Part shown: in pieces, positions 1 through 64,000 of the stretch
How positions within the stretch are numbered: position 1 is the stretch's first letter
Layout of the letters: each line of letters begins with the position of its first letter
Source: Candidatus Staskawiczbacteria bacterium RIFCSPHIGHO2_01_FULL_39_25
GTDB taxonomy: Bacteria > Patescibacteriota > Minisyncoccia > Minisyncoccales > Staskawiczbacteraceae
DNA: 64,000 bases
NCBI GenBank assembly: GCA_001820095.1
Contig: MHOO01000011.1
Location: forward strand, 1,958 to 65,957
Reading direction: 5' to 3'
Made by a program: the position numbers and the translations under genes
The notes under the pieces: model-generated
Databases searched by the model: none
Told to the model about the DNA's origin: nothing
What the model saw: only the letters and a program-made list of their open reading frames with translations

Positions 1-138
1 TCCTAATTAACCTAATTATACTAATTAACCTAATCAAATCCTAAATCCTAATGCCAAAATTTTTAAAATGTTCTTTAGGAATTAGACATTTACCTGTTTA
101 GAAATTGATTAGAATAATTAGAGCAATTAGAATAATTC

Positions 139-1992
139 ATGAAGCTCAATCCTTTACTTAAAAATTTTATTTCCGTTATATTAATCCTCCTTATTGTCGG
201 GGGCATTTTCAGTGTTATTTATCTTCCTACGGAACAGCCAAATACTATTTCTCTTTCCCAGCTGGTGAGCGACATCAACCAAGATAAGGTTAAAAAAATT
301 ACCGTTTCAGGAGATAGCGTTAAAGTAACGTATACTGATAACAAAACGGCTGAATCCATGAAAGAAACAAATTCTGTTTTGCCTGACTTGCTAACAAATC
401 TGGGAGCCGATAAGGAAAAATTGAAAAAGATTGAAATTGAAGCATCGGTAAAGCAAGAAAGTGTCTGGTCGTGGCTGCTGCCGGCCTTAATCTATGGTAT
501 TCTGCCCCTGGTATTCATTGGGTTTTTCCTATGGACTATTATGAAGCAAGCAAGATCGGGAGCGGTACAGGTATTTGATTTTACGAAAGCAAAAGCCAGA
601 ATTTTTGGAGCCGAAGGGCACGGCAAGCAAAAAATTACTTTCAAAGATGTCGCCGGATTAAAAGAAGCAAAAGAAGAGCTGATAGAAATTGTAGATTTTT
701 TGAAATTTCCTAAAAAGTATTTGGCTATGGGAGCTAAGATACCAAGGGGTGTGTTGCTATTGGGACCCGCAGGCGTTGGAAAAACACTGCTTGCCAGAGC
801 TGTTGCCGGAGAAGCCAATGTGCCATTTTTTTCAATTTCCGGTTCAGAATTCGTTGAAATGTTTGTAGGGGTGGGTTCAGCCAGGGTGCGTGATTTATTT
901 TCAACCGCCAAGAAAGCTTCCCCATCTATTATTTTTATTGACGAACTGGACGCCATTGGAAGGCACCGGGGGGCTGGCATTGGAGGCGGCCATGACGAGC
1001 GAGAACAAACCCTCAACATGATTTTAGTGGAAATGGACGGCTTTGAAAAAGAATCTGGTGTCATTGTGATGGCAGCTACTAACCGGGGAGACATTTTAGA
1101 CCCTGCCCTGTTAAGGCCAGGCCGGTTTGACCGGAAGATTGTATTAGATCCGCCCGATGTCCATGACCGGGAAGAAATATTAAAGATCCACTCAAAAGAA
1201 AAACCGCTGGCTGAAAACATAAACTTTAAGGAAATTGCCGAACGAACCCCTGGTTTTTCCGGAGCCGATTTGGCCAACGTGGCAAACGAAGCGGCATTAC
1301 TGGCCGCACGGCAAAATAAAACGCAGGTATTCCAAACTGACTTTCTAGAAGCTATTGAAAAAGTATTGCTAGGCCCTGAACGGAAAAGCCATTTATTATC
1401 CAAAAAAGAAAAGGAAATTGCCGCCTACCATGAGGCCGGACATGCTTTGGTTTCCAGCTCAATTCCGGGAACCGAACCGGTCAGAAAAATATCCATTATT
1501 TCCAGGGGAATGGCCGGCGGCTATACATTGCAAGTGCCTAGTGAGTCAAACAAAATGAGGACAAAAACCCAGTTTTTAGCTGAAATTGCTACGTTGCTGG
1601 GGGGAATGTCCGCTGAACGATTGATATTTGGAGAAATGACTACCGGAGCATCAAATGATTTGGTGAAGGCTTCTGAATTAGCCAGAAGAATTGTAAAAGA
1701 GTACGGCATGTCTTCCTTGGGTCCTATCTCATTTGGAGATAAGGATGAAATGGTATTTTTGGGCAGGGAAATTTCAGAGCAAAGAAATTATTCTGAAGTG
1801 GTAGCCGAAAAAATTGACCGGGAAATTGAAACTATTATACGAGGCGCAGAAAAGAAAGCAGCAGAAATTGTAGCAAGGAAAAAAGATTTATTAGAGAAAA
1901 TCGCCAAAACGTTAATTGAAAAAGAAACGATAGAACGGGAGGAATTTGAAAAAATCATCGGCAACGGAAAAAAGAAAAACGGAAAAAAGTAA
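139..1992 (+). CDS. ftsH: ATP-dependent zinc metalloprotease FtsH
   Basis: 617 aa; N-terminal TM; AAA+ Walker A GPAGVGKT; zinc motif HEAGHA; ATG is the last triplet of the upstream ATTAG repeat (aataattcATG). Confidence 0.95.
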
Positions 1993-2043
1993 AAATGCTA
2001 GTCTTACAAATCTCACGGCCGTGATATTTGTAAGACTAGGAAA

Positions 2044-2116
2044 TGGGCCCATAGCTCAGCGGCAGAGCATTCCGCTTATATCGGACAGGTCCCAGGTTCG
2101 AATCCTGGTGGGCCCA
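2044..2116 (+). tRNA. tRNA, anticodon read as UAU (Ile-like); isotype uncertain
   Basis: Hand-folded cloverleaf: acceptor gggccca/tgggccc, T-loop ttcgaat, anticodon stem 4/5 bp with loop cttatat. Confidence 0.6.
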
Positions 2117-2121
2117 CTAAT

Positions 2122-2958
2122 ATGGATAAAACAGACATCAAAAAATTCCAGGTCACCATCTGGAGTTTTTATAAAGCAAATAAGCGAAATTTCCCGTGGC
2201 GTAACACAACAGACCCCTATAAAATTCTCGTTTCTGAAATCATGCTCCAGCAAACGCAGGCCGATAGGGTGGTTGCATTTTACGAAAGATGGATTAAGCG
2301 CTTCCCTGGTATTACATCGCTTGCAAGTGCCAAATTTAGCGAAATTTACCCCTTCTGGCAAGGACTTGGCTACAACCGGCGCGCCTTGGCGTTGCAAAAA
2401 CTAGCTAAAGAAGTGGCAAGCGAGCATCAGGGAAAACTGCCAGTCGATATTGTTTTATTGCAACAACTGCCCGGCATAGGGCCGTACACGGCGCAAGCCA
2501 TCAGCATTTTCTCATATAACAGGCCTCTTACATGCTTAGAAACTAATATCCGCCGGGTTTTTATCCACCATTTCTTTCCAGAAGGCGACGCAGTAACCGA
2601 TGAGGAAATTTTACCGTTATTAGATTTGGCATTGCCTGCAAAAAGATCACGAGAATGGCATTGGGCGCTCATGGATTATGGCGCACACTTAAAAAGTACT
2701 GTCCCCAATCCAAACCGCCGTCATAAAAATTACAGCATACAATCAAAATTTGAAGGCTCCGTTAGACAAATAAGAGGATCAATATTGAGAAATTTGGCAG
2801 GGAAAAAGATGAGTTTTTCTGAATTAATGAAAATATATCCACCGCGGAACAACGCGGAATCTTATGCGGAAAAACGCGGAAAACTAAAAATTATTTTAGA
2901 CAGCATGGAAAAAGAAGAGTTAATAACCCACGACAAAAAAAATTATTCGTTAAAATAA
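2122..2958 (+). CDS. HhH-GPD DNA glycosylase, MutY/Nth-like, apparently lacking the 4Fe-4S cysteine cluster
   Basis: N-terminus PWR..DPYKILVSEIMLQQTQ, GLGYNRRA, LPGIGPYTA helix-hairpin-helix; no Cys-x6-Cys-x2-Cys-x5-Cys loop seen. Confidence 0.75.
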   Translation: MDKTDIKKFQVTIWSFYKANKRNFPWRNTTDPYKILVSEIMLQQTQADRVVAFYERWIKRFPGITSLASAKFSEIYPFWQGLGYNRRALALQKLAKEVASEHQGKLPVDIVLLQQLPGIGPYTAQAISIFSYNRPLTCLETNIRRVFIHHFFPEGDAVTDEEILPLLDLALPAKRSREWHWALMDYGAHLKSTVPNPNRRHKNYSIQSKFEGSVRQIRGSILRNLAGKKMSFSELMKIYPPRNNAESYAEKRGKLKIILDSMEKEELITHDKKNYSLK

Positions 2959-2961
2959 GGT

Positions 2962-3120
2962 ATGAAAAAGAAACCAGCTAAAATAAAAACTGACGAAAAA
3001 ATGACACCGTATATGGAAAAATGGATTGCGAAAGTTGAAAAAGATATAAAGGCAGGGAAAAATATGAGCGGACCCTTTCATTCAACTGAAGAGCTTATGA
3101 AGCATCTTAATAAAAAATAA
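2962..3120 (+). CDS. small hypothetical protein (52 aa, Lys-rich)
   Basis: Uninterrupted ATG..TAA ORF in the gap between the glycosylase and tRNA-Val; no recognisable motif. Confidence 0.25.
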   Translation: MKKKPAKIKTDEKMTPYMEKWIAKVEKDIKAGKNMSGPFHSTEELMKHLNKK

Positions 3121-3127
3121 GAAGAGG

Positions 3128-3203
3128 GGGCGGTTAGCTCAATTGGTAGAGCGCGAAATTGACGTTTTCGAGGCAATAGGTTCGAATCCTATACCGCCCA
3201 CCA
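3128..3203 (+). tRNA. tRNA-Val(GAC)
   Basis: Acceptor gggcggt/accgccc; anticodon stem cgaaa/tttcg, loop ttGACgt; T-loop ttcgaat; 3' CCA encoded. Confidence 0.85.
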
Positions 3204-3207
3204 ATAT

Positions 3208-3927
3208 ATGAATTTAAAAATACTCTACGAAGACAACGATGCGCTGGTGATAGACAAACCTGCGGGAATCGTTGTTTTCCCAGAAGGCGAAACAAAAGGA
3301 AATACGGTGATTGATGCACTTTTAGAAAAATATCCGGATTTAAAAAGCGTAGGAGAGGCGCCGCGATACGGAATTGTCCATAGGCTTGATAAAGACACTT
3401 CTGGCCTGTTATTGGTGGCAAAAACTACGAAAGTCTTGATTTTTCTGCAAAAACAGTTTAAAAATAGAGAGGTAGAAAAGAAATATACCGCACTTGTTTG
3501 CGGAACAGCAAAAGACGACTACGGCGAGATTAAAACCCTTATTGGCAGGTCGCCCCAAGACCCCAGAAAACAGAAAGCATATTCCCTAGAAGAACTTAAT
3601 AAAATAGGCAAACGAGAAGCAATTACAGAATACAAAGTTTTAGAACGCTTTGAAAAATACACGTTATTGGAAGTACAGATAAAAACGGGCAGGAAGCATC
3701 AAATACGGTGCCATTTAGCCTACATCCACCATCCAATTGCAGGAGATAAAACGTATGGATTCAAAGATTCGCCTATGCCTGAAGGATTAACCAGGCAATT
3801 CCTGCATGCGTCATATTTGAAAATACAATTATCAAACGGCCAAACCAAGGAATTTAGGTCAGAATTGCCGGAAGAATTAGAAATAGTAATTAAGAATATA
3901 GAATCTGGTATCTTGAATCTGGAATAG
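3208..3927 (+). CDS. RluA-family pseudouridine synthase
   Basis: HRLDKDTSGLLLVAKT catalytic Asp motif; K..IRCHL; last about 12 codons lie in a TAGAATCTGG-type repeat. Confidence 0.85.
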   Translation: MNLKILYEDNDALVIDKPAGIVVFPEGETKGNTVIDALLEKYPDLKSVGEAPRYGIVHRLDKDTSGLLLVAKTTKVLIFLQKQFKNREVEKKYTALVCGTAKDDYGEIKTLIGRSPQDPRKQKAYSLEELNKIGKREAITEYKVLERFEKYTLLEVQIKTGRKHQIRCHLAYIHHPIAGDKTYGFKDSPMPEGLTRQFLHASYLKIQLSNGQTKEFRSELPEELEIVIKNIESGILNLE

Positions 3928-4012
3928 AATATGGAATAAAGAATATTTAAGATATATTCTAAATTCAAAATTCCATTCAAGCTACTAGATACTGAATTCA
4001 AGATTCAAAATA
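3895..4012. repeat. short-period repeat block (tagaatctggtatcttgaatct ... attccattcaagctac); copy 1 of 3
   Basis: Near-identical blocks at 31545-31670 and 33170-33250. Confidence 0.7.
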
Positions 4013-4014
4013 AA

Positions 4015-4443
4015 ATGTCAACCTTAACCGAAAAATTTAATACATCGCAAGAGAAAAAAATGCCGGATATCCGCCCTGGCGATCTTGTTAAAGTCCACCA
4101 AAAAATAAAAGAAGGAGATAAAGAACGAATACAAATATTTGAAGGAATCGTTATTGCCCGAAAACATGGCAAAGGTGTTTCAAGCACTATCACGGTAAGA
4201 AAGGTGGTAGAAGGGATTGGAGTAGAAAGAATATTTCCAGTGCACTCTCCTTCTATAGAAAAAATAGAAGTGGTAAAATCAAGCAAGGTGCGAAGGTCAA
4301 AACTGTATTATTTAAGGACTGCCAAGGGCACGAAAGCAAAATTGAAAAATAAAGAATTTGCTTCAGTTATTACTGAAAAAGAACCTGAAATTACAGAATC
4401 AGCTCCGGAAACTCCTACAGAAAAACCAGAAGAAATTACATAA
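4015..4443 (+). CDS. rplS: 50S ribosomal protein L19 with C-terminal extension
   Basis: [32 protein letters not shown] is the L19 signature. Confidence 0.9.
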
Positions 4444-4449
4444 AAATGT

Positions 4450-4536
4450 GCGCGGGTGGCGAAATTGGCAGACGCATATCCTTGAGGTGGATACGCTTTA
4501 AAAAGCGTGCAGGTTCGACTCCTGTCCCGCGCACCA
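4450..4536 (+). tRNA. tRNA-Leu(GAG)
   Basis: Long variable arm; anticodon stem tatcc/ggata, loop ttGAGgt; acceptor gcgcggg/cccgcgc; CCA encoded. Confidence 0.85.
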
Positions 4537-4552
4537 GCTCTTTTTTTAATTA

Positions 4553-4625
4553 GGGCGCTTAGCTCAGTTGGTAGAGCAGGATATTTACACTATCAAGGTC
4601 GGGGGTTCGAGTCCCTCAGCGCCCA
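4553..4625 (+). tRNA. tRNA-Val(TAC)
   Basis: Acceptor gggcgct/agcgccc; anticodon loop ttTACac; T-arm gggggttcgagtccctc. Confidence 0.75.
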
Positions 4626-4674
4626 CAGTTTCATAATTAGACTGCTGTGTTATAATGCATATAACATATAATTA

Positions 4675-5346
4675 ATGGGTTTAATTATGAAACTTAAAGA
4701 AAAAATATTAGCCCGCGAATTAAGAAGTAGGGGACTTTCATTGAATGAAATAATTACAGAAACAGGATTTGCAAAGGGTTCAGTAAGTCTTTGGGTCAGA
4801 GATATTGAACTAACTTTTGATCAGAAAAAGAATCTTTCTCAAAAGGGCTTAACTAAAGAGGCTATTGAAAAAAGAAGGATCACAAGGCTAAGTAGAGAAA
4901 ATGCCAGAAGACAGCTTATTATTGATAATGCTAAAAAAGAAATAAAAGCGACATCTTTGGCGGAATTAAAACTAATAGGGGCAATGTTATATTGGGCTGA
5001 AGGAGGCAAGACTCATGGCATTGCAAGACTTTCTAATGGCGATCCTAATGTAATTAAAGTCATGATGGAGTTTTTTAGAAAAATCTGTAATGTTCCAGAA
5101 AAAAAATTTAGAGGATATATTCACATTCATCCCCATCTCGATGTTAAAAGAGCTGAAATTTACTGGTCAGGAGTCTCGGGTATTCCATTAAATCAATTCT
5201 ATAAGACATATAATAAAATAAATAAAAGTAGTAAAAATAAAAGGGGCTCTCTACCTTTTGGAACGTTTGATATCTATGTTTGCAACACAGAATTACTTTT
5301 GAAAATTAAGGGCTGGATTGAGGGCATATACAAGAATATTATCTAA
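4675..5346 (+). CDS. hypothetical protein with N-terminal HTH and LAGLIDADG-like motif (possible homing endonuclease)
   Basis: HTH-like LSLNEIITETGFAKGSVSLWVRDI; LIGAMLYWAEGGK resembles the LAGLIDADG core; sits between tRNA-Val and tRNA-Phe. Confidence 0.4.
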   Translation: MGLIMKLKEKILARELRSRGLSLNEIITETGFAKGSVSLWVRDIELTFDQKKNLSQKGLTKEAIEKRRITRLSRENARRQLIIDNAKKEIKATSLAELKLIGAMLYWAEGGKTHGIARLSNGDPNVIKVMMEFFRKICNVPEKKFRGYIHIHPHLDVKRAEIYWSGVSGIPLNQFYKTYNKINKSSKNKRGSLPFGTFDIYVCNTELLLKIKGWIEGIYKNII

Positions 5347-5352
5347 AAATCA

Positions 5353-5424
5353 GCCGTGGTAGCTCATTGGCAGAGCAGACGCCTGAAGAGCGCCTGGTAG
5401 GGAGTTCGATTCTCCCCCGCGGCA
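5353..5424 (+). tRNA. tRNA-Phe(GAA)
   Basis: Anticodon loop ctGAAga; acceptor gccgtgg/ccgcggc with one G-U pair; T-arm gggagttcgattctccc. Confidence 0.8.
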
Positions 5425-5537
5425 CAAAAAAATCGCGAAGCGATTTTAGTTATTAGTTGATAGTTAGCAGTTGTTAGAAAAAAAATCTAGAAACTAACGA
5501 CTAAAGACTAATAACTATTTTGGCCTCGCCAAAATAT

Positions 5538-5611
5538 GCGGGTATAGCACAATGGTAGTGCATTTGGTTGCCAATCAAAGTACACGGGTTCGATTCCCGT
5601 TACCCGCTCCA
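5538..5611 (+). tRNA. tRNA-Gly(GCC)
   Basis: Acceptor gcgggta/tacccgc; anticodon loop ttGCCaa; T-arm cgggttcgattcccg; CCA encoded. Confidence 0.85.
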
Positions 5612-5641
5612 CAGTTTTTTGTTCTTTTACAAGGAAAAACC

Positions 5642-6097
5642 ATGGAACTTAATGCATCGCATTCTTTCCATCAAATTCTTCCTTGGCTTGCATTTTCGAA
5701 ACCAGCTGACCAATGGCTGGAATCTATGAGAGGGCAAACCATTGAAGCTCAACTGGAAAGCAGAAGAATAACAAAGGTTTGCGTCGAAGAAATGATCTCA
5801 ACCGCAGCGATAGGCATAGGAAAAGACAATAACCTTACCGTATATTTTAATTATTATGGGACTTCACTGCAAGATTGCATTGAATCGTTAGGCCATGAAA
5901 TTGGCCATACATTTCACTATGACTTATCTAAAACTCCGCCGATAAAAATAACTGATGATGATAGAGATGAAAAGTTGCTGTATATCATTGAAGATTTTTG
6001 CAACTTGTTTTCCTTAAAATGGATAATGGTCAATGATAAAAAAGAAATTGAACGATGCTGCAAGAAAGCGGGAGTCCGGTTTCACAATAATTCTTAG
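5642..6097 (+). CDS. hypothetical protein with HExxH zinc-metallopeptidase motif
   Basis: LGHEIGHTFH motif; the listed ORF start at 5552 lies inside tRNA-Gly, so start re-set to ATG 5642 (MELNASH). Confidence 0.45.
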   Translation: MELNASHSFHQILPWLAFSKPADQWLESMRGQTIEAQLESRRITKVCVEEMISTAAIGIGKDNNLTVYFNYYGTSLQDCIESLGHEIGHTFHYDLSKTPPIKITDDDRDEKLLYIIEDFCNLFSLKWIMVNDKKEIERCCKKAGVRFHNNS

Positions 6098-6123
6098 AGC
6101 CTATATAATAGGCTTTTTTTTAT
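6098..6123 (+). terminator. rho-independent terminator
   Basis: agcctatataataggct hairpin followed by T7. Confidence 0.6.
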
Positions 6124-6212
6124 TTAGAAAAAAGAGAAAAAACCCTAAAAATCAGCGCTTTTTTGGCGGTTTTCGGCAAGATTGACGCTTTTAAGAAAAT
6201 ATGGCGTAGCTA

Positions 6213-6241
6213 TTGACAAGGGTACTTAAATGTGCTAAGAT
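6213..6241 (+). promoter_or_regulatory. sigma70-like promoter (TTGACA-17-TAAGAT)
   Basis: Consensus -35 with 17-nt spacer upstream of the 3D-domain gene. Confidence 0.4.
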
Positions 6242-6777
6242 TAAAGTATGATCCCGAAAAGGGATTTTTTATTATGAAAAACACTATTTTTAAGAGTAAA
6301 TCCCCTATTATTAGCTCTATAGTAATAGGCGTTATATCTGGAATAGTATTGTATGGGACATTCGTTCCAGAAACCATCAACGCCGATCTTAAAAACTCGG
6401 CTCCTTTGGCCAACCAGTCAACACTGGTTAAAAACGGCCATCTAACCATTTGCAAGCTAGACAGATCTTCTTACGAAGTGGTTAAAAAGGTAAAAATGAT
6501 GGTTACGGCTTATTCAAGCACCGAAGACCAAACGGATGATACGCCGTTTATTACCGCTTCAGGCAAAAAGGTGGCTGATGGAATTATTGCCAATAACATG
6601 CTGCCATTTGGAACTAAAATAAGGATTCCAGAGCTCTACGGAGATAAGATTTTTACCGTAGAAGACAGGATGCATAAAAGAAAAGGCCACTACCAAGCTG
6701 ATATTTGGTTTGAAGAGCATATAGAAGCTAAAAACTTCGGGGCAAAAGTTGCCAATATAGAAGTGGTAGAGAGTTAA
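6232..6777 (+). CDS. 3D-domain (MltA-like) cell-wall protein
   Basis: N-terminal TM; TAYSS..QTDDTPFITASGKKVADGIIAN..LPFGTKIRIP..FTVEDR matches the 3D domain; the true start may be ATG at 6274. Confidence 0.7.
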   Translation: MLRLKYDPEKGFFIMKNTIFKSKSPIISSIVIGVISGIVLYGTFVPETINADLKNSAPLANQSTLVKNGHLTICKLDRSSYEVVKKVKMMVTAYSSTEDQTDDTPFITASGKKVADGIIANNMLPFGTKIRIPELYGDKIFTVEDRMHKRKGHYQADIWFEEHIEAKNFGAKVANIEVVES

Positions 6778-6796
6778 AAAATCTGAATCATTAAGC

Positions 6797-6830
6797 AAAA
6801 AGCCGCGTTAGAACGCGGCTTTTTGCTTTT
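6797..6830 (+). terminator. rho-independent terminator
   Basis: aaaaagccgcgttagaacgcggctttttgctttt. Confidence 0.7.
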
Positions 6831-6929
6831 ACGCAAGCCGCCTACGCGATGTAAAATTAATTTGATACTAACCCTTAAAAAGGATATTATTAAATAAAGG
6901 CATCAAACTATAATTAAAGATATAAAAAT

Positions 6930-7523
6930 ATGGGATATGCTAACTTGCAAAAAGGTTTTACAATGATCGCAGTCGTAGCGATTGTTGTTTTAGCCATGGT
7001 AATCGGAGGGGTAGTATACTTCGTTACCAGGCAAGAACCCTCAATCAATGAAACGATAGAAAAAGATAACGCCATGATGGACAAGGAAAACAACGATATG
7101 ATGGATGGCAAAATCATGCCTTCAGAATCTCAAGCGGGAATGATGAAATATTCAGGCGCGATACTTGCTGGCACATCAGCTGTTTTGCTTGACTTTACCA
7201 AGGCAGATTACGATGCTGCGTTAAATACTGATAAGCTCATCGTTCTTTATTTTTATGCCAACTGGTGCCCGATTTGCAGGGCTGAATTCCCGATCATGCA
7301 GAAAGCATTTAATGAACTAAACACCGACAAGGCAGTTGGTTTTCGGGTGAACTATAACGATAGTGAAACCGATAATGATGAGAAGAACTTAGCCAGACAG
7401 TTTGGAGTTGCCTATCAGCATACCAAAGTTTTCATTAAAAACGGCCGAAGAATTTTAAAGTCGCCCGAGAGCTGGGATAACAAACGCTACCATGCGGAGA
7501 TCGGTAAAGCATTAACCCAATAA
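6930..7523 (+). CDS. membrane-anchored thioredoxin-like protein (WCPIC active site)
   Basis: N-terminal TM; YFYANWCPICRAEFP thioredoxin CxxC motif. Confidence 0.75.
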   Translation: MGYANLQKGFTMIAVVAIVVLAMVIGGVVYFVTRQEPSINETIEKDNAMMDKENNDMMDGKIMPSESQAGMMKYSGAILAGTSAVLLDFTKADYDAALNTDKLIVLYFYANWCPICRAEFPIMQKAFNELNTDKAVGFRVNYNDSETDNDEKNLARQFGVAYQHTKVFIKNGRRILKSPESWDNKRYHAEIGKALTQ

Positions 7524-7538
7524 CATACATAATATACT

Positions 7539-8246
7539 ATGGTTCAAAGCATCTTTATCGGAGCATTTTTAGGAGGGCTTGTTTCGTTCCTTGCCCCCTG
7601 CGTTCTACCTATCATCCCCGGCTTTCTTGCCTATTTGGCGGGAGCTAGCACCACAAGAGCCGAAGCAAAGCGCAGAGAAATATTCATTAATAGCATTTTT
7701 TTTGTATCGGGATTTTCCATTGTCTTTGCGCTTCTCGGCGTACTCCTGAATACGCTCCTTGAAAATATCGCTTACGATGTCCAGATCTGGCTGTCGCGCC
7801 TTGGAGGCGTGATGATTATTTTTTTCGGGCTCTATTTGGTGGGGTTAATCAAAGTTCCTTTCTTAGAAAGAGAATACAAATTTGGCGTAAAAACTAGGTT
7901 CAAATCCCGCTATGCCACCTCATTTCTCTTTGGTTTGGCCTTTGCCGCAGGATGGACGCCGTGCGTTGGCCCCGCGCTCGGGGTTATCCTTGGCCTTGCC
8001 GCTACCCAGCCCGGATCAGCTTTTTTCCTTCTTCTAACCTATGCCCTGGGACTGGGAGTTCCATTCCTCATTGTTGGCGCATTTACCGGCCAAGCTGCTG
8101 AATTTATCAAGCGGCATGCCATAGAGCTTAGATACCTTAATATTATTTTTGGCGTTATTCTCCTGGCTCTTGGTGTTCTTATATTCACCCAGAAACTTTC
8201 TCTGATCGCCAACTTTGAATTTTTAAACAGCATACTTCTCAAATAA
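7539..8246 (+). CDS. ccdA: cytochrome c-type biogenesis / thiol-disulfide electron transporter CcdA (DsbD TM core)
   Basis: LAPCVLPIIPGFLAY and GWTPCVGPALG paired-cysteine TM motifs. Confidence 0.85.
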   Translation: MVQSIFIGAFLGGLVSFLAPCVLPIIPGFLAYLAGASTTRAEAKRREIFINSIFFVSGFSIVFALLGVLLNTLLENIAYDVQIWLSRLGGVMIIFFGLYLVGLIKVPFLEREYKFGVKTRFKSRYATSFLFGLAFAAGWTPCVGPALGVILGLAATQPGSAFFLLLTYALGLGVPFLIVGAFTGQAAEFIKRHAIELRYLNIIFGVILLALGVLIFTQKLSLIANFEFLNSILLK

Positions 8247-8250
8247 GATC

Positions 8251-9315
8251 ATGATCGCTCCAAAACCTTATCTTCTCGCAGCAATGCTTATCCTGATTGG
8301 AGGAGCAATTTATCTTATAAGCTTATATAGCATACCAAGAACGGGGCCAAACGAGCCAGTGACAGTTGCGCCCAGGACATCTGGGAAAAGTCAAATCTAC
8401 GAATTGGCCAAAGAGATTACTACGCCTGACGGATTTATAAACACCAATGGTAAATCCATCACGATCAACGAACTTATAGGCAAAAAGGTTATTTTAATTG
8501 ATTTTTGGACCTACAGTTGCATCAATTGCCAACGCACTACGCCGTATCTCAATGCGTGGTATGAAAAATATAAAGATAAAGGGCTTGTTATTATTGGAAT
8601 CCACACGCCCGAATTTGAATTTGAAAAAGATTATAATAACGTGAAAGCGGCCGTTGAAAAATTCGGCATCGCATTCCCTGTGGTGCTTGATAATGATTAT
8701 TCTACCTGGACGGCGTATAAAAACCGCTACTGGCCGCGAAAATATTTAATAGATATCGATGGGTATATTGTTTACGATCATATCGGCGAAGGAGCCTATG
8801 AAGAAACAGAAAAGGAAATTCAAGAGGCGCTCTCCGAGCGGATGACAATTTTGGGAGAAGGCGGCGCCATAAATCAATCCATTACCAAAGAAACTCCCAG
8901 TTATAGCGGAGCAAAAAGCCCGGAAACGTACTTCGGCGCGTTTCGCAACCAATTACTTGGGAATGGCGCGCAAGGCGTAGTCGGAAATCAACGGGGCCTT
9001 ACCATTCCTCAAGAACCCAAACTCAATACGCTTTACCTTGCAGGAGATTGGAATATTGCCAATGAGTTTGCCGAAAATAAAACAGGCCAAGCTAAGATAA
9101 TTTTCCGATACGAGGCTAAGAGCGTTTATTTTGTAGCTGGTTCAGAAAATGATGTGAAGATTAAAATTATCAAAGACGGCGAAATTGTTGGCGAGCAAAA
9201 CGTTCACTCACACAAACTTTATAATCTTATTGAAGATTCAGAGCTTGGCAACCATACGCTTGAAATTATCATTGAAAACCCAGGCCTTCGCGCTTATACC
9301 TTTACCTTTGGTTAA
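8251..9315 (+). CDS. TlpA/ResA-like thiol-disulfide oxidoreductase with C-terminal extracytoplasmic domain
   Basis: N-terminal TM; FWTYSCINCQRTTPYL CxxC redoxin fold; about 150-aa extra C-terminal domain. Confidence 0.75.
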   Translation: MIAPKPYLLAAMLILIGGAIYLISLYSIPRTGPNEPVTVAPRTSGKSQIYELAKEITTPDGFINTNGKSITINELIGKKVILIDFWTYSCINCQRTTPYLNAWYEKYKDKGLVIIGIHTPEFEFEKDYNNVKAAVEKFGIAFPVVLDNDYSTWTAYKNRYWPRKYLIDIDGYIVYDHIGEGAYEETEKEIQEALSERMTILGEGGAINQSITKETPSYSGAKSPETYFGAFRNQLLGNGAQGVVGNQRGLTIPQEPKLNTLYLAGDWNIANEFAENKTGQAKIIFRYEAKSVYFVAGSENDVKIKIIKDGEIVGEQNVHSHKLYNLIEDSELGNHTLEIIIENPGLRAYTFTFG

Positions 9316-9330
9316 TTCAATCTGAATAGC

Positions 9331-9378
9331 ACCAAACTAAAAACTTGCTATCAATAGCAAGTTTTTAGTTTGGTGCCC
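9331..9378. terminator. long hairpin, probable bidirectional terminator
   Basis: caccaaactaaaaacttgctat/atagcaagtttttagtttggtg, a 22-bp stem abutting the tRNA-Leu 3' end. Confidence 0.5.
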
Positions 9379-9457
9379 GAGGTGGGACTCGAACCCACAA
9401 GATATTACTATCGGTAGATCTTAAGTCTACTGCGGTTGCCAATTTCGCCACTCGGGC
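9371..9457 (-). tRNA. tRNA-Leu(TAA)
   Basis: Reverse complement folds with long variable arm; anticodon stem gtaga/tctac, loop ctTAAga; CCA encoded. Confidence 0.8.
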
Positions 9458-9461
9458 ATTA

Positions 9462-9548
9462 TTATATCAAAACATGAGGCCTGGGCGAGAATCGCACTCG
9501 CGTATAAGGGTTTTGCAGACCCTTGCTTTACTACTTAGCTACCAGGCC
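9462..9548 (-). terminator. long imperfect hairpin (ggcctgg...ccaggcc) followed by TGTTTT on the minus strand; terminator or small structured RNA
   Basis: About 80-nt self-complementary block between rbfA and tRNA-Leu. Confidence 0.35.
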
Positions 9549-9568
9549 GTGTTTTAGTTTAATTTACC

Positions 9569-9910
9569 CTATCTCTGCTCTTTTTTCAATTTTTCTAAAA
9601 GCTCTTCAACTTTGGCAGCCTCGGCAATAACCTTGTCTTTTATAAAGATAATTTTAGGAATCGGCCGCATATTGAGCATCTTATTTATCTTCTGCTGGAT
9701 ATCATACACCCCCTTATTTAAGACTTCAACTACCTTATCTGTTTTTTCCTCCGGAAAAGCGGAAATATAGGCTTTTGCTTCAATTAAGTTGGCAGTGGCA
9801 TCCACGTGGGTCAAAGTGACCAATGTGCCGTGAAAATTAAAATCCCTTGAAATAATTTTACCTATTTCGTGCTCCAGCAAAGAATTAACTTTTTCTATGC
9901 GATTTGGCAT
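9569..9910 (-). CDS. rbfA: ribosome-binding factor A
   Basis: 113 aa; RbfA-like KH fold sequence; immediately downstream of infB (classic infB-rbfA order). Confidence 0.8.
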   Translation of the reverse strand: MPNRIEKVNSLLEHEIGKIISRDFNFHGTLVTLTHVDATANLIEAKAYISAFPEEKTDKVVEVLNKGVYDIQQKINKMLNMRPIPKIIFIKDKVIAEAAKVEELLEKLKKEQR

Positions 9911-11469
9911 TATAATGCGCCCTTTTTGCGTTCTTCGGTAAATGCGACTAATATATCTGATTTTTCCACCTTAACGTTACCTTCAAATAAAATGCCGCAT
10001 TCATCTCCCTTTTTCAGCAAATCCATATCTTTTTTATCGCGCTGGAGGTTGATTATTTTGCCCGTTCCCACTTTTGCCTCATTGCGAAATACTTCCAGCC
10101 TTACCCCTTTTTTAATTTCGCCTTCCGTAATCTTTCCGCCTACAATCTGGCGGTTTTTTTCGGCAAAAAAGATGATAATGGCTTTAATTTTGCCCATTTC
10201 CTTGCGGATAGTTTCCGGCTCCAATGATTTTTCCATGCTATTCCTTGCCTCCTGGATCAACTCATAGATCACGTCAAACGTTTTTATCCTGACTGTCTTT
10301 TTTACGTCTTTTCTTAGCAATTGCAGTACTGCCGGATTAATTTTCACCCTGAAACCGATAATCTGGGCCTTAGACATTTCAGCCAGCTTTGCGTCTGATT
10401 CATTAATTTCCCCAACTTCACTCTTTAAAATCCTTAACATTACCTGGTCTTGAGGAAGGCCTTTCAACATGCCTTCAATGGCTTCCAGCGAGCCAAATAC
10501 ATCGCCCTTTAAAATAAGATGCAGTACTTTTTTATCGGCAGGAATATCTAACACTGTGGTACTGATTTCTCGTTTCTGCTCCCCCAGTTTTATTTTTTCT
10601 TCAGCCTGGGGAATAGTAGCATACATTTTGAATTTTTCCCCTACGCCCGGCACCGTTTGGAACCCCAATACAACGGCTGGCTGGCTTGGATAGGCTTGAA
10701 CAATGGCCTTGCCTTGGAAATCTTCCAATGACTTTACTTTAGCTAAGGCTAAATCAGTGGCAATGATATTTTTTTGCTTTAAAATCCCCTTTTCAACAAT
10801 CACGGTTACTACCGGCCCTTTCAGGCTATCCATGTATGATTCTATCACCAAGCCCTCTGCCGGCGCTTCTACGTCTGCCGTTAAATCCTGGAGGTCTGCT
10901 ACCAGCAAAATCATTTCCAGCAGTTCATTGATGCCTTTTTTTTCTTTGGCTGAAACATTGACCGATGGCACCTGTCCGCCCATTGATTCCACAAAAATAT
11001 CTATCTTTGAAAGCTCCCGTTTTATTTTTTCCGGGTCAGCTGTAGGAAGATCTATTTTATTCAACACCACAATCATAGGAATTTCAGCTTTTTTAATGGA
11101 GAGGATTGCCTCTTTGGTCTGGAGTTGAACGCTTTGGGCCGCATCCACTACCAAAAGAGCGATATCGGCGACATCGGCTCCGCGCAACCTCATAGCTGAA
11201 AACGCCTCGTGGCCGGGGGTGTCAATAAAAGTAATTTTTTTGCCGTGATGGTCTACTTCATAGGCCCCGATATGCTGGGTAATGCCCCCGGATTCTTTTG
11301 AGGTTATCTTAAAATCTTTTATGGCTTCTAACAAAGAGCTTTTTCCATGATCTACGTGACCTAAAACCACCACCACCGGCGGCCTTTTCCAAACTTCCTT
11401 TTGAGCTTGCTTTGGAGCTTCTTTTGGGAAATGAGGCTCTGCGCCTGTTTTTTTCTTTTTAGTTACCAT
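9910..11469 (-). CDS. infB: translation initiation factor IF-2 (short form)
   Basis: GTPase motifs [31 protein letters not shown]; 519 aa with no long N-terminal domain. Confidence 0.95.
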
Positions 11470-11470
11470 A

Positions 11471-11947
11471 TTACTTTTGGGGTGTAGGATTTATAGCTCT
11501 TGCTATTGCTTCTTTTTCTTCAGCGGAAAGAGTATAGTCTGACTTTCCTTTCACTACTGATTTTGCGTACATCCGGTTTCCTTCTTTGATAAAAAGGCTG
11601 GAAATAACAAAACCGCTATTTTCTTTATCCAGCAAAGCAATGACAAAACTTTGATTCCCGCCCATTTCATTAAAAGGATTAAATCTGACCACGCCTATTT
11701 TTTGAAAAGCTACTTTGGAAATATCTTCTAAAGACTTTATCCTTTCTAAGGCTTGGCCTATGCTTGCTTCCATATCTTTTGTTTTTTCAATCTGCGAAAA
11801 GAGCACCTCCCGTAAATCTTTTATTTTCCCTTTTTCCAACAAAGCATCAATGGCTCGGTTCATTTTTAGGTAGTAGAAAAACAAAAAAAAGCTTATCAAA
11901 GCCAAGAAACATATTATTATCGCGAGAACTATTACGAGTAACTCCAT
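11471..11947 (-). CDS. hypothetical membrane-anchored protein (DUF4446-like)
   Basis: N-terminal TM then conserved soluble domain; family assignment from memory, not verified. Confidence 0.4.
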   Translation of the reverse strand: MELLVIVLAIIICFLALISFFLFFYYLKMNRAIDALLEKGKIKDLREVLFSQIEKTKDMEASIGQALERIKSLEDISKVAFQKIGVVRFNPFNEMGGNQSFVIALLDKENSGFVISSLFIKEGNRMYAKSVVKGKSDYTLSAEEKEAIARAINPTPQK

Positions 11948-12048
11948 AGTGATTACAACTATTATACCCGTCAGTATATACTAATTTTATGGAGGATTCA
12001 ACTTTGTCTTTCTGGCATATTCATACACGGAAGGGAATGCTTCCCTCG

Positions 12049-12087
12049 GTCGGGATTTTCCGCTTATGCGGATAAATCTCGCGACCT
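12049..12087. repeat. hairpin repeat GGTCGGGATTTTCCGCTTATGCGGATAAATCTCGCGACC (family copy a, inverted)
   Basis: Reverse complement of copies at 15206-15248 and 61746-61789. Confidence 0.7.
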
Positions 12088-12170
12088 GATCCGACCCATC
12101 CCTTGGGTTCGAGTCCCACAACCACGAATTTAAAATTTTAACCAAAAAGATTTAGTTAAAATGATTAAAG

Positions 12171-12254
12171 CGGTGGGTGCAGGACTCGAACCTGCAAGGG
12201 GATTGCTCCCGCTGGTTTTCGAAACCAGTGCCTTACCAATTAGACTAACCCACC
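12171..12254 (-). tRNA. tRNA-Ser(CGA)
   Basis: Reverse complement: acceptor ggtgggt/acccacc; anticodon stem ctggt/accag, loop ttCGAaa; long variable arm; T-arm gcaggttcgagtcctgc. Confidence 0.8.
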
Positions 12255-12328
12255 ATATTTAAATTATATGGCATACTTAACAAAAATGCGGCCCAAAGCC
12301 GCATTTTTTAAATTTGATGATTTTAAAG

Positions 12329-12718
12329 CTAGCTCTTTGGCTCCTCTGTATGGTCAGGATTTTTTACTATCACTTTGTGCCAGTCGTTATAATCGTAGAT
12401 ATCTTGGATAATTACTCCACATACTACTCCTGCAAAAAAAGTGGGCAAATAAAAGAAGTCTATCACCCAAATTATAGCTAAAAGAATAATTCCCATAATC
12501 CAATGGTGAAGATGGATGGTCCATTTTCCATAATCTATGAATATAGAATCTACTTTGCCGCTTTTTACAAAGAGGTTGCAGAAAGCTTTAGAAAGAATAT
12601 AACCAAGAACGATGCCTCCGGTAAACAGAAAAGAATAGTAAAAGGAGGGTACCAGCACGATTGCCGGCAAGAACATTTTAACTTTAGAATTGTTGTTTTC
12701 GGCCATATTTTTACTCAA
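12329..12718 (-). CDS. hypothetical integral membrane protein
   Basis: 129 aa, 3 predicted TM; no motif. Confidence 0.45.
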   Translation of the reverse strand: MSKNMAENNNSKVKMFLPAIVLVPSFYYSFLFTGGIVLGYILSKAFCNLFVKSGKVDSIFIDYGKWTIHLHHWIMGIILLAIIWVIDFFYLPTFFAGVVCGVIIQDIYDYNDWHKVIVKNPDHTEEPKS

Positions 12719-12753
12719 TTATGCTAAAATCGAGTGAACTTATTTAGCTCTAA

Positions 12754-13251
12754 ATGCGACCAATATACCTATTTTTAGATATCCACAACTATGGTAAGTG
12801 TACGCCTTTTAAGGCTTCTAGTCAAGACCTTTCAGATATGCTATCATTTACTAATTACCCATTTGCAAAAGTCCAAATTTGCAAAGGTCCAAAAAAAATA
12901 ATTAATTTAATTTATATGATCATAATGGATCCTCAAGAAGTCCACGCAACAGCGGGTTTCGGCCAAGTTGATTTAATCGTTTCATCCATAGCAATTTTTA
13001 TCGGCCTTGTTTCAATTTATCTGATAATAAAGCTTACTAAAAATCTTGGCGGAAAAATTAAATCTGCGTTGCAGTTTTTCATTCTAGGAGTATCGGCAAA
13101 TATTCTGGCTATGATATGGAACATATTATTCGGCCATACCTTTACCATAAGTATTATTACGGTAGATGCGCACAACATTTTGATGGCTATAGGCATGATT
13201 TTTTTCATTATTTCAACTTACCGGTTCTCTTTGCTTATTCCCCGCAACTAA
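12754..13251 (+). CDS. hypothetical integral membrane protein
   Basis: 165 aa, several TM; start uncertain (alternative ATG at about 12916). Confidence 0.4.
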   Translation: MRPIYLFLDIHNYGKCTPFKASSQDLSDMLSFTNYPFAKVQICKGPKKIINLIYMIIMDPQEVHATAGFGQVDLIVSSIAIFIGLVSIYLIIKLTKNLGGKIKSALQFFILGVSANILAMIWNILFGHTFTISIITVDAHNILMAIGMIFFIISTYRFSLLIPRN

Positions 13252-13273
13252 AAAATATAGCTCATAACTAACG

Positions 13274-14467
13274 ATGGATGAAAAAAACAAAAATATCCTA
13301 TATGATTTTATAGTCCTTTTCATTGAAAAGGCAATGGATTTGCTAGGATCGGACCAAATTACCAATGCCATTGGCAAGGAAAATATTAAGCAAAAGTTTT
13401 TAAAAACAAAAAAGACAGCGCTGGTTGATGCGCTTGCTTCTCTGGATAAAGAAAGCATAAAACGCAAGATAACTACTATTATTGGGTTTTTATCAAATAA
13501 TTTTGGGGTTGATTTAACTGAAAAAACCCTAGAAGAAATATATAGCATCCAAGAAAGAAGGTATTCCCCGGTTCTTGCCAATGATATTATTCTGCCCTTA
13601 ATATCCGATAATTTTTTAGAAAAATATAGGTTGCAGTACCTATCTAAGGAACAGCTTGAAGCTAAGGTCATTGAAAAAACCAAAGAACTATTAGAATTAA
13701 ACGCTAAATTAGAAAAAAAAGTTTCTGAAAGAACAGCGGAGCTGACTCAAGCGAACAAAGAACTAAAAGAATTAGATGAAAGAAAATCTGAATTTTTGTC
13801 TATTATCGCCCATCAGCTGCGCACGCCCCTTTCAGGAATTAAATGGACGCTCAATATGTTAATTCACGGCGATCTCGGGCCGATTTCAAAGGAACAAGAA
13901 CGGTATTTGATAAAAAGCTATGAGGGCAACGAACGGTTAATTGCGATTGTTGAAACCATGCTAAGCGCCAATCGGATTGATTCGGCAAAATATGAATTGG
14001 ATTTAGAGAAGAATGAAATCGTTAACTTAGTGTTAGAAGTAATATCTGATAATTTGCCCTATGCAAAAACAAGAAATGTAACTATTCATTTTGAAAATCC
14101 CGATATTGTTATTCCCGAATTTATCTTTGACAAGGAAAAAATGCGCGATGTGCTGCAAAATCTGATTGATAACGCCATAAAATACAGCCGCCCCGCAGGA
14201 AAAGTAACTATTACCCTGCAGTATACGGACAATAAAGTTGAATTTGCCATTAAAGATAATGGCATTGGCATACCGACAGACCAGCAAGCTTTAATTTTTT
14301 CCCGTTTTTTTCGCAGCCACAATGCCCAATCGGCAGATCCTAATGGCAACGGGCTTGGCTTATTCATCGTTAAGAGTATAATAAATCTGCACGGAGGCAG
14401 GGTATGGTTTGAAAGCAAACAGAATTCCGGCACCGTTTTCCACTTTTCTCTTAACGCTAACCATTAA
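13274..14467 (+). CDS. sensor histidine kinase (cytoplasmic, no TM)
   Basis: H-box HQLRTPLSGI; N/G1/G2 boxes LIDNAIKYS, DNGIGIP, GNGLGLFIVKSII. Confidence 0.9.
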   Translation: MDEKNKNILYDFIVLFIEKAMDLLGSDQITNAIGKENIKQKFLKTKKTALVDALASLDKESIKRKITTIIGFLSNNFGVDLTEKTLEEIYSIQERRYSPVLANDIILPLISDNFLEKYRLQYLSKEQLEAKVIEKTKELLELNAKLEKKVSERTAELTQANKELKELDERKSEFLSIIAHQLRTPLSGIKWTLNMLIHGDLGPISKEQERYLIKSYEGNERLIAIVETMLSANRIDSAKYELDLEKNEIVNLVLEVISDNLPYAKTRNVTIHFENPDIVIPEFIFDKEKMRDVLQNLIDNAIKYSRPAGKVTITLQYTDNKVEFAIKDNGIGIPTDQQALIFSRFFRSHNAQSADPNGNGLGLFIVKSIINLHGGRVWFESKQNSGTVFHFSLNANH

Positions 14468-14478
14468 TGCACTAAAAA

Positions 14479-14877
14479 ATGACAACAGAAAATGTCACAA
14501 TTCTTCATAATAAAAAAATCCTCTGGGTTGAAGATGACACCTTTTTAATGGATATCATCGCCAAGAAGCTTTCCCAGATAGGGGCAATCCTCATTTATGC
14601 TACGGAAGGGAGCCAAGCCTTGTCCATTGCGGCAGAAAAGAAACCCGATATCATCATACTTGATATTTTGCTCCCCGGGTTAGATGGTTTAGAAATCCTT
14701 TCTAAACTTAAGTTTTCCCCCCACACCAAAGATATTCCCGTCATTATGTTTTCCAATTCAGATGAAGAATCGCAAGTTAAAGAAAGTGAAAAGTTGGGTG
14801 CTAGCGGGTTCTTTATCAAAGCCTCAGTAACTTTAGATGATATCATAGAAAAAATCAGCGAGGTTCTTTCCAAGTAA
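14479..14877 (+). CDS. response regulator, receiver domain only (CheY-like)
   Basis: ILWVEDD..; phospho-acceptor D in ILDILLPGLDG; K in FIKAS; no output domain. Confidence 0.85.
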   Translation: MTTENVTILHNKKILWVEDDTFLMDIIAKKLSQIGAILIYATEGSQALSIAAEKKPDIIILDILLPGLDGLEILSKLKFSPHTKDIPVIMFSNSDEESQVKESEKLGASGFFIKASVTLDDIIEKISEVLSK

Positions 14878-14887
14878 TATATTGTTA

Positions 14888-14929
14888 AACAAAAAGCTAT
14901 GGATTCTGCCCATAGCTTTTTGTTTAACA
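14888..14929 (+). terminator. rho-independent terminator
   Basis: aaaaagctatggattctgcccatagctttttgttt. Confidence 0.65.
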
Positions 14930-14931
14930 AG

Positions 14932-15004
14932 TGCCCTCGATAGGAATCGAACCTATATTTGCCCCTTAGGACGGGGCTGTTCTGATCCATTGAACTACGA
15001 AGGC
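14932..15004 (-). tRNA. tRNA-Arg(CCT)
   Basis: Reverse complement: acceptor gccttcg/cgagggc; anticodon stem gcccc/ggggc, loop gtCCTaa; T-loop ttcgatt. Confidence 0.8.
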
Positions 15005-15069
15005 TAAATTCTTACTTCATAGTATACAAAAATAAACAATTTGCAATGGTTTTGAAAGTTCTGTATAAT

Positions 15070-15332
15070 TACTTTGAGTTACGAAATGCTTTCGCGGTAT
15101 TTTTCCAGAATTTGGAGATAGAAATTTGATAGAATTTTAAAATGTAGCAAGCTACATTTTAAAATTATTGCGAATTTATAGCCCAAATTCTGGTAGGGAC
15201 GCGCAGGGTCGCGAGAAATTCCCGCGAAGCGGGATTTCCCGACCTAGGCGTAATTCGCTTTAGCGAATTCGCCCCGTCCTAGAAAAGACCCGAAAAAAAA
15301 CGTTTTACATGGGCATTTCGTAATTCAAAGTA
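15070..15332. mobile_element. MITE-like element copy 1 (TIR tactttgaGTTACGAAATGC / GCATTTCGTAATTCaaagta); carries GGGTCGCGAGA hairpin copy b internally
   Basis: 20-bp terminal inverted repeats shared with copies at 19161-19336 and 57348-57522; internal nested palindromes; no ORF. Confidence 0.75.
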
Positions 15333-15364
15333 AATACTAAAAATTAGTTAAATGCCATTATAGT

Positions 15365-16408
15365 ATGCCAAAATATTCATCCCCCATCGTAGAAATAGCA
15401 AAAAAATCCTGTCCGGCAGTCATTACGATTGTAGTTTCAAAAGACTTGCCCAAGGTAGAAGATTTTTATAGTTTTCCTTACGGAGGCAAAGAATATATCA
15501 TGCCCATGACAGGAAAAGGCGCCCATGGAAAATTGGAAAAAACCCAGATTGGAGGAGGGTCCGGATTTATCATTTCTCCCGATGGATATGTTATAACCTC
15601 AAACCACGTGGTAGCTGATATCACTGCTGACTATACCGTCATTGTGGACCCGACTCAAAAATATTCCGCCAAAGTGCTGTCAAGAAACCCCATTAACGAT
15701 ATTGCCATTTTGAAGGTTGACGGGCGCAATTTGCCGTATCTGGAATTGCATAATTCTGATAAAATCCAATTGGGGGAAGAAGTAGTTGCTATTGGAAATG
15801 CCTTGGGAGAGTTTCAGGACACATTATCAGCTGGCATAGTATCGGGCCTGTCCCGCTACATCACAGCCTTTGGAGGCATAGACCACCAAATGCAGAATTT
15901 ACGGGGCTTGATACAAACCGATGCCGCAATCAACCCTGGCAACTCTGGAGGGCCCTTGGTCAATATGGAAGGAAAGGTAATTGGGATAAATACCGCAATG
16001 ATTATGGGAGCCCAAAATATCGGGTTTGCCATACCCATTAATTATGCAAAAAAGGATCTGGCCGAAGTGCAAAAATATGGAAAAATAGTGGTTCCATTTT
16101 TAGGGGTAAAATATGTCTTGCTTTCAAAAGAAATGGCGCAGGCAAATAAACTGCCCGTAAGCGACGGGGCATTGGTGGTAAGAGAAGCATTGGGAGAACC
16201 TCCGGTAATCAAGGGGTCAGCCGCCGAAAGGGCGGGCATGAAGGAATTTGATATTATTTTGGAGTGCAATAAACAGAAAATCTCCGCCCAAAATCCATTA
16301 GCCCATATTCTGCAAAAATGCAAAATTGGCCAAGAAACACACTTTAAGGTACTGCGCGAGGGACAGGAAATGATACTCAAAGCAACGTTGGAAGAAAAAA
16401 TTTCATAA
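15365..16408 (+). CDS. HtrA/DegP-family serine protease (trypsin domain + PDZ)
   Basis: Catalytic triad context: ITSNHVV, NDIAIL, GNSGGPL; C-terminal PDZ. Confidence 0.9.
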   Translation: MPKYSSPIVEIAKKSCPAVITIVVSKDLPKVEDFYSFPYGGKEYIMPMTGKGAHGKLEKTQIGGGSGFIISPDGYVITSNHVVADITADYTVIVDPTQKYSAKVLSRNPINDIAILKVDGRNLPYLELHNSDKIQLGEEVVAIGNALGEFQDTLSAGIVSGLSRYITAFGGIDHQMQNLRGLIQTDAAINPGNSGGPLVNMEGKVIGINTAMIMGAQNIGFAIPINYAKKDLAEVQKYGKIVVPFLGVKYVLLSKEMAQANKLPVSDGALVVREALGEPPVIKGSAAERAGMKEFDIILECNKQKISAQNPLAHILQKCKIGQETHFKVLREGQEMILKATLEEKIS

Positions 16409-16429
16409 GTATCCAATATAGATTTATTC

Positions 16430-16458
16430 AAAAAAACAGCCCGCGGGCTGTTTTTTTG
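16430..16458 (+). terminator. rho-independent terminator
   Basis: aaaaaaacagcccgcgggctgttttttt. Confidence 0.7.
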
Positions 16459-16542
16459 AATGCCTGCCTTTACAGGGTTATCAATATTTTATATACTTTC
16501 TTAATGTGTAGTTTTCCCGTTCTTTGACAACATGGAAGGAGA

Positions 16543-17343
16543 ATGACCATGGCAGCAAAAGTAAAAAATAGTTTGGATTTTTATCTGGAAAAAATTTCAG
16601 AAACTCCTCTTCTGACTCCTGATGAAGAAAGGGTGCTTGCAGAAAAAATAGCGGAAGGAAGAAAAGCTAAAGATAAGTTGGCTATGGCAAATTTGAGATT
16701 AGTAGCTTCCATCGCCAAAAAGTACGCTGGTTGGTCTTCAAATTTCACCCTGGAAGATTTGGTCCAAGAGGGTAATGTTGGCCTTCTTAAAGCAATTGAA
16801 AAATTTGATCTCGCCCAAGGATGCAAATTTTGCACGTATGCTACCTATTGGATTAAGGAATCTATTTTTGAAGCCTTAATCTATAAGGGAAAAATGATTA
16901 GGACTCCCTCGTACATGGTCTGTAAAGTGGCTAAATATAATAAGGCAAAATCTCTTCTAAGGACAAAGTTGGGAAGAGATCCTTCAGAAAATGAATTGCA
17001 AAGGCGTCTGGGTTGGAACCTAGAAAATATTCATAAGGTAAAAGAATGCAGCGAACGTGATGCCCTGCCCACGGCTCCCCTTAGCGAGGAAATCGGAAGC
17101 ATACCTCTCTATGAAGAAGACCCCTTAAGCGCAATTACTGCCGCAGAAGACCTGGAAATTTTAGAAAAGATACTCCAGAAATGTTCTCTTCAAGAACAAA
17201 CGATACTTTCGATGAGATTCGGCCTTAAAGGCGCTGAAAGCCAATCAAGCTTTAAAAAGATAGGAGAACATCTCGGCATAAGCAGAGAAAGAGTTCGCCG
17301 AATTCAAGAAGAGACCTTCGAAAAAATCCGCGAGTGCGGATAA
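16543..17343 (+). CDS. RNA polymerase sigma-70 family factor (short, probable primary sigma)
   Basis: Regions 2-4: LANLRLVASIAKKY, EDLVQEGNVGLLKAIEKFD, YATYWIKESI; region 4 HTH at C-terminus. Confidence 0.85.
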   Translation: MTMAAKVKNSLDFYLEKISETPLLTPDEERVLAEKIAEGRKAKDKLAMANLRLVASIAKKYAGWSSNFTLEDLVQEGNVGLLKAIEKFDLAQGCKFCTYATYWIKESIFEALIYKGKMIRTPSYMVCKVAKYNKAKSLLRTKLGRDPSENELQRRLGWNLENIHKVKECSERDALPTAPLSEEIGSIPLYEEDPLSAITAAEDLEILEKILQKCSLQEQTILSMRFGLKGAESQSSFKKIGEHLGISRERVRRIQEETFEKIRECG

Positions 17344-17367
17344 TTCCTTCCATATTATTATACTTAG

Positions 17368-17400
17368 CCTATGGTTTTACCGTAGGCTCTTTTATTTATT
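17368..17400 (+). terminator. rho-independent terminator
   Basis: agcctatggttttaccgtaggct followed by T-rich tract. Confidence 0.6.
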
Positions 17401-17405
17401 TACAG

Positions 17406-17431
17406 TTTACAGACTCCCGGAGTCTGTAAAA
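17406..17431. repeat. palindromic repeat TTTACAGACTCCCGGAGTCTGTAAAA (copy 1 of 2)
   Basis: Identical copy at 52823-52850. Confidence 0.7.
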
Positions 17432-17451
17432 TACGGGGGTCTGTAAAATAG

Positions 17452-18198
17452 CTATAACTGTATCCTTGAAAATTGATACGCGCCAATTGCCAGCATTATC
17501 AGTGTAACACCCACTAATACTGAAATGCTTACCATGGGGGAAAATACATGTGCTCCACTGAATGCGTAGCGCAATCCGTCCACCCCATAAGAAAATGGAT
17601 TAATTTTAGTTAAAAAACTTAATGCTGTTGGAAGGTCGCGAAGGGGAAAAATAGCCCCCGAAAGAAAGAATAAGGGTTGGACTAAAAAGTTAAAAATAAG
17701 GGGAAATCCTTGCATGTCATCAAGCCGGGCGGCAATGGCAGCTCCCATGGCAGAAGATAATATAGCAACTAAAAATAAAAAGAGGAATGCCAAGGGCAAG
17801 CTGGCTAATGAAGCCGGCCGAAAGCCCGCAACCAGCGTAATAAAGAATACCAATGTTCCTTGAATCATAGCTACCGTAGCTCCCCCCAATACTTTTCCTA
17901 AAAGAATATGCATCCGAGGAACTGGCGCTACCAAGGTTTCTTTCAAAAAGCCAAACTGCTTATCCCAGATAATTTCAAGACCAGTAAAAATGGATGTAAA
18001 AAGAACCGACATAACTATGATGCCAGGCGCTAGAAATTGGATGTAATTTCCTCCGCCAGCTTTGGCATAGATAGGGCTTAATCCAAACCCAATTGCCAAA
18101 AGAAAAATGATGGGCTGCCCAAGCGCTCCCACAATGCTGGCTTTTTTACGTATAAAGCGCTTCAACTGGCGCAACCATAAGATGTAAATACCGTTCAT
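17452..18198 (-). CDS. ABC-2 type transporter permease
   Basis: 6 TM, ABC-2 family pattern; listed ORF extends to 18246 via a TTG in the ATTAG repeat (MIRIIRAIRIIRII); ATG at 18198 (MNGIY) taken as start. Confidence 0.8.
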   Translation of the reverse strand: MNGIYILWLRQLKRFIRKKASIVGALGQPIIFLLAIGFGLSPIYAKAGGGNYIQFLAPGIIVMSVLFTSIFTGLEIIWDKQFGFLKETLVAPVPRMHILLGKVLGGATVAMIQGTLVFFITLVAGFRPASLASLPLAFLFLFLVAILSSAMGAAIAARLDDMQGFPLIFNFLVQPLFFLSGAIFPLRDLPTALSFLTKINPFSYGVDGLRYAFSGAHVFSPMVSISVLVGVTLIMLAIGAYQFSRIQL

Positions 18199-18205
18199 AG
18201 ATGAA

Positions 18206-18356
18206 ATGATTCTAATTATTCTAATTGCTCTAATTATTCTAATCAATATCTAATGTCTCAATGACTAGTTGCTCAAGAAAACATTTTGGGCATTGGGATT
18301 TGGAAATTAGGACTTGATTAGGTCAATTAGAATAATTAGATTAATTAGAAATTTTA
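18206..18356. repeat. ATTAG-type 9-bp-periodic repeat, inverted pair (rc arm 18206-18258, spacer, forward arm 18300-18356)
   Basis: gattctaattattctaattgctctaattattctaatcaatatctaatg ... gacttgattaggtcaattagaataattagattaattagaaat; sits between ABC ATPase and permease genes. Confidence 0.8.
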
Positions 18357-18357
18357 A

Positions 18358-19152
18358 CTATCTCATTAATTTATTGTTGATTCGCATCTGGTTCAACCCT
18401 ACATTTCCCTGTTCTTCGCGCATGGTGCTACCCGTAAGGGTAATAAACGCATCTTCTAATTTATTGACTCCTGCTTTCTGGAGAATTTCCTCAATAGTTC
18501 CAATAATAAGGATCTTTCCATGGTCAATAATAGCAATTCGTTGGGCAATGCGTTCTACTTCCTCCATATGGTGGGTAGTAAAAAATATGGTAACGTGCTC
18601 TTTTTTATTCAAATTATTAATGTAGCTCCAAATATGGTTTCTGGTCTGGGGATCAAGGCCGATGGTGGGTTCATCTAGAAACAGTATTTTGGGGTGGTGC
18701 AGCAACCCGCGGGCAATTTCAAGGCGCCGTTTCATGCCTCCTGAAAAATTTTTCACAAATGAATCTCTGCGGTCATATAATTCCACTAAACGCAATAAAT
18801 CCAGAATACGCTCATGGTACATTGGTTTTTGCAATCCATAGAGAATGGCATGAAATTGCATATTTTCATAAGCGGTAAGTTCATTATCTAGGCTGGGATC
18901 TTGAAACACAATTCCAAAAGAAGCCCGCACTTGATGCTGCTGGCGCATGGGGTCGCATCCATTAATGATAATGCTTCCTGACGTAGGTTTTACCAAAGTG
19001 GTAAGCATTTTTATGGTAGTAGTTTTGCCCGCTCCATTGGGCCCTAAAAATGCAAATACTTCTCCCTTTTGCACACTAAAAGATATATCGTTTACGGCGG
19101 CAAAATCCCCATATTTTTTCGTAACACCTTTTGTTTCTATGATATTTTCCAT
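18358..19152 (-). CDS. ABC transporter ATP-binding protein
   Basis: Walker A GPNGAGKTTT; signature LSGGMKRRLEIA; Walker B ILFLDEPT. Confidence 0.95.
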   Translation of the reverse strand: MENIIETKGVTKKYGDFAAVNDISFSVQKGEVFAFLGPNGAGKTTTIKMLTTLVKPTSGSIIINGCDPMRQQHQVRASFGIVFQDPSLDNELTAYENMQFHAILYGLQKPMYHERILDLLRLVELYDRRDSFVKNFSGGMKRRLEIARGLLHHPKILFLDEPTIGLDPQTRNHIWSYINNLNKKEHVTIFFTTHHMEEVERIAQRIAIIDHGKILIIGTIEEILQKAGVNKLEDAFITLTGSTMREEQGNVGLNQMRINNKLMR

Positions 19153-19160
19153 TAGTATAA

Positions 19161-19336
19161 TACTTTGAATTACGAAATCCCTAATGAAAAGGCAAGTTTC
19201 AGGTCTTTTCTCTAAATTTCATCTGCAAATTTGCAATAATTGTGATGCGTAGGCAAGCTACGCCTCACAATTCTATCAAATTTTCGCCGTGAAATTTAAA
19301 GAAAATCCCTAGAAAGCATTTCGTAATTCAAAGTAT
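19161..19336. mobile_element. MITE-like element copy 2 (TIR TACTTTGAATTACGAAAT / ATTTCGTAATTCAAAGTA)
   Basis: Perfect 18-bp TIRs; internal palindrome ataattgtgatgcgtaggcaagctacgcctcacaattctat; no ORF. Confidence 0.75.
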
Positions 19337-19372
19337 AATGATAAAAAATGGGGAATTAGAATTTAGTTAATG

Positions 19373-19446
19373 TGGGAGACTAACGGGATTTGCACCCGTG
19401 CTAACGCTGCCACAGAGCGTTGTGCTGCTGCTACACCATAGCCTCC
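19373..19446 (-). tRNA. tRNA-His(GTG) with G-1:C73
   Basis: Reverse complement: extra 5' G pairing with discriminator C; anticodon stem acgct/agcgt, loop ctGTGgc; T-arm acgggtgcaaatcccgt; CCA encoded; D-loop (agcagcagc) lacks the usual GG. Confidence 0.6.
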
Positions 19447-19456
19447 ATAATTTTTG

Positions 19457-19528
19457 TGCCCTCGATAGGAATCGAACCTATATATCCAACTTAGAAGGTT
19501 GGTGTTCTATCCATTGAACTACGAGGGC
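19457..19528 (-). tRNA. tRNA-Arg(TCT)
   Basis: Reverse complement: acceptor gccctcg/cgagggc; anticodon stem ccaac/gttgg, loop ctTCTaa. Confidence 0.8.
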
Positions 19529-19604
19529 AAATCAGTTACAATCTTATCATAAATTTCTACCTTTGACAAGCCGGGCTTTTTCACGTATTATATTGATATA
19601 TAAC

Positions 19605-19673
19605 GGGGTGTTGTGTAACGGTAGCACGAACGCTTTGGGAGCGTTTAGTCTGGGTTCGAATCCCAGCACCCCG
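19605..19673 (+). tRNA. tRNA-Pro(TGG)
   Basis: Acceptor ggggtgt/gcacccc; anticodon stem aacgc/gcgtt, loop ttTGGga; T-arm tgggttcgaatccca; short D-arm. Confidence 0.75.
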
Positions 19674-19679
19674 ACACAG

Positions 19680-19815
19680 AAATAAATCTTAAGCACGAAA
19701 TCCGAAGCACGAAACAAATTCAAATTACCGAAATTAAAAATTCAAAAAGCGTTTCGAATTTCGCTTGACCCACAGGTCATCCCTGTAAGGTCCTATTCGG
19801 ATTTCGAATTTAACC
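19680..19815. repeat. CGGATTTCGAA / AAGCACGAAA short-period repeat block
   Basis: Includes gacccacaggtcatccctgtaaggtcctattcggatttcgaatt, whose reverse complement is at 23568-23615; related copies at 23690-23735 and 32755-32790. Confidence 0.65.
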
Positions 19816-19821
19816 TAATAT

Positions 19822-19892
19822 GCGGGTATCGTATAGCGGCATTACCCGACTTTTCCAAAGTCGTGATAGGGGTTCGACTCCCCTTACCCGCT
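19822..19892 (+). tRNA. tRNA-Gly(TCC)
   Basis: Acceptor gcgggta/tacccgc; anticodon stem cgact/agtcg, loop ttTCCaa; T-arm aggggttcgactcccct. Confidence 0.85.
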
Positions 19893-19965
19893 CAAAGTAA
19901 AATCATCTCATAAATGGGGACGTCGGACGTCCTCACTTTTCTGATAGGAAGCGATTTTTTTAACT

Positions 19966-19994
19966 TTGACAAATTAGCAAAATTCATGTATCCT
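19966..19994 (+). promoter_or_regulatory. sigma70-like promoter (TTGACA-17-TATCCT)
   Basis: Upstream of ORF 20039. Confidence 0.4.
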
Positions 19995-20038
19995 ACAACA
20001 ATTGTTGTTCTTTAACTCTTCAATAAAGGAAGCCTGTT

Positions 20039-21121
20039 ATGGAGACTAATCTTCCTAGGCAAGATCTGGAATTCCAACATGCGGTACTGCAGCAGCTTAT
20101 AAGCGAAAAAGAGGATTGCTTAAAAAACTTTCCTCATCAGCAAGAAGTAGGAAATATTTTATGGTCGCAACAGATTCTGAATAACGAACGCCAACGGCTC
20201 CAGAAAAGAGCTCAGGAATACTACCTGCTTATGCAAAAGTATGCAAGATTCATTGCTATGCTTAACCAGGTCGTAGCTACTGGCGCCAAAGCCAACCCTA
20301 ATGCTCGGCAACTCCATGCCATGAAACGGAGTATAGCCATATTGCGCAAGCACTCTAAGGAGATTGCTGATATCGTTGGATCTTCTATTGTTCCTATAGT
20401 GTCTCTTTCTGAACTCATATGGACAAGAAAATTCGGGGAGAATCTTGAGCGCAATGTAACAAATGCCTTGTTAGCATTAAGACAACGGCACGAACAAGCT
20501 GCCCGGCAGCGAGAAGCTATAACAACTGATATCTCTAAGGTAGAGGTTGAGGTAGAAGAGCTCCGCCAGGAATATCACCACCGGAAAGAAGCCCATGAAC
20601 AGAAATTAGGCAAACTGAAAGAGGAGCTTGGATATATTAATGAGCAACTTGCGCAAGCTAAAGAATCTATGGCAATAATTCTGTGCATAGGCGACCCCAT
20701 CACGTTTCCTCGATACCATCGGGAAAAGCACTGGAGAAATGATCCCGCAGTGAAAGCAATTGAAGAAAAACCTACTCTTGCCCCATGGCTTTTCGTAATG
20801 ATGCAGGGCGAGCATGACCAGGGGCAACCGCTTCCGCAAGATCGCTACTTAGCCCTTAAAAGCATCAGGGATATCCTAGATAAGCAGGGATACCACACGG
20901 TAAATGAAAAAATCATCTATCACAAAGTGTTTTCCATTGCCCATCAACGGAATACACACCAGAGGTGTACTATGAAAAAGATAGCTAGAGAAAAATTTAC
21001 TGACTGGCATCAAGAAGGCATTGGCTATAGCGGACGCCTCGTCTTTCACACTGATGAACGCGAGCGGATTTTCCGCTTTTGCTTTTACTCTAAAAACGAA
21101 GAGGACAAGGTGCTGGCATAG
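20039..21121 (+). CDS. hypothetical coiled-coil protein (360 aa) with atypical composition
   Basis: No recognisable motif; local GC and Gln/His/Arg usage are visibly higher than surrounding genes; follows a 5-tRNA cluster. Confidence 0.5.
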   Translation: METNLPRQDLEFQHAVLQQLISEKEDCLKNFPHQQEVGNILWSQQILNNERQRLQKRAQEYYLLMQKYARFIAMLNQVVATGAKANPNARQLHAMKRSIAILRKHSKEIADIVGSSIVPIVSLSELIWTRKFGENLERNVTNALLALRQRHEQAARQREAITTDISKVEVEVEELRQEYHHRKEAHEQKLGKLKEELGYINEQLAQAKESMAIILCIGDPITFPRYHREKHWRNDPAVKAIEEKPTLAPWLFVMMQGEHDQGQPLPQDRYLALKSIRDILDKQGYHTVNEKIIYHKVFSIAHQRNTHQRCTMKKIAREKFTDWHQEGIGYSGRLVFHTDERERIFRFCFYSKNEEDKVLA

Positions 21122-21132
21122 GCCACTTCCAC

Positions 21133-21212
21133 AAGCGCAAACTACGGTTTGCGCTTTTTTATTCCATATTTTTACCACCAAAAAAAAGCCGTTCATTGAA
21201 CGGCTTTTTTGA
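21133..21212. terminator. two adjacent hairpin terminators (21133-21170 plus-strand; 21181-21210 bidirectional)
   Basis: gcgcaaactacggtttgcgctttttt and aaaaaaagccgttcattgaacggctttttt. Confidence 0.7.
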
Positions 21213-21217
21213 TGTAA

Positions 21218-22753
21218 TTATCGCGCGTATTCTATCACCCTATTTTCGCGTATCACCGTTACCTTAATTTCTCCTGGATACTTTAACTCTTCTTCAATAT
21301 TATGGGCAATTTGCTTTGCTATTTTTTGAGCTCCTAAATCATCTACCATATCTGCCTTCACAAAAACCCTGATTTCCCGCCCTGCCTGTATGGCATAGGT
21401 TTTTTCAACTCCTTCAAACTTGTTAGCAATATCTTCTAATGCTTTTAACCTCTGCAAATAGTTTTCTAGGGTATCTTTCCTGGCTCCCGGACGAGACCCT
21501 GAAATAGAATCTGCCACGGTTACAATTACGGCTTCTATGGTGTCTGCCGGATAATCATTGTGATGGGCGCGCATAGCATGGATTACCGCTTCCGATTCCC
21601 CGAATTTCTCCAGAATCTTTATGCCAATTTCAATGTGGGAGCCCTGAATTTGCTGGTCAATAGCCTTGCCAATATCATGGAAAAGGCCGCCCCGTTTTGC
21701 CACTTGGCTATTGGCCTTCAGTTCATCAGCAATCGTTTCCGCAATAAGCGCCACTTCCATAGAGTGCTGCAGCACATTCTGACCATAACTTGTCCTGTAA
21801 TGCAGCCTGCCTAATATTTGGACGAGTTTTTCGTTCACCCCTAAAAGACTCATGTCATAGATTGCTTTCTCGCCAGCCTTTTTTATCACATCTGAAATTT
21901 CTGCGGTTGCCTCCGCTACTTTTTCTTCAATTTTTGCGGGCTGGATTCTTCCATCTTGAATAAGTTTGTCTAACGCAAGCTTTGCAATCTGCCTGCGGAT
22001 TGGGTTAAAACAAGAAATAACCACTGAATCGGGGGTTTCATCTAAAATCAGCTCCACTCCGGTTAATTTTTCAAACGCTTTAATATTCCTTCCCTCTTTG
22101 CCGATAATCCTTCCCTTAATATCTTCTGAAGGCAAGATAATCGTTGTGGTGCTTAATTCCTGGGTATGGGGAACCGCGCACTTTTGAATGGCCAATGTAA
22201 CAATTTCCCTAGCCCTAGCCGTAAGCGTTTCCTTGCCGCTTTCTTCCATTTTCTTCATTCTTTCCAAAATATCTTTTTGAGAGTCTATTTCTACCAAGGT
22301 TAAAAGTTCCTTTTTGGCATCTTCGCGGGACAAGCTTGCCACCTTCTCCAATTTTACCTCAGCCTCCGCCCGAAGCTTGTCTAATTCATCCTTTACCTTT
22401 TTTAATTTTTCAGCTTTCTCGTGTATTTCTGCTTCCTTTTTATCAAAAGCATCAATTTTCCCATCAAGAAGCTTTTCCCTATCCAAAAGAACCTGTTCAG
22501 CTCTTAAAAATTCCCTCCTTCTCTGGTCAATATCCTTCTGGGCTTTTTCGGTGATTTCAGATGCCTTAGTTTCAGCTTTTTTCACCAAATCAGCAGTTTC
22601 TTCTTTTACCTGCTGGACTTTCTTTTGAAGCCTTGCCTCCAAAGATCCCGCTCTCTTCTTCGCAATTGATTGCCGGATGTAGTACCCAAAAATTGTACCT
22701 CCTGCCAAAGACAATGCCGCTGATAAAATTAATATAATTGAATTTTGGTCCAT
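21218..22753 (-). CDS. rny: ribonuclease Y
   Basis: N-terminal TM, coiled coil, KH domain (GRIIGKEGRNIKAFE), HD domain (HSMEVA...HDIGK). Confidence 0.95.
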   Translation of the reverse strand: MDQNSIILILSAALSLAGGTIFGYYIRQSIAKKRAGSLEARLQKKVQQVKEETADLVKKAETKASEITEKAQKDIDQRRREFLRAEQVLLDREKLLDGKIDAFDKKEAEIHEKAEKLKKVKDELDKLRAEAEVKLEKVASLSREDAKKELLTLVEIDSQKDILERMKKMEESGKETLTARAREIVTLAIQKCAVPHTQELSTTTIILPSEDIKGRIIGKEGRNIKAFEKLTGVELILDETPDSVVISCFNPIRRQIAKLALDKLIQDGRIQPAKIEEKVAEATAEISDVIKKAGEKAIYDMSLLGVNEKLVQILGRLHYRTSYGQNVLQHSMEVALIAETIADELKANSQVAKRGGLFHDIGKAIDQQIQGSHIEIGIKILEKFGESEAVIHAMRAHHNDYPADTIEAVIVTVADSISGSRPGARKDTLENYLQRLKALEDIANKFEGVEKTYAIQAGREIRVFVKADMVDDLGAQKIAKQIAHNIEEELKYPGEIKVTVIRENRVIEYAR

Positions 22754-22904
22754 GTTTTTTAATTTCTAATTACTAATTTATAATTTCTATTAAATATCTG
22801 ATACTTTAATTTCTAAACACGACGGGTTTGAAAATTATTTCATTGAAAATTTAATAAAAATTAGAAATTGAAAATTGAAAATTTTAACAGTTTTTATAAA
22901 CAAA

Positions 22905-22935
22905 TAAAGCCCACTAACTCAGTGAGCCCGTATAT
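22905..22935 (-). terminator. rho-independent terminator downstream of clpP
   Basis: Minus-strand gggctcactgagttagtgggc hairpin followed by tttatttgttt. Confidence 0.45.
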
Positions 22936-22958
22936 AATATATTTTCTTGGGCAAAAAG

Positions 22959-23552
22959 CTATTTGGCCTCTTTCATTGAGCCTATTACTTCATCAATAAG
23001 TCCATACTCTTTTGCTTCTTGGGCAGTCATATAAAAATCCCTATCCGTATCTTTTTCCACTCTATCAATAGGCTGACCAGTATGTTTGGATAGAATCTGG
23101 TTAATAGACCCTTTGATTTTTACAATCTGCTTAGCAGTAATTTCTATCTCGGTTGCCTGGCCTTGGGCTCCTCCCATGACTTGGTGCAGCAGTATTTCAG
23201 CATTGGGAAGGGCAAACCTTTTGCCTTTGGTTCCCGATGCCAAAATAATTGCCGCCATGGAAGCTGTGAGTCCAATGCAGATAGTAGAAACCGGACACTT
23301 GATATACTGCATGGTGTCGTAAATAGCTAATCCTGCCGTTACCGAACCTCCAGGGCTGTTAATATAAAGCTTGATGTCTCTTTTGGGGTCTTTTGAAACC
23401 AAGTATAGCATCTGGGCAATAACCACATTTGCATTTAAATCGGTAACCGGACCCGCCAAAAAAACAATGCGCTCTTCTAAAAGCCTTGAAAATATGTCAT
23501 ATACGCGCTCACCGCGTTGTGATTTTTCTACAATAGTTGGCACTATTGGCAC
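22959..23552 (-). CDS. clpP: ATP-dependent Clp protease proteolytic subunit
   Basis: Active-site Ser context GLTASMAA, His in LLHQVMGG; listed ORF extends to 23624 through a repeat; GTG at 23552 gives the canonical N-terminus (VPIVPTIVE). Confidence 0.9.
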
Positions 23553-23689
23553 GTTATTGTTAAATTCGAAATTCCAATAGGACCTTACAGGGATGACCTG
23601 CAGGTCAAGCGAAATTCGAAACAATATCTAAATCCTAATGTTCAAATATTTTAAACGCATTTTGAATTTTGGATTTTGGATTTTGGATT

Positions 23690-23735
23690 TGTTTCGGATT
23701 TCGGATTTAGAATTTCGGATTTGAAAAAGTTTCCA
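23690..23735. repeat. TTTGGATTT / TTCGGATTT 8-9-bp tandem repeat
   Basis: ttttggattttggattttggatttgtttcggatttcggatttagaatttcggattt. Confidence 0.7.
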
Positions 23736-25026
23736 ACACTTGGAATACTTTTTCGTTATATATTGCTCCTTTAGTATACTCTTTTAATTGATTAATGTCA
23801 ATTTTGTCTATTTTATCTTTTTGGTGCTTTCGCAGTGCTTTGTTTATTTCTGCCTCCAGCTCTTCGTTAGAAACTTCTATCTGTTCGGCTTTCCCAATCT
23901 GCCGCAACACCAGAAAATTTTTAATTCTTTTTTCAGCTTCCAGGGCAAAAGATTTTTTAATTTCCTCTTCAGTCTTTTTAATGCTGGATAAATATTCTTC
24001 AAAGGTCATTTTAAAATTTTGGGCAATATGGTTTTTCATATCCTCAAACAGCCGCACCTGTTCATACTCAACCATTTTTTCGGGAATATCAAAACTGGTT
24101 TTTTGTGAAATTTTTTCCAAAATTTCTCCCCGTTTTCTCTGTTTTTCTGTTTCATTCTTCTCCATAGTTATCCCCTCTTTCAAATTTTCTTTCAGGGCAA
24201 CTAAGGTATCAAATACGGAGACGGGAGCTCCCGCTTCGCGGTAAGCTCTCGCGTCTTGACCCAGACTTTTTGCAAATTCATCGTTGATTTCAGGCAGCTC
24301 CATTTTTTGCACCGAAATTATTTTTACTTTAAAAGTGCTTTCTTTTCCCGCAATTGCCTTATTGGGAGTGTTTTCAGGAAAGTGCGCCACAAACTCTTTC
24401 TCTTCGCCTGATTTCATGCCAATAATATTATTCTCAAAATCTTTCAAAAATCCGCCCTCGCCCAATATAAACTTATCGCGAACTTCTTTCCCATTATTGA
24501 TATTCTCATTTTTATATTCAATTTCTATAAAATCTTTGTTTTCCGCCCCCCGGTCAATTTGCGAAAATTTTGCGCGGGACTTTTGCAGGTATGCCAATGT
24601 TTCTTCAATTTCTTTTTCATCAACTGAAATTTCCTGGCCTTTTACCATTGCCGCAATCTCTTTATAATCAGGCAATTCAACATCGGGCAAAACGGTAACC
24701 TTCACCTTAAACAAAAAAGGGTTATCTTTAGCGATCTTTAAAATTTGCACCTCTGGCTCGCCAATGGGTTCTAAATTATTTTCAACAATAAACTTGGTGT
24801 AGGCGCCCTTTACCGCCAAATCTCCTGCTTCCATAAGCAAATTTTCCGGCCCCACCTGTTTTTCCACCATCTCTTTCGGCACATTTCCCTTCCTGAAACC
24901 ATCCATTTTTACATGGCTTTTTAGGTGCTCTAAAGCTTTATCAAGGTACGTCTGAAATTCTTTTTCATCTAACTCAAAGTTGATTTCAACTAGCGATTTC
25001 TCTAATTTTTTAAGATCTGTTTTCAT
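23707..25026 (-). CDS. tig: trigger factor
   Basis: N-terminal ribosome-binding domain GFRKGNVPK; FKBP-like middle domain; upstream of clpP as in most bacteria. Confidence 0.9.
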   Translation of the reverse strand: MKTDLKKLEKSLVEINFELDEKEFQTYLDKALEHLKSHVKMDGFRKGNVPKEMVEKQVGPENLLMEAGDLAVKGAYTKFIVENNLEPIGEPEVQILKIAKDNPFLFKVKVTVLPDVELPDYKEIAAMVKGQEISVDEKEIEETLAYLQKSRAKFSQIDRGAENKDFIEIEYKNENINNGKEVRDKFILGEGGFLKDFENNIIGMKSGEEKEFVAHFPENTPNKAIAGKESTFKVKIISVQKMELPEINDEFAKSLGQDARAYREAGAPVSVFDTLVALKENLKEGITMEKNETEKQRKRGEILEKISQKTSFDIPEKMVEYEQVRLFEDMKNHIAQNFKMTFEEYLSSIKKTEEEIKKSFALEAEKRIKNFLVLRQIGKAEQIEVSNEELEAEINKALRKHQKDKIDKIDINQLKEYTKGAIYNEKVFQVLETFSNPKF

Positions 25027-25155
25027 GAGTTACATATGAATTCTTTTTGGCAAGTTTTAGCAAGGACCGTTTTAGCAAGGACGGTCCTTGCTAATTTGCG
25101 GCTCACACTAATGTGAGCCGCAAAAGTTGAGTCTATGTGAGTCTATGAGTCTATG

Positions 25156-27153
25156 TTATATGAGAAACGGAACAATAAGCAAGGCTACAATATTGAGAAC
25201 TTTAATCATGGGGTTAATAGCAGGACCCGCAGTATCTTTATAGGGGTCTCCGACGGTGTCTCCGGTGACAGCCGCCTGGTGGGCAAAACTGCCTTTTCCG
25301 CCCAAGTTTCCCTCTTCTATGTACTTTTTAGCATTGTCCCATGCAGCCCCTCCCGTAGTCATAGAGATGCCCACAAAGAGGCCGGTAATAATGCTGCCAA
25401 TTAACAAACCTCCCAAGGCTTGGACTCCCAAAAACACTCCCACCAAAATTGGTGCAGCCACAGGAATAATTGCCGGAATTAACATTTCTTTAATAGCGGC
25501 TTTGGTAACAATATCAACACATTTGCCATATTCTGGCTTTGCGGTGCCTTCCATTAAGCCTTTTATTTCTCTAAATTGCCTGCGCACCTCTTCCACTACT
25601 TTGCCCGCGGTCTTTCCCACCGCTCCCATTAAGAATGAAGCAAACAAGTAAGGAAGCAAGCCGCCAATCAGCAAACCGGCAATTACTTTGGGGTCAGCCA
25701 GTACAAAGTTTGCCGCCCGCAGAGAACCCGATAAATCAATAACCTGCTGGCTATAAGCCGCAAACAATACCAAGGCTGCTAAGCCTGCTGAAGCAATGGC
25801 GTATCCCTTAGTTACCGCTTTGGTGGTATTGCCGACGGCATCTAACGCGTCGGTAATTTTCCTTACTTCTTCTGGCATGCCCGACATTTCTGCAATTCCG
25901 CCGGCGTTATCAGTAATAGGGCCGTAAGCGTCAACTCCCACCACAATTCCCGAAATAGAAAGCATCGCCATAACCGCCAGCGCCACTCCATAAATTCCTG
26001 CCAGTTGGAAACTGATGATCGTGCCAAAAGCAATTAACAATACCGGATAGGCCGTTGACTGCATACCAAGCCCGATGCCCCTGATAATGTTGGTTGCATG
26101 CCCGGTTTCTGAAGCCTTTGCAATTGATCTGACCGGGCTGTATTTTTTTGACGTGTAATACTCAGTGATAATAAACATTCCGGCGGCAACGGCCAAGCCT
26201 ACCAACGTGGAAAAGTATAAATTATCTACGGAAATTTCCTGCCCTGCCATCATTTTAGTAATTAAGGGGTAAAAACCAAGCGCCGATAGCACTACCGACA
26301 CTGCCAAGCCTTTGTACATGCTTCCCATAATGCTTTGTGATTTTCCTAGTTTCACAAAAAAGCTTCCGACAATTGAAGTTAAAATTGAAATACTGCCTAA
26401 AAATAACGGTAGCAATACAAACTGCGGAGCGCGGGGGAATAATAACGCCCCCAAAATCATGGTGGCTACCGTGGTTACCGCATACGTTTCAAAAATGTCA
26501 GCTGCCATGCCAGCACAGTCTCCCACATTATCTCCCACCTGGTCAGCAATGACTGCCGGGTTTCTTGGGTCGTCTTCGGGAATGCCTTTTTCCACTTTGC
26601 CCACTAAGTCAGCTCCCACATCAGCGGCTTTAGTATAAATGCCTCCGCCGACTCTGGCGAAGACCGAAATCAAGCTTGCGCCAAATCCAAGCGCAACTAG
26701 TGCCTGTATATCCTTGGTGATAAAATAATAGCCAGAAACCGCTAATAATCCTAAGCTGACTACCAAAAGGCCTGTTACGAGTCCGCCCTTGAATGATAAG
26801 TCCAAGGCAAAGCTAAGCCCCCGTTCTGCAGCTTTGGCTACCCGCGTATTGGTTTGGGTTGAAACAAGCATCCCAATGAATCCTGACAAACCAGATAAAA
26901 ATGCTCCAATCAAAAAACCAAGAGCCATTTTCCAACCCATAAAGAACAAAAGGCCGATGGCAATGGCAATGGCCACAATGCTTACCGTTCTGTACTGCCT
27001 TTTTAAATAGGAAATAGCGCCCTCTTGAATGGCCTGGGTAATGGCTATGGCTTTATCTTTTGCTACCGGAGCCTTGTTGATTCCCGTAATTAAGAAAAAC
27101 ACAAATGCAATGGCAAACAGCGAAACGATGATAGGAAAATAGGTGATTAACAT
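25156..27153 (-). CDS. hppA: membrane-bound pyrophosphatase (H+/Na+-translocating PPase)
   Basis: [18 protein letters not shown] and [15 protein letters not shown] signature motifs; about 15 TM. Confidence 0.95.
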
Positions 27154-27159
27154 GCCAAC

Positions 27160-27300
27160 GAATTTTCAATTTTCAATTCCCAATTTTCAATCAATTATCA
27201 ATGAAACGAATTTTCAATGACGAAAACGTTAATTTGATAATTTGGTAATTTAATACTTGATTGATAATTGATACTTGATAATTGATAATTAAAATTTACT
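27160..27300. repeat. TTTTCAATT / TTGATAATT short-period repeat block
   Basis: caattttcaattcccaattttcaatcaattatcaatg ... ttgataattgatacttgataattgataatt; related copies at 42905-42960 (inside ksgA) and 61685-61740. Confidence 0.7.
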
Positions 27301-28612
27301 CTTCTTTTTTAGTTTTTTTCTTTTTTGCCTTGCCCGCCGTAGCTTCAGTGGAGGCAGGGCCTTCCTCTTTTTCTTCGGTTTTTGCGCTGGTCGGTTCTTT
27401 AGTTTCGTTTTGTTCTTCGGTTTCTCCATTCTTGGGTTCTTTTGTTTTTTCGGCGGGCTTAATATCTATTTTCCAGCCGGTTAAATTTGAAGCCAATCTC
27501 ACATTTCTGCCGTCTTTGCCAATTGCCAGCGATAACTGATCTTCTGGAACAAACACTACCGCCGTATTTTTTTCTTCAATTTTAACTTCGGCAATCTTAG
27601 CGGGAGATAATGCATTCGCAATAAATTTTTCAGGGTCTTGGCTCCAAGCAATAATATCAATTTTTTCCCCGCCTAATTCATTAATCACCGCCATAATTCT
27701 TGTTCCCCGCTGGCCTACGCAGCTGCCAATGGGGTCAATGCGCTCTTCGGCAGAGTCAACGGCAATTTTTGTCCGGTAGCCGGGCTCTCGGGCAATAGAT
27801 TTTATCACCACGATCCCCGAAGCAATTTCAGGCACCTCTAATTCAAAAAGCCTTGAAACTAATTTTGGATAAGCCCTTGAAAGCAATACCACCGATCCTT
27901 TGGGAGTCTCTTCAACTTTTAAGATATAGAATTTTAACCGTTGCCCCTGCCGATAAAATTCTCCCGGAATCTGTTCCTCCCGATTTAAAATACCCAATGT
28001 TTTGCCAATATCAATAAGCACTACATTTCCTTCTATGCGCTGTACGATTCCTGAAATAATTTCCCCCTCTTTTGATTTGTATTCTGATGCAATGGTTTCC
28101 TTTTCAGCCTCCCGTATTTTTTGCAGAATAACCTGCTTGGCTGTTTGCGCAGCAATTCTGCCGTAATCTTGCTTTGAGACTAGCGGAATTTCCAATTCTT
28201 CTCCCAATTTAATATCTGGATTCTTTTGCTTTGCCTCTTCCAGCATGATATGTTTCTCGGGATTGAAGACCACTTTTTTAGTCATTTCATCGCCCTCGGC
28301 GCTTTTCTCAAAGTCTTCAGAAGGCATCATCTTTTTTTCTTTCAGCGCTTCAATTTCTTCTTCGGTATACAACATTGATTCATCAACTACCAACTTTACC
28401 TGCCAAAACTTAACATCGCCGGAAACCGGATTGAATTTTGCTTTTATTTTCTGGCCCTTTTGGCCATAGTCTTTTTTGTATGCTGTAGCTATGGCTGCTT
28501 CCAGCGTTTCAATAATGACTTCAGGGGAAATGCCCCTGGCTTCTGCAATTTGGGCCAATGCCCGTTGAAAAGATTTTAAGTCCATTGAAGTCAGGGAGTA
28601 GGTCGCTCGCAA
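27296..28612 (-). CDS. nusA: transcription termination/antitermination factor NusA with Lys/Glu-rich C-terminal tail
   Basis: N-terminal domain, S1, KH1/KH2 (DPIGSCVGQRGTRIMAVINELGGEKIDII). Confidence 0.9.
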   Translation of the reverse strand: MRATYSLTSMDLKSFQRALAQIAEARGISPEVIIETLEAAIATAYKKDYGQKGQKIKAKFNPVSGDVKFWQVKLVVDESMLYTEEEIEALKEKKMMPSEDFEKSAEGDEMTKKVVFNPEKHIMLEEAKQKNPDIKLGEELEIPLVSKQDYGRIAAQTAKQVILQKIREAEKETIASEYKSKEGEIISGIVQRIEGNVVLIDIGKTLGILNREEQIPGEFYRQGQRLKFYILKVEETPKGSVVLLSRAYPKLVSRLFELEVPEIASGIVVIKSIAREPGYRTKIAVDSAEERIDPIGSCVGQRGTRIMAVINELGGEKIDIIAWSQDPEKFIANALSPAKIAEVKIEEKNTAVVFVPEDQLSLAIGKDGRNVRLASNLTGWKIDIKPAEKTKEPKNGETEEQNETKEPTSAKTEEKEEGPASTEATAGKAKKKKTKKEE

Positions 28613-28730
28613 GCTCGCTCTTCAGAAACCCACGGTTTCTGATACTCGCTTCGCTCGTAGTTTCCTAGACGGGGAAACCGAAGTTTCCCCGACCCCCTTC
28701 CAGTTGTATTAATATTTGTAAATCTCTTTA
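28613..28730. other. GC-rich multi-hairpin block upstream of nusA (possible leader or structured RNA)
   Basis: gaaacccacggtttc, ggggaaaccgaagtttcccc, tcgctcgcaagctcgctc; composition contrasts with flanks. Confidence 0.3.
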
Positions 28731-28736
28731 CTATTT

Positions 28737-28768
28737 AAAAAAAAGTCCGTTTTCAGACGGACATGATT
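28737..28768 (-). terminator. rho-independent terminator (minus strand)
   Basis: Minus-strand gtccgtctgaaaacggac followed by T7. Confidence 0.65.
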
Positions 28769-28877
28769 AATTCAATCTATTAATTGCTTTTAGTCTAGCA
28801 AAATAAAAAAGCAGTGTCAACATTAAATAAAAAATCGCCCTTGCGCAAAGCTTGGGCGACATGTTTTTAATTGTCAA

Positions 28878-29150
28878 CTATTTATTAGTAGCAGTTAGTT
28901 GTTTCTCTTGTTGTTCTTTTTGCTCAAGAAGCAGTTGGTCTTCTTTTTCCTGACGATAAAAAACAAAGAACATCAATGAACCCAAAAAAGCAACAATGGT
29001 CATAGCAATTAAAGTAATCATTGCCTCAGAAAAAGGCTTGTATCTTTCCGTAAACACCAGAAAGATATAGAAACCGATAAAAAAAACGCCACTTAAAAAA
29101 AACATCGCAGAAAAAATCATTGTGTACCAGAGTTTCTGCTGTGTTGTCAT
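28878..29150 (-). CDS. hypothetical small membrane protein (2 TM, Gln/Glu-rich tail)
   Basis: 90 aa; no motif. Confidence 0.4.
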   Translation of the reverse strand: MTTQQKLWYTMIFSAMFFLSGVFFIGFYIFLVFTERYKPFSEAMITLIAMTIVAFLGSLMFFVFYRQEKEDQLLLEQKEQQEKQLTATNK

Positions 29151-29171
29151 GGGACACCTCCTTTGGAGTGG

Positions 29172-29660
29172 TTAGGGATTGATTATTGACATTCTAATAA
29201 TGCGAATAATTTGTTCTTCTTTATCAACAATAATAAAAGACAGCGTAAATATAATATTCCACACAATCATAAATATAAATTGCAACATTCCTAAGAGAAG
29301 AAAAAATGTCAAGCCCTTATTTGCTTTTTTCCACTCTGTCCCAGTAAAAACACGGAATACAAGCAAACTTGTGTCTTTGGGTTCCATTGAAGCCAAACAC
29401 GATTGATAGTAATTTATCATTTTTTGAGTTTTCCAATTAATTACAGACCAAAATAAGAATAAAACGAAACCAGCTATCCCAACAAAACGGTATAAAAGAG
29501 AATTTGGCATTTGAGCGCCCAAAAAAGATAACGCACCCAAATTGATGATAATAAATATTTGGCTACGAGACCATAGTAATCTTTCTTCGTTGGTCAGACA
29601 CATGCATATTCCTGTGTACATTACCTTTTGTTCATCAGTCATTTTTGGCGTTTCTGGCAT
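29172..29660 (-). CDS. hypothetical membrane protein (4 TM)
   Basis: 162 aa; no motif. Confidence 0.4.
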   Translation of the reverse strand: MPETPKMTDEQKVMYTGICMCLTNEERLLWSRSQIFIIINLGALSFLGAQMPNSLLYRFVGIAGFVLFLFWSVINWKTQKMINYYQSCLASMEPKDTSLLVFRVFTGTEWKKANKGLTFFLLLGMLQFIFMIVWNIIFTLSFIIVDKEEQIIRIIRMSIINP

Positions 29661-29740
29661 AAGTATCCTTTCTTGAGTAGAAAACAGCTTGAAATGTCAA
29701 AGAACGAATGGTTAATTTATATCAGCTAAAAGTTATAAAG

Positions 29741-30139
29741 TCAAATTTCTTCAACTACATTTGGAAAATAGTGAAGCTTGGCATTCCGTGTGTTTTCGTT
29801 AACAAGGATTCCGATGACATCAATTTGATAAGGGTGATTTTGTTGGTACTTGTTTTTTTCCAGCCAAATTTCGGCCATTTGTTTTAGTTTTCTTTGTTTT
29901 CTGAAGTCTACATGCTCTTCAGGATAAGCTGATTGGAAGGATGTTGCCTTTAGTGATTTAACCTCTATAAAGTGGATGGTAGAATCAAAACGCGCAAAAA
30001 ATTTAAATTTTTTGCGCGCAATAATATCAATTTCTCCAAAACTTATCCTATAGTTTTTACCAATAATATTATACCCTTTCCTAACAAGATATTCACAAGC
30101 CATCTTCTCTCCTAGTTCACCTAATTCTTTAGTGGTCAT
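29741..30139 (-). CDS. yraN: YraN-family (UPF0102) endonuclease-like protein
   Basis: GE..GE..A..YL...GY.IIGKNYR...GEIDIIA...IHFIEVK pattern of UPF0102. Confidence 0.75.
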   Translation of the reverse strand: MTTKELGELGEKMACEYLVRKGYNIIGKNYRISFGEIDIIARKKFKFFARFDSTIHFIEVKSLKATSFQSAYPEEHVDFRKQRKLKQMAEIWLEKNKYQQNHPYQIDVIGILVNENTRNAKLHYFPNVVEEI

Positions 30140-31084
30140 TTATCTTGGAAGCTTCTCTGTGGGCGGATATAGTTTTTCATCAATAGTCCTTTCAAAACAC
30201 ACCCGTCCCTGGCCATGATCCCAGTTTTGAGAGTATTCTCCCGATGCTGGATAAGGGTATTTCGCAGTTGACTGAACCTTGCTGCTTAAATTAAACACGG
30301 CACATAGTTCAAACTTTAAGGCAGTTGAATCTTTGAGATAGTATTCATACGATTGATCTGTTTGGGGGTCAGCAGGAACCACATAGCCGGATATTGAATC
30401 CTCTAAATCTGACAACGAAGCTGGCATTTGCCCCTTTCTTTGCCAGTAGTTTACAATTTGTGATTGAATGCCCTGCAGGTCGCTTACCCTTTGTTGGTCA
30501 AATTGAAGCAGTCTTGCTTGCATAGGAGATCCCACGATAAAAAATGCCCCAATTACCATAATCAAGATAATTGTGCCCGTAGACCAGGCATAGTATTTTG
30601 CCGAGCTTGAAGGTTCCGCCCTTCTTACATCATCTAAGTAGTATCCAAATACAGCACCGGCCACCAAGAGCACCGAAAACGATTTTAAGATGAATTTTGC
30701 GGTAACATCGCCCCCCAAAAAGTTATAAATAACACTCACCAAGTCGCCAACAATAATAAGCGAGGCTATAAAAAGGGTTAAATAAATAAGCCATTTTCTT
30801 ATCTTTGATTCACGCGCCTGCAATTCTCTTTTATAAATTTTGTTCAGATACCACGAGGCAAGGATAAAAAGCGGAAAAATAATAATTAACGAAGAAACTG
30901 AAAACCTAATGGGCCAAACGTATGATTGATACCCATATCGTATTTGCAATATGTCTGGAAAAAAATAATTTATGTATTGCCAGCATAAGGTAATAAAGCT
31001 GATGGCTGACCAATATAAGGCCACCATAGCAAAAAGATGCAAGAATACATCGCGGGGCAAATTTCTTTTTATAATAGTTTCCAT
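30140..31084 (-). CDS. hypothetical membrane protein (DUF5671-like N-terminal 4-TM domain + Cys-containing C-terminal domain)
   Basis: 314 aa; family assignment from memory of the CPR-typical DUF5671, not verified. Confidence 0.4.
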   Translation of the reverse strand: METIIKRNLPRDVFLHLFAMVALYWSAISFITLCWQYINYFFPDILQIRYGYQSYVWPIRFSVSSLIIIFPLFILASWYLNKIYKRELQARESKIRKWLIYLTLFIASLIIVGDLVSVIYNFLGGDVTAKFILKSFSVLLVAGAVFGYYLDDVRRAEPSSSAKYYAWSTGTIILIMVIGAFFIVGSPMQARLLQFDQQRVSDLQGIQSQIVNYWQRKGQMPASLSDLEDSISGYVVPADPQTDQSYEYYLKDSTALKFELCAVFNLSSKVQSTAKYPYPASGEYSQNWDHGQGRVCFERTIDEKLYPPTEKLPR

Positions 31085-31179
31085 AATAGTTAATATAATA
31101 CTTCTTATCCTTTATATTAAATGGTATACTGAAAAAGTAAAGCATAAAGGTCGCAACAAAATTTTTTACATATCTATTT

Positions 31180-31347
31180 ATGGATGAACAACAAAAAGAA
31201 AAATTAATGGCGACGTGCTCATGCGGCTCCGGCAAGCCCTATGGCACATGCTGCGGAAAAGAGGAAATGTGCTTTTGCGGGTCGGGAAAAATGGCAAAAG
31301 ATTGTTGCATGATTTCCCCCGAAACTCATGATATGGGAAACCCATAA
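31180..31347 (+). CDS. small SEC-C motif protein (55 aa)
   Basis: Two copies of the SecA C-terminal metal-binding motif: CSCGSGKPYGTCCG and CFCGSGKMAKDCC; not in the supplied ORF list (<60 aa). Confidence 0.5.
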   Translation: MDEQQKEKLMATCSCGSGKPYGTCCGKEEMCFCGSGKMAKDCCMISPETHDMGNP

Positions 31348-31393
31348 AAAAACTTTTGCAAAAAACACCCGTAGCGCTACGGGTGTTTTTTAT

Positions 31394-31467
31394 TGGTGGA
31401 CCTGGCGAGAATCGAACTCGCGCCTCGTCAATGCGAATGACGTGTAATGCCATTTTACTACAGGCCC
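31394..31467 (-). tRNA. tRNA-Ala(CGC)
   Basis: Reverse complement: acceptor gggcctg/caggtcc with G3:U70 Ala identity pair; anticodon loop ttCGCat; CCA encoded. Confidence 0.8.
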
Positions 31468-31472
31468 GCGTG

Positions 31473-31543
31473 TCGGGGTGCTGGGAATTGAACCCAGTCT
31501 ACACCCTCCCGAAGGGTGCGTACTGCCGGCATACTCCACCCCG
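31473..31543 (-). tRNA. tRNA-Pro(CGG)
   Basis: Reverse complement: acceptor cggggtg/caccccg; anticodon stem caccc/gggtg, loop ttCGGga; T-arm ctgggttcaattcccag. Confidence 0.75.
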
Positions 31544-31544
31544 T

Positions 31545-31670
31545 TATAGAATCTTGAATTTGGAATCTAGTAGCTTGAATGGAATTGTGAATTTAGAATG
31601 TAGGTTTTTCAATTCTTCATTCTTTTATTCTATTCTAGATTCAAGATACCAGATTCTATATTCACACTAC
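31545..31670. repeat. TAGAATCTGG / ATTCCATTCAAGCTAC repeat block (copy 2)
   Basis: Matches 3895-4012 and 33170-33250. Confidence 0.65.
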
Positions 31671-33154
31671 TAAGTGACCCAATACTTGCTTTTTGTTACC
31701 TTGTCTTGCTCTGCCTGCACTTCAAATTTTTCCTCTTTTGATTTCTCTGCTAAATTTTTCAGTTTTTTATCATCTAATGCCCCTAAAGTTTTGATTTCTC
31801 CCTCTAAAAATTCCTTAGTATTTTTCTTTGGATCATCCAATACATATCCCAATAGTATATCTAAAATTTGCCCTACCTTAGGCCCCGGCTGTATTTTTAA
31901 AATATCCATAATATCTTTTCCGTCCACCTTCAACATTTTCACAGAAATAGGATCTTTTGAAACTTTTTCAATAACATATTTTAAATGCCGCAACTTATAA
32001 GGCTCTGCCTTTGGAACACCAGAACCAATCCTGTCAGCTTCCCGTAATTGCAACAATTCCTCCATATTTTCAGGCCTTACCTTTTTTACCAATCTTCTTA
32101 CCGATGATTCTGAAACTTCATCTACATTATAGTAAAACATATGGTGCCGTATCAAATTTACTATTTTTTCAGTGTCTTTATTTGAAAACTTCAAACGTTG
32201 TAAAATCTGGAAGGCCATTTTAGCTCCTAGAACTTCGTGGTTATAAAAAGTGGATTCTTTGCCCTCGCCAACTTTTGCGCGGGGTTTTCCAATATCATGG
32301 AAGAGGGCTGCCAGCCTTACATGCATATTAAATTTTTTCTTAGCAGCGTATTCCAGCGCTTTTAAGGCATGCTGGTAGCAATCATAGATATGGTGCTTAT
32401 TCTGGCCAACACCGTAATTTTCTTCTAATTCAGGGACAATATGTTTTAAAAGGCTAAGGTTGCGGAGCAAATCAACGCCATCAGAAGCCTTAGGCAACAT
32501 AATAATTTTTACAAATTCATCCCGTATTCTTTCTTGTGAAATAGCCTTTAGCCAAATGCTGTTTTTTTTAATAGCTTCGGCAGTTTTTGGTTCAATGGTA
32601 AATTCTAAGGTTGTTGCAAACCGCACTGCTCTTAACATTCGCAGAGCATCTTCATTAAACCTTTCATCGGGACTTCCAACGGTTCTAATAATTTTTTTCT
32701 TCAGATCTTTTTGCCCATCGAAAAGATCTATGATATTTAAATTGGATTTTATCTTTATTTCGGATTTCGAATTTCGTGCTTCGGATTTAATACCAATGGC
32801 CATTGCATTTACGGTAAAATCCCTTCTTGCCACATCTTCGTCTAAACTTTTAGCGAATCTTATTTCATCAGGATGGCGCTTATCTGAATATTTGGCTTCT
32901 AGCCGGTAGGTTGTAATTTCAACTTCTGGGATTTTCTCGCTTCCTGTTTTTGCCGTTACGGTCAAAAATTTATTCTCATAAAAATTATCAGGAAACACTT
33001 TTTGGATTTCTTCTGGCGCAGCTTCCGTAGCAACATCCCAATCTTTGGGTTCTATGCCAAGCAAAAAATCACGGACGCATCCGCCGACGATATAAGCCTG
33101 ATAGCCCGCGTCTTTCAACTTCTTCAGTATGGATTTTACCTCTTGTGGGATAAC
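31670..33154 (-). CDS. cca: CCA-adding tRNA nucleotidyltransferase with HD domain; carries an in-frame repeat insertion
   Basis: GGCVRDFLLG..DWD polymerase-beta head; HD motif HDIGK; listed ORF to 33232 reads through a repeat, ATG at 33154 (MVIPQEV) taken as start; codons for IKSEARNSKSEIKIKS (about 32755-32790) are a CGGATTTCGAA repeat copy. Confidence 0.85.
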   Translation of the reverse strand, partial: VIPQEVKSILKKLKDAGYQAYIVGGCVRDFLLGIEPKDWDVATEAAPEEIQKVFPDNFYENKFLTVTAKTGSEKIPEVEITTYRLEAKYSDKRHPDEIRFAKSLDEDVARRDFTVNAMAIGIKSEARNSKSEIKIKSNLNIIDLFDGQKDLKKKIIRTVGSPDERFNEDALRMLRAVRFATTLEFTIEPKTAEAIKKNSIWLKAISQERIRDEFVKIIMLPKASDGVDLLRNLSLLKHIVPELEENYGVGQNKHHIYDCYQHALKALEYAAKKKFNMHVRLAALFHDIGKPRAKVGEGKESTFYNHEVLGAKMAFQILQRLKFSNKDTEKIVNLIRHHMFYYNVDEVSESSVRRLVKKVRPENMEELLQLREADRIGSGVPKAEPYKLRHLKYVIEKVSKDPISVKMLKVDGKDIMDILKIQPGPKVGQILDILLGYVLDDPKKNTKEFLEGEIKTLGALDDKKLKNLAEKSKEEKFEVQAEQDKVTKSKYWVT

Positions 33155-33169
33155 CATTATTAAGAATCT

Positions 33170-33250
33170 GGAATCTTGTATCTTGAAGCTAGAATACGAA
33201 CCGTAAAATTCTATATTCAACATTCCATTCAAGCTACCAGATACAAGATT
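33170..33250. repeat. TAGAATCTGG / ATTCCATTCAAGCTAC repeat block (copy 3)
   Basis: Matches 3895-4012 and 31545-31670. Confidence 0.65.
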
Positions 33251-33315
33251 CTAGATTCATAGTATAGTAAAGTTTGCTTTTTTTCAATTTTTATCGTAAA
33301 ATCATTTAATTAATT

Positions 33316-33387
33316 GCTCCCGTGGTGAAATGGATATCACGACAGGCTTCGAACCTGTTATTGGGGGTTCGAGTCCCTCCGGGAGCA
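33316..33387 (+). tRNA. tRNA-Arg(TCG)
   Basis: Acceptor gctcccg/cgggagc; anticodon stem acagg/cctgt, loop ctTCGaa; T-arm gggggttcgagtccctc. Confidence 0.8.
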
Positions 33388-33414
33388 CAGCGCATTTTGC
33401 TAATCCTTATTCTT

Positions 33415-33816
33415 ATGAAAAAATTTTTACCGTTATTCCTATTATCATTAACTGTGTTACTGTTGTTTTCAGGAGTAGCACAGGCATCAGTATGCCCAGA
33501 ATTTAAGACTTCGCTGGTGCCTTGCGGGCAAAAGCCTGATTGCCCCTGCGAGCTTTTAGACCTTTTTGAAATGATTGGAAGAGTTTATTATTTCTTTGTC
33601 TGGGACATTGCAACTCCGCTTGCAGGTTTAATGATAGTAGTTGGGGGAGTTATGTTGCTGGTTTCTGGAGGCAATCCAGGATTGGCAGGAAGGGCAAAAA
33701 ATATCATAAAGTGGTCAATTATAGCTATTCTCTTAATTTTCGGCTCTTGGTTAATTATTGATTTTGTGTTAAAAGCAATAGGGTATACGAGAGCAGGAAA
33801 TTGGAGCGCATTTTAA
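33415..33816 (+). CDS. T4SS-pilin-like (VirB2/TrbC-like) small secreted membrane protein
   Basis: Signal peptide, Cys-rich CPEFKTSLVPCGQKPDCPCE, then two TM helices flanking GGNPGLAGRAKNIIKW; listed ORF start 33322 overlaps tRNA-Arg, ATG 33415 (MKKFLPLF) used; pattern shared with the N-terminus of ORF 50590. Confidence 0.5.
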   Translation: MKKFLPLFLLSLTVLLLFSGVAQASVCPEFKTSLVPCGQKPDCPCELLDLFEMIGRVYYFFVWDIATPLAGLMIVVGGVMLLVSGGNPGLAGRAKNIIKWSIIAILLIFGSWLIIDFVLKAIGYTRAGNWSAF

Positions 33817-33846
33817 CCCTTCAATAATTGCACTCGTAACTCACGT

Positions 33847-33919
33847 GCGCCCGTAGCTCAGTTGGCAGAGCAAATCCCTCTTAAGGATAAGGTCATTGGT
33901 TCGAATCCAATCGGGCGCA
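33847..33919 (+). tRNA. tRNA-Lys(CTT)
   Basis: Acceptor gcgcccg/cgggcgc; anticodon loop ctCTTaa; T-arm attggttcgaatccaat. Confidence 0.8.
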
Positions 33920-34048
33920 CACTTTCCCTGCCAAATATCTCTAAAGGGGTTTACAAAGAACTAAAAATATACTATAGTAATACAAAAGAAAGCAGTTGCT
34001 TTCTTTTGTATTTAAAAAATCATATAATTAACGTGAACTATAAATCTT

Positions 34049-34315
34049 ATGCTTAAAAAAGAGAAAAAAGAAAAGCTAATAAAAGAACACAGTATCCATG
34101 AAAAGGATACCGGCTCTTCAGATGTGCAAATTGCCCTGCTTTCAGAAGAAATAGATGCATTAGTCGCGCACTTAAAAGAACATCCGAAAGATATCCATTC
34201 TAAACGAGGGCTTATTAGGATGGTGGTAAAAAGAAAGAAATTGTTAAGCTACCTTCAAAAGAACGATGAAAAACGATACAAGGAAATTATTAAGAAATTG
34301 GGGCTGAAGAAGTAA
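34049..34315 (+). CDS. rpsO: 30S ribosomal protein S15
   Basis: 88 aa; TGSSDVQIALLSEEI..L..HLKEH.KD.HS.RGL S15 signature; upstream of pnp as usual. Confidence 0.9.
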   Translation: MLKKEKKEKLIKEHSIHEKDTGSSDVQIALLSEEIDALVAHLKEHPKDIHSKRGLIRMVVKRKKLLSYLQKNDEKRYKEIIKKLGLKK

Positions 34316-34324
34316 TTCAATCGC

Positions 34325-34822
34325 ATGCTAACAAAGTCTAAAGAACAACGAGTTGAAGTGTTGATTGATGTGCAGAATTTATACTATTCTGCCAGAAATT
34401 TATACCAATCTAAGGTTAATTTCCGCGAAGTTTTAAAAACCGCCGTTGCCGGAAGAAAATTTATCAGGGCGTTCGGGTATGTGGTAAGGACAAAAACGGG
34501 CGAGGAAAAACCATTCTTTGATGCGCTATCAAAATTAGGAATTGAGACACGAGTACGAGATCTACAAGAATGGTACGGCGGAGCCAAAAAAGCTGACTGG
34601 GACGTAGGCATTGTTATTGACGCCATTAGAACCTCTCCAGGGCTGGATGTCATAGTCTTGGTTTCAGGCGATGGCGATTTTATTTCTTTGGTTGAATATT
34701 TGAAAAACCAAGGCAGAAGGGTAGAGGTTATGGCATTCGGCAGAAGCACTTCCGCAAAATTAAAAGAAATAGCTGACGAGTTTATTGACATGGATGAGTC
34801 AGAAAAATACTTGTTAAAATAA
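34325..34822 (+). CDS. NYN-domain (LabA-like PIN-family) protein
   Basis: VLIDVQNLYYSAR...VIVLVSGDGDF acidic-residue pattern of NYN/LabA nucleases; inserted between rpsO and pnp. Confidence 0.65.
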   Translation: MLTKSKEQRVEVLIDVQNLYYSARNLYQSKVNFREVLKTAVAGRKFIRAFGYVVRTKTGEEKPFFDALSKLGIETRVRDLQEWYGGAKKADWDVGIVIDAIRTSPGLDVIVLVSGDGDFISLVEYLKNQGRRVEVMAFGRSTSAKLKEIADEFIDMDESEKYLLK

Positions 34823-34929
34823 TTATAAGCAACACTAATCTACAAATGACACCCTAATTTACCAACTACGAACAATGGGTTCGTATTCGTACATTAGTGT
34901 GCGATTAGTAATTGGTGTCGCTATAAAAA

Positions 34930-37050
34930 ATGGATAAAGAAATATTTGAGCTGCAAATTGGGGGCAAGGCTTTTAAAATCAAGCTTACCGACTGGGCTCC
35001 TCAAGCCTCGGGTTCATGCTTGGTGCAATACGGCGACACTGAAGTTATTGCTAACGCCACCATGTCTCCTAAGAACGTGGAGGGACAGGATTTTTTTCCG
35101 CTTACCGTAGAATACGAAGAAAAGTTTTACGCCGCAGGAAGAATTTACGGTTCGCGCTTTCTCAAAAGGGAAAGCAGGCCTACCGATGAAGCTATTTTAA
35201 CGTCACGGATGATTGATAGGGCCGTACGCCCCTTGTTCCCCAAAGACTTTAAAAAAGAGGTCCAGGTTATCACTACCTGCCTTTCATGGGACAGCGAAAA
35301 TGATCCTGATATATCGGCCATGGTAGCCGCTTCTTTTGCTTTGGCCATTTCACCGATTCCTTGGAACGGGCCTCTGGCGGCTATAAGGATTGGCAAAACC
35401 AATGGATCGTTTGTCATTAACCCTGACTATAGGCAAAGGGCTGAAGGCAGCATGGACTTAACATTGTCAGCCATAGAAAAAGACGGGAAAATCCTCATTA
35501 ATATGATTGAAATGGGAGGAAAAGAAGTGACAGAAAGTGAAATATTGGAAGCTACGGCATTCGCCGAACCAGAACTGAAAAAAATCATTGATTTCCAAAA
35601 AAAGATCATAGCGAAAATAGGAAAAGAAAAAATGCCGTTTGCGCCCGCAGTGGAGTTAGATATTGAAAAGGATATCCATGAATTTTTGGGCGATAAGCTG
35701 GAAAAGGCAATTACTCATGCCAACCCGGGTGAAAAAAACCTGGGCCAAGCAGATGCATTGCAAGAGCCGTTAAGCGCTTTTATCAAAGAGAAATATCCTG
35801 ATCAAGAAAAAGAAAAACAGGTGTTGCCGTTTTTTGAAAAGGAAATTGAAAAAATAATCATACGGAATATTTTGGAAAAAAACCAGCGGCCCGATGGCAG
35901 GACAATAGAAGAAATCAGGCCTCTTTCCTGTGAAGTTGGCGTCTTGCCAAGAACCCATGGCAGCGGAGTCTTTTGCCGCGGATTAACAAAAATTTTATCT
36001 ATTTTGACCCTAGGCGGACCGACCGACCAGCAGATTTTAGAGGGGATGGAAATTGTCGGCAAAAAAAGATTTTTGCACCACTATAATTTTCCGCCCTTTT
36101 CAACCGGTGAAACGGCGCCTTTGCGAGGGCCCAAAAGGAGGGAAATCGGCCACGGCCATTTAGCCGAAAAAGCATTGCTGCCGGTTATCCCATCAGCTGA
36201 TGTGTTCCCCTACACCATACGAATTGTTTCAGAGGCGCTATCCAGCAATGGATCTACTTCCATGGCTTCAGTGTGCGCTGCCACGGTAGCGCTCATGGAC
36301 GCTGGGGTACCCATCAAAGAACCCGTGGCAGGAATCTCTATTGGATTGGCAAAAGATGAGCAATCCGGAAAGTATAAAGTGTTAACCGATATCCAAGGGC
36401 CTGAAGACCATTTTGGAGATATGGATTTTAAGGTCGCCGGAACAAAAAATGGCGTTACCGCAATCCAGATGGATATAAAAATTGATGGCATTGATGGAAA
36501 CATTATTCAAGAGGCCTTAGAAAGGGCAAAGGATGCAAGATTGAAAATTCTTGATATAATAAAGAAAGAAATTCCCGAACCGCGCAAAAAGCTTTCTATG
36601 TACGCGCCTAAAATACTTTCACTGCAAATTAACCCTGCGAAGATCGGGGAAGTGGTAGGGCCGAAAGGAAGCGTAATAAACAAAATGATCCAGGAGTTCG
36701 GCGTCAGCATAGACATTGAAGATTCCGGCTTGGTATTTATTGTGGGCCAAGACCAAGAATCGGTTGATGCCACCGCCAATAGGATAAAAAGCATTGTAAG
36801 AGAAGTCATGGTTGGAGAAACCTTTGAGGGAATCGTAAGAAAGATTATGGATTTTGGCGCATTTGTAGACATACTGCCCGGCCAATCAGGACTGGTGCAT
36901 ATATCTAAATTTGTCCCCCACCAGATAAAAAATGTGCAGGAAGTAGTAAAAGAAGGCGATGTCATTCCCGTAAAGGTGGTTTCCATTGATGAATTAGGGA
37001 GGATAAATCTTTCGGCAATAGAGGCCGGATTCAAACCTCGCAAACGATAG
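34930..37050 (+). CDS. pnp: polynucleotide phosphorylase
   Basis: Two RNase PH domains, KH (IGEVVGPKGSVINKMIQEFG) and S1 (GETFEGIVRKIMDFGAFVDI). Confidence 0.95.
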   Translation: MDKEIFELQIGGKAFKIKLTDWAPQASGSCLVQYGDTEVIANATMSPKNVEGQDFFPLTVEYEEKFYAAGRIYGSRFLKRESRPTDEAILTSRMIDRAVRPLFPKDFKKEVQVITTCLSWDSENDPDISAMVAASFALAISPIPWNGPLAAIRIGKTNGSFVINPDYRQRAEGSMDLTLSAIEKDGKILINMIEMGGKEVTESEILEATAFAEPELKKIIDFQKKIIAKIGKEKMPFAPAVELDIEKDIHEFLGDKLEKAITHANPGEKNLGQADALQEPLSAFIKEKYPDQEKEKQVLPFFEKEIEKIIIRNILEKNQRPDGRTIEEIRPLSCEVGVLPRTHGSGVFCRGLTKILSILTLGGPTDQQILEGMEIVGKKRFLHHYNFPPFSTGETAPLRGPKRREIGHGHLAEKALLPVIPSADVFPYTIRIVSEALSSNGSTSMASVCAATVALMDAGVPIKEPVAGISIGLAKDEQSGKYKVLTDIQGPEDHFGDMDFKVAGTKNGVTAIQMDIKIDGIDGNIIQEALERAKDARLKILDIIKKEIPEPRKKLSMYAPKILSLQINPAKIGEVVGPKGSVINKMIQEFGVSIDIEDSGLVFIVGQDQESVDATANRIKSIVREVMVGETFEGIVRKIMDFGAFVDILPGQSGLVHISKFVPHQIKNVQEVVKEGDVIPVKVVSIDELGRINLSAIEAGFKPRKR

Positions 37051-37112
37051 CGGACAGCATATAGCTTTAGTAGAAAGCTAAATCCTATAAGCTATGCCTT
37101 AAATCCTAATAA

Positions 37113-38222
37113 ATGCCAGCAGACGCCAAAGAAATACAAGCAAAAGAATTGCTGCAGAGGACTAACATCAGAACCATGCGAAAAGACCTTCAACAATTAA
37201 GGGAGGCTGACGTTGTAAAAGAAAGTGAAAAAATAGTTGCCGCAAAAATCGCCAAAGAACCCGTCCAAAAATCATCTCCTGCTCCAGAATCCGCAGATAA
37301 GCAAATACCCCCGGCGCAAGATAAAAAAATTGGGGTAAATGCCCCGGAAGAAAGGGAGGAAAATTTGAAGGTAGGCCAATACGAAGAAAAAATTACCTAC
37401 CCAATCTCTTGGCCGGCGCCCGAGCCGATTCGTACTGTAAAAGATTCTGGGCAAAAGGCCGCACAGGAAAAAGTTGCAAAAGAACCTTTTCCAGAAATAG
37501 AGCATAAAGCGCCCGCTACCGAGACTGAAAAACAAAAAATATTTCTGCTCACATCGCAGCGGGCTAAACTAGAACATCAGCTAACCATCATCGCCAAGGA
37601 AGAGTCTCCCCTTGTTTCAGAAAAAAACCAGCTGTCGCTCCAACAGAAAGATTTGCAGAAAAAACTTAACCCCCTCATAGAAGAAGAAAAGAAAATTGAA
37701 GCGGAAAAAACAAAGATAGAAAATAGGGAGAAAGAAAATACTATTGTTGCGCAAAGGCAGTACCTAGAAAAAGAGCGCTGGAAACTTGAAGATCAAAGGC
37801 AAAAAATAGAAAAGAAACGATGGCCCATAGAAGAACACTTAGCAAAATTAGAAGAGAAAATCCAAGACATTGATGCGAAATATGAAAAAATTACTTTGGA
37901 AAAAGGCGATTTAAAAACAAAAATTGCAGAAATTAATAGCGCCCTAAAAGAGCTTAACTTTAGCATTCTGCCTTCAGAAGAAACCGCAAAGCAAGAATTG
38001 ATGGAAAAACCAAAGGAACATATGCCAATAGAGCCGTCGAAGCTTTCGAGGCCGGCAGAAAAGAATACTCTAAAAGCAGTTCCGCCAACGGTAAAAGAAA
38101 AGTTTGTACAGTCTACTAAGATTGAGGAAGAACGCAGGAGAAAATTCATGGAAGATGTTGAACGATGGGCGTCATTATCCGATAAAAATAATCATGATGA
38201 TTCGAATAATTCTAGGGCGTAA
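37113..38222 (+). CDS. hypothetical Lys/Glu-rich coiled-coil protein
   Basis: 369 aa low-complexity; no motif. Confidence 0.4.
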   Translation: MPADAKEIQAKELLQRTNIRTMRKDLQQLREADVVKESEKIVAAKIAKEPVQKSSPAPESADKQIPPAQDKKIGVNAPEEREENLKVGQYEEKITYPISWPAPEPIRTVKDSGQKAAQEKVAKEPFPEIEHKAPATETEKQKIFLLTSQRAKLEHQLTIIAKEESPLVSEKNQLSLQQKDLQKKLNPLIEEEKKIEAEKTKIENREKENTIVAQRQYLEKERWKLEDQRQKIEKKRWPIEEHLAKLEEKIQDIDAKYEKITLEKGDLKTKIAEINSALKELNFSILPSEETAKQELMEKPKEHMPIEPSKLSRPAEKNTLKAVPPTVKEKFVQSTKIEEERRRKFMEDVERWASLSDKNNHDDSNNSRA

Positions 38223-38250
38223 TATAAAATTATTAATCTAAGAGAGATTT

Positions 38251-38607
38251 ATGGAAAAAAATTTCATTGACGAGTTAAAGAAAAAATTAGAGCAGGAAAA
38301 GGCTTCTTTAACCAAAGAGTTGGAAAGTTTCGCCACAGAAGATAAGAATATAAAAGATAATTGGGACGCAAAGCGGCCTAATAGCGAAGGCACCGATATG
38401 GAAGAAAAAGCTGATGAAGTTGAAGAATACGATAACCTATTATCGTTAGAGCATAGACTTGAATTAAAGCTTAAAGACGTTAACTTGGCCCTAGAAAAAA
38501 TGGGAAGCGGTAGCTATGGAGCCTGTGAAAAGTGCGGCAAAGGAATTGAAGAAAAAAGGCTATTAGCGTGCCCTGAAGCAAGGCTGTGTATCCAGTGCAA
38601 CAGCTAA
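38251..38607 (+). CDS. DksA/TraR-family C4 zinc-finger protein
   Basis: Coiled-coil N-terminus; C-terminal CEKCGKGIEEKRLLACPEARLCIQC zinc finger. Confidence 0.7.
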   Translation: MEKNFIDELKKKLEQEKASLTKELESFATEDKNIKDNWDAKRPNSEGTDMEEKADEVEEYDNLLSLEHRLELKLKDVNLALEKMGSGSYGACEKCGKGIEEKRLLACPEARLCIQCNS

Positions 38608-38624
38608 TAGAATATTGTCTTTTG

Positions 38625-38650
38625 AAAATCCGAGCTGTAGCTCGGATTTT
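38625..38650 (+). terminator. rho-independent terminator
   Basis: aaaatccgagctgtagctcggatttttt. Confidence 0.75.
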
Positions 38651-38693
38651 TTAATAGAAAATTAATGATATGCTAATATAATAAAGTAGCACG

Positions 38694-38721
38694 TTGACAA
38701 CTATATCCCATAATGTATAAT
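38694..38721 (+). promoter_or_regulatory. consensus sigma70 promoter (TTGACA-16-TATAAT) with 5'-UTR hairpin and GGGGGA RBS
   Basis: Perfect -35 and -10 hexamers; hairpin cattgagagcatgttgttctcaatg at 38735-38760. Confidence 0.55.
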
Positions 38722-38797
38722 AAAACTAGCATTGAGAGCATGTTGTTCTCAATGATCTGACCTTTGTCAATTTAATCTTCAGAAGGGGGAAATTACC

Positions 38798-39544
38798 ATG
38801 AACGCACAGCTTCGTACTGAGGCCATTACGCCTCTTCCCGGATCGTTAAATGCGAAAACAAGCGGCAAGACCTTGCCCCTTGCCGAGCTGGCAACTAATA
38901 AGAATGGCAGCCAGCCTATGAAAAATACCAAAGTGGGTGCAATCCTTCAGGATTATCCGCAAACTAAAGTTACGGTTCTCAAAACCATTGCTTGGATGGA
39001 ATTGGCCTTTATCGTTGTTTTGGCGGCGCTCTGCTATTTCATTGCTACCAGCAAGAACAGTGTTGCAGGCACAACAAGCATGCTTGTTCCCAAAAACGAA
39101 GCAAGTAGCAAAAATACGATTGCTGCCAACAACGACAAGACACCAGAAAAGCTTCCCGGAGATTTTTCGTCCCGAGGGCTTGAAATAACTGGCAAGTGGT
39201 CTACCGATGGCACAGACGGATACTATATTACAATAAAAGGGAAGATCAAAACGGACAAAGAACGCTACGTTCTATTTTACCAGTCGCAGAACAAATCAGC
39301 TGGATCAGAGCCGCCTAAGAAAGTAGCTCGCGGAGAACTAACAAAAATAGACCTGATTACTGGCGAATGCGACACCATAAAAGAAAGGGTTCTTTACTTC
39401 ACTCGTCCTGCAACATTCCAGTTGATAGATTACCACACTGAAGAGCTAGTTTGCCAAAAAACGATATCTGGCGCAGCTCCACCCGTTGCGCAAAAAACAA
39501 GCACCAGCTCACTGGCCCCCAAACTAAAATCCAAAAAAAAGTAA
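38798..39544 (+). CDS. hypothetical single-TM protein with extracytoplasmic domain; higher local GC
   Basis: 248 aa; TM at about residues 60-85; no motif. Confidence 0.45.
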   Translation: MNAQLRTEAITPLPGSLNAKTSGKTLPLAELATNKNGSQPMKNTKVGAILQDYPQTKVTVLKTIAWMELAFIVVLAALCYFIATSKNSVAGTTSMLVPKNEASSKNTIAANNDKTPEKLPGDFSSRGLEITGKWSTDGTDGYYITIKGKIKTDKERYVLFYQSQNKSAGSEPPKKVARGELTKIDLITGECDTIKERVLYFTRPATFQLIDYHTEELVCQKTISGAAPPVAQKTSTSSLAPKLKSKKK

Positions 39545-39644
39545 CCGGCTATATGCTGGGAACCCATCCAAAGGCATTGAGAGAACCTCAACGCCTTTTT
39601 TATTTATAAAATAAGGTGATATAATAAATCTGTATTAAAAGCAT

Positions 39645-41186
39645 ATGCCAAGTAAAGTTTTTTCAGCCGCCATTGCGGGATTAGATGCCAAGCTTGTAGA
39701 GGTAGAAATTGATGTTTCCCACGGATTGCGTTCTTTTTCTATTGTAGGGTTGCCGGACAAAGCCGTAGAAGAATCTAAAGAACGGATTGAAGCCGCCATC
39801 AAAAGCTCTAAGTTATCATCTCCCCATAGCCGGACTCTTAGAACTTTAGTTAACCTAGCCCCTGCTGATTTAAAAAAAGAGGGCTCCCTCTATGATCTGC
39901 CAATAGCATTGGCTTTTTTAGTGGCATCAAAGCAAACTAATTTTATTACAAAAGATAAAATATTTTTAGGAGAATTATCGTTAGATGGAAACTTAAGGCC
40001 GATTAAAGGAGCCCTATCGTTTGCTTTGCTTGCTAAAAAGCAGGGTTTAAAAGAAATAATTCTGCCAAAACAAAATGCCAAGGAGGCGGCCTTAGTAAAA
40101 GACATAAGCGTTATTGGCGTAGAATCTTTAGCCCAAACTCTGGCCCATTTAGAAAATAGGAAACCAATTCCGGCCTTTTTGCCGCAAGACGAACATTCCG
40201 TCCCAAGCCCAGAAAATTCCGTGGACATTGGTTGGGTAAAGGGCCAAGAATATGCCAAGCGGGCACTGGAAATTACGGCAGCCGGAGCGCATAACCTGTT
40301 TTTCTTTGGCCCGCCGGGCGGAGGAAAAAGCTTGCTGGCAAAATCGCTGCCTTCCATACTGCCTAAATTGACGTTTGCGGAAGCTTTAGAAGTTACCAAA
40401 ATTTATAGCATTGCGGGATTATTGCCAGAACATCAAACCCTTATAAATTTCAGGCCTTTCAGATCTCCCCACCACGTATCTTCTGACGTAGCCCTCATAG
40501 GCGGAGGGAACCCTCCCAGGCCCGGAGAAATAACCTTGGCCCACCGAGGAGTATTATTTCTAGACGAGTTTCCCGAATTCCACCGAGATGTGCTGGAATC
40601 TCTGCGCCAACCCATTGAAGATGGGAAGATTACCGTTTCCCGGGCAAAACATACGTTCACTTTTCCCAGCCGGTTTATGCTGGTTGGCGCCAGCAATCCG
40701 TGCCCCTGCGGATATTTAAATAGCCCAGATAGGCCCTGCTCTTGCTCTCCTTCGCAAATTTCTATGTACAAAAGAAAGCTCTCAGGGCCCCTCATGGATA
40801 GAATGGACATTTTTATTGAAGTGCCGGCGGTAAAATATGAAAAACTTGCTTCACAGTCTTTGGAAAACAACCAGAGTAAATTGGTAAAAGAGCGGATAGA
40901 AAAAGCTAGGGAAATCCAAAAGGAACGGTTTAAGAACGACCTGCCTCTGCAGGCAGGGAACATATTAGTAAACGCGGAAATGAATTTCCCGGAAATTAAA
41001 AAGTATTGCCAGCATGACGGACAGTCCCAGAATCTTTTAAAAAAGTATGTTGACTCCGGCAAATTATCTGCGCGAGGATATCATAGAATCCTAAAGGTTG
41101 CCAGGACCATTGCAGATTTGCAAGGGAGCGAGAACATACAGCATGACCATATCGCAGAATCTTTAATGTACCGATTGAAAGATTAA
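39645..41186 (+). CDS. comM: Mg-chelatase-like AAA+ ATPase YifB/ComM
   Basis: Lon-like N-terminal domain, Walker A GPPGGGKS, Walker B LFLDEF, C-terminal domain. Confidence 0.9.
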   Translation: MPSKVFSAAIAGLDAKLVEVEIDVSHGLRSFSIVGLPDKAVEESKERIEAAIKSSKLSSPHSRTLRTLVNLAPADLKKEGSLYDLPIALAFLVASKQTNFITKDKIFLGELSLDGNLRPIKGALSFALLAKKQGLKEIILPKQNAKEAALVKDISVIGVESLAQTLAHLENRKPIPAFLPQDEHSVPSPENSVDIGWVKGQEYAKRALEITAAGAHNLFFFGPPGGGKSLLAKSLPSILPKLTFAEALEVTKIYSIAGLLPEHQTLINFRPFRSPHHVSSDVALIGGGNPPRPGEITLAHRGVLFLDEFPEFHRDVLESLRQPIEDGKITVSRAKHTFTFPSRFMLVGASNPCPCGYLNSPDRPCSCSPSQISMYKRKLSGPLMDRMDIFIEVPAVKYEKLASQSLENNQSKLVKERIEKAREIQKERFKNDLPLQAGNILVNAEMNFPEIKKYCQHDGQSQNLLKKYVDSGKLSARGYHRILKVARTIADLQGSENIQHDHIAESLMYRLKD

Positions 41187-41194
41187 GCAACTCC

Positions 41195-41235
41195 CTTGCA
41201 AACAAAATGTGTTAGGCTTAGCCTAACACATTTTT
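41195..41235. terminator. bidirectional hairpin terminator containing TTAGGCTTAGCCTAA palindrome
   Basis: aaaatgtgttaggcttagcctaacacattttt; the same palindrome core recurs at about 59933-59952. Confidence 0.6.
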
Positions 41236-41258
41236 ATGTTAATTTTTTAACTTTAAGA

Positions 41259-42431
41259 TCATTTATATTTAAGCAATGATCCTATTAAATATTTAGCTAA
41301 GGGGTTTTTAGCTCCCATGACCTGAAAATGCACATGGCATCCTGTTGCCTTTCCGGTTCTTCCCATTAAGCCAATCCTATCGCCTACATTAACCTGATCG
41401 CCGGGTTTTACAAATAACGTGGTAAGGTGTCCGTAATAAGTGACTATCCCCCCAGAATGCAATACGGTAATATGGTTTCCCATCCCCAGGTTCCATTTTC
41501 CATTAGACGCTGTTCTCTGCACCGTTCCCGCGGCCGCAGCATAAATAGGGGTTCCGCACTTATTAGCCACGTCTACGCCGTTATAATAGTGAAGCCCTTG
41601 GCTAATTTGTCCTTCGGCAGGGAAAATAAAGAAACTATCAGCCAACGGAGTGATTCCAATTCCAATAGAGGGAATTAGCTTTTGCGGCATAAAGCCCCCC
41701 GGAACAATTAATATATCCCCAATAAAAATATCCCCTTCGCCACTAAGGCCGTTAAGGGCAACAATGTCCTCGGTTTTTGATTTATATATTTTGCCTAAAT
41801 CACTTATGGTATCGCCGGATTTTACAATATGGAGCAACCCCGAAACTGGCAAGATAACCAGCTTTTGGCCCGTCTTAAGAGTTGAATTTTTAGAAAGGCT
41901 ATTTGCCCAGAGAAGCGTATTCACCGAGACATTAAAGCTTTGGGCAATAGATTCTATGGTATCTCCCGGTTGAACTATGTAATCGGTTACATCTTTTCTC
42001 TCTTGGACCTGTTCAGACCCCCCCATAATAGCTCCCAGGGTTTGCGTAGTCAGCACCCGCGGCGTTGAAATACCATAAACAAAATTATCCTCAATGATCT
42101 TTAAATCAGGGGTTTCACGCACCATGATATTGCTTTGGTCAAAAAAGAGATCGCCAGCATCTGAATTTTCGTTCTCAAAAAAGGAATTAAAAGAGAGCAC
42201 CTCGCCTTCTTTAAAATAGCTTAATCTAGCCAAACTATCTGAACCGGAAAACAATAGGCCTAACAATACCAAAGAAAAAAACCCAAAATAAAAAAGAGGG
42301 TTTTTAAATCTTTTTGAACAAAGAAAGCTGCCTATATTTTTTACCCGGTTAAATAAAATCCTTTGGATTTTAACCCCGCTTTTAGCGGGATTATTTAACT
42401 GGGTGAATTTTTCGTTAAAAAAGGTAAACAA
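41259..42431 (-). CDS. LysM-domain M23-family peptidoglycan metalloendopeptidase
   Basis: Two LysM (YIVQPGDTIESIAQSF; HIVKSGDTISDLGKIY); M23 motifs HYYNGVD and GCHVHFQV. Confidence 0.9.
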   Translation of the reverse strand: MFTFFNEKFTQLNNPAKSGVKIQRILFNRVKNIGSFLCSKRFKNPLFYFGFFSLVLLGLLFSGSDSLARLSYFKEGEVLSFNSFFENENSDAGDLFFDQSNIMVRETPDLKIIEDNFVYGISTPRVLTTQTLGAIMGGSEQVQERKDVTDYIVQPGDTIESIAQSFNVSVNTLLWANSLSKNSTLKTGQKLVILPVSGLLHIVKSGDTISDLGKIYKSKTEDIVALNGLSGEGDIFIGDILIVPGGFMPQKLIPSIGIGITPLADSFFIFPAEGQISQGLHYYNGVDVANKCGTPIYAAAAGTVQRTASNGKWNLGMGNHITVLHSGGIVTYYGHLTTLFVKPGDQVNVGDRIGLMGRTGKATGCHVHFQVMGAKNPLAKYLIGSLLKYK

Positions 42432-42574
42432 TAGGTAATGTTTAGATTAACTAAGTATTAAATCAATTTTATCCCCTTTAAGCCCCTCTGTCAAGACTTA
42501 TCCACAATGCCAAGAGTAGTGATTTTTGTCCATAATATACGTAATTTAACTAATTTTTAATTCAAATTATCGCA

Positions 42575-42583
42575 TGGTATAAT
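42575..42583 (+). promoter_or_regulatory. extended -10 element (TGGTATAAT) upstream of ksgA
   Basis: TGnTATAAT 15 nt before the ATG. Confidence 0.4.
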
Positions 42584-42597
42584 AGGTCAAATATCAA

Positions 42598-43512
42598 ATG
42601 AATTTACTCTCAATCGCTACCATAAAAAACCTGCTGACTGAATTTGGAACTAAGCCCTCAAAAGGGATGGGCCAGAATTTTTTGATAGATGAAAAAACGC
42701 TTAATAACATTATAGAAGCCGCCCAGCTTACCGAAGAAGACACGGTATTGGAAATAGGACCCGGGCTGGGAACTCTTACCAAAGCATTGGCAGAAAAAGC
42801 CAAAAAAGTCATTGCCATAGAAAAAGACGCTGTTTTTATTGAAATTCTTAAAAAAACCCTTAGTAATTTTATGAATGTTGATATAATTAATGGCAACATT
42901 CTTAAAATGAATTTTCAATTATCAATTATCAATTTTCAATCAAATTCCAATATTCAATTGCCAAAAAATTATAAATTGGTTGCTAACCTGCCTTATTATA
43001 TTACCTCTCCGGTCATAAGAAAGTTTTTAGAGATGGAAAATTCTCCAACGTCCATGGTATTTATGATACAAAAAGAAGTGGCTCAAAGAATTTGCGCCAA
43101 GCCGCCAAACATGAGCCTGCTAGCAGTCTCCGTACAGTATTATGCTAAACCCGAAATTATATCATACGTCTCAAAAAAATGCTTTTGGCCTTCTCCAAAC
43201 GTTGACTCTGCCATTATTAAGATTGTGCCGCGGAATTACGCAGAAATTAACCCTGCAAAATCGCCTGAAAGCGATAGCGGAGCAAGCGCGAAACCGCCCC
43301 AAAAAAAAGATATAGATTTGTTTTTTAAGGTGGCAAAAGCGGGGTTTTCCCATCCTAGAAAACAACTATTAAATAACTTATCTGTAAGCCTGAAAATGAA
43401 TAAAGAAAAAATAAATTTATGGCTTTTAACCAACAATATACGGCCATCACAGAGGGCAGAAACACTGACGATAGAAAATTGGACTAGCCTTGCAAATAGC
43501 TTCCCGGTGTGA
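42598..43512 (+). CDS. ksgA: 16S rRNA (adenine1518/1519-N6)-dimethyltransferase RsmA/KsgA with two in-frame low-complexity insertions
   Basis: GQNFL, SAM motif VLEIGPGLGTLT, NLPYYITSP; insertion MNFQLSIINFQSNSNIQ is a TTTTCAATT repeat copy (42905-42960); second insert NPAKSPESDSGASAKPPQKK. Confidence 0.9.
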   Translation: MNLLSIATIKNLLTEFGTKPSKGMGQNFLIDEKTLNNIIEAAQLTEEDTVLEIGPGLGTLTKALAEKAKKVIAIEKDAVFIEILKKTLSNFMNVDIINGNILKMNFQLSIINFQSNSNIQLPKNYKLVANLPYYITSPVIRKFLEMENSPTSMVFMIQKEVAQRICAKPPNMSLLAVSVQYYAKPEIISYVSKKCFWPSPNVDSAIIKIVPRNYAEINPAKSPESDSGASAKPPQKKDIDLFFKVAKAGFSHPRKQLLNNLSVSLKMNKEKINLWLLTNNIRPSQRAETLTIENWTSLANSFPV

Positions 43513-43564
43513 ATAAATCTGGGTGTATTGCTTTCTATAATTATGCTAAAATGAAGAAATATTT

Positions 43565-45931
43565 ATGCGTGATTTTTTCTCATCTATTCTGAAACAAAAA
43601 AAGATACTGTTTTTTATCTTGCTCTTTTTTGTTATCTCGGGAATTTTTTTGCCAAAAACAACATTTGCAATAGAATGGGTGGATAAAATAATAGATTCAA
43701 TAAGATATGCTCCCGAGAGAGTAGCAGCATTCATTGTAATATCATTTATTGCATTGCCAGCTATAACAGCAACATGGATTTTCAGAATGCTTGCTAACAT
43801 GGCGTATGCAACATTTAACTATGTGTTAAGTGAAATGATCCAAGATCCTGGAGATCAATGGGCAATAACTCGTAATCCTGTCTTTCTTGGCAGTTGGAAT
43901 ATTATAAAAAGCTATGCCAACATGTTTATTGTGCTGGGGCTTATTACCATTGCATTAGCCACTATTTTAAAATTTCGTGAAGATTATGGGGCAAAAAAGT
44001 TACTGCCGACACTTATAGGGGTTGCTCTCTTAGTTAATTTTTCCACGGTATTTGTTGGAATCATGATTGATGCATCAAACTTGGTAATGAAACACCTTGT
44101 GGTGGGAGGAGAACAGCAAGGTACTATTATTTCTTCCCTAAATATAGCTCACAACAATATTGTAGATCCATTATATAACCAAGCAATAGCTTCGGCGAGC
44201 GAAGCAAAAGATTGGTATGCCCCAATAGGCATAGGCTTAACCTATATAAGTGCAGAATATATTTTTGCAGCAATATATTTAGCCGTAGCGGTAATATTGT
44301 TTCTAATAACCTTAGTATTTATAGAAAGATATATTATGCTGGCAATTTTATTTATCTTTTCTCCACTAGCTTTTGTAGCTTTTATTTTTCCGGCCACAAA
44401 AAAGTTTTTTAGCAATTGGCTCCATCGTTTCCTTACTGCTTGTTTTTCCGGAGTAATTGCTGCTTTCTTTCTTAAGTTATCAGTAGGCATTCTAACTGTA
44501 TTTTCAACATCTGGTTCTAATATTTTTACCACATTTCAGGGAGAATCAGTTCTAGATACTATGCCGAAAATATGGATGCATCTTCTAATTGTTCAGGGAT
44601 TTTTATTTGCCGGATATAAATCGGCAAAGAAATCAAGTATTGTAGCGACCACAGTGATAGACACTGCAAAAGCTGTTGCTGGCGTAGTGATTGGAGCAAC
44701 TGCCGCAGTTGCCACTGGCGGCGCCTCGGCAGCCTTAAGGGCTACTGGAATTCCTGGAGCTGCACAAAGGGCTAAAGAGGGAATGAGTTATTATGGAACA
44801 AAATTAGCAGAAAGATTTGAGCCTCTTACTGGGGTTAGAAAAGGTACAGCTGATAGAATGAGACAACAAATGTTGCAAAAGCAAGTATCTACATCTGAAT
44901 CTGAAGAAAAAATGTCTGCCATGAGTTCTGAAGAAAGAGTTAAGTTAGCCTCTAAATTTAGAGATAATCGGTTGCTTTCTATAACTCCAGTTGATCCAAC
45001 TAAAATACAAGAAACAGTGGGACTTACAAAAGCTCTATTGAAGAATAAGGAGTTCGGTAATCTTGATAACGCACAACAAAGGCAACTTATTGAATTTATC
45101 AAAAGCAATGCTCCCAGCACAATCTCTATGAAGGAGTTTTCAAAGGTAAATGCTGACTATGGAGCCTACGATACGGATGCAGTTAATCAAGAAAAGAGAA
45201 AACTTATTGGCAAAACTAATCCTCGAACAGGTAACGCATATCTTGAGCATGACATGAATAATCCAAATGCAGCTCAATTTAAAGACATGCAAACTGATGC
45301 TGAAAATACCGTAATCAGAGATGCTTATGCTAAAATGGATGATAGTGAATTTAAGAAAATGAGCAATCAAGATATAGCAACCGAAGCAAAACAAGAAACC
45401 GCAAGAGGCAAACTAGCATTAGAAGAAGCTATAAAAAGAAATATACTTGGCATGGTTGGCAGCTTCGCAGAAACTGCCACACTAATTCAGGGTTCAGAAA
45501 AATATGGTTCAAAGGCCATGTATGAAGCTAAGAAAATTGACCCCAAATATGCTGAATATGATACAAAGGGAATACATGAACAACTTACTAAAAATGGCGT
45601 ACCAAATCCAACAATGGTTCCAACAACATCGCCTGACTTTATTAGAGCCCAACAAGAAGTTAAGTCAAACGCATATAAAAAGCTCACCGCTGGTTCTATT
45701 AGAAAAGACCTCTCTGATGATGCATTTGACTTGGAATTAGTGAAAAATGTCAGCGCTAAAAAGATAAGTGAAGCTAATAAGCAAGAGGGGCTCTCAACTA
45801 AGAAAATTGAAAAACTTAAAGCTTTAGAAGCAGATATCCAAGCAAAAGTATTGAATGCTTATGCAACTGGAAATAACGATGAAGCAGATCAATGGGCAGC
45901 TAAATTAAAAGCGATTAGAGCATTGTCTTAA
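43565..45931 (+). CDS. VirB6/TrbL-like polytopic membrane protein with about 450-aa Lys/Glu/Ala-rich C-terminal domain
   Basis: Signal peptide plus 7-8 TM in first 380 aa; first gene of the cluster containing PrgI-like and VirB4; assignment by topology and context only. Confidence 0.4.
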   Translation: MRDFFSSILKQKKILFFILLFFVISGIFLPKTTFAIEWVDKIIDSIRYAPERVAAFIVISFIALPAITATWIFRMLANMAYATFNYVLSEMIQDPGDQWAITRNPVFLGSWNIIKSYANMFIVLGLITIALATILKFREDYGAKKLLPTLIGVALLVNFSTVFVGIMIDASNLVMKHLVVGGEQQGTIISSLNIAHNNIVDPLYNQAIASASEAKDWYAPIGIGLTYISAEYIFAAIYLAVAVILFLITLVFIERYIMLAILFIFSPLAFVAFIFPATKKFFSNWLHRFLTACFSGVIAAFFLKLSVGILTVFSTSGSNIFTTFQGESVLDTMPKIWMHLLIVQGFLFAGYKSAKKSSIVATTVIDTAKAVAGVVIGATAAVATGGASAALRATGIPGAAQRAKEGMSYYGTKLAERFEPLTGVRKGTADRMRQQMLQKQVSTSESEEKMSAMSSEERVKLASKFRDNRLLSITPVDPTKIQETVGLTKALLKNKEFGNLDNAQQRQLIEFIKSNAPSTISMKEFSKVNADYGAYDTDAVNQEKRKLIGKTNPRTGNAYLEHDMNNPNAAQFKDMQTDAENTVIRDAYAKMDDSEFKKMSNQDIATEAKQETARGKLALEEAIKRNILGMVGSFAETATLIQGSEKYGSKAMYEAKKIDPKYAEYDTKGIHEQLTKNGVPNPTMVPTTSPDFIRAQQEVKSNAYKKLTAGSIRKDLSDDAFDLELVKNVSAKKISEANKQEGLSTKKIEKLKALEADIQAKVLNAYATGNNDEADQWAAKLKAIRALS

Positions 45932-45943
45932 ATTTGGTTAATT

Positions 45944-46447
45944 ATGGAAAAAATTAATAATCAACGAATAGTCTTTAACCTACCAGAAGATACCACAATA
46001 GTTGAAGTTATTGATGAAATTTTGAAAAATAATGGACTTGAGGAAAATAATAAAGAATTCATTAATAAATTAAAACAAGAGAAAGAGCCTAAATTTAGCG
46101 TAGCCAAAGACGCAGCGATAACCCTTGCACAAAAAAAGATCCCTGAAAAAAAGTTAATTGAACTACTGGCAAAACATCTCGAAACTTCTAAAGAAAATGC
46201 TGAAAAAATAGTGCGAGACATTAAGCAAAAACTTATTCCTTATGCTAAAAAAGTACCCACAGAAGAACCACTGAAAAAGAAAGAAATCATTCAGGCCGAA
46301 TCCCAAAAATCTCCCTTGCCTTATAGCAAAAAAATAGAAACCGCTAATGTAGAAGAAAACGCGGAAAAACTACAGAAGGCAAGAACGGTAATTCAGCAGA
46401 AAGAAGAAAGTAAGGGACCGGATTCGTACCGAGAAACTCTTGATTAG
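45944..46447 (+). CDS. hypothetical protein
   Basis: 167 aa, Lys/Glu-rich; no motif. Confidence 0.4.
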   Translation: MEKINNQRIVFNLPEDTTIVEVIDEILKNNGLEENNKEFINKLKQEKEPKFSVAKDAAITLAQKKIPEKKLIELLAKHLETSKENAEKIVRDIKQKLIPYAKKVPTEEPLKKKEIIQAESQKSPLPYSKKIETANVEENAEKLQKARTVIQQKEESKGPDSYRETLD

Positions 46448-46920
46448 GGTTTAGCGTCTAGGGGTTAGGGTATAGACAAAACTAATTAAACGCTAGACTC
46501 CAACACCTAAACCCTAATTCATTATGTATTTAGAATCCTATAAAAAACTCATAGTTTGGCAAAAATCTATTGAATTAGTAAAAAAAGTTTATATTTTAAC
46601 AAGCAACTTTCCACAGAGCGAACTTTATGGAATAACTTCACAAATGAGAAGAGCAGCAATATCTATTCCTTCAAATATAGCCGAGGGATACTCAAGAAAA
46701 AATTTAAAAGAATATTTACAATTTTTAAGAATTTCTTATGGTTCATCAACAGAGTTAGAGACCCAATTAATAATAGCAAAAGATTTATATAAGAACATAC
46801 ACTATAAACCTACCGAGGAACTACTAGAAGAAGTATTAAAAATGTTGAATGTAATGATTAATAAATTAGAAAACAAAAATTAACTAACTAAACGCTATAC
46901 CCTATACGCTAAACCCTAAC
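46444..46920. repeat. inverted-repeat-flanked cassette carrying a four-helix-bundle gene (IR arms about 46444-46522 and 46881-46920)
   Basis: Left ttagggtttagcgtctaggggttagggtatag vs right ctataccctatacgctaaaccctaa (reverse complement). Confidence 0.65.
46524..46883 (+). CDS. four-helix-bundle protein (23S rRNA intervening-sequence protein / Avd-like family)
   Basis: ISIPSNIAEGYSRKNLKEYLQFLRISYGSSTELETQLIIAKDL is the family signature. Confidence 0.8.
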   Translation: MYLESYKKLIVWQKSIELVKKVYILTSNFPQSELYGITSQMRRAAISIPSNIAEGYSRKNLKEYLQFLRISYGSSTELETQLIIAKDLYKNIHYKPTEELLEEVLKMLNVMINKLENKN

Positions 46921-46923
46921 AAT

Positions 46924-47328
46924 ATGTCACAATATCCCATTCCACAATTTATTGAAGAAGAAGGAAAAATTATCTTTTTCCTAACATTCCGGCAATTTTT
47001 TCTGCTTGCAGGAGGAGGAGCTGTTTGCCTTATTATATATTTTCTAGCCCCTTATTCCCTCTTTTTGGGCGCCGCGGCCCTTATTATGATAACGGTTATC
47101 GTCATAGCCTTTGTGAAGGTTCAGAACGCATCCATAGTAACTGTTGTGCTTAATATGCTTGGATTTATGGTAGGTAAAAAAAACTACACCTGGAGTAAAA
47201 GGGGAACAAATGCACGGCCCGAAACAGAAAGAAAGCAAGAATTTAAAAAACCCGTTGAAGTTCCGGCCCCAAAACTACAGCCCAGCAAACTAAGAGCAGC
47301 GCAGAAGATGATAGAGGTGAGGAAGTAA
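46924..47328 (+). CDS. PrgI/VirB3-like small T4SS membrane protein
   Basis: IPQFIEEEGKIIFFLTFRQFFLLAGGGAVCLIIYFL N-terminal pattern with two TM; immediately upstream of VirB4. Confidence 0.5.
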   Translation: MSQYPIPQFIEEEGKIIFFLTFRQFFLLAGGGAVCLIIYFLAPYSLFLGAAALIMITVIVIAFVKVQNASIVTVVLNMLGFMVGKKNYTWSKRGTNARPETERKQEFKKPVEVPAPKLQPSKLRAAQKMIEVRK

Positions 47329-47377
47329 TTATCCTAATTAACCTAATTATTCTAATTGTTCTAATCAAACCCTAATG
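47329..47377. repeat. ATTAG-type repeat arm (rc orientation) ending in ccctaATGtcc, which supplies the start of ORF 47375
   Basis: ttatcctaattaacctaattattctaattgttctaatcaaaccctaatg. Confidence 0.8.
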
Positions 47378-47770
47378 TCCAATGAAAAAAATACAAAATA
47401 CGATTTAGAAGAAAGAACTGCTAAATTCGGAGAAGATATTATAAATTTTGCAAAAATCATTCCAGTAAATCCAGTTACTCAAAGAATTATTCCTCAATTA
47501 GTAGCATCCGGAACTTCTATGGGCTCAAATTACTGTGAAGCAGACGATGCAGAATCTGGCAAAGACTTTAAGCATAAAATAGGAATTTGCAAAAAAGAGG
47601 GCAGAGAAACAAAATACTGGCTAAGGATGATAGCTGCTGCAGTGCCAGCATTAAGAGAAGAAGCACGAGTTTTTTGGCAGGAAGCTAAAGAATTACACTT
47701 AATCTTTAATGCTATTTATCGTAAAGTTAACAAAAAGCCTTTAGAAATTAAAAAATTAAGTATTGATTAG
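47375..47770 (+). CDS. four-helix-bundle protein, second paralog (TIGR02436-like)
   Basis: SGTSMGSNYCEADDAESGKDFKHKIGICKKEGRETKYWLRM matches the 4HB/IVS family pattern; flanked on both sides by ATTAG repeat arms. Confidence 0.65.
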   Translation: MSNEKNTKYDLEERTAKFGEDIINFAKIIPVNPVTQRIIPQLVASGTSMGSNYCEADDAESGKDFKHKIGICKKEGRETKYWLRMIAAAVPALREEARVFWQEAKELHLIFNAIYRKVNKKPLEIKKLSID

Positions 47771-47811
47771 GTAAATTAGATTAATTAGTATAATTAGAAT
47801 AATTTCAAAAC
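47765..47811. repeat. ATTAG-type repeat arm (forward orientation) ending aataatttcaaaacATG, which supplies the start of ORF 47812
   Basis: attaggtaaattagattaattagtataattagaataatttcaaaac; same terminal 27 nt precede ORF 48788. Confidence 0.8.
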
Positions 47812-48486
47812 ATGGAGCCGGCGACACAAGATTTTTTAGAAATTCAAGACATTAGAGAAGGCATTGTGATCTTGAAAAATAACAACATACGGGGGATATT
47901 AATGGTTTCCTCTATTAATTTTGCCTTAAAATCTGACGAGGAGCAGTCAGCCATTATTTATGCCTTCCAGAGTTTTTTAAACTCGCTGGATTTTTCGTGC
48001 CAGATTATCATACAATCCAGAAACATCAATATCACCCCCTACTTAGACAACATTAAAGCATTAGAAGAAAACCAAACGAGCGAGCTCATGAAAGCACAAA
48101 CTGCCTCATACGGAGAATTTATCCGAGAGCTAGTGAAAGGAGACAATGTAATGACAAAAAGCTTTTATGTGGTGGTGCCATATACGTTAGCAGAAATACT
48201 GGGAGTTGGATCTGCGGTAAGCAAATTTAATTTCTCTGAAATGCTAGGATTAGGCAAGAAAAGCAAAGGGGAGAATAAGCCGATAATAAAAGATGAAGAC
48301 TTTGAAAAGTGCAAAAACCAGCTTTGGCAAAGGATGGAATTTGTAGCCATGGGGTTAAAGAGGTGCGGATTAGACGTTATTCCCCTGACCACCCCGGAGT
48401 TGATTGAACTATTTTGGGCAACCCACCACCCCAGTGAAGCAGAAATCGGATACTCGCCGGAAGTAGTGCCAGAACTGCTGAAATAA
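47812..48486 (+). CDS. VirB4-family protein, N-terminal fragment
   Basis: FLEIQDIREGIVILKNNNIRGILMVSSINFALKSDEEQ matches the N-terminal domain of Gram-positive-type VirB4 (TcpF/PrgJ-like); stops at TAA at the first base of a repeat. Confidence 0.6.
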   Translation: MEPATQDFLEIQDIREGIVILKNNNIRGILMVSSINFALKSDEEQSAIIYAFQSFLNSLDFSCQIIIQSRNINITPYLDNIKALEENQTSELMKAQTASYGEFIRELVKGDNVMTKSFYVVVPYTLAEILGVGSAVSKFNFSEMLGLGKKSKGENKPIIKDEDFEKCKNQLWQRMEFVAMGLKRCGLDVIPLTTPELIELFWATHHPSEAEIGYSPEVVPELLK

Positions 48487-48787
48487 TTATTCTAATTGAC
48501 CTAATTTCTAATTGTTCTAATCAAATCCCAATTCCCAAGCCCCAATTCCCAAACGTAATTTGGGAATTAAGGAATTAGGCATTATTTTCTAGCAAGCGAA
48601 GGCAATAAAGATTCACAAATATTTATTGCCAAGCGGCGACGAAAATATGCTTTGCATATTTAGAATAATAGAAATAGGATTTATATAATACGTCGCTCGG
48701 TCGGCATACGTGAAACTGCGGTTTCCCCTATGCCTCCCTTGGCTAGTATTATTAGAGCAATTAGTATAATTAGAATAATTTCAAAAC
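48487..48787. repeat. composite repeat cassette splitting virB4: ATTAG arm, CCCAATTCCCAA repeats, and a 130-bp element (48655-48787) that is the inverted copy of 60153-60285
   Basis: Direct comparison: reverse complement of 48655-48787 matches 60153-60285 at about 97% over about 130 nt. Confidence 0.85.
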
Positions 48788-50590
48788 ATGTCATTTTTTA
48801 GTAAAAAAGAAAATAAGCAAAAAGGAGAAACAGAAGAAAGGTTCTTTGAAGAAGAGACTCTTAATATAAAGGATATTATTGCGCCTCCTTACATCGGGAT
48901 AACCCAGGACCATATTAATTTGGGCGAAAAATTCACCAAATCTTTTTTCATCTTTTCTTATCCTAGGTATTTAAACACAGGCTGGCTTTCCCCCGCTATT
49001 AACCTCAATGTCCCTATGGACATATCTTTTTTCATCCATCCCGTTAACAGTGAATTGATTTTAAAAAAATTAAGGTCAAAAATTACCCAAGTTTCCTCTG
49101 AATTAATGGAGCGGCAGGAAAAGGGGTTAATCCGCGATCCGGCGCTTGAAACCGGCTACCAGGACATTGAAACCTTAAGAGATAAGATAATTACTGCCCA
49201 GGAAAAAATGTTCCGGTTTGGGCTTTATATTACCGTATACCGGGACAATGCGGAACAAATGCGGGAAGTAGAATCAACTCTGCGGTCAATTTTTGAATCC
49301 CGACTAATCTATATAAAGCCCGCCCTATTCAAACAAAAAGAAGGGTTTATTTCCACCAGCCCCTACGGAATGGATTTGCTTTCGGTCCACATTCCTATGA
49401 ACACCGAACCGCTTTCCACCACCTTTCCATTTACGTCATTTGATTTAAGCTCTAACGAGGGAATTTTATACGGCATTAATGGCCACAATAATTCTTTGGT
49501 ATTATTTGACCGTTTTACCTTAGAAAACTCCAACATGGTGGTTTTTGCCAAGTCAGGATCCGGGAAATCATACGCCATAAAGCTGGAAATATTGAGATAC
49601 CTAATGTGGGGAGTTGATGTGATTGTTATTGACCCTGAAAATGAATATGAATTTTTGGCTGATGGAGTGGGAGGAGATTTCTTTAAGATATCACTAACAT
49701 CAGATTACCACGTAAACCCTTTTGACTTGCCAGTGCCAGGGCCCGATGACAGCGTAGATGACATTTTGCGGTCAAACGTAATAAATTTAGTGGGATTGTT
49801 AAGAATTATGCTAGGCGGATTGACGCCGGAAGAAGACAGCATCTTAGACCAAGCCCTTACCGAAACTTACGCCATACGGGATATTACCCCCCAATCTGAC
49901 CCTGCTACCTGGCAGGAAAATATACCGGTAATGTCTGACTTTGCGGAAATTTTAGAAAATATGACCGGAGCTGAATCCTTAGCCAGGCGCCTTAAAAAAT
50001 TCACCCAGGGAACGTTTGCGGGATTTTTTAATAGAAAATCAAATATTACGATTGAAAAAAACTTTATTGTGTTTGGCATACGGGATATGGAAGAATCTTT
50101 AAAACCCATTGCCCTGTTTATGGTCATGCGCTACGTATGGAATATCATCAGGAGCACGGTAAAAAAGAGGATTCTGGTTATTGATGAAGCCTGGTGGCTG
50201 ATGCAATCAGAAGATGGAGCTTCATTCTTGTTTGGCTTGGTAAAAAGGGGCAGAAAATATTGGCTGGGGGTAACTACCATAACCCAAGACATAGAAGATT
50301 TTATGAAGTCTTCATATGGCAAAGCCATTATTACCAATTCTTCGCTGCAGCTTTTGTTAAAACAGTCTCCGGCGGCTCTTGACGTACTGCAAACCACCTT
50401 TGACTTAACCGAACAGGAAAAAACACTTTTATTGGATGCCAATGTGGGAGAAGGCCTTTTCTTTGCCGGAAAAAAGCATGTCTATATCGGCGTAAAAGCC
50501 AGCTACACCGAAGACCAGATTATAACTACCAGCCCCGGGGAGGTTGAAAAAATCAGGGAGGCAAGGAAAAAATTACAACAACAGCAGTAA
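48788..50590 (+). CDS. VirB4/TrbE/CagE-family T4SS ATPase, C-terminal (ATPase) part
   Basis: IAPPYIGIT...FFIFSYPRYLNTGWL; Walker A FAKSGSGKSYAIK; Walker B VIDEAWWLM; 600 aa. Confidence 0.85.
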   Translation: MSFFSKKENKQKGETEERFFEEETLNIKDIIAPPYIGITQDHINLGEKFTKSFFIFSYPRYLNTGWLSPAINLNVPMDISFFIHPVNSELILKKLRSKITQVSSELMERQEKGLIRDPALETGYQDIETLRDKIITAQEKMFRFGLYITVYRDNAEQMREVESTLRSIFESRLIYIKPALFKQKEGFISTSPYGMDLLSVHIPMNTEPLSTTFPFTSFDLSSNEGILYGINGHNNSLVLFDRFTLENSNMVVFAKSGSGKSYAIKLEILRYLMWGVDVIVIDPENEYEFLADGVGGDFFKISLTSDYHVNPFDLPVPGPDDSVDDILRSNVINLVGLLRIMLGGLTPEEDSILDQALTETYAIRDITPQSDPATWQENIPVMSDFAEILENMTGAESLARRLKKFTQGTFAGFFNRKSNITIEKNFIVFGIRDMEESLKPIALFMVMRYVWNIIRSTVKKRILVIDEAWWLMQSEDGASFLFGLVKRGRKYWLGVTTITQDIEDFMKSSYGKAIITNSSLQLLLKQSPAALDVLQTTFDLTEQEKTLLLDANVGEGLFFAGKKHVYIGVKASYTEDQIITTSPGEVEKIREARKKLQQQQ

Positions 50591-52206
50591 TGTGTTACAA
50601 TTGTAATAATATGCAAATGCCAAAAAAATATAAAAAAGTTATTGTTGTACTGATCTTTATAGCTGTTATATTACCGCAAAGTACCTTGATTTTGGCATCG
50701 GAGGTAAACTACCCTCCCATTCCAGGAGCTCCTAGCCCCACCGATTTATTTTCATATATTGCCTACTTTATTACGTTTGCCGTAGTTGCAGCCGGGATAA
50801 TGGGGGTGGTATCTATTGTTATTGCGGGAATTAAGATATTGATCAATGCGGGCAGCCCGGCGGCAATAGGCGACGCAAAAGACAGAATTTTTGGCGCCAT
50901 TTTAGGGATCATCCTTTTAATGGCCTCTTTTATAATTCTGCGAACTATCAATGCGGAATTAGTTAATGAAAGAACGATTGCCCCAGACCTTAAAGCAGGC
51001 GCTGTTTATTATACTGTTAGTTCTGGCCTTAATGAAGATGGGGAGCTTTATATACAAGCGCCAGAAGCAGAGTCAAACACTGCTAATATACCACAACCAT
51101 ATGACACAATTTACTATTACTGCGAAGGCAATCCGGCAAATTATAGAAATCTTTTAGTGTGGGTATATAACGATTTTAACTTTCAGATAGATCGAAATAA
51201 AAATGGAGGCGCTGATGTTAATACTATTGTATTACCATGCAATCAAGGCACCCCCATATTAGACACTATCCTTTCTTTTAAAAGAAGCTACGAATACCCG
51301 GGAATTTATCTCTATCTTACCAATAAATGCACGGGCGTTAGTTCCCCCTCTCTAACACTAAGTGGTGATGTGCCCCGTTTTGATGCTCAAGCAAATAAAG
51401 AACAAAGACCTAAATCATTAAGAATTGTTAATGGAAAGGACCCCCGCCAAATATATGGAGTTATTTTTAATAAAAACCCTAAATTTACCGGGGAGTGTAC
51501 GCGGGTAGTATGGAATCCACAGCCAAATATTGAAAGTGAGTGCATAATTTTAGATGGGCAAGATGCTAAACCAAATGTATTCTTGACTGAAGAAAAATTT
51601 CTCCCCGAATCAATGTATGTAGTAAATTTTGATATAGATCTTGGACCAAGAGCAGGTGGCAGTATTGAGCTTTATAGTAAAGATTATATAGCGAGAATCC
51701 CGCAAAAAGCTGGCCCCAGCAATACTACCTCAGTAGGAACTGATGCTCAAAGGAATGCTGCTTTTGATATTGGCAATGTATTGCACATAAAAAATCCGGT
51801 GGAAGGTCAACCCACCCCAGATGCGTTGCTAAGAAAACCATTTTTTAAGGGGATAGGAGTAAGGTTTACGGCTACATACCCAGACACCGTAGAAGAAAGC
51901 TATGCTAATGGCAGTAGTGTGGGAGCCCGCTACTATGAGTATGGTTCGGCAACGACGCCCATAAACGGACAATATGAAAATTATCCTGAGGGAGGTGGAG
52001 GTGCCCAGTGCAATGATTATGACTATGAATGCATACGTAAGATAAAACATAATGGAACTTACTATACTATTTTTTATGCTCATAATAATTTGATCGGGGG
52101 TGAAGTTTGTGTAGTTAATACTAAATCAACTAATTTGCGCGATACTAAAATATTAGATAATAATAAAGTGATAACGGAGATAACTATAATTCCCACCACT
52201 CCCTAA
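50590..52206 (+). CDS. secreted/membrane protein: N-terminal T4SS-pilin-like domain fused to about 400-aa Cys/Gly/Asn-rich extracellular domain
   Basis: After the signal peptide, FITFAVVAAGIMGVVSIVIAGIKILINAGSPAAIGDAKDRIFGAILGIILLMASFIIL aligns by eye with the pilin ORF 33415; start more likely ATG 50611 (MQMPKKYKK). Confidence 0.5.
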   Translation: MCYNCNNMQMPKKYKKVIVVLIFIAVILPQSTLILASEVNYPPIPGAPSPTDLFSYIAYFITFAVVAAGIMGVVSIVIAGIKILINAGSPAAIGDAKDRIFGAILGIILLMASFIILRTINAELVNERTIAPDLKAGAVYYTVSSGLNEDGELYIQAPEAESNTANIPQPYDTIYYYCEGNPANYRNLLVWVYNDFNFQIDRNKNGGADVNTIVLPCNQGTPILDTILSFKRSYEYPGIYLYLTNKCTGVSSPSLTLSGDVPRFDAQANKEQRPKSLRIVNGKDPRQIYGVIFNKNPKFTGECTRVVWNPQPNIESECIILDGQDAKPNVFLTEEKFLPESMYVVNFDIDLGPRAGGSIELYSKDYIARIPQKAGPSNTTSVGTDAQRNAAFDIGNVLHIKNPVEGQPTPDALLRKPFFKGIGVRFTATYPDTVEESYANGSSVGARYYEYGSATTPINGQYENYPEGGGGAQCNDYDYECIRKIKHNGTYYTIFYAHNNLIGGEVCVVNTKSTNLRDTKILDNNKVITEITIIPTTP

Positions 52207-52270
52207 AATTTTGTATCCACCAAAAAACCACCGATTTTGACTCGGTGGTTTTTTGATTGGTATATTTTTA

Positions 52271-52813
52271 CTAAATAACAGGGCTAATGACTACGCGCCT
52301 ATCAAAGCCCTCTCCCTGGCTTTCGGTAATAATGTCCTGCCTTCCCGACAGCTCTGTATGAATTATCCTTCTTTCATATGCTGACATAGGGGGTAATATT
52401 TTCTTTTCTTTAGTGATTGCAACTTCATCAGCCAAACTCCTAGCCAAGCCTTTTAGGTATTCAATTTTCTTTTTTTTATAATCATTAATATCTACGTTTA
52501 GGTGAAAATTGTTCTCTAATTTTTTATTTAGTAAAATCCTTAAAACTCTCTGAAGCTCAAATAACGTTTGCCCGCCCTGGCCAATTAACATTTGCGGGTC
52601 ATCTAATGTAATATCTACAGTTACTAAATACATACTAGGAGCTTCGTTAACACTTGGGACATCCAAAAGCAGGTCATCTTTTTTATCTTGAACCTCTTTA
52701 TTTTCTTGTGGTATAGCAGATAGATTTACGGTAACCACAAAAGACGACACCGTCATTTTCTGCAGCATCTCTTCAACTTTTTCTTTAATAATGTTGATTT
52801 GGCTTTGATTCAT
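52271..52813 (-). CDS. Jag/KhpB (KH + R3H RNA-binding protein)
   Basis: R3H motif ERRIIHTEL; downstream of yidC as in the canonical origin locus. Confidence 0.8.
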   Translation of the reverse strand: MNQSQINIIKEKVEEMLQKMTVSSFVVTVNLSAIPQENKEVQDKKDDLLLDVPSVNEAPSMYLVTVDITLDDPQMLIGQGGQTLFELQRVLRILLNKKLENNFHLNVDINDYKKKKIEYLKGLARSLADEVAITKEKKILPPMSAYERRIIHTELSGRQDIITESQGEGFDRRVVISPVI

Positions 52814-52822
52814 CGTTTCTTG

Positions 52823-52850
52823 TTTTACAGACTCCCGGAGTCTGTAAAAT
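52823..52850. repeat. palindromic repeat TTTTACAGACTCCCGGAGTCTGTAAAAT (copy 2)
   Basis: Identical to 17406-17431. Confidence 0.7.
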
Positions 52851-53561
52851 TTATTCGGGTACTTTTTTTAAAATATAGTATTGCTGGGCGATAGAAACTA
52901 TCCCGCTCACTATCCAGTAGAGCCCCAGCGCCGATGGCAATTTTAAAAGGATAATGACCGTGACAAATGGAAAAAAGTAAAGCATTTGCTTTTGCATAAT
53001 AGTCCCAATATCCTTGGCTTTTGCCTTATCTGGCTTAGGCATTAACATTTTAGTCTGGAAAAACTGGAGAATGCCCGCCAATATGGCAAACACTAAGTTT
53101 GGTTGAGCCAAATCTACCATCTGTAAAAACATTGAATTAATTTGAATTGGGTTTACCACAAAACTGTAAAGATTCCCAAGCTCTTCTGGTTTTAACCCCA
53201 GCCAAAAAACCCTGTAAAGCGCAATTAAAATAGGAAGCTGTATAATTACTAAGAATAAGCCGCTAAAGGGGTTAATTTTTTCTTTACGGTATAGCTCTAG
53301 GGTTTCTTGGGCCTGTTTTTCCTTGTCGTTTTTAAATTTGCTCTGTATCTCCTGTAATTTGGGCTGAAGCCTCTGGAGAACTTTTTGGGAGTGCAATGCT
53401 TTTACCGATAAGGGATATAAAACAAATTTTATAACTACCGTAAGAACAATAATTGCAACACCAAAATCATGTCCGGGGAAATAATTGTAAATTAACACCA
53501 GCACATTAAATAAGGGCTTGTATAAAAGAACATCAAAAATAGTTACTAAAAAACCAAACAT
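52851..53561 (-). CDS. yidC: membrane protein insertase YidC/Oxa1 (short form)
   Basis: 5 TM with conserved LPILIALYRVFW and IQQYYI regions. Confidence 0.85.
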   Translation of the reverse strand: MFGFLVTIFDVLLYKPLFNVLVLIYNYFPGHDFGVAIIVLTVVIKFVLYPLSVKALHSQKVLQRLQPKLQEIQSKFKNDKEKQAQETLELYRKEKINPFSGLFLVIIQLPILIALYRVFWLGLKPEELGNLYSFVVNPIQINSMFLQMVDLAQPNLVFAILAGILQFFQTKMLMPKPDKAKAKDIGTIMQKQMLYFFPFVTVIILLKLPSALGLYWIVSGIVSIAQQYYILKKVPE

Positions 53562-53574
53562 TGCTTTGGAGTTG

Positions 53575-53904
53575 TTATATTTTTTTAAAGAATTTTGCGA
53601 TAGCCGCCTGTATTTCTAGAAACTCTTTCTTATTGATTTGAGGCAACGCAATAATAACTACATCTGCCGGTTTTTTCAGATTTTTCAATTCATAAAAAGC
53701 TGCGTCCCTTAATCTTCTCTTAATTTTATTCCTTTGGGTAGCTTTGGAGGAAACTTTCTTGCTTACGATAAAGCCGAAACGGCCTTCTGGCAAATGATTT
53801 CCCATTGACTTGCATACCAAAAAATCATTTTTTATAGTTTCCCCCCTTTTAAAGACGGCATCAAAATCCTTTTTCTTAGTTAATCGGTTAATTTTGGGCA
53901 ACAA
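53575..53904 (-). CDS. rnpA: RNase P protein component
   Basis: LPKINRLTKKKDFDAVFKRG and KATQRNKIKRRLR RnpA signatures; listed ORF to 53952 uses a TTG inside the ATTAG repeat; the TTG at about 53901-53904 gives the canonical N-terminus. Confidence 0.85.
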   Translation of the reverse strand: MLPKINRLTKKKDFDAVFKRGETIKNDFLVCKSMGNHLPEGRFGFIVSKKVSSKATQRNKIKRRLRDAAFYELKNLKKPADVVIIALPQINKKEFLEIQAAIAKFFKKI

Positions 53905-53912
53905 CTTAAATG

Positions 53913-54057
53913 AATTCCTAATTATTCTAATTGCTCTAATTATTCTAATCAAATCCTAACTTCTAATGTCTAATTTATAAAAAATACTTATTCATTGGGA
54001 TTTGAGTATTGGGGCTTGATTAGGTTAATTAGAAATTAGGTTAATTAGTATAATTCC
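53913..54057. repeat. ATTAG-type 9-bp-periodic inverted repeat pair (rc arm 53913-53975; forward arm 54020-54057)
   Basis: cctaattattctaattgctctaattattctaatcaaatcctaacttctaatgtc ... cttgattaggttaattagaaattaggttaattagtataatt. Confidence 0.8.
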
Positions 54058-54060
54058 GCA

Positions 54061-54195
54061 TTATACCGCTAATTTCTTCCTTCCCTTTGCTCTCCTTCTT
54101 TGGATAACCTGCCTGCCTTTTTTAGTTTGTGCGCGTTTTAGGAAGCCATGGGTCCTTTTTCTCTTTTTCTTTTTTGGTTTATAGGTAAAACTCAT
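54061..54195 (-). CDS. rpmH: 50S ribosomal protein L34
   Basis: Hand translation [44 protein letters not shown] (44 aa); not in the supplied ORF list. Confidence 0.9.
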
Positions 54196-54575
54196 AATTA
54201 AATTGTATTTAATATTAATTTTAGTATAATATGGCTAGTATAGTACAAAATAGGCCCTTGGTCAAACCATATTTTAATTTGAAATTTGAAATATTTTACA
54301 TTGAATTCAAATGGCCTAAATTTCAAATTTCAAATTCATCGGTATTGTGCGTCTAAATAGAAACATATCACACAAATTATCCACAGTTTAACCACAGTTG
54401 TTCTTATTTTACCCTAATTTGACAAAGGGTTAATAAATAGAAAAAATACACTATTAAGTAATACTCACCTAATTCAAGATAAGTGAAAATGTATTTCACT
54501 TATCTGTTAGACCTATTGCGTAATAAGGTTTGTAGTATAAAAACTTATTACGCAACAGGTCTATTGTTTGTAATT
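54196..54575. other. putative oriC part 1 (rpmH-dnaA intergenic) with DnaA box TTATCCACA at 54377-54385 and a 17-bp perfect hairpin at 54510-54561
   Basis: Canonical rpmH-dnaA position; AT-rich; consensus DnaA box; AAATTTCAAATT repeats at 54285-54340. Confidence 0.6.
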
Positions 54576-55934
54576 ATGGAAAATACTGAGCTATGGCAAT
54601 CGGTGTTAGCACAAATGCAGCTTCATATCTCTAAGGCAAACTTTGCGACGTGGTTTCAAAACACCGGGATTGCGCTTAAGGAAAATGAAAAAGTGATTAT
54701 TTCCGTCCCCAATGCTTTTTCTAAAGAGTGGCTTAGTAATAAGTACTACAAATTAATGTTAAAGATAATGCATGATATAGATGCCACCATTAAAGAATTG
54801 GAATTTACCATTAATCCCCAATCATTAAAAGCTCTCGTAGTTAAAGAGGCGGCAGATACCGCGAAGATAGACATAGAACAGCTTAAATTTGATGAGTTTA
54901 AAATCAACAAAGAAACCAACCTCAATCCTCGCTACACGTTTGAAAATTTTGTCGTAGGCTCATTCAATGAGCTGCCTTGCGCTGCGGCCCTGGCGGTTTC
55001 CGAAAACCCCGGCTATGCCTATAACCCCCTTTTTATTTACGGAGGCGTGGGGTTAGGCAAAACCCACCTCATACAGGCCATTGGCAACCAAATAGCCAAC
55101 GATCCTAAAAAAAAGAAGGTAAGGTACATGCCTTCTGAAAAGCTGGTGTCGGGCATTGTGGCGGCCATTAGAAGCAATAGCATGGAATCCTTTAAGGCCA
55201 GCTTGGCTCCCATAGATGTATTAATTATTGATGATATTCAATTCATTGCGGGAAAAAATAAAAGCCAGGAAGAGTTTTTTCATGTGTTCAATTCTTTGTA
55301 TGAAAAAAACAAACAGATTATTCTTTCTTCTGATAGGCCGCCGAACGCCATACCAGAGCTAGAAGAACGGCTAAGATCAAGGTTGGGAGGCGGTATGACG
55401 ATTGACGTAAGCCTGCCAGATTATGAAACCAGATTGGCGATACTTAAAACAAAGCTTCAAGAAAAAAATATAAAACTGCCAGAAGATGTGCTAGAATATA
55501 TAGCTTCTAATGTAAAAAAGAACGTACGGGAGCTGGAAGGAGCCCTCAATAGCCTATTAATTTACTATAAAATCAATAACAACATCCCCAACTTGGAAAT
55601 TGCTAAAAAACTGTTAAAAGGTTTTGTGTTTTCTCCTTTTGACGTGGCAAACTATAAAAAAATAATTGAAACAGTAGCTAAATTTTACAACCTAGAAGAA
55701 AAAAATCTTTTTGACTCAACAAGGCGGAAAGAAATTGTAAGGCCCCGCCAGGTAGCAATGTTTTTACTAAGAAAGGAGTTAAAATATTCTTTTCCCGCCA
55801 TTGCCAGAAAATTCGGCGGCAAAGACCATACCACGGTGATTTACGCTTACAAAAAAATCCTCCGCGAGTCAGAAGAAAACAACAAATTAACCGATGAATT
55901 AAACTTAATAAAGCAGAGAGTATATAGTGGATAA
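54576..55934 (+). CDS. dnaA: chromosomal replication initiator DnaA
   Basis: Walker A GGVGLGKTHL; DnaA box-binding C-terminal domain (RPRQVAMFLLRKELKYSFPAIARKFGGKDHTTVIYAYKKI); listed ORF starts at 54483, ATG 54576 (MENTELW) after the hairpin is preferred. Confidence 0.95.
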   Translation: MENTELWQSVLAQMQLHISKANFATWFQNTGIALKENEKVIISVPNAFSKEWLSNKYYKLMLKIMHDIDATIKELEFTINPQSLKALVVKEAADTAKIDIEQLKFDEFKINKETNLNPRYTFENFVVGSFNELPCAAALAVSENPGYAYNPLFIYGGVGLGKTHLIQAIGNQIANDPKKKKVRYMPSEKLVSGIVAAIRSNSMESFKASLAPIDVLIIDDIQFIAGKNKSQEEFFHVFNSLYEKNKQIILSSDRPPNAIPELEERLRSRLGGGMTIDVSLPDYETRLAILKTKLQEKNIKLPEDVLEYIASNVKKNVRELEGALNSLLIYYKINNNIPNLEIAKKLLKGFVFSPFDVANYKKIIETVAKFYNLEEKNLFDSTRRKEIVRPRQVAMFLLRKELKYSFPAIARKFGGKDHTTVIYAYKKILRESEENNKLTDELNLIKQRVYSG

Positions 55935-56170
55935 CCCACATAATAACTTGCATATTAAAAAAATAAAAAATATATACCATTATTATTACCTGCCCTATTT
56001 ATATTTTTTTTAACTACACTATCCACAGGTTATTTTTAAAAAAATTAAGGACAAATTAAAATAAAATTTTAATAAAAAATTCATAAAATACGCGAGCTAA
56101 TAACAATAATAAGTTTTAATATATTAATAACTATTGTTAAAAATTAATAACCTGAAAAAAGAAAAGGAAT
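55935..56170. other. putative oriC part 2 / DNA unwinding element (dnaA-dnaN intergenic, extremely AT-rich)
   Basis: About 85% AT; partial DnaA box TATCCACAG at about 56010. Confidence 0.5.
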
Positions 56171-57295
56171 ATGAAAATAGAAATATTAAAAGAAAACCTA
56201 AAATCAGCCCTTAGTGTAATAGAAAGAGTGGTGGGAAAAAACTTATCATTGCCTATTTTAGATAATGTATTAATAAATACCGAAGATAGTTTTTTAAACT
56301 TAATTTCCACTGATTTAGAAACTACCATAAAGTTGTGGGTATTAACTAAAATAGTTAAAAAAGGCAAGGTGGTGGTTCCAGCAAAATTTCTTTCTAATTT
56401 TATCTCTTCCTTGCCGAATGAAAAAATAACCATTGAGTCTAAAGAGTATAATTTATTTATTGAATGCGGCAGCCTTAAAACCCAAATCCAAGGACACAAC
56501 CCGGAAGATTTTCCTATTATTCCAGAGTTTAAGGATGTGGATTTTATAGAAGTGGATAATAAAAAATTCTGCCAGGGGGTTTCCCAAATTATTGATATTG
56601 CCCAACCATCGCAATCAAAGCCAGAAATTTCCGGTATTTATTTTTCTTTTTCTAAAAACAGCATTAAGATTGTGGCAACCGACAGCTTTAGGCTTGCAGA
56701 AAAAAATGTTGCGCTAGAAAATTCTATAAAAAAAGAGTATTCTTTTATACTCCCCCAAAAACCAGCGCGAGAGTTGACGAATATTTTAGAAAACAAGGAA
56801 GGCATTCTTAAAATATATTTTTCCAGTAGCCAGATATTATTTGAGTCTCCCATGAAAGAAATGCCACATCCGCAAATTCAAATTACCTCCCGCTTAATTG
56901 AGGGGGAATATCCCAACTACCAAGATATTATCCCCACTAAATTTAAAACAAATATTACCCTAAAACGAGATGATTTTTTAAGCCAGATAAAAACAGCTTC
57001 GCTGTTCGCGAGCAAGGTTAACGAGGTAAAGATTTCAGCAGATGCTGAAAAAAAAGAAATAGAAATTTTTTCCCAGAATCCAGAAGTTGGGGAAAATAAG
57101 TCAAGGATTCCAGTAAAGATTGACGGAGAAAACATACAAGTATCTTTTAATTACAAATTTTTAATAGATGGCCTTTTAAACATTAAGAGCTCGGAAGTAA
57201 TTTTTGATATAAGTAAGGAGGAGGGCCCCTGTATTTTAAGGCCCGTAGGAGATGCCAGCTATATTTATGTAGTAATGCCAATTAAGTCTATTTAA
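56171..57295 (+). CDS. dnaN: DNA polymerase III beta sliding clamp
   Basis: 374 aa; three-domain clamp pattern. Confidence 0.9.
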   Translation: MKIEILKENLKSALSVIERVVGKNLSLPILDNVLINTEDSFLNLISTDLETTIKLWVLTKIVKKGKVVVPAKFLSNFISSLPNEKITIESKEYNLFIECGSLKTQIQGHNPEDFPIIPEFKDVDFIEVDNKKFCQGVSQIIDIAQPSQSKPEISGIYFSFSKNSIKIVATDSFRLAEKNVALENSIKKEYSFILPQKPARELTNILENKEGILKIYFSSSQILFESPMKEMPHPQIQITSRLIEGEYPNYQDIIPTKFKTNITLKRDDFLSQIKTASLFASKVNEVKISADAEKKEIEIFSQNPEVGENKSRIPVKIDGENIQVSFNYKFLIDGLLNIKSSEVIFDISKEEGPCILRPVGDASYIYVVMPIKSI

Positions 57296-57310
57296 CTAAG
57301 CGCGAAACTA

Positions 57311-57342
57311 AAAAAACAACCCCGCGGGGTTGTTTTTTTAGT
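57311..57342 (+). terminator. rho-independent terminator
   Basis: aaaaaaacaaccccgcggggttgttttttt. Confidence 0.75.
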
Positions 57343-57347
57343 TTCTA

Positions 57348-57522
57348 GACCTTGAATTACGAAATGCTTTCACGGTATTTTCTCCAAATTTGAAGGCGAA
57401 AATGTGATAGAATTTTAAAATATAGTTTACTACATTTTAAAATTATTGCACATTTGTAGACCAAATTTGGAGAAAATACCTAAAACTTGCCGTTTCATGG
57501 GGCATTTCGTAATTCAAGGTCT
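57348..57522. mobile_element. MITE-like element copy 3 (TIR AGACCTTGAATTACGAAATGC / GCATTTCGTAATTCAAGGTCT)
   Basis: Perfect 21-bp TIRs; interior about 85% identical to copy 1; right end overlaps the PBP1A stop codon. Confidence 0.8.
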
Positions 57523-59854
57523 AGTAGTTCGGTGGCGGTGGTTCTGGGCTTGGAGTCGGCGTAGGTGTGGGCGTAGGTGTCGGTGGCGGGGTTTCTGTCG
57601 GGGACATTTCTTCTGGGGTTGGCTCTATTGTTCCCACCCAATTTCTTACCGCTTCTTCCCATAGGAAATACAGGGGGTCTTGGGCGGGGTTTTCGGGCGC
57701 CGGGCCTAAGGGATTATTTTTATTAATGTAGTGCAGAATGCTGTGGGTGGAATCTAGCGGCAGTTGGCCTAATAAAATGGGATTTATGTTTTGAGGAATT
57801 TCGGGCGCGGTAAAGTCTTCCTTTGGGTGGGTGCTTAGCATTTTTTCAATAATTTTTCTCCAAATGGGAGCTGCTAGGCCAATACCTGTTTTTTTGTTGG
57901 TTGAGCTGTTGTCATTATTGCCAACCCATACCCCTACCGAGGCAAATGGGGTATACCCCATTGTCCATGCATCGTTGTAGTATTGGGTGGTTCCTGTTTT
58001 AGCGGCCACCTGATAACTATCAAAGCGCAGGGCGTTATTTGCGCCAAATATGGGAGCCCTTGCATTATTATCTGAAAGAATATCATTAATCGCCCTTGCC
58101 GCTTGGGTATCAAGCACCTTAGTGGGTTGTTTGCGGTTCTCTTCAATAATATTCCCTTCGCTATCTTCTATTTTTAAAACGCTGACAGGGGGCGTTTTAA
58201 AGCCTTCGGTGGCAAAAACACCGTATGCCGAGGTCATTTCCAGTAAAGTTACCTCGCCTCCCCCCAACACCAAAGAGAGCCCATAGCGGTCCGGTTCGGT
58301 GAGGGTAGTAATGCCAAGATCTTGAGCGGTTTGCAAACTGTCTTTTAACCCAGTTAAGTATAGAAGTCCTACTGATGGTATATTAAGGGATTGGGCCAAT
58401 GAGGATTTTAGTGAAACCATTCCCCGATAGCCTCCATCGTAATCTTGGGGGTGGTAGCAGTTGAGGCCGTATTGGTCTTTCCTTTGGTTCCCGTCGGCGC
58501 TGCAATAAGGGTTGAATTCGGTTTTAATGTCCCACAATATAGTTGAGGGAGTATATCCTTTTTTAAAGGAAGTTGCGTAGACAAAGGGCTTAAAAGATGA
58601 TCCTGGCTGCCGCAAACCCATGGTTGCCACATCAAATTTAGGATCAAATAGACAACTGCCGCTGGTTTTTTCATCGCATCCTTTAGGATATGACTTTGCA
58701 AAGTAATCTTTTGATCCAACGAGGGATAAAATTTGCCCGGTTTTTGGGTCAATCACCACCACGGCGGTGTTGTTTGCATTAAATTGCACATTTGTTTTAT
58801 CGGCGGTTGCAATTACGTCTTCAATGTAATGTTGAAGCTCCCAGTCTATGCTGGTATACACCCTTAGCCCCTTTTCTTTTAAAAAGTCTTCTCCATACTT
58901 ATCCTCCAAGTATTTATTAACATACATTACAAAGTGGGGAGCCTTTATGGGTGTTAAAGAATCAGAAAAAACCAATGTTTCTTCTTTCGCTTCTTTTAAT
59001 TGTTGCTCATTAATATATCCAAGCTCTTTCATGCGGTCTAAAATATAGTCTTTCTTTTGAAGAAGCTGTTTTTTATGGGATCCGTAAGGGGAGTAGTAAC
59101 TTGGCGCCGGAATTAAGGCGGTGAGAACCGCAGCTTGAGCCATAGAAAGGTCGGAGGCGGGCTTGTTAAAATAGGTTTGGCTTGCCGCCTGGGCGCCATA
59201 AGCGTTTTGTCCAAAAGGGATGGCGTTTAGGTACCAGTTTAAAATTTGGTCTTTTGAGTACCTTCTTTCCAGCTCTATGCTTAATACCACCTCCCTTACT
59301 TTTCGGGATAGCGTTTTCTGGTTGGTTAAGTACACTGAACGGATAAGTTGCTGGGTGATGGTGGAACCTCCTTGTTTAGCTGATTGGAGCCTTAAATCAA
59401 CTAAGATAGATCGTGCAAGGGCCTTAAAATCTATGCCTCCATGCTGGTAGAATCTTGCATCCTCGGATGCAAGCACAGCGTTCTTTAAATTGCTTGAAAT
59501 TTTATCAAAGGGAACGATTACTCTTTTTTCTTCTCCGTAAATATCGTATAAGATAACTTTTCCCGTTCTATCATAGATTTTAGTTGATTGTATAAAGGGG
59601 CTCTCAGTGAATTTTTCCGGGCGGGGCAGGTCGTAGGTGTAATAGAAAAATAAAAATAACCCGAGGCTCAGCCCAAATAGCAGAAAAAAAGCAAAACATT
59701 TGGCGAAGAAAAATAGAATATCTCTTTTCCTCTTCTTTTTAATGGCAGTGAACGCATGGTAAAGCGATTTTTTTGTAGCCGAAAACGCCAAAACGAACCG
59801 TTTTTTTAGGGATGATTCTAAGGTGTTAGTAATAGTTTTTTTCTTTTTGGCCAT
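57521..59854 (-). CDS. class A penicillin-binding protein (PBP1A: glycosyltransferase + transpeptidase) with Pro/Thr-rich C-terminal tail
   Basis: GT51 motif ASEDARFYQHGGID; transpeptidase SSFKPF, SLN, KTGT; tail PTPTPTPTPTPSPEPPPP. Confidence 0.9.
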   Translation of the reverse strand: MAKKKKTITNTLESSLKKRFVLAFSATKKSLYHAFTAIKKKRKRDILFFFAKCFAFFLLFGLSLGLFLFFYYTYDLPRPEKFTESPFIQSTKIYDRTGKVILYDIYGEEKRVIVPFDKISSNLKNAVLASEDARFYQHGGIDFKALARSILVDLRLQSAKQGGSTITQQLIRSVYLTNQKTLSRKVREVVLSIELERRYSKDQILNWYLNAIPFGQNAYGAQAASQTYFNKPASDLSMAQAAVLTALIPAPSYYSPYGSHKKQLLQKKDYILDRMKELGYINEQQLKEAKEETLVFSDSLTPIKAPHFVMYVNKYLEDKYGEDFLKEKGLRVYTSIDWELQHYIEDVIATADKTNVQFNANNTAVVVIDPKTGQILSLVGSKDYFAKSYPKGCDEKTSGSCLFDPKFDVATMGLRQPGSSFKPFVYATSFKKGYTPSTILWDIKTEFNPYCSADGNQRKDQYGLNCYHPQDYDGGYRGMVSLKSSLAQSLNIPSVGLLYLTGLKDSLQTAQDLGITTLTEPDRYGLSLVLGGGEVTLLEMTSAYGVFATEGFKTPPVSVLKIEDSEGNIIEENRKQPTKVLDTQAARAINDILSDNNARAPIFGANNALRFDSYQVAAKTGTTQYYNDAWTMGYTPFASVGVWVGNNDNSSTNKKTGIGLAAPIWRKIIEKMLSTHPKEDFTAPEIPQNINPILLGQLPLDSTHSILHYINKNNPLGPAPENPAQDPLYFLWEEAVRNWVGTIEPTPEEMSPTETPPPTPTPTPTPTPSPEPPPPNY

Positions 59855-59954
59855 TTTTCCATTTAACCGATAGGTATATTATATCTTAAAAGACTTATAG
59901 AAATCCATAGGCCGCCGTGTTATTCCGTAATGAGCTAGGCTTAGCCTAACTCAA

Positions 59955-59990
59955 GCTAAAACCCCTCTTGAGAGGGGTTTTAGCTTATTG
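59955..59990. terminator. bidirectional hairpin terminator
   Basis: ctaaaacccctcttgagaggggttttag. Confidence 0.65.
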
Positions 59991-59999
59991 TGATTAAAT

Positions 60000-60203
60000 T
60001 TATTCTTCTTCGTCGGCCGCTACTTCATCGTCATCATCCTCTTCATCGTCTGCTTCATCATCCTTAACCTCTTCCTCTTCATTGCCATCGTCGTAATCAT
60101 CAAAGTCGTCTACTTGGCTGATAACATTGAGAAATTCCTCTTCCATTTTTTGAATTATTCTAATTATTCTAATTGCTCTAATAATACTAGCCAAGGGAGG
60201 CAT
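60000..60203 (-). CDS. small highly acidic protein (about 60% Asp/Glu)
   Basis: ATG at 60203 lies in the 130-bp inverted-repeat element (MPPLASIIRAIRIIRII); internal ATG at 60146 (MEEEFLNV) is an alternative start. Confidence 0.4.
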   Translation of the reverse strand: MPPLASIIRAIRIIRIIQKMEEEFLNVISQVDDFDDYDDGNEEEEVKDDEADDEEDDDDEVAADEEE

Positions 60204-60370
60204 AGGGGAAACCGCAGTTTCACATATGCCGACCGAGCGACGTATTATATAAATCCTATTTCTATTATTCTAAATAATAACTAATGTCTAATTTCTAAAA
60301 ACTTTTGGCATTAGGATTTAGGATTTGATTAGGTCAATTAGTATAATTAGGTTAATTAGACTAATTTATT
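60147..60370. repeat. composite repeat: ATTAG arm, 130-bp element 60153-60285 (inverted copy of 48655-48787), ATTAG arms to 60370
   Basis: See feature 48487-48787. Confidence 0.85.
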
Positions 60371-60438
60371 ATGCTTACTTTCCCTATTATATTTTTTCAC
60401 AGACCATTGTCAACCCCTTTTTTCCACAATCACATAAA

Positions 60439-60960
60439 TTACCCATGAACTCCTTTTAGGACAGCGCACAGGGCTATTCCTAAAGCATCTGCCGCATCAT
60501 CTTTTTTACGGCTTTTTTCTTTCAAGTTAAAGCTGCTTAAATCAAGCAATTCTTTGGTCATCTCTTGCACTTGTTTTTTTTCTGCCTTTCCGTAGCCGAC
60601 TACCGTCATTTTTACCTGAAGGGGGGTAAATTCAAGAGTAGGAATATTCTTTTTTGCCGCCGCTAATAGTATTACTCCCTTCGCCTGGCTCACCGGCATG
60701 GCCGTTTTAAAATTCTTAAAAAAATAAAGGCTTTCCACCGACATTATATCGGGTTTATGTTTTTCAATAAGCTTATTAATGGCATTATGGATTATTTTTA
60801 GCCGTTCTCCAGGAGAGTCAAAAGCAGTGGTGGTAATGCACCCAAAATCAACTACCTTGGGCTTTTCATTTCGGTCTTGGGGTAAATGCTTGGGAATTTT
60901 TGTAGTGATAACGCCGTACCCAACAATGGCGGTTCCCGGATCAATGCCTAAAATAATCAT
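60439..60960 (-). CDS. ruvC: crossover junction endodeoxyribonuclease RuvC
   Basis: MIILGIDPGTAIVGYGVI N-terminus with catalytic Asp; 173 aa. Confidence 0.9.
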   Translation of the reverse strand: MIILGIDPGTAIVGYGVITTKIPKHLPQDRNEKPKVVDFGCITTTAFDSPGERLKIIHNAINKLIEKHKPDIMSVESLYFFKNFKTAMPVSQAKGVILLAAAKKNIPTLEFTPLQVKMTVVGYGKAEKKQVQEMTKELLDLSSFNLKEKSRKKDDAADALGIALCAVLKGVHG

Positions 60961-61697
60961 AGCGAAAATTTCAAATTAGAGTATATATCCTGTATGGCGT
61001 CGTTTTCATCTAGCGCCTCAAAAAGCTTTTCAGCTTTTTCTTTATCCTTGCCGCTTATTTCGATTTCTTCTTTGGCAACCCAATCCAGCGACGCAGACTG
61101 AATTTTCAGCTGTTTTTCTTCCAATGCCTTTTTTATTTTTTCTAAGTCTTCCGGCTTGGTATAAATGGCCAGCATGTTCTCTTGCCAGCGCACGTCTTCT
61201 GCCCCAGCTTCTATGGCCAGCAGCTCAAGGGTCTCTTTTGCTCCTTGGTTTTCGGGCACCATAATAGCGCCCTTCCTATCAAACATCCATTTTACTGCCC
61301 CTTCTCCGGCTATCTTGCCTTCATGCTGGCTTAAAATGCTCTTTACATCTCCTAATGTCCTATTTTTATTGTCAGTAATGCCCTCCATAATAATAGAAAA
61401 ACCTCCGGGGCCGAATCCTTCAAAAGATACCTCTTCCAGGCTTTCACCTGCCAATTCTCCCGTGCCTTTTTTAATAGCCCTTTCAATGTTTTCTTTGGGC
61501 ATATTAAATTCTTTGGCTTTTTCTATGGCAGCCTTCAATTGAATATTGCTGGCAGCATCAGGCCCCTTTTCTTTTACAGCAATAGTAATAACCCTTCCCA
61601 TTTTGGAAAAGATTTTCCCTTTCTTGGCATCATTAGCGTTTTTGGTTGCTGCGACTGTTTTAAAATGGCTATGACCGGACATACTACGAATTTTCAA
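60957..61697 (-). CDS. YebC/PmpR-family transcriptional regulator
   Basis: MSGHSHFKTV..KKGKIFSKMGRVITIAVKEKG family N-terminus; 246 aa. Confidence 0.85.
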   Translation of the reverse strand: MKIRSMSGHSHFKTVAATKNANDAKKGKIFSKMGRVITIAVKEKGPDAASNIQLKAAIEKAKEFNMPKENIERAIKKGTGELAGESLEEVSFEGFGPGGFSIIMEGITDNKNRTLGDVKSILSQHEGKIAGEGAVKWMFDRKGAIMVPENQGAKETLELLAIEAGAEDVRWQENMLAIYTKPEDLEKIKKALEEKQLKIQSASLDWVAKEEIEISGKDKEKAEKLFEALDENDAIQDIYSNLKFSL

Positions 61698-61880
61698 TTT
61701 TCAATTTACAATTTTCAATAAGTAGGTGTCGAAATTTTCACAATAGGGTCGCGAGATTTATCCGCTTTAGCGGAAAATCCCGACCTAGGAAAATTTCGAC
61801 GGATTTAATTATTTCAAATTGAATAATTTCAAATTGATTTCAAATGGCCTAAATTTCAAATTTCAAATTGATTTTCCACC
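61685..61880. repeat. mixed short-period repeats (TTTTCAATT block; GGGTCGCGAGA hairpin copy c at 61746-61789; AAATTTCAAATT block)
   Basis: Copies elsewhere: 27160-27300, 42905-42960, 12049-12087, 15206-15248, 54285-54340. Confidence 0.7.
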
Positions 61881-62896
61881 TTTTTCTTTTTGAGTTTTAA
61901 ATTTATTATTAAAACTGCTGATGCGGAAACTATGGCTAAAGTAATGGCGGTTAAAAATAAGAGCCATGGATCTGACATTCCTTTTCCCAGTGGCGCACTT
62001 AATAATGAGCCCGCAGAATCTCCTATTGATGGCCCAGCTGCCGCCAATGCCAGGTTGCCCGCATTACTCTTATCAGATTTTTTGTTTTCTGGCAATATTT
62101 GGGTAATTTTATTTGCGGCGCCAGGCGTTAAGGTGCTGCTCCACTGCCAGCCGGATGCTGTGCCATTATAAGATTGGTTTTTTGGAGCATTCTGGTAAGA
62201 AGCCGAACTGACAATTTTTCCATTAGGCAAAATTAAATCTAGGCTGTCTTGGTCATTGTTTAGCGTGATGTTTGTTGCGGGCCTTTTTAACACCAAATAT
62301 CCCTTGCCCAATATGGTTATATTTTTGGGAAAAGTATATTCAGTGAGCGCTCCCTGGCTGTCTTTAATTTTCCAGCCCCCCATATCAACATCAAAGCTAT
62401 TGGCATTATACAATTCAATCCATTCGCTCGTATCATCCGGCCCTTCTGGCGCCGGCAGAATTTCATTAATCACAATACCGCCAGGATATATTATAGTATC
62501 GGGCGCCGGGCTTGCTTCTAGCTTTGGCGCGCTAGATACCACATTATTTTGTTCTTGGACGGGCGGGCTGGAATTTTCTACTTGAGCCGATGGTTCCGCT
62601 CCCGTGGTCTCGCCGGAGCTTTTAGCAGAGTCAGATCCCAAAACATAAGCCAATCCCTGGTCTTTTATTTTTTGTAATGTTTTTTCTCCAATGCCTTTCA
62701 CCCTCAATAAGTCATCAACTGATGAAAACGGCCTGGCGTCTACTATCCTTTGCGCTATGGTAGGCCCAACTCCTGTTAGCTCTTCTAATTGAGGTAGCGA
62801 GGCAGTATTGATCTCAACTTTATCTGCTGCAAAAACAAAAAGCGAAGCAAGCAATAAAACAAGGAATGTCAGCAAAACTTTCTTCATCTTTTTCAT
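61856..62896 (-). CDS. ComEA-like helix-hairpin-helix DNA-binding domain fused to a lamin-tail domain, with C-terminal TM anchor
   Basis: HhH: LEELTGVGPTIAQRIVDARPFSSVDDLLRVKGIGEKTLQKI; lamin-tail domain: GGIVINEILPAPEGPDDTSEWIELYNANSFDVDMGGWKIKD. Confidence 0.7.
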   Translation of the reverse strand: MKKMKKVLLTFLVLLLASLFVFAADKVEINTASLPQLEELTGVGPTIAQRIVDARPFSSVDDLLRVKGIGEKTLQKIKDQGLAYVLGSDSAKSSGETTGAEPSAQVENSSPPVQEQNNVVSSAPKLEASPAPDTIIYPGGIVINEILPAPEGPDDTSEWIELYNANSFDVDMGGWKIKDSQGALTEYTFPKNITILGKGYLVLKRPATNITLNNDQDSLDLILPNGKIVSSASYQNAPKNQSYNGTASGWQWSSTLTPGAANKITQILPENKKSDKSNAGNLALAAAGPSIGDSAGSLLSAPLGKGMSDPWLLFLTAITLAIVSASAVLIINLKLKKKKVENQFEI

Positions 62897-63025
62897 TATA
62901 CATTTTTATGTAAAAAAAGTCGCCAATGGTTGGCGACTTACACGAAAAAAGCACCAATCATATGAGAGGCGCCTTCGTGGTTTTAGGATGTGTGGGGTGG
63001 TGTGGAAAATTAATTTATCAGGCCA

Positions 63026-63290
63026 GGAGTGTGGGACTCGAACAGAACCAATTGAGCTCTCGTATATTGCTTGTATTCAAGGATTGAGGAATGAAACGAT
63101 GCCTTGCGCATCGTTTCATTCTGAATACGCAGAAGACAAGCAAGTGACAGAGCCCGAAGGGAAGCGAAAACAGAGATGATGTCTGCGTTGCGACTTCGGA
63201 AACATAGCGCAAGGCTATGTTTCCTCGTCGCGCCTTGACCTCATCTCTGTTTTCGCTTCTCAAGCTGGTTCTGTTCGAGTCCCACACCCC
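63026..63290. repeat. 265-bp nested palindromic element with 24-bp TIRs (GGAGTGTGGGACTCGAACAGAACC / GGTTCTGTTCGAGTCCCACACCCC); MITE or structured RNA
   Basis: Internal 13-bp hairpin 63089-63121 and a 20-bp outer stem gcgaaaacagagatgaNgtc enclosing further hairpins; TIRs resemble a tRNA T-arm/acceptor; contains the ruvB stop codon. Confidence 0.7.
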
Positions 63291-64000
63291 TAGGTTGCTT
63301 TATTTTTAGCCCTAAATGCTCATAGGCGCGAGAAGAGGCAATGCGCCCTTTTGGGGTACGCTCAATAAAGCCGCATTGCATTAAATAGGGTTCATACATA
63401 TCTAAAATGGTGTCTTCTTCTTCTAGGGCTGCTGCCGCTAGTGATTGAAGCCCCACGGGTCCGCCGTTAAACTTTTCTATTAAGGCCAGTAAGATTTTAA
63501 TATCTCCGGGTTCCAACCCCAATGGGTCAATTTCCAGAGAGCTTAGCGCGTGCTCGGTAATTTCTTTGGTGGCAATGCCGGTGCTTTTTACCTGGGCAAA
63601 ATCACGAACCCTTTTTAAAAGCCGGTTAGCAACCCGCGGCGTAAAGCGCGACCGTTTGGCGATAATGGCAATGGCTTCCGGCTCAATATTAATGTTCAAG
63701 ATTTTAGCAGACCGCTCAATAATTTTTTCAATATCTTCTGGATTGTAAAAATTAAGTTGGAAGGTAGCCCCGAACCGGTTTCTTAAGGGAGCTGACAACA
63801 GGCCCGGCCGCGTGGTAGCTCCGATAAGAGTAAAATGGGGAAGCTTTAATTCCATGGTTCTTGCCATGGGCCCCTTGCCTAAAATAAGGTTTAGCTTATA
63901 ATCTTCCATGGCAGGATAAATATATTCTTCCACGGATTTATGGATTCTGTGTATTTCATCTAAAAACAGGACATCGCCCTCGGCTAAGTTGGTTAAAATT
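63241..64000 (-). CDS. ruvB: Holliday junction branch-migration ATPase RuvB (partial; N-terminus beyond window)
   Basis: [24 protein letters not shown] sensor/arginine-finger region, winged-helix C-terminus; last about 16 codons are encoded by the palindromic element. Confidence 0.9.

Follow-up and report, generated by a model that had tools for sequence, protein, structure and literature searches.

The window analyzed here, a 64,000-nucleotide stretch of a contig from Candidatus Staskawiczbacteria (CPR), contains six elements (E1–E6), each composed of one pair of inverted arrays. Tandem Repeats Finder confirmed an earlier note, made from the sequence alone, that the arrays have a period of 9 nt at every site listed there, and the arrays do form inverted pairs with a CTAAT arm on the left and an ATTAG arm on the right. 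The motif ATTAGNNNNATTAG has 31 matches in the window, all of them intergenic, versus a mean of 0.33 over 100 shuffles (shuffle maximum 2). The 12 arms represent all clusters of at least three ATTAG/CTAAT motifs and are confined to the 12.3% of the window left uncovered by the map of open reading frames (ORFs) and tRNAs. The order of parts is the same in six of six copies, co-oriented with the flanking genes: an upstream stop codon, (CTAATTNNN)n as arm B, a palindromic core of the form CYAATGYC...GRCATTRG, (AATTAGNNN)n as arm A, and the start codon of the following gene. No rRNA genes were found in the window, and all six copies lie between protein-coding genes. Many other intergenic gaps of the window are filled by inverted arrays with a period of 7 nt.

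E1 is on the plus strand. Its arm B (1–58), which is clipped by the window edge, is composed of (CTAATTNNN)n, CTAATCAA, (ATCCTAA)2, and an ATG relic; the core and loop (59–104) hold the TTAGGAATTAGACATT half of the palindromic core, and the position matching this core in another locus, L002, reads TTAGAAATTAGACATT and spans the 3′ end of the cargo ORF of that locus. Arm A (105–138), TTG(ATTAG AAT A / AGC A / AAT A)ATTC, includes an in-frame TAA at 133–135 and abuts the ftsH ATG at 139. E2, on the minus strand, has its arm A (18199–18246) next to the likely ATG of an ABC-2 permease gene at 18198, a core and loop (18247–18289) with the relic CTAATGTC, and an arm B (18290–18357) that adjoins the stop codon of an ABC ATPase gene (18358–18360). 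E3 is on the plus strand; its arm B (47329–47377) starts in or beside the TAA of PrgI (stop codon 47326–47328) and ends in CCTAATG, the ATG of which is the start codon of a cargo gene (47375–47770). [quoted passage not shown] E4, also on the plus strand, begins straight after the TraC-N TAA with an arm B (48487–48552) of nonamers followed by CCCAATT heptamers, continues with an ORF-less interior (48553–48744), and ends with an arm A (48745–48787) immediately 5′ of the VirB4-C ATG at 48788. E5, on the minus strand, consists of arm A (53905–53955) at the likely TTG start of rnpA (53904), a core and loop (53956–53992) with the relic CTAATGTCTAAT, and an arm B (53993–54057) that follows rpmH, a minus-strand gene read directly from the sequence (~54071–54205). 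E6, on the minus strand as well, has arm A (60147–60182) 5′ of an acidic ORF with its ATG at 60146, an interior (60183–60297) with the core relic CTAATGTCTAAT, and an arm B (60298–60370) that is downstream of the ruvC stop codon (60439) and 97% complementary to positions 3–64. The interiors of E4 and E6 share a GC-richer module of 94 nt, the two copies of which (48657–48750 and, on the minus strand, 60183–60276) are 99% identical.

E3 alone in the window carries an ORF; the other five elements have the same ends, are ORF-less and are about 140–300 nt long, and many more such short elements are present in other CPR genomes. Short and long forms have two core sequences in common: TTAGWCATT and CYAATGYC, the latter containing the start codon of the 4HB gene. 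Given that the short copies share ends and core and lack the ORF, they resemble miniature inverted-repeat transposable elements (MITEs). The number of units per arm varies from 3 to 7 between copies, and the variable triplets mismatch systematically between arm A and arm B; these triplets (AAT-AGC-AAT in arm A and GTC/GTT-AAT-GTT in arm B) and the AATTAG unit are nevertheless conserved across CPR classes. Dispersed copies within the window are 95–99% identical, including their nonrepetitive parts, with the arms at 95–98%. The view that this is not ordinary intergenic DNA is borne out: the elements form a conserved, multicopy family whose members sit precisely at the junctions of genes. Neither the arrays nor the E4/E6 module belongs to a known RNA family: Rfam searches of the whole window at gathering thresholds, and of E4 at permissive E-values, returned only tRNAs and chance matches.

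The proposal that the arrays sit on gene starts in both orientations stands for one arm. Arm A does precede a start codon, with the endings aataattcATG before ftsH, ...tcaaaacATG before TraC-N and VirB4-C, and, on the minus strand, aattcaaaaaATG before the ATG of the acidic ORF; what the reverse-complement arm adjoins is not a start but the stop codon of the preceding gene. The ctaATGtc/cc ending of this arm is real, and its ATG at 47375 starts the PF05635 gene. That 4HB start is the only ATG owned by the element, and in the short copies it is a relic that opens just 6–16 codons, leaving no function in both orientations. N-termini of the IRIIRAIRIIR type, produced by TTG-started extensions through the array, can indeed be read for the ABC-2 permease, rnpA, and the acidic ORF, but they are artifacts as gene starts; the likely real starts of the permease (ATG 18198) and rnpA (TTG 53904) yield the protein lengths found in relatives. 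The idea that the element donates start codons failed on comparison with relatives. VirB4-C begins MSFFSKK here, MPLFGK in L123, and MAFFKK in L121, and TraC-N begins MEPATQD here and MDSATQD in L121; the ATTAG element is absent at these VirB4-C/TraC-N junctions in L123 and L121. By this comparison the host start codons are ancestral and not supplied by the element. We also considered and rejected a split of virB4 made by the element: close homologs are all about 600 aa long, the TraC-like N gene being separate, so the split is ancestral.

Six other genome loci encode 4HB proteins that are 66–80% identical to that of E3 and are associated with ATTAG arrays; in four of these the gene can be seen flanked by both arms, and L035 carries the entire unit in inverted orientation. 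Purifying selection acts on the 4HB gene (pN 0.12–0.25; pS 0.69–0.91, synonymous sites being at or near saturation), and despite this saturation the arms are still 77–95% identical. In an 80-locus set picked by 4HB protein similarity alone, correctly oriented, nine-spaced arms occur on both sides of the gene in 39 of 71 loci, and arms of the wrong orientation in 0/71 upstream and 3/71 downstream flanks. The remaining loci have inverted period-7 arms of other units, and the reverse complement of a repeated upstream 6-mer is itself repeated downstream in 40 of the 53 loci that have such a 6-mer. The flanking genes in this set are both sense with respect to the 4HB gene at 35 loci and both antisense at none, and in ORF-bearing copies the median distance from the upstream stop codon to the 4HB ATG is 50 nt; short forms are antisense to the flanking genes in 5 of 23 codirectional contexts. 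A replication-strand cause of the polarity in the window was rejected, as E3 and E4 (plus) and E5 (minus) all lie to one side of the dnaA/oriC region; each of the three follows the local gene direction. We know of no recombinase or transposase activity in the 4HB family, nor of nucleic-acid binding by PF05635 proteins outside diversity-generating retroelements (DGRs).

The suggestion that the unit is mobile is probably correct, as judged from empty and filled orthologous junctions and from cassette swaps among relatives. The same operon has empty junctions with gaps of 0–5 nt in two relatives, three different 4HB cassettes in a third, and one PDDEXK_3 cassette plus one 4HB cassette in a fourth. 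The second 4HB protein of the window, flanked by TTAGGGT arms, shares 82% identity with one in L121 that has these arms as well and occupies another junction, and L308 has at the junction of this second gene a 23%-identical 4HB protein with different arms. No direct repeat distinguishes filled from empty junctions; the A/T-rich ends (AATTATT...AATAATT) could hide a short or palindromic duplication. Within the source population the insertions are fixed: a search for population polymorphism of E3 and E4 found the identical arrangement in all eight of the listed places that carry an identical TraC-N protein. Distant CPR lineages contain the same unit of arms plus ORF. Matches of the genome scan outside the CPR (Bacteroidales, Gammaproteobacteria, and archaea) were treated as chance, those inspected being perfect, simple 9-mer tandem repeats. 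Phages were rejected as the vector: of the 93 viral contigs that match the four-unit pattern, only one gives a weak match to the element profile, and this 4HB protein is encoded by none of them. A sister copy links the family to rRNA: in L049 (Staskawiczbacteria MHPA01) an insert containing an ATTAG element adds 186 nt at a hairpin tip of the 16S rRNA and folds at −93 kcal/mol (z = −12).

The arms of E1–E5 pair and close the element in both minimum free energy (MFE) and centroid folds (z of −2.7 to −7.2). In the 4HB-similarity set, complementarity is greater in native arm pairs (−41.8 kcal/mol) than in chimeric pairs (−36.3 kcal/mol), a difference matched by none of 10,000 permutations; among short elements with ATTAG arms only, native pairs show no such advantage over chimeric ones, in a test confounded by arm length. 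A strand test based on G·U pairs for a hairpin in the sense RNA shows no asymmetry in long forms (P = 0.44). Short ATTAG elements fold better antisense to the polarity of the element (−38.9 vs. −33.2 kcal/mol; 19/25, P = 0.0016), and the antisense strand folds better in six of six window elements; the strand test does not favor a hairpin optimized in the sense RNA.

We consider it likely that the ATTAG arrays are the inverted arms that terminate small, selfish, palindromic hairpin elements, of the kind known as intervening sequences (IVSs) in rRNA, which have colonized operon junctions and have given rise to ORF-less, MITE-like derivatives. A full-length element would be composed of arm B, a PF05635 gene with its ATG in the palindromic core, and arm A, and would insert where a self-contained hairpin is harmless, such as the tips of rRNA helices or the very short gaps that separate the stop codon of one gene from the start of the next. 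Insertion into such gaps in tightly packed operons would explain why the arrays seem to sit “exactly on” gene ends. Given that ORF-bearing copies are strictly sense, we infer that the element is cotranscribed with the host operon. The stem of the predicted fold extends from in or beside the upstream stop codon to 5–11 nt before the next start and, by analogy with the IVSs of rRNA, is probably a substrate of RNase III. A motif search of the DNA covered here turned up no gene for this enzyme, a result that is uninformative. The downstream gene would keep its ancestral start and be translated from an A/U-rich arm-A leader without a Shine–Dalgarno sequence. The conservation of arm sequence, and not of symmetry alone, makes a sequence-specific partner likely; the 4HB protein is possibly this partner, acting in trans on ORF-less copies. 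A more far-reaching version, to which we give rather little credence, is that PF05635 and PDDEXK_3 hairpin cassettes form a general class of autonomous mobile elements in which a 4HB pentamer recognizes the arm units and spreads both its own and ORF-less copies. The targets of such a class would be all transcribed sites able to accommodate a self-contained stem, namely the tips of rRNA helices and stop/start junctions in operons, and recognition could occur as DNA or RNA, possibly on the antisense strand.

The earlier note favored a translation-initiation or promoter cassette, in which the arrays drive the downstream gene and supply its start codon; in its promoter form, arm A would be a sigma-70-like TTGATT-N17-TAGAAT that yields leaderless or very short-leader mRNAs, or would be an A/U-rich translational enhancer. 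In E1, E2, E3, E4, and E6, TAGAAT is indeed found 5–11 nt 5′ of the start codon; in E5 it is ~20 nt before the likely TTG, and in E1 TTGATT, a 17-nt spacer, and TAGAAT agree with 9 of 12 consensus positions. Many CPR genomes have the ATG of a long ORF ~5–20 nt past the last unit, usually without a Shine–Dalgarno sequence, and TAACTGA heptamers near start codons are the closest parallel in the literature (PMC4679880). We nevertheless find this explanation improbable, given that the start codons are unchanged in relatives without the element and that positions 46800–49000 contain 7 promoter-like matches, with 7.0 expected, none of them in an A arm. The −35-like TTGATT hexamer is absent from most A arms elsewhere, which begin TTTAGAATA, and orthologous cassettes use unrelated arms, for example (TTCGGAA)n and the GC-richer (GTCATTC)n, the latter with no likeness to a promoter. 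Identical arrays adjoin stop codons, and in L049 an element-containing insert lies within a 16S rRNA helix. Dependence on read-through, rather than on a promoter of their own, would also fit better with ORF-bearing copies that are never antisense and with their 50-nt median gap between stop and ATG.

A different possibility, which overlaps the hairpin-element interpretation rather than excluding it, is that the nonamers are iterated sites, similar to subterminal repeats or iterons, for a specific protein, plausibly a pentameric 4HB, that mobilizes or maintains the element as double- or single-stranded DNA, the RNA hairpin being a by-product. Such a role would suit the cross-class conservation of the AATTAG unit and of the supposedly variable triplets, the persistence of arm identity where 4HB synonymous sites are at or near saturation, and the joint movement of protein type and arm type between junctions. 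It would also suit the mismatch of triplets between arms with no within-element compensation among ATTAG copies, and S23p is a toroidal homopentamer according to work cited in PMC4990558. The better fold antisense to transcription is reminiscent of elements that are recognized as single-stranded DNA. We hold binding at the DNA level to be unlikely as the primary explanation, because the same 4HB subfamily (63–70% identical) has quite different period-7 units in which the inverted symmetry is kept, PDDEXK_3 cassettes show the same architecture without a 4HB gene, and a 9-bp spacing would not hold the sites on a single face of B-DNA. Nonmobile, host-evolved repeats, generated at their present sites by replication slippage as with the heptamers of cyanobacterial short tandemly repeated repetitive (STRR) sequences and serving as mRNA stabilizers, attenuators, or nucleoid-protein sites, would account for a unit number that varies as that of heptamers does among Coxiella strains (PMC4990558), and the abundance of other period-7 inverted arrays in the window would be in keeping with them. 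An origin in place is very hard to reconcile with differences in presence and absence at orthologous junctions, with different cassette families at one junction, with dispersed copies that are near-identical even in nonrepetitive parts, and with an arms-plus-ORF unit that recurs in an rRNA gene as well as in distant lineages of the CPR.

The origin and mobility of the IVSs of rRNA and the function of their ORF are questions that have stood since about 1990, and the hypotheses listed in a study of Coxiella include transposon remnants and mobile elements (PMC4990558). Dozens of independent, comparable insertions at junctions of protein-coding genes would make the IVS question testable by comparative genomics, metatranscriptomics, and simple biochemistry; ORF-bearing copies can be compared here with ORF-less ones, filled with empty orthologous sites, and one swapped cassette with another. 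If the reading as an autonomous class were true, it would identify the origin and the mobility machinery of IVSs and give the S23p family a function. The arrays also cause systematic miscalls of start codons in CPR genomes through their stop-free frame, which produces the IRIIRAIRIIR-type N-termini, and they illustrate how extremely compact operons absorb insertions without gene loss.

Among known systems, integron cassettes consist of a small promoterless ORF and an imperfect palindrome (attC) with strand-specific folding, and their insertion is orientation-specific, so that the ORF is read from an upstream promoter. Unlike these cassettes, the ATTAG elements have a palindrome on both sides of the ORF, lack an integrase and attI, and are scattered among housekeeping operon junctions. 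REP/REPIN-RAYT systems and the Correia elements of Neisseria (NEMIS/CREE) are short, palindromic, multicopy, extragenic, and cotranscribed and form mRNA hairpins, and Correia elements are RNase III substrates. The resemblance lies in one protein gene between inverted copies beside many ORF-less doublets; the ATTAG elements differ in having no RAYT or other known transposase, arms that are periodic arrays and not a single palindrome, and no recognized duplication of TA or another target. The five short window copies have the terminal inverted repeats, small size, lack of an ORF, and multiple copies of MITEs. A cognate autonomous element with a transposase is missing: the sole cargo is the PF05635 four-helix-bundle protein, and no IS200/IS605-like tyrosine transposase gene was seen beside the arrays among the window genes scanned. 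The TAACTGA heptamer repeats of Beggiatoaceae, Cyanobacteria, and Bacteroidetes, which are located a few nucleotides upstream of start codons, are proposed to be translational regulators and are suspected of horizontal spread; they comprise 169 direct sets and one indirect set (PMC4679880). The ATTAG arrays share with STRR heptamers and TAACTGA repeats tandem units of 7–9 nt within a few nucleotides of start codons; unlike those direct, unpaired heptamers, they have a period of 9 and are without exception paired in inverted orientation about a core or ORF, and a link to PF05635 is unreported for the heptamers.

The closest match is with the IVSs of rRNA, which bear an S23p/PF05635 ORF in Leptospira, Coxiella, and Xanthomonas and are ORF-less in Salmonella and Campylobacter. 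ORF-bearing IVSs are about 400–750 nt and ORF-less ones about 100–150 nt long. The Coxiella 23S IVS has a stem of terminal inverted repeats, its S23p ATG is immediately preceded by tandem heptamers, RNase III cleaves the IVS at the first repeat, and the number of heptamers differs among strains (PMC4990558); rRNA insertions in the CPR are reported to encode 23S_rRNA_IVP (PMC11270868). As in IVSs, terminal inverted repeats close the ATTAG element as a stem, and in E3 an ORF of the same protein family lies in the loop, with short tandem repeats of variable copy number immediately 5′ of its ATG and no good Shine–Dalgarno sequence. ORF-bearing and ORF-less forms exist in both, and the distribution of both is patchy and apparently horizontal (PMC4990558, PMC11270868). 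Unlike the near-perfect 28-bp stem of an IVS, the stem of the ATTAG element is made of long arrays of 9-bp units whose triplets mismatch, and the window copies, like most elsewhere, are located between protein-coding genes inside operons, with the 16S sister copy of L049 being inserted in an rRNA gene. The literature searched held nothing relevant on cassettes of PF05635 or GxxExxY located elsewhere than in rRNA, or on periodic intergenic repeats in the CPR. The earlier statement that this is not a described family was therefore half right: the element type is that of the IVSs described in rRNA (PMC4990558), and what is undescribed in the literature searched is the presence of such elements between protein-coding genes.

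Tandem Repeats Finder detects period-9 arrays at every site where the earlier note had claimed 9-bp-periodic ATTAG arrays, and the claim holds: ATTAGNNNNATTAG has 31 matches in the window, against 0.33 expected and a maximum of 2 in 100 shuffles. All clusters with at least three ATTAG/CTAAT motifs correspond to the same 12 arms, which fall within the 12.3% of the window uncovered by a simple ORF and tRNA map. The true repeat unit is AATTAG followed by three variable bases, and dispersed arms within the window are 95–98% identical. Rather than standing alone, the arms are paired into single elements, and in all six of these (E1–E6) the order of the arms is fixed with respect to the flanking genes, which are co-directional in every case. 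The stop codon of the upstream gene is followed by arm B, (CTAATTNNN)n-CTAATCAA, and often by one or two ATCCTAA heptamers; then come a core with the motif CYAATG(T/C)C, a loop, a second core half complementary to the first, TTAG(A/T)CATT, and arm A, TTG(ATTAGNNNA)n-ATT, with the start codon of the next gene 5–11 bases further on.

E1 (1–138, plus strand) precedes ftsH, and the other elements occupy the junctions between an ABC ATPase and an ABC-2 permease (E2, 18199–18357, minus), PrgI and a TraC-like N-domain gene, TraC-N (E3, 47329–47811, plus), TraC-N and a separate VirB4 gene, VirB4-C (E4, 48487–48787, plus), rpmH and rnpA (E5, 53905–54057, minus), and ruvC and a small acidic ORF (E6, 60147–60370, minus). 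[quoted passage not shown] Given that the short elements retain both core halves, we interpret their "ctaATGtc" ATG, which is followed by just 6–16 codons, as a relic or copy of the 4HB start. An interior module of 94 nt, 99% identical between E4 and E6, is also found at L083, a locus of another genome; its E4 copy has no match in Rfam.

The ATTAG-linked 4HB protein has at least 560 relatives, and we compared 80 metagenome loci picked solely by similarity to it (63–78% identity). Nine-spaced CTAAT upstream and nine-spaced ATTAG downstream occur together in 39 of the 71 loci with both flanks available, and the wrong arm orientation is found in none of the 71 upstream and three of the 71 downstream flanks. 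The remaining loci have inverted arrays of other units, for example (GAATGAC)n/(GTCATTC)n, CCGAAT/ATTCGG, or ATTAGNN with period 7, and the reverse complement of a repeated upstream 6-mer is also repeated downstream in 40 of the 53 loci having such a 6-mer. Native arm pairs are more complementary than chimeric pairs (−41.8 vs −36.3 kcal/mol; matched by none of 10,000 permutations). The flanking genes are both sense to the 4HB gene in 35 loci, both antisense in none, convergent in seven and divergent in four; the upstream gene is co-oriented with the 4HB gene in 55 of 59 loci, with a median of 50 nt from its stop codon to the 4HB ATG. The short copies without an ORF follow this polarity less closely (18 sense vs 5 antisense), and in the window the polarity of the elements tracks local gene direction, not replichore.

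The VirB4-C product matches perfectly a protein of Candidatus Staskawiczbacteria, a Parcubacteria/CPR lineage, and the contig was assigned to MHPB01000013.1 of GCA_001820275.1. A scan of one genome per species yielded at least 119 stretches of four consecutive units. Among the matches listed, most with real element structure belong to CPR lineages (Saccharibacteria, Staskawicz-, Yanofsky-, Kuenen-, Sungii-, Portnoy-, Berkel-, Roizman-, Levy- and Woesebacteria, and Microgenomates); the inspected matches from other phyla are perfect simple 9-mer tandem repeats, which we rejected as elements. Across the matched genomes, the last arm unit is typically followed by the ATG of a long ORF ~5–20 nt beyond or, alternatively, by the stop codon of an opposite-strand gene within 5–13 nt. 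At six other genome loci, 66–80% identical 4HB genes occur with ATTAG arrays, and in four of these (L002, L059, L102 and L035) an arm is seen on each side of the gene. At three loci (L006, 539–731; L030, 5114–5240; L040, 25–153, MAG BP7.bin63), ATTAG elements are nested in another repeat, GGATCCCGGGTCAAGCCCGGGATGAC, and in L030 a 23S rRNA gene begins ~430 nt downstream of the composite repeat.

Gene order from the T4SS to rnpA is conserved in relatives with 85–88% identical VirB4, and in two of them all junctions are empty; for example, PrgI and TraC-N overlap or are 3 nt apart, TraC-N and VirB4-C are 5 nt apart, and rpmH and rnpA are 1 or 20 nt apart. In another relative, L121, the PrgI/TraC-N junction (2698–3219) contains a PDDEXK_3 (PF13366) gene, representing a second cargo family, in a cassette of the same architecture with inverted (TTCCGCGNNA)n arms of period ~10; the TraC-N/VirB4-C junction contains an ORF-less (AATTTTT)n hairpin, and downstream of VirB4-C a 4HB gene is enclosed by (TTAGGGT)n/(ACCCTAN)n arms. 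In L308, three junctions each hold a different 4HB cassette. A further PF05635 gene is present in the window (46524–46883, E = 2.6e-36; region 46444–46923), between a 167-aa ORF (45944–46447) and PrgI, with period-7 arrays on both sides: upstream is an inverted (TTAGGGT-type)n/(ACCCTAA-type)n pair, downstream another ACCCTAA-type arm. Its product shares 82% identity with the L121 4HB, whose arms are of the same type but which occupies a different junction; at the junction used in the window, L308 encodes a 23%-identical 4HB with different arms. We conclude from these comparisons that the arms move together with their ORF and that junctions were colonized independently. The source population is fixed for these insertions, the same arrangement being present in all places listed. 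Comparison of filled and empty junctions reveals no recognizable target duplication; two empty sites read TAATTATTATG and TTAGAATAATTTATG, resembling element ends.

The view of the earlier note that the arrays are mobile and not ordinary intergenic DNA is borne out. Its proposal that they donate start codons fails, given that VirB4-C and TraC-N keep the same N-termini in relatives without the element, that ftsH merely begins at the first start codon following an in-frame TAA, and that the most likely start of rnpA is a TTG past the array, giving 108–113 aa as in relatives; nor do we find support for a promoter cassette. The split of VirB4 is ancestral and was not made by the element. ORF extensions through the stop-free frame (IRIIRAIRIIR) do exist as described, but they are annotation artefacts rather than genuine N-termini and are worth flagging for CPR gene calling. 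Many window genes lack a Shine–Dalgarno sequence and several have a TATAAT-like hexamer only 2–20 nt before their ATG, suggesting that leaders are often short or absent in this genome.

Significant hairpins are predicted for E1–E5, each enclosed as a whole by its arms B and A, with folds of −26.4 for E1 (z −4.5), −39 for E2 (z −7.2) and −34.6 for E5 (z −3.3), and of −87.9 (z −7.1) and −97.7 (z −2.7) for the longer E4 and E3. The predicted stem starts in or beside the upstream stop codon and ends 5–11 nt before the next start. The 4HB gene is under strong purifying selection (pN 0.12–0.25, with synonymous sites at or near saturation, pS 0.69–0.91), and over the same divergence the arms are 77–95% identical, a figure that is somewhat inflated because repetitive arms align easily. 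We posit that the element is co-transcribed with the host operon, that the 4HB gene lives off read-through and that the self-contained stem makes insertion harmless. By analogy with rRNA intervening sequences (IVSs), the stem would likely be cut by RNase III, separating the cistrons and leaving the downstream gene with a short A/U-rich leader without a Shine–Dalgarno sequence. Given that the stem begins at the stop codon, we propose that a terminating ribosome would melt it, which could preserve the coupling of cistrons originally 0–5 nt apart. The conservation of arm sequence suggests a sequence-specific partner, for which the 4HB protein, acting in trans on ORF-less copies, would be the obvious candidate.

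In the ATTAG-only short copies, native arm pairs fold no better than chimeras in a test confounded by arm length, and the "variable" triplets mismatch systematically between arms (AAT-AGC-AAT in A, GTC/GTT-AAT-GTT in B). Moreover, in short elements from the window and 22 other loci the strand antisense to element polarity folds better (mean −38.9 vs −33.2 kcal/mol; 19 of 25 elements, p = 0.0016, including six of six in the window); the long forms show no strand asymmetry in folding (p = 0.44). The stability of the antisense strand could reflect recognition of single-stranded DNA or selection weakening the mRNA hairpin. Because the arm-pair and strand tests do not support a hairpin optimized in sense RNA, a DNA-level or single-stranded-DNA mechanism may be involved, and it is chiefly for this reason that we place moderate confidence in the processing model; the identity of the element is well supported.

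The window contains other repeats as well. Many gaps are filled by period-7 tandem arrays, mostly inverted pairs of several unit families (GAATATN/ATTCAAN, TAGTTNN/NNAACTA, AATTTTC/TTGATAA, TTCGGAT, AAATTTC and others), with the overall architecture of the ATTAG elements and no cargo gene in the window (3894–4012, 5447–5517, 22756–22883, 23619–23722, 27157–27295, 31549–31669, 32742–32788, 33158–33264, 37051–37112, 42906–42954, 54276–54340, 61685–61730 and 61803–61872). A single period-10 (CGCGGAANNN) array (2843–2881), of the unit type of the L121 PDDEXK_3 cassette arms, falls within the 3' portion of the predicted ORF of an HhH-GPD glycosylase gene (2122–2958), which may truly end upstream of the array or may have absorbed an arm into its reading frame. 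A separate palindromic family of ~120–190 nt with ends TTGAATTACGAAATGC...GCATTTCGTAATTCAA has three intergenic copies (15070–15189, 19162–19348 and 57335–57520; 73–82% identical), and a 27-nt palindrome, TTTACAGACTCCCGGAGTCTGTAAAAT, has two perfect copies (17406–17432 and 52824–52850), each after a gene end and terminator-like in form. GC-richer hairpin motifs of the type GGTCGCGAGA...CCCGACCTAGG or CGGCATACGTGAAACTGCGGTTTCCCCTATGCC recur between genes (12041–12086, 15195–15290, 28613–28720, 48690–48745, 60185–60245 and 61747–61792), the E4/E6 module being among them. Some close VirB4-C homologs are ~1265 aa long (P0043, P0085, P0090, P0103 and P0106) and have the domains PF14528 and PF14890, which we take to be intein and homing-endonuclease families; these proteins would then be intein-containing versions, and inteins another selfish insertion type in the operon. 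The window has 18 tRNA genes and the chromosomal origin region (53575–57295), with jag(R3H), yidC, rnpA and rpmH on the minus strand and dnaA (54483–55934) and dnaN (56171–57295) on the plus strand; the dnaA/dnaN origin region proper lies at ~54.1–56.2 kb, directly adjoined by E5, and has a perfect DnaA box, TTATCCACA, near 54380 and, in an A/T-rich spacer near 56025, a copy with one mismatch, CTATCCACA.

IVS elements, their S23p ORFs and the heptamers beside them are already known. In the searchable literature, whose coverage is incomplete, we found no description of IVS-type hairpin cassettes at the stop/start junctions of protein operons; the same holds for MITE-like derivatives without an ORF, for arms with a 9-bp period and for several arm families in one genome. 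The IVS of Coxiella 23S rRNA is described as a 428-nt selfish element whose terminal inverted repeats form a stem and whose loop contains an S23p ORF, of the same family as the 4HB gene, with two to three tandem GACAGAT heptamers directly upstream of its ATG; cleavage by RNase III falls at the first repeat, and strains differ in their number of heptamers (PMC4990558). CPR rRNA insertions have been reported to encode 23S_rRNA_IVP (PMC11270868). In another Staskawiczbacteria genome (L049, MHPA01000032), an ATTAG element (6428–6571) lies within the 16S rRNA gene, where alignment to the Rfam SSU model shows 186 inserted nt that coincide precisely with a hairpin loop in the V2 region, and the rRNA helix runs on into the arms (predicted fold −93 kcal/mol, z = −12). 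One and the same element family thus occurs as an rRNA IVS in L049 and as an intergenic insert in a different genome.

Follow-up and report, generated by a model that had tools for sequence, protein, structure and literature searches.

The ksgA gene of a groundwater bacterium of the Candidate Phyla Radiation (CPR), Candidatus Staskawiczbacteria, carries a translated stretch of tandem 7-nt units, which on balance we take for a one-armed, in-frame and stop-free copy of the heptanucleotide arrays found genome-wide, tolerated in a disordered loop of the enzyme and kept uniform at the DNA level. The analysis covered 64 kb of contig MHOO01000011.1 (here called the window), from a genome of about 40% GC.

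A heptanucleotide array is translated within ksgA

The gene, its array and a second variable loop are located as follows.

42598..43512, plus strand: ksgA/rsmA, 16S rRNA adenine dimethyltransferase, catalytic motifs intact, carries the array
42909..42960, plus strand: in-frame heptanucleotide array of ksgA, CAATNNN / AATTTTC-type, 52 nt, encodes NFQLSIINFQSNSNIQL
43230..43310, plus strand: second lineage-variable KsgA loop, RNYAEINPAKSPESDSGASAKPPQKK, of low confidence in the AF2 model

The open reading frame (ORF) 42598-43512 was assigned to RsmA/KsgA by profile search (PF00398, E=3.9e-56, 190 bits) and by its match to B. subtilis KsgA (6ifs, E=2.7e-52). The protein has the RrnaAD fold with SAM motif I (GPGxGxLT) and motif IV (NLPYY), whose columns are invariant in the alignment of relatives, and its AF2 model has a mean pLDDT of 90.9. 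The original prediction placed a repeat in frame within ksgA at 42905-42960, a segment translated as MNFQLSIINFQSNSNIQ, and the 52-nt array at 42909-42960 confirms it. TRF reported a period of 7 with 4.4 copies at 42910-42940, so that the unit is the 7-nt AATTTTC/AATTATC and not a 9-mer. The array falls in the loop joining strand 3 (motif III) to strand 4 (motif IV, NLPYY), where residues 109-115 have an AF2 pLDDT below 50 and are without secondary structure.

As RNA, the array folds no better than shuffled sequences (z=+0.2). It consists of a single arm, and no inverted partner arm was found within +/-2 kb. One relative, L151, has a second, inverted array within its own ksgA, a single case. 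Twenty-two contigs encode the identical KsgA protein, and the six loci fetched from NCBI, ENA and JGI sources all have the same array DNA, with no variation in copy number or length; phase variation of the array was rejected on this lack of length polymorphism among the six assemblies. A promoter within the array was likewise discarded, promoter-like matches being at background (7 sites vs 4.6 +/- 2.3), as was a known RNA family, since Rfam at gathering thresholds returned only 18 tRNAs in the window. An antisense gene was also rejected: a 101-aa antisense ORF (42594-42899) begins directly after the array, and the closest carrier is without its ATG. In the second variable loop several relatives hold short-period repeats; here its sequence is single-copy in the window and it was rejected as a repeat copy.

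The same arrays populate intergenic DNA

Two intergenic copies share the core of the ksgA array.

27154..27295, minus strand: intergenic composite element, occupies the entire spacer between two minus-strand genes
61683..61722, minus strand: the other intergenic site with the 32-nt CAAT core, reads ATTGAAAATTGAAAATTCGTAGT, abuts the ATG at 61682

The 32-nt core, GAATTTTCAATTTTCAATTNNCAATTTTCAAT, is present with 0 mismatches at 27160 and 61688 and with one mismatch at 42909 (31/32), that is, in three copies in 64 kb where shuffles give 0.00, so that the identity of the ksgA repeat with these two intergenic repeats, which had been proposed beforehand, holds. The pattern CAATN3CAATN3CAAT has 6 matches in the window vs 0.05 expected. 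Chance low-complexity sequence or an assembly artefact in an AT-rich genome might be imagined from the GC content and from the AT-rich codons of N, F, Q and I, but the shuffle expectations of 0-0.05 and the identical sequence in the six loci refute this explanation, to which we give practically no weight.

The composite at 27154..27295 has two array arms, one of CAAT type (27160-27215) and one of ATTG/ATTGATA type (27228-27290), with a spacer between them; it ends 6 nt ahead of the ATG at 27153 and is predicted to form an RNA hairpin of -31.8 kcal/mol (z=-3.9). Two copies of the ~140-nt unit 27143-27290, at 86-88% identity, are present in another Staskawiczbacteria species (L051), at non-orthologous sites and flanked by genes unrelated to those here.

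Period-7 arrays are in excess in the intergenic DNA of the window, with 12 found vs 0.4 simulated and, by an independent scan, 13 vs 0.8. They abut or include stop codons (at 3927, 47328, 48486 and 23707) and terminate 1-8 nt before ATGs; upstream of three genes a CAAT/AATTTTC-type array lies 1-6 nt from the start, at the Shine-Dalgarno position. The intergenic heptamer arrays are inverted pairs forming long imperfect hairpins, and the in-gene copies correspond to one arm. Many arrays listed by TRF have 4.4-4.6 copies; a fixed quantum of four units was nevertheless rejected, given that a threshold-independent scan showed decaying lengths and no peak, and the clustering is probably an effect of the detection threshold. 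The window also holds a separate MITE-like family with 15-nt terminal inverted repeats.

A second in-frame array in cca, and arrays at gene ends

A CCA-adding enzyme gene carries an array of another heptamer family and is surrounded by further arrays.

31670..33157, minus strand: cca, CCA-adding enzyme / poly(A) polymerase family with HD domain (PolyA_pol+HD match)
32747..32790, minus strand: in-frame CGAAATN heptanucleotide array of cca, encodes KSEARNSKSEIKIK
19690..19715, plus strand: intergenic CGAAATN-family array, with a 19-nt stretch in common with the cca array
23659..23724, minus strand: intergenic CAAAATC/CGAAATC array, overlaps the stop codon of gene 23707-25026
31549..31663, strand not assigned: GAAT-family arrays directly downstream of cca
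33164..33258, strand not assigned: GAAT-family arrays directly upstream of the cca start

The upstream GAAT arrays lie inside an over-long ORF call beginning at TTG 33232; cca most likely begins at ATG 33157 (MVIPQEV), and its product matches the 495-aa cluster P0121 at 100% identity. As foreseen, cca also contains an in-frame repeat: TRF found period 7 in 4.6 copies at 32757-32788, translated as IKSEARNSKSEIKIKS, and the family is also intergenic (19696, 23659-23724), CGAAATN x3 having 8 matches in the window vs 0.13 expected. The array is located at a beta-hairpin tip downstream of the motif DFTVNAMA, where residues 126-137, between strands 120-123 and 140-143, have an AF2 pLDDT below 50 and no secondary structure; as in KsgA, the model is confident elsewhere. 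The array is missing in the closest relative (81% identity), and other CCA relatives have ACATGGA x4 or CAAATTN arrays at the site.

The last codons of rluA and ruvB had been expected to run into repeats of the same kind; this was correct for rluA only.

3885..4014, plus strand: GAAT/ATTC heptamer composite hairpin, from the rluA 3' end to the next ATG (4015)
63161..63259, minus strand: ruvB 3' hairpin, GC-rich, about 100 nt, not a heptamer array

The first hairpin (-33.2 kcal/mol, z=-5.5) begins within the final ~11 codons of an RluA-family gene (3208-3927) and provides its stop; its GAAT period-7 array runs from 3887 to 4006, the pattern having 15 matches in the window vs 0.99 expected. The C-terminal tail of RluA exceeds the modal length in 113 relatives by about 6 aa. 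At ruvB, an inverted repeat with 23-nt arms (63161-63183 / 63237-63259; 96% complementary) includes the last 6 codons and the TGA stop as one of its arms; it has a strong predicted fold (-70.4 kcal/mol, z=-9.8), and the 64-kb window holds no further copy of it. The ruvB tail was ruled out as an extension, the Pseudomonas RuvB having a tail of similar length.

KsgA and CCA loops are hotspots for arrays

In close relatives, the array segments of ksgA and cca, which lie in predicted unstructured surface loops, are missing or different; the KsgA loop varies in both length and sequence among relatives of 55-66% identity. That the segments had been inserted, as the original prediction worded it, is nonetheless not established: the KsgA loop exceeds that of B. 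subtilis KsgA by only 4 residues, and the apparently empty relatives hold other heptamer arrays there (ATACAAG, CTTCATC, ACATGGA and more across KsgA and CCA loops). Among 56 KsgA loops of 27 nt or more taken from relatives, self-match is raised at lag 7 only (0.364 vs 0.263), and it reaches 0.6 or more at this lag in 10 of the 56, compared with 1.2% of control segments. Dozens of unrelated heptamer units occur in KsgA loops, some filling the loop exactly as perfect 27-nt arrays. The KsgA and CCA loops are thus array hotspots and not one-off insertion sites.

The phenomenon extends to other genomes, where the AATTTTC array is in-frame within the Pfam domains of Fmt, TrmD, prepilin peptidase, CobD, an M24 peptidase and a methyltransferase, in all six in the stop-free orientation; in a P-type ATPase, read by eye, the array is reversed and has a mutated unit. 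At least 120 loci of the AATTTTC-type array were found in Bacteroidales, CPR, cyanobacteria, Acidobacteria, Planctomycetes and Desulfonema. The ksgA copy and an intergenic copy of Nealsonbacteria (L121) have a stretch of about 45 nt in common, which includes the non-periodic tail CAATCAAATNCCAATNTTCAATT, and the boundaries of the ksgA array are common to three distant KsgA genes. Taken together, the shared tail and boundaries favour copying of a defined element arm over local slippage.

These observations bear on a mobile element of RPE (Rickettsia palindromic element) or MITE-like type, of which the ~140-nt array hairpin or one arm was transposed or copied, in-frame insertions being those that survive. 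The composite placed twice between unrelated genes in L051, the 31/32 match of the ksgA copy to the intergenic cores, the likeness to the L121 copy beyond the periodic part and the MITE-like elements with terminal inverted repeats in the same window all speak for it, and RPEs offer a precedent (PMC10969869). However, ksgA holds a single arm that does not fold, and neither terminal inverted repeats on the in-gene copies nor a clear target-site duplication at the ksgA array was seen when the ksgA flanks were inspected by eye, AT-rich flanks being prone to obscure such duplications. Moreover, the dozens of heptamer units in the KsgA loop would require equally many element families, and identical arrays are present in unrelated phyla. 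We consider a mobile element possible, though not probable.

The array is the best-conserved DNA of ksgA

Conservation was compared across four array-carrying KsgA genes, whose pairs are not independent. In these carriers the array, shared between genes 52-66% identical in protein sequence, is the best-conserved nucleotide stretch of the gene, at an identity of 0.78-0.89 vs 0.58-0.68 for the remainder. Where residues are identical, 83-100% of codons are also identical in the array vs 34-51% elsewhere (Fisher p = 2e-4 to 0.025), and third-position identity elsewhere in ksgA is 0.32-0.49, so that synonymous sites look saturated. As to a single origin or repeated gain of the array, the four carriers fall into two distant groups among non-carriers in a neighbor-joining tree that is star-like and without bootstrap. 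Read from these comparisons, the array is preserved as a nucleotide sequence, not as a peptide.

Selection on the NFQ-rich loop as a protein, for example as a lineage-specific contact with the ribosome or a partner, would agree with the 9-13 of 18 loop residues that are identical among the four carriers. Nevertheless, conservation is at the level of codons and not of residues, the loop is predicted to be disordered, and its length and sequence vary freely in relatives; a functional peptide is therefore very improbable.

Synonymous conservation past saturation is unexpected for a merely tolerated loop and could mean a direct function. The translated array may be a functional DNA or RNA element under selection, binding a protein of S1, Csp or nucleoid type or acting as a signal in translation or mRNA stability. 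In addition to the conserved synonymous sites, the arrays at the Shine-Dalgarno position of three genes would suit this possibility, and protein binding has been proposed for heptamer arrays upstream of starts (PMC4679880). On the other hand, most KsgA relatives have a different array or none, the ksgA copy neither folds nor has a second arm to pair with, its promoter-like matches stay at background, the closest carrier does not share the antisense ATG, and conversion from intergenic copies could yield equal conservation. We regard such dual use as unlikely. A bolder possibility, to which we assign a still smaller chance, is that the heptamer arrays, far from being slippage debris, are a deliberately written or maintained nucleic-acid code of ~4-7 x 7 nt, recognised by a conserved factor for binding or processing, or else laid down by an enzyme dedicated to this task, which would serve in intergenic hairpin arms and in leaders without Shine-Dalgarno sequence and would be held constant over coding sequence.

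Returning to the reading that we favour, a tolerated copy kept uniform at the DNA level, the uniformity most likely results from homogenisation with the numerous intergenic copies, by ectopic conversion or by slippage, with direct selection on DNA or RNA as the alternative.

Proposed mechanism

Arrays of ~4-7 tandem 7-nt units reside mainly in intergenic DNA, where inverted array pairs form long imperfect hairpins spanning from the stop codon to the next start. In our proposal, arrays would arise and turn over everywhere, by slipped-strand replication, by recombination or conversion between arrays, or by both. Within a gene, an array would survive only if it adds a length divisible by 3, runs in a stop-free orientation and occupies a surface loop that tolerates it; no frame of AATTTTC has a stop codon, whereas the opposite orientation, GAAAATT, includes TGA. 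In KsgA, the array would be translated as a disordered loop of 17 residues between motifs III and IV, and in the CCA enzyme it would extend the beta-hairpin tip. The catalysis of both enzymes is expected to be unaltered.

Comparison with known repeat systems

STRR heptanucleotide repeats of heterocystous cyanobacteria were reportedly described by Mazel in 1990. The arrays resemble the heptanucleotide LSSRs, exemplified by TAACTGA in Beggiatoaceae, cyanobacteria and Bacteroidetes (PMC4679880) and by the GGGNATC repeats of Xanthomonas and Nostoc (PMC4692102), in that they comprise a handful of tandem 7-nt units, are in excess in intergenic DNA, lie tight against start and stop codons, with occasional overlap of the stop, and are scattered patchily over several phyla. 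Heptanucleotide repeats are an over-represented class of simple sequence repeats (SSRs) beside start and stop codons (PMC4679880, PMC4692102); the SSR survey of Mrazek (2007) is taken here as summarised in PMC4679880. The arrays described here differ in being AT-rich, so that a G-quadruplex rationale does not apply, in being paired inverted into hairpin composites that recur between species, and in being also in-frame in conserved housekeeping enzymes, although 7 is not divisible by 3. A search for literature combining Patescibacteria, simple sequence repeats and intergenic DNA found none; apart from a Borg paper with a single mention of CPR, these bacteria were absent from the papers retrieved.

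The likeness to RPEs that had been suggested stands in part. RPE families are non-coding repeats of which copies are also found in frame within unrelated housekeeping genes, at surface positions that the protein fold can accommodate (PMC10969869). The ksgA and cca segments are in-frame in housekeeping ORFs, belong to intergenic families that are dispersed, multi-copy and of recognisable consensus, vary in relatives and lie at predicted surface sites, and so match the effect of RPEs. They are not palindromic elements, being one-armed and non-folding: RPEs are palindromes of ~100-150 bp inserted whole, with a conserved peptide, whereas the gene here has one non-palindromic arm of ~30-50 nt, and the intergenic composites form hairpins but the in-gene copy of ~52 nt does not. 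They are heptanucleotide SSRs, with families of many different units and one loop reused by different arrays. At gene ends the likeness fails for ruvB, which is a different object, and for rluA the effect is a tail of about 6 residues.

Borg tandem repeats generate disordered regions (PMC9879509), and as in the present case one repeat process acts in genes and in intergenic DNA, with genic copies disordered and some beginning within gene ends. However, the genic units of Borgs all have a length that is a multiple of 3 and yield perfect repeats in the protein, while the 7-nt units here have a peptide period of 7 residues and arrays of about four units without an amino-acid repeat, and are imperfect and old, as they are common to genes with 52-66% protein identity. 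In Haemophilus and Neisseria, phase-variable contingency SSRs similarly lie in or beside genes, but their copy number shifts the frame or the promoter spacing, whereas here the frame is always kept. Pizzi and Frontali (2001) are said to have described low-complexity inserts in housekeeping proteins of Plasmodium falciparum; these are similar as lineage-specific, Asn-rich segments in enzyme loops of an AT-rich genome, attributed to slippage, and dissimilar in being eukaryotic, mostly triplet-based and without matching intergenic hairpin families.

Implications

In conclusion, the range of in-frame translated repeats in essential enzymes is widened from Rickettsia to the Candidate Phyla Radiation, and 7-nt SSRs, usually presumed to be barred from coding sequence, are here translated. 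Two recurrent hotspots can be named, the loop between strands 3 and 4 of KsgA and, in the CCA enzyme, a hairpin tip of the head domain. For annotation, it matters that arrays lengthen ORF calls at both ends and mimic insertions in CPR proteins. If the code reading were true, segments of KsgA, CCA, Fmt and TrmD would be dual-coded in CPR bacteria. Finally, a predicted disordered loop that is the most conserved DNA of ksgA is a measurable anomaly, which makes it possible to test whether heptamer arrays have a function or are by-products of mutation, a long-standing question.

Arrays in four genes and their intergenic relatives

The four host genes have the identities that the original prediction gave them, and the ksgA product was found on 22 contigs (NCBI, ENA and JGI assemblies). 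The names carried by homologues point to Candidatus Staskawiczbacteria, within the Parcubacteria/CPR group.

Host genes of the repeats
42598-43512, plus strand: ksgA, KsgA/RsmA (PF00398, E=3.9e-56); array 42909-42960
31670-33157, minus strand: cca, class II CCA/poly(A) polymerase with HD domain; array 32747-32790
rluA: RluA-family pseudouridine synthase
ruvB: RuvB, truncated by the window end

The repeat quoted for ksgA was located at 42905-42960, and TRF describes it as 4.4 copies with period 7, a heptamer AATTTTC/AATTATC rather than a 9-mer. Its identity with an intergenic repeat was confirmed, as the window has three copies of a 32-nt core (27160 and 61688, both intergenic, and 42909 in ksgA, with one mismatch), where shuffles expect none. 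The in-frame array claimed for cca (32757-32788, period 7, 4.6 copies) is likewise a family copy, of CGAAATN, which has 8 matches against 0.13 expected and intergenic members at 19696 and 23659-23724.

As had been noticed, rluA ends within a repeat, here a GAAT period-7 array. The modal end of 113 relatives lies 13-17 residues past the conserved LPEEL and that of the window protein 20 past, so the array contributes a tail of about six residues. Within this tail (3910-3912), an amino-acid polymorphism separates the window protein, ESGILNLE, from P0241, a cluster representative for the RluA-family protein, ESCILNLE. Stop codons lie within the first array unit at 3927, 47328, 48486 and 23707, and such a run-in is thus a general feature here. 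The ruvB end, listed as another short-period repeat, turned out to be a different object, unrelated to the heptamer arrays: a unique inverted repeat (63161-63259; 23-nt arms, 96% complementary; fold -70.4 kcal/mol, z=-9.8), one arm of which is made up of the last six codons and TGA. This hairpin overlaps the stop codon and has no T-run 3' of it, which rules out a canonical intrinsic terminator.

Short-period arrays compose most spacers

Reading all the intergenic DNA revealed that most spacers are composed of short-period arrays (heptamer families CAAT, GAAT, CGAAAT, TTTCTAA, AAATTTC, TTAGGGT and others). The 9.3 kb of non-coding sequence contain 12 period-7 arrays, where composition-matched simulations give 0.4. 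Typically, two inverted arrays with a short spacer jointly take up all the space between one gene's stop codon and the ATG of the next. Of these composites, 27154-27295 and 3885-4014 give long imperfect hairpins (z=-3.9 and z=-5.5 against shuffled controls), which may have a role between the genes. The CTAAT/ATTAG family has a 9-nt period and 19 pattern matches against 0 expected. ATTAG arrays lie mostly on the sense strand immediately 5' of start codons, for example ...attagaataatttcaaaacATG (twice), with no Shine-Dalgarno motif visible there, and CTAAT arrays lie mostly directly 3' of TAA stop codons or overlap them, except at 47329-47374, where the array extends to the next ATG.

Further repeat families of the window
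1-138, 18202-18354, 47325-47374, 47762-47811, 48483-48560, 48744-48787, 53910-54060, 60149-60369: CTAAT/ATTAG family
15074-15328, 19165-19331, 57352-57517: MITE-like elements, 166-255 nt
12048-12100, 15206-15250, 61746-61790: GC-rich palindrome family
48710-48734 (minus), 60199-60223 (plus): identical 25-nt segment GGCATAGGGGAAACCGCAGTTTCAC

The three MITE-like elements, with 15-nt terminal inverted repeats TTGAATTACGAAATG (6 matches against 0.37 expected), form a family separate from the arrays. The GC-rich palindromes consist of GGGTCGCGAGAnnTnnCCGC, a loop and GCGGnAAnTCCCGACC (three copies, 0 expected), and one copy is nested between array arms at 61698-61855. Similarly, GGCATAGGGGAAACCGCAGTTTCAC belongs to a hairpin of about 50 nt nested in two CTAAT/ATTAG composites, giving repeats within repeats. 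Between 43565 and 48486, five small genes come after a TrbL-like one, and the spacers 3' of four of these are almost wholly arrays (TTAGGGT, CTAAACC, CTAAT, ATTAG); on relatives' contigs, T4SS-pilin Pfam matches occur nearby. Mechanical ORF calls at 33158-33232, 18205-18246 and 53918-53952 begin too far 5', at TTG or GTG codons, and read array sequence as false N-terminal residues, and automated annotation of such genomes is likely affected.

In 8 kb of L051, a locus from another Staskawiczbacteria species, composite 27143-27290 has two further copies (86-88% identity), whose neighbouring genes lack detectable similarity to the window's flanking genes, and a CTAAT/ATTAG copy is kept at 6655-6809 (77%). 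The composite behaves as a dispersed element. True transposition of an element could also have brought arrays into genes, a reading that we consider unlikely: the in-gene arrays are one-armed, with no inverted partner near that of ksgA. The comparison with Rickettsia palindromic elements held in its effect, repeat DNA translated in frame in predicted surface loops of housekeeping proteins, but not in its objects: instead of mobile palindromes, these are arrays of heptanucleotide simple-sequence repeats (SSRs).

Loops of KsgA and the CCA enzyme are array hotspots

The AlphaFold model of KsgA (mean pLDDT 90.9) has two low-confidence places, residues ~101-122, which include the array, and 212-235. 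Array residues 109-115 fall below pLDDT 50 without secondary structure, between strands 94-98 and 125-130, and CCA residues 126-137 (EARNSKSEIKIK) fall below 50 between strands 120-123 and 140-143, so both arrays are predicted to encode unstructured tips. The loop between GDILK and YKxVANxPYY has a length of roughly 7 to 60 residues in 39 KsgA relatives (53-66% identity), and the site 3' of DFTVNAMA carries 0 to about 30 extra residues in 36 CCA relatives (72-81% identity). The proposed alignment with orthologs, taken with the models, supported the insertion idea in part, since the loops are predicted to be unstructured and the closest CCA relative lacks the window's segment, but the apparently "empty" KsgA loops of P0003 and P0049 are encoded by other arrays, CACTACN x4 and AACTANN x4. 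Moreover, the KsgA loop is only four residues longer than in B. subtilis KsgA, which makes "insertion" a loose description.

In the 56 KsgA loops that measure 27 nt or more, from ksgA relatives and further metagenomic ksgA genes, self-similarity was raised only at lag 7 (0.364 against 0.263). It came to 0.6 or higher in 10 of the 56, compared with 1.2% of control segments taken from these genes. The loops' units are mutually unrelated (ATACAAG, CTTCATC, TAAGGAC, GAAGCTG, AATTTCC and others), some occupying a 27-nt loop perfectly, and CCA relatives have ACATGGA x4 or CAAATTN arrays at the cca array's site. Both loops are thus array hotspots reoccupied by different units, not single insertion sites.

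The second KsgA loop (residues 212-235, window 43230-43310) is also hypervariable and of low pLDDT; it is single-copy in the window, whereas P0002 has ATCAAAA x4 there, and P0014 and P0049 have ACGCAGAACC-type repeats whose period is 10-12 nt. CCA relatives have more lineage-specific inserts after CVRDFLL, TGSKK and RFATTL, which resemble translated GC-rich palindromic repeats (for example ARRSLGEGGIAASPEGEASLAP, ALSGAEWA, GPALSERSESKG), and some relatives have similar segments, of IASS...RND type, in their KsgA loop.

The ksgA array is conserved as DNA

Three KsgA relatives (P0002, P0014 and P0034; 52-63% BLAST identity to the query) carry copies of the array with identical boundaries. Among the four carriers, only four sequences in non-independent pairs, nucleotide identity is 78-89% in the array against 58-68% in the rest of the gene, and third-position identity 0.72-0.89 against 0.32-0.49; only 0-2% of 18-codon windows elsewhere in ksgA are as highly conserved as the array. 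Within the array, identical residues use identical codons in 83-100% of cases; in the rest of the gene, the figure for these types of amino acid is 34-51% (Fisher p from 2e-4 to 0.025). A loop predicted to be disordered is thus the best-conserved DNA of ksgA in these carriers, which are not grouped in an unresolved NJ tree. The array might owe this to ectopic conversion or slippage that keeps it uniform with the conserved intergenic family, to having been acquired anew at one site several times, or to direct selection on the nucleotide sequence. Such selection would imply that the in-gene copy has a function of its own as nucleic acid, which we hold to be rather improbable; the mRNA around the ksgA array shows no folding beyond chance (z=+0.2).

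One metagenomic ksgA (locus L151) has two AATTTTC arrays of opposite orientation in one ORF (2301-2343, plus; 2701-2719, minus), the second encoding ELKIENCKLKI in the C-terminal domain, and they could pair across about 360 nt of mRNA.

In-frame arrays in other genomes

Scanning one genome per species for AATTTTC-type cores yielded at least 120 loci, in Bacteroidales/Prevotella, many CPR lineages, cyanobacteria, Acidobacteria, Planctomycetes, Desulfonema and others; among the matches listed, the arrays are often again inverted pairs adjoining other heptamer arrays. Of about 124 AATTTTC arrays sampled from other genomes, seven fall within ORFs that have Pfam support.

Pfam-supported ORFs containing an AATTTTC array
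Fmt, Peribacteria
Prepilin peptidase, between its two Pfam domains, Nealsonbacteria
CobD, Bacteroidales
M24 peptidase
Class I methyltransferase, Falkowbacteria
TrmD
PIG-V-like transferase (weak match, E=1.7e-8)

In all seven, the array orientation is open in every frame, and in a P-type ATPase, read by eye, a reverse-orientation array has a mutated unit that abolishes TGA. As frame is kept and stops are absent throughout, the in-gene segments are probably translated, not spliced out.

The arrays of the window and of these phyla agree with published descriptions. Heptanucleotide repeats are, in the summary of Mrazek 2007 given in PMC4679880, the dominant long-SSR class of prokaryotes; TAACTGA arrays lie just 5' of start codons in Beggiatoaceae, cyanobacteria and Bacteroidetes (PMC4679880), and GGGNATC arrays near ORF starts and stops in Xanthomonas and Nostoc (PMC4692102). 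Our search of the literature on CPR/Patescibacteria and repeats found no description of heptanucleotide arrays in CPR within the library searched.

In conclusion, transposition, a nucleic-acid function and tolerance of the array partly overlap as readings. We lean slightly towards tolerance, by which an in-frame array, filtered according to its frame, its stop codons and its position in a loop, would be kept uniform by conversion or slippage and may be neutral for enzyme function.

Follow-up and report, generated by a model that had tools for sequence, protein, structure and literature searches.

The segment at 43565–52206 of the window (the whole 64-kb stretch of DNA analysed here) is, with high confidence, the Staskawiczbacteria copy of a lineage-wide, chromosomally fixed, MPF-FATA-derived Patescibacteria type IV secretion system (T4SS). 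The composition of this T4SS and its dnaA-proximal site are already known (Wang 2023; Quinonero-Coronel 2025). We found that three cassettes lying between its genes are members of dispersed hairpin-bounded elements and were inserted later into an operon that is otherwise compact. The initial annotation had seen a minimal conjugation-like gene set inserted as accessory DNA beside the origin locus; its observations are confirmed and its interpretation is supported in part.

Components of the cluster

The segment contains eight ORFs on the + strand in the list of ORFs with translations. All ORFs named by the initial annotation are present there, at the coordinates and on the strand that it gave, but the count of five same-strand genes is too low. 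The T4SS parts are an extended VirB6 channel protein, a 167-aa protein, a PrgI/VirB3-like membrane anchor, a VirB4 motor made of a TrsD-like N-terminal domain and a VirB4 ATPase, and a pilin-headed surface protein. The proposed HMM searches agree with the VirB6 assignment (TrbL/VirB6 PF04610, 27.1 bits vs cutoff 25.9), the PrgI assignment (PF12666, 32.6 bits vs cutoff 27) and the VirB4 assignment (PF19044, E 6e-27; the NCBIfam CD1110-family model NF045971, 349.8 bits vs cutoff 325).

The VirB6-like polytopic membrane protein (43565–45931) has about seven TM helices up to around residue 383, followed by a disordered linker and an all-α helical-repeat C-terminal domain (~440–788). Its tail had been described as a long coiled coil; the AF2 model shows a compact multi-helix helical-repeat domain instead. 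The large extra hydrophilic C-terminal domain is like that of the extended VirB6 proteins (PMC12857230), whereas R388 TrwI and Agrobacterium VirB6 differ from this protein both in sequence (13% identity) and in its ~350-aa helical-repeat tail. VirB6 identity to relatives is 25–33%. Between VirB6 and PrgI lies the gene for the hydrophilic 167-aa protein (45944–46447), which has no Pfam, NCBIfam or PHROG match at curated score cut-offs and is a lineage-conserved accessory gene, with orthologues at the corresponding position in Staskawiczbacteria loci. The two-TM PrgI/VirB3-like protein (46924–47328) has its hydrophobic segment at residues 16–78.

VirB4 is encoded as two ORFs. The ATPase (48788–50590) corresponds to the C-terminal two thirds of a canonical VirB4, contains the Walker A (FAKSGSGKS) and Walker B (VIDEAWW) motifs as first read, and matches the VirB4 C-domain of PDB 4AG5 with an E value of 4.6e-42. 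The ORF is 100% identical to a Candidatus Staskawiczbacteria RIFCSPLOWO2_01_FULL protein, and its homologues form >120 clusters, all ~600 aa and 77–89% identical. We place it provisionally in the Patescibacteria VirB4 group on the basis of this 77–89% identity to Patescibacteria proteins and of an MPF-FATA family as the best model. The initial annotation was right about the ATPase and left unnamed the separate N-domain ORF at 47812–48486, which encodes the TrsD-like protein. This protein aligns to positions 2–119 of the CD1110 VirB4 model and 105–233 of the Mbov_0397 VirB4 model and scores 33.8 bits against TrsD NF041427; all of these matches lie below the full-length cutoffs, and the orthologues in relatives carry PF26593 TraC-like. 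Judged from sequence, the TrsD/VirB4 division is ancestral, because the VirB4 homologues are all ~600 aa and 58 of 74 loci have <60 nt between TrsD and VirB4. A cassette as the cause of the split was rejected on the same two grounds, homologue length and a junction that is compact elsewhere.

The last gene (50590–52206) encodes the 538-aa pilin-headed surface protein, which is predicted to have a signal peptide, a two-helix VirB2-like membrane hairpin and a ~400-aa cysteine-rich β ectodomain that includes a β-γ-crystallin-like module. Its structure model, built from 11 sequences, is only moderate (mean pLDDT 67). The proposed pilin search was borne out in part: T4SS_pilin PF18895 gives 19.5 bits here, below the cutoff of 26.6, but homologues do match, with a precomputed PF18895 match for three of them (P0124, P0128 and P0131) and a weak one in the L001/L002 orthologue. 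Identity to relatives is 30–33%, and relatives carry one to four pilin-headed paralogues, some of them several-fold longer.

The description of the cluster as a membrane, pilin and ATPase set lacking relaxase, VirD4 and VirB8–11 holds, from the HMM matches and the ORF scan. A Pfam scan of 37 ORFs (8 in the cluster, 9 flanking and 20 in 1–39544, covering most of the larger ORFs of the 64-kb window) returned no relaxase, coupling protein, integrase, reverse transcriptase or transposase. Inside the cluster, neither a VirB8-like nor a VirB1-like component was demonstrated. On the − strand upstream, a LysM + M23 peptidoglycan peptidase (41259–42431; PF01551 and PF01476) is a conserved neighbour whose orthologues hold the equal position in relatives, and VirB1-like proteins with M23/LysM domains are associated with virB4 in Paceibacteria (PMC12102498). 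It is possibly a VirB1-type wall-opening helper, and whether it belongs to the T4SS is uncertain. At the other side, a terminator-like GC hairpin at 52214–52262 (21-nt arms, 86% complementary, 7-nt loop), with T/A runs on either side, lies where the pilin-fusion and jag genes converge and likely marks the operon end.

Conserved setting and probable function

The cluster adjoins the rpmH-rnpA-yidC-jag/dnaA locus, as had been noted, and most of ~78 species-level Paceibacteria relatives share the gene order ksgA-VirB6-PrgI-TrsD-VirB4-pilin protein(s)-jag-yidC-rnpA-rpmH-dnaA-dnaN. The order is identical on the P0020 contig and in L001/L002, PrgI-TrsD-VirB4 are adjacent in nearly all of 80 genome loci, and most Paceibacteria loci have ksgA upstream and jag-yidC-rnpA-dnaA downstream of the T4SS genes. 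VirB4 identity to relatives (81–86%) is close to that of DnaA (82–87%), with TrsD at 69–75%, and the GC content of the cluster is unremarkable. Given this order, site, GC and VirB4 conservation, the earlier suggestion of an inserted accessory island does not hold. Proximity to dnaA, rnpA, ksgA and rpmH is a published property of the Paceibacteria T4SS, and Patescibacteria T4SSs near these genes and dnaN consist of VirB4, TrsD, VirB3, VirB6 and VirB2-like pilins, with relaxase absent (PMC12102498).

Among known systems, the Patescibacteria T4SS typified by Southlakia epibionticum SEML1_0006–0019 is the closest: it shares VirB4 with a separate TrsD, VirB3/PrgI, VirB6 and a VirB2-like pilin domain, and a chromosomal, origin-proximal location with no relaxase or coupling protein nearby (PMC12102498). 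The Staskawiczbacteria locus differs in having one 538-aa pilin-headed fusion rather than an array of short pilins, and in carrying three inserted cassettes and a 167-aa gene specific to the lineage. Gram-positive MPF-FATA systems share the best VirB4 model (CD1110 of a C. difficile CTn), the separate TrsD-like N-domain of pGO1 TrsD/TrsE (PMC12102498), a PrgI-family VirB3 (compare PrgH/PrgI/PrgJ of pCF10) and the absence of outer-membrane core components. Unlike those mobile elements, this locus is chromosomal and vertically inherited, lacks relaxase, coupling protein and adhesin, and has a VirB2-like pilin domain, which they do not.

Two other readings of the cluster were weighed. A decaying remnant of an MPF-FATA-type ICE or plasmid that landed beside the origin would account for the cassettes that break up the operon and for the lack of a relaxase and a coupling protein; the best VirB4 model, CD1110 of a Clostridioides CTn, itself represents an ICE family, the T4SS has been inferred to derive by ancient horizontal transfer from conjugative systems of monoderms (PMC12102498), and the operon does contain insertions. 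However, this reading is very hard to credit and already largely refuted by the synteny, as site and order are common to most of the relatives, VirB4 is as conserved as DnaA, every cluster gene is intact, there is no GC anomaly, no integrase, relaxase or att-like boundary was found among the scanned ORFs, and the Saccharibacteria counterpart of the locus is essential (PMC10633639). The machine could also be a competence-type DNA-uptake T4SS comparable to Helicobacter ComB or archaeal Ced, working with the ComEA-like protein at 61856–62896, which carries HHH_3 (ComEA-type) and LTD (lamin-tail) domains. VirB4 matches the CedB and CedD models weakly (52 and 18 bits, far below the cutoffs), ABY1-class T4SS loci co-localise with comF, recG and radA (PMC12102498), and the organism presumably needs nucleotide import. 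We consider DNA uptake improbable. Nothing ties the ComEA-like gene to the cluster, to which the initial annotation had tentatively linked it: the gene is encoded on the other strand, 9.6 kb from the cluster, with yebC and ruvB as its neighbours, and the order of PBP, ruvC and yebC, on the side towards the cluster, is retained in a relative. In Southlakia, moreover, competence and the T4SS are functionally separable, because deletion of comEC abolishes competence but not viability while the T4SS is essential; T4SS essentiality in Saccharibacteria is independent of ComEC (PMC12857230).

For the lineage-wide Patescibacteria T4SS that we favour, filament, cargo and direction of transport are probable readings drawn wholly from the literature on relatives. 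The TrsD/VirB4 ATPase would dock on PrgI and VirB6 and power the extraction of the pilin fusion's VirB2-like hairpin and its polymerisation into a filament or tube at the surface, and the disulfide-rich, fast-evolving ectodomain of this structure may touch the host cell. Such a machine would transfer macromolecules between epibiont and host rather than conjugating DNA. In Southlakia epibionticum the homologous locus, including the pilins, is essential for epibiotic growth (PMC10633639; PMC12857230), and tube-like structures lie between the cells of a cultivated relative and those of its host (bioRxiv 10.64898/2026.06.21.733656).

Hairpin-bounded cassettes between the T4SS genes

The cluster is interrupted by three repeat-bounded cassettes and two four-helix-bundle (4HB) genes, as the initial annotation had recognised. 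The cassette arms consist of arrayed 7- or 9-nt units in inverted orientation, and the elements are set exactly between stop and start codons. Cassette 1 (46444–46919) has heptamer (TTAGGGT-type) arms at 46444–46475 and 46888–46919 that are 84% complementary, and the terminal stem is present in its fold. On the left it overlaps the TAG stop codon of the 167-aa ORF, and on the right it stops 4 nt short of the PrgI ATG. Its + strand cargo, 4HB-1 (46524–46883), belongs to the 23S rRNA IVS protein family (PF05635 124.5 bits; TIGR02436 122 bits) and scores only 20 bits against the Avd model (cutoff 80). Relatives of cassette 1 occupy other junctions in L001, L007 and L010. Cassette 2 (47326–47805), of the 9-mer (CTAATTNNN) family, also folds, with 80% complementary arms at 47327–47376 and 47755–47804; it starts on the PrgI TAA stop, ends 6 nt before the TrsD ATG and carries 4HB-2 (47375–47770, + strand; PF05635 41 bits, TIGR02436 62 bits). 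Cassette 3 (48484–48780) is an ORF-less member of the 9-mer family with arms 88–95% identical to those of cassette 2, starting on the TrsD TAA stop and ending 7 nt before the VirB4 ATG. Its fold has a z score of −5.96, and its loop contains a ~70-nt structured module that has no Rfam match and is duplicated on the minus strand at 60178–60262. We found no published description of the three cassettes.

The cassettes share their cargo family (PF05635/TIGR02436) with the 23S rRNA IVS that carry a PF05635 ORF in Leptospira and Coxiella and with CPR rRNA insertions (PMC11270868). Closure by a long terminal stem and a sporadic distribution are further likenesses, whereas the cassettes sit between protein-coding operon genes, abutting stop and start codons, rather than within rRNA helices, and their arms are tandem 7- or 9-nt units. 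In a strand test, the sense RNA of the elements was not favoured. MITE/REPIN-type palindromic repeats (Correia, REP/RAYT, RUP) are short, dispersed elements with inverted-repeat ends and no internal transposase. The many ORF-less copies at gene junctions are like these, but some copies encode a small protein (4HB, or GxxExxY in L001), the arms are periodic and no partner transposase was identified for the cassettes.

An alternative is that the cassettes are vertically inherited regulatory hairpins, such as attenuators or RNA-processing sites, with the 4HB genes as ordinary, immobile operon members. Hairpins do occur at many junctions between housekeeping genes of the window, T4SS clusters of different classes repeatedly contain 4HB genes, and no transposase is visible among the scanned window ORFs. 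We regard this as unlikely, since the junctions are empty (1–25 nt) in most relatives, the 9-mer motif is limited to 4 of 82 loci and the arms are common to ORF-less derivatives. Furthermore, the ~480-nt cassette 2 element recurs as a whole, at ~84% mean column identity, at different junctions in L004 and L013, so that one element occupies three junctions in three genomes with unrelated flanks, and two junctions on contig L007 carry 489-nt copies that are 100% identical to each other. Small hairpin-bounded mobile cassettes with four-helix-bundle genes, lodged between T4SS genes, are the less ordinary feature of this locus.

Gene content and origin-side setting of the T4SS cluster

The plus-strand cluster at 43565–52206, between ksgA and jag-yidC-rnpA-rpmH/dnaA, contains eight ORFs rather than the five of the initial annotation, which had its strand and coordinates right. 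The 600-aa VirB4 ATPase (48788–50590, +) scores 349.8 bits against the CD1110-family VirB4 model NF045971 (cutoff 325), matches PF19044 at E 6e-27 and PDB entry 4AG5 at E 4.6e-42, and shows both of the previously described Walker motifs in its translation. A protein of Candidatus Staskawiczbacteria bacterium RIFCSPLOWO2_01_FULL matches this ORF with 100% identity, and the homologues of the ORF fall into >120 Patescibacteria clusters, each ~600 aa long and 77–89% identical. Its family matches suggest kinship with the VirB4 of monoderm MPF-FATA systems. Upstream, the 224-aa TrsD-like protein (47812–48486, +) aligns with TrsD and, in three VirB4 models, with the N-terminal positions; TrsD orthologues of relatives contain PF26593, and TrsD adjoins VirB4 in 74 loci of a VirB4-centred set. 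Between them, the TrsD-like protein and the ATPase span a complete VirB4, which corrects the picture of VirB4 to one that is encoded split. We ruled out that a single original virB4 was split by cassette 3, the hairpin-bounded element at this junction, as the homologues are all ~600 aa and 58 of 74 loci have the TrsD|VirB4 junction without any cassette.

The membrane components also bear out the family assignments first proposed. The VirB6-like protein (43565–45931, +; 788 aa) matches TrbL/VirB6 PF04610 at 27.1 bits, barely over the cutoff, and PrgI/VirB3 (46924–47328, +; 134 aa), which has a two-TM region, matches PF12666 at 32.6 bits (cutoff 27). In an AF2 model of the VirB6-like protein (55-sequence alignment, mean pLDDT 86), about seven long membrane helices reach to ~residue 383 and are followed by a disordered linker and a C-terminal domain (~440–788) of many short helices with pLDDT >90, so that the supposed coiled-coil tail is modeled as a helical-repeat domain instead. 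The best PDB sequence for the family profile is TrwI (E 1e-3), and "extended VirB6" proteins of this sort have been described in a FEMS review (PMC12857230). The 167-aa product of ORF167 (45944–46447, +) matches no family at curated cut-offs.

The last gene (50590–52206, +) encodes a 538-aa pilin-headed surface protein whose match to T4SS_pilin PF18895 is weak (19.5 bits, under the cutoff of 26.6); three homologues carry the domain, and the orthologue in L001/L002, two of the relatives' loci picked via VirB4, carries it weakly. The AF2 model (11 sequences, mean pLDDT 67) has a signal helix and two long helices (53–85 and 90–120) that resemble a VirB2 hairpin. Several cysteines are invariant or nearly so, as would suit a domain that lies outside the cell and has disulfide bonds. 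The window carries one copy, and relatives (L012, L014, L015, L018–L025 and L050) have one to four tandem paralogues downstream of VirB4, some of them several-fold longer, with ORFs up to ~6 kb. Small membrane ORFs beside VirB6 and VirB4 in L001 have no counterpart in the window. Scanning the operon for promoters and terminators gave no more matches than shuffled sequence did.

The placement of the cluster beside the origin locus is borne out by the window gene order, by relatives and by the published pattern. In two relatives the genes run LysM/M23 peptidase, ksgA, (small ORF), VirB6-like, ORF, PrgI, TraC-like N-domain protein and VirB4, and continue 3′ of VirB4 with (small ORF), pilin-domain protein, jag, yidC, rnpA, rpmH, dnaA, dnaN and PBP. 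A synteny survey that scanned one genome per species yielded 80 loci; PrgI, TrsD and VirB4 are contiguous in nearly all of these, and most Paceibacteria loci have ksgA on one side of the cluster and jag-yidC-rnpA-dnaA on the other. Compared with five relatives (L001, L003, L006, L009 and L010), the window proteins show a steep gradient of identity: 81–86% for VirB4 and 82–87% for DnaA, 70–74% for DnaN and 69–75% for TrsD, 39–55% for PrgI and 30–39% for the ORF167 product, and 25–33% for VirB6 and 30–33% for the pilin fusion. The GC content of the cluster is 0.34–0.41, against a window range of 0.34–0.46. Outside the cluster, the scanned ORFs are housekeeping (FtsH, IF-2, sigma-70, RNase Y, ClpP, trigger factor, PPase, NusA, CCA enzyme, PNPase, ComM-like, PBP, RuvC, YebC and RuvB) or unassigned. 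We also observed 18 tRNA genes in several small clusters within 2045–33920, which is unusually tRNA-dense for a small genome.

From the synteny, GC content, housekeeping surroundings and identity gradient together, the cluster is best regarded as a vertically inherited core locus in which the motor is strongly constrained and the envelope and surface parts diverge fast. The earlier view of accessory DNA inserted by the origin does not survive conserved synteny, unremarkable GC and a VirB4 as conserved as DnaA. Such a gradient inside one operon would fit host-specific diversification of the exposed parts, and a motor conserved like DnaA set against envelope and surface parts at ~30% identity supports a host-contact role. 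The position of rpmH (54061–54195) and DnaA-box matches at 54377 (perfect, TTATCCACA), 54388, 55926 and 56019 (spans 54377–54396 and 55926–56027) appear consistent with an origin flanking dnaA. AT-rich tandem repeats also flank dnaA, the regions noted being 54377–54396, 55926–56027 and 56039–56151, and the likely oriC and the end of the T4SS operon are ~2–4 kb apart.

Relation to conjugative elements and to published systems

The machine is T4SS-type, as the VirB4, TrsD, VirB3/PrgI and VirB6 matches show. A Pfam scan of 37 window ORFs returned no relaxase, coupling protein, integrase, reverse transcriptase (RT) or transposase, which upholds the reported absence of a relaxase and of a VirD4-type coupling protein. 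With neither a relaxase with a type IV coupling protein nor an integrase among these ORFs, synteny conserved and GC not deviant, we rejected the conjugative-element reading. The proposed link to a ComEA-type protein for DNA uptake was likewise not upheld, as the HHH_3+LTD protein lies 9.6 kb off on the other strand, past PBP, ruvC and yebC, three genes whose order is the same in a relative. The T4SS essentiality in Southlakia is independent of ComEC (PMC12857230).

Wang et al. 2023 (PMC10633639) found the T4SS locus SEML1_0006–0019 to be essential for epibiotic growth of Southlakia epibionticum. That locus is Gram-positive-conjugation-like, with essential pilins and without recognisable relaxase or coupling proteins, and the need for a T4SS in epibiotic growth is known in Saccharibacteria only, by Tn-seq (PMC10633639). 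In a survey of Patescibacteria, Quinonero-Coronel et al. 2025 (PMC12102498) described VirB4 as forming a monophyletic clade akin to MPF-FATA, with TrsD as its commonest companion and relaxases almost absent; they located VirB3/PrgI, VirB6 and VirB2-like pilins close to virB4. In Paceibacteria and other classes these loci often lie near dnaA, dnaN, rnpA, ksgA and rpmH, which that study read as a gene-dosage effect (PMC12102498). The window shares with this system VirB4, a separate TrsD, VirB3/PrgI, VirB6 and the proximity to dnaA/dnaN/rnpA/rpmH/ksgA. By its gene content, the cluster appears to be a Patescibacteria-type, MPF-FATA-derived T4SS, that is, a system already known: the initial annotation identified it correctly, and all the features it found remarkable appear in the published description (PMC12102498). 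As one further instance of a lineage-wide system the T4SS itself adds little, beyond the useful corrections that its DNA is core and not accessory, that VirB4 is split and that the VirB6 tail is a helical-repeat domain.

Hairpin cassettes at operon junctions

The repeat cassettes and two four-helix-bundle genes reported to interrupt the cluster are present, as three cassettes and two PF05635 genes. Cassette 1 (46444–46919, ORF167|PrgI junction) is built of TTAGGGT-type heptamers and carries 4HB-1 (46524–46883, +; 119 aa), which matches PF05635, "23S rRNA IVS protein", at 124.5 bits and TIGR02436 at 122 bits. Cassette 2 (47326–47805, PrgI|TrsD) is built of CTAATTNNN 9-mers and carries 4HB-2 (47375–47770, +; 131 aa; PF05635 41.1 bits, TIGR02436 62 bits). 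Cassette 3 (48484–48780, TrsD|VirB4) has arms of the same 9-mer type and no ORF. All three are edged by short tandem units arrayed in inverse orientation and have a long closing stem in the MFE fold. Arms measure 32–50 nt and are 80–84% complementary; each left arm begins on the preceding stop codon and each right arm stops 4–7 nt before the next ATG. The sequences before the TrsD and VirB4 ATGs are identical at 31 of 37 nt (38 of 40 with the ATG counted). The heptamer sequence is wholly unlike the 9-mer family, and the architecture is alike. The left arm of cassette 1 (46444–46475) consists of telomere-like TTAGGGT units (TTAGGGTTTAGCGTCTAGGGGTTAGGGTATAG), probably by coincidence.

Selection on the stems as sense-strand RNA would leave a G-U asymmetry in favor of the mRNA, yet across 12 hairpin elements of the window the antisense strand (the mRNA complement) folds more stably in 8 (Wilcoxon p 0.02), the opposite of the expectation. 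As an indirect test of IVS-like excision from the transcript by RNase III, this lends no support to selection on the sense RNA. No Rfam family matched 46400–48800 up to E = 5. A ~70-nt module containing CGTCGCTCGGTCGGCATAYGTGAAACTGCGGTTTCCCCTATGCCTCCCTTGGCTAG is near-identical at 48676–48750 (+) and 60178–60262 (−), inside two hairpin elements, each copy oriented to its downstream gene (VirB4 and PBP, respectively). It forms a modest hairpin with fold z-scores of only −1.7 and −2.2, and neither 82 related loci nor Rfam yielded a match to it.

The cassettes belong to a dispersed family. Across the window we counted the 9-mer motif 19 times, versus 0 in shuffles, and its family has at least 6 copies in the 64 kb. 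ORF-less copies of the CTAATTNNN type lie at 1–141 upstream of ftsH, 18200–18355 between ABC ATPase and permease genes, 53915–54052 between rpmH and rnpA, and 60150–60370 between the PBP and ruvC regions. Heptamer-array hairpins occupy the junctions RNase Y|ClpP (22745–22895), ClpP|trigger factor (23600–23730), PPase|NusA (27150–27300), CCA enzyme|tRNA-Arg (33150–33275) and yebC|comEA-like (61680–61880), and many of the spacers between genes in the window contain a hairpin element of this kind. The mechanically called rnpA ORF (53575–53952, −) begins at a TTG within a palindromic element, and the N-terminal residues MIRIIRAIRIIR are repeat sequence in translation. The true start is probably downstream, which would give ~108 aa as in relatives.

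Comparison among relatives points to mobility. Junctions there are mostly compact (PrgI|TrsD in 53 of 71 loci, TrsD|VirB4 in the same 58 of 74), and empty spacers are 1–25 nt long and AT-rich. The whole 9-mer/4HB-2 element shows ~84% mean column identity among the window, L004 and L013 with unrelated flanks, and it sits at PrgI|TrsD, upstream of PrgI and at TrsD|VirB4, respectively. In L007, the 7.8-kb contig CAZYSZ010000031.1, a heptamer/4HB-1-type element of 489 nt occurs twice, 100% identical, at 3014–3502 (PrgI|TrsD) and 6090–6578 (after VirB4), each as a block that opens with TGA and closes on the ATG of the next gene. As in MITE/REPIN-like elements, there are thus multiple dispersed copies that have their inverted ends in common, and one element can be found at sites that are not homologous; we identified no transposase or clear target-site duplication for the cassettes.

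Cargo and likeness to rRNA insertions

The cargo varies. In L001 (8690–9230), a GxxExxY/PDDEXK_3 gene (TIGR04256, 110 bits) at PrgI|TrsD is stem-closed by CGCGGAA-type inverted arrays, and therefore hairpin cassettes are not limited to a single type of small cargo gene; long stems around 4HB genes are seen in many other relatives. Of the sequence in the VirB4-centred loci, the T4SS cluster accounts for 54%, and it contains 31 of the 33 4HB genes there (binomial p 6e-7, kinship of the loci ignored). That the cassettes are exclusive to the T4SS operon is nevertheless ruled out by a metagenome sample picked via the 4HB gene. This collection scan relied on the 4HB-2 subfamily, as a wide 30-sequence 4HB alignment was too divergent; T4SS genes are present in 6 of the 49 loci that reach 4 kb and in 9 of 80 overall, and some loci are clearly non-CPR. 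Because most of this sample is without T4SS genes, the association is an enrichment and not exclusive, the 6 of 49 being several-fold over the ~2–3% that we ourselves estimate for a ~0.8-Mb genome. In the same sample 35 of 38 4HB genes closely follow a co-directional gene and 22 of 38 lie between two, which fits promoter-less cargo relying on host transcription.

Among the CPR-like metagenome loci with neighbours read, L109 (2574–9797) and L161 (917–11183) have 4HB-2-type cassettes between giant predicted surface proteins, and in L123 the cassette is flanked by a polytopic membrane protein and a large, repetitive one. Operons for the cell surface may thus often harbor such cassettes.

The 4HB genes had been called Avd-like, which would place them with diversity-generating retroelements (DGR). 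We rejected this reading: their scores fall well short of the Avd models (NF033474, 20 bits versus a cutoff of 80; bAvd PF22296, 27 versus 40), and no RT is present among the scanned window ORFs. The cassettes can be compared with the 23S rRNA IVS, which shares with cassettes 1 and 2 a PF05635/TIGR02436 ORF as cargo and with the cassettes generally the terminal inverted repeats with a long closing stem. The site differs: the IVS sits in a 23S rRNA helix, whereas the cassettes lie between protein-coding genes, and no rRNA was found in the window. PF05635 ORFs within CPR rRNA insertions are already known (PMC11270868). We found no description of such cassettes in the literature on MITEs in CPR, PF05635, GxxExxY and IVS proteins, nor are they mentioned in the T4SS survey PMC12102498 or in those of its supplements that were consulted.

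The hairpin cassettes resemble mobile elements of the IVS type that have become adapted to the junctions of operons. We give an even chance to the broader proposal that they form an undescribed class of small CPR mobile elements, junction-inserting and the counterpart of the 23S rRNA IVS in protein operons. Members of this class would be 130–490-nt units closed by inverted 7- or 9-nt tandem-repeat arrays; they would hit precisely the few-nt stop-to-start spacer in operons, with ends that provide or overlap the stop and ATG context, and full-length forms would hold classical rRNA-IVS cargo (the PF05635 four-helix bundle or GxxExxY/PDDEXK_3). Their several-fold enrichment in the T4SS operon may reflect tolerance, or a role in uncoupling the expression of its genes. 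The cassettes could matter more than the T4SS itself. If confirmed, they would connect the long-mysterious "23S rRNA IVS proteins" with a hairpin element that is mobile and has spread to operon junctions as well, offer a tractable handle on the role of the abundant four-helix-bundle genes, and show how tiny streamlined genomes bear selfish insertions within essential operons.
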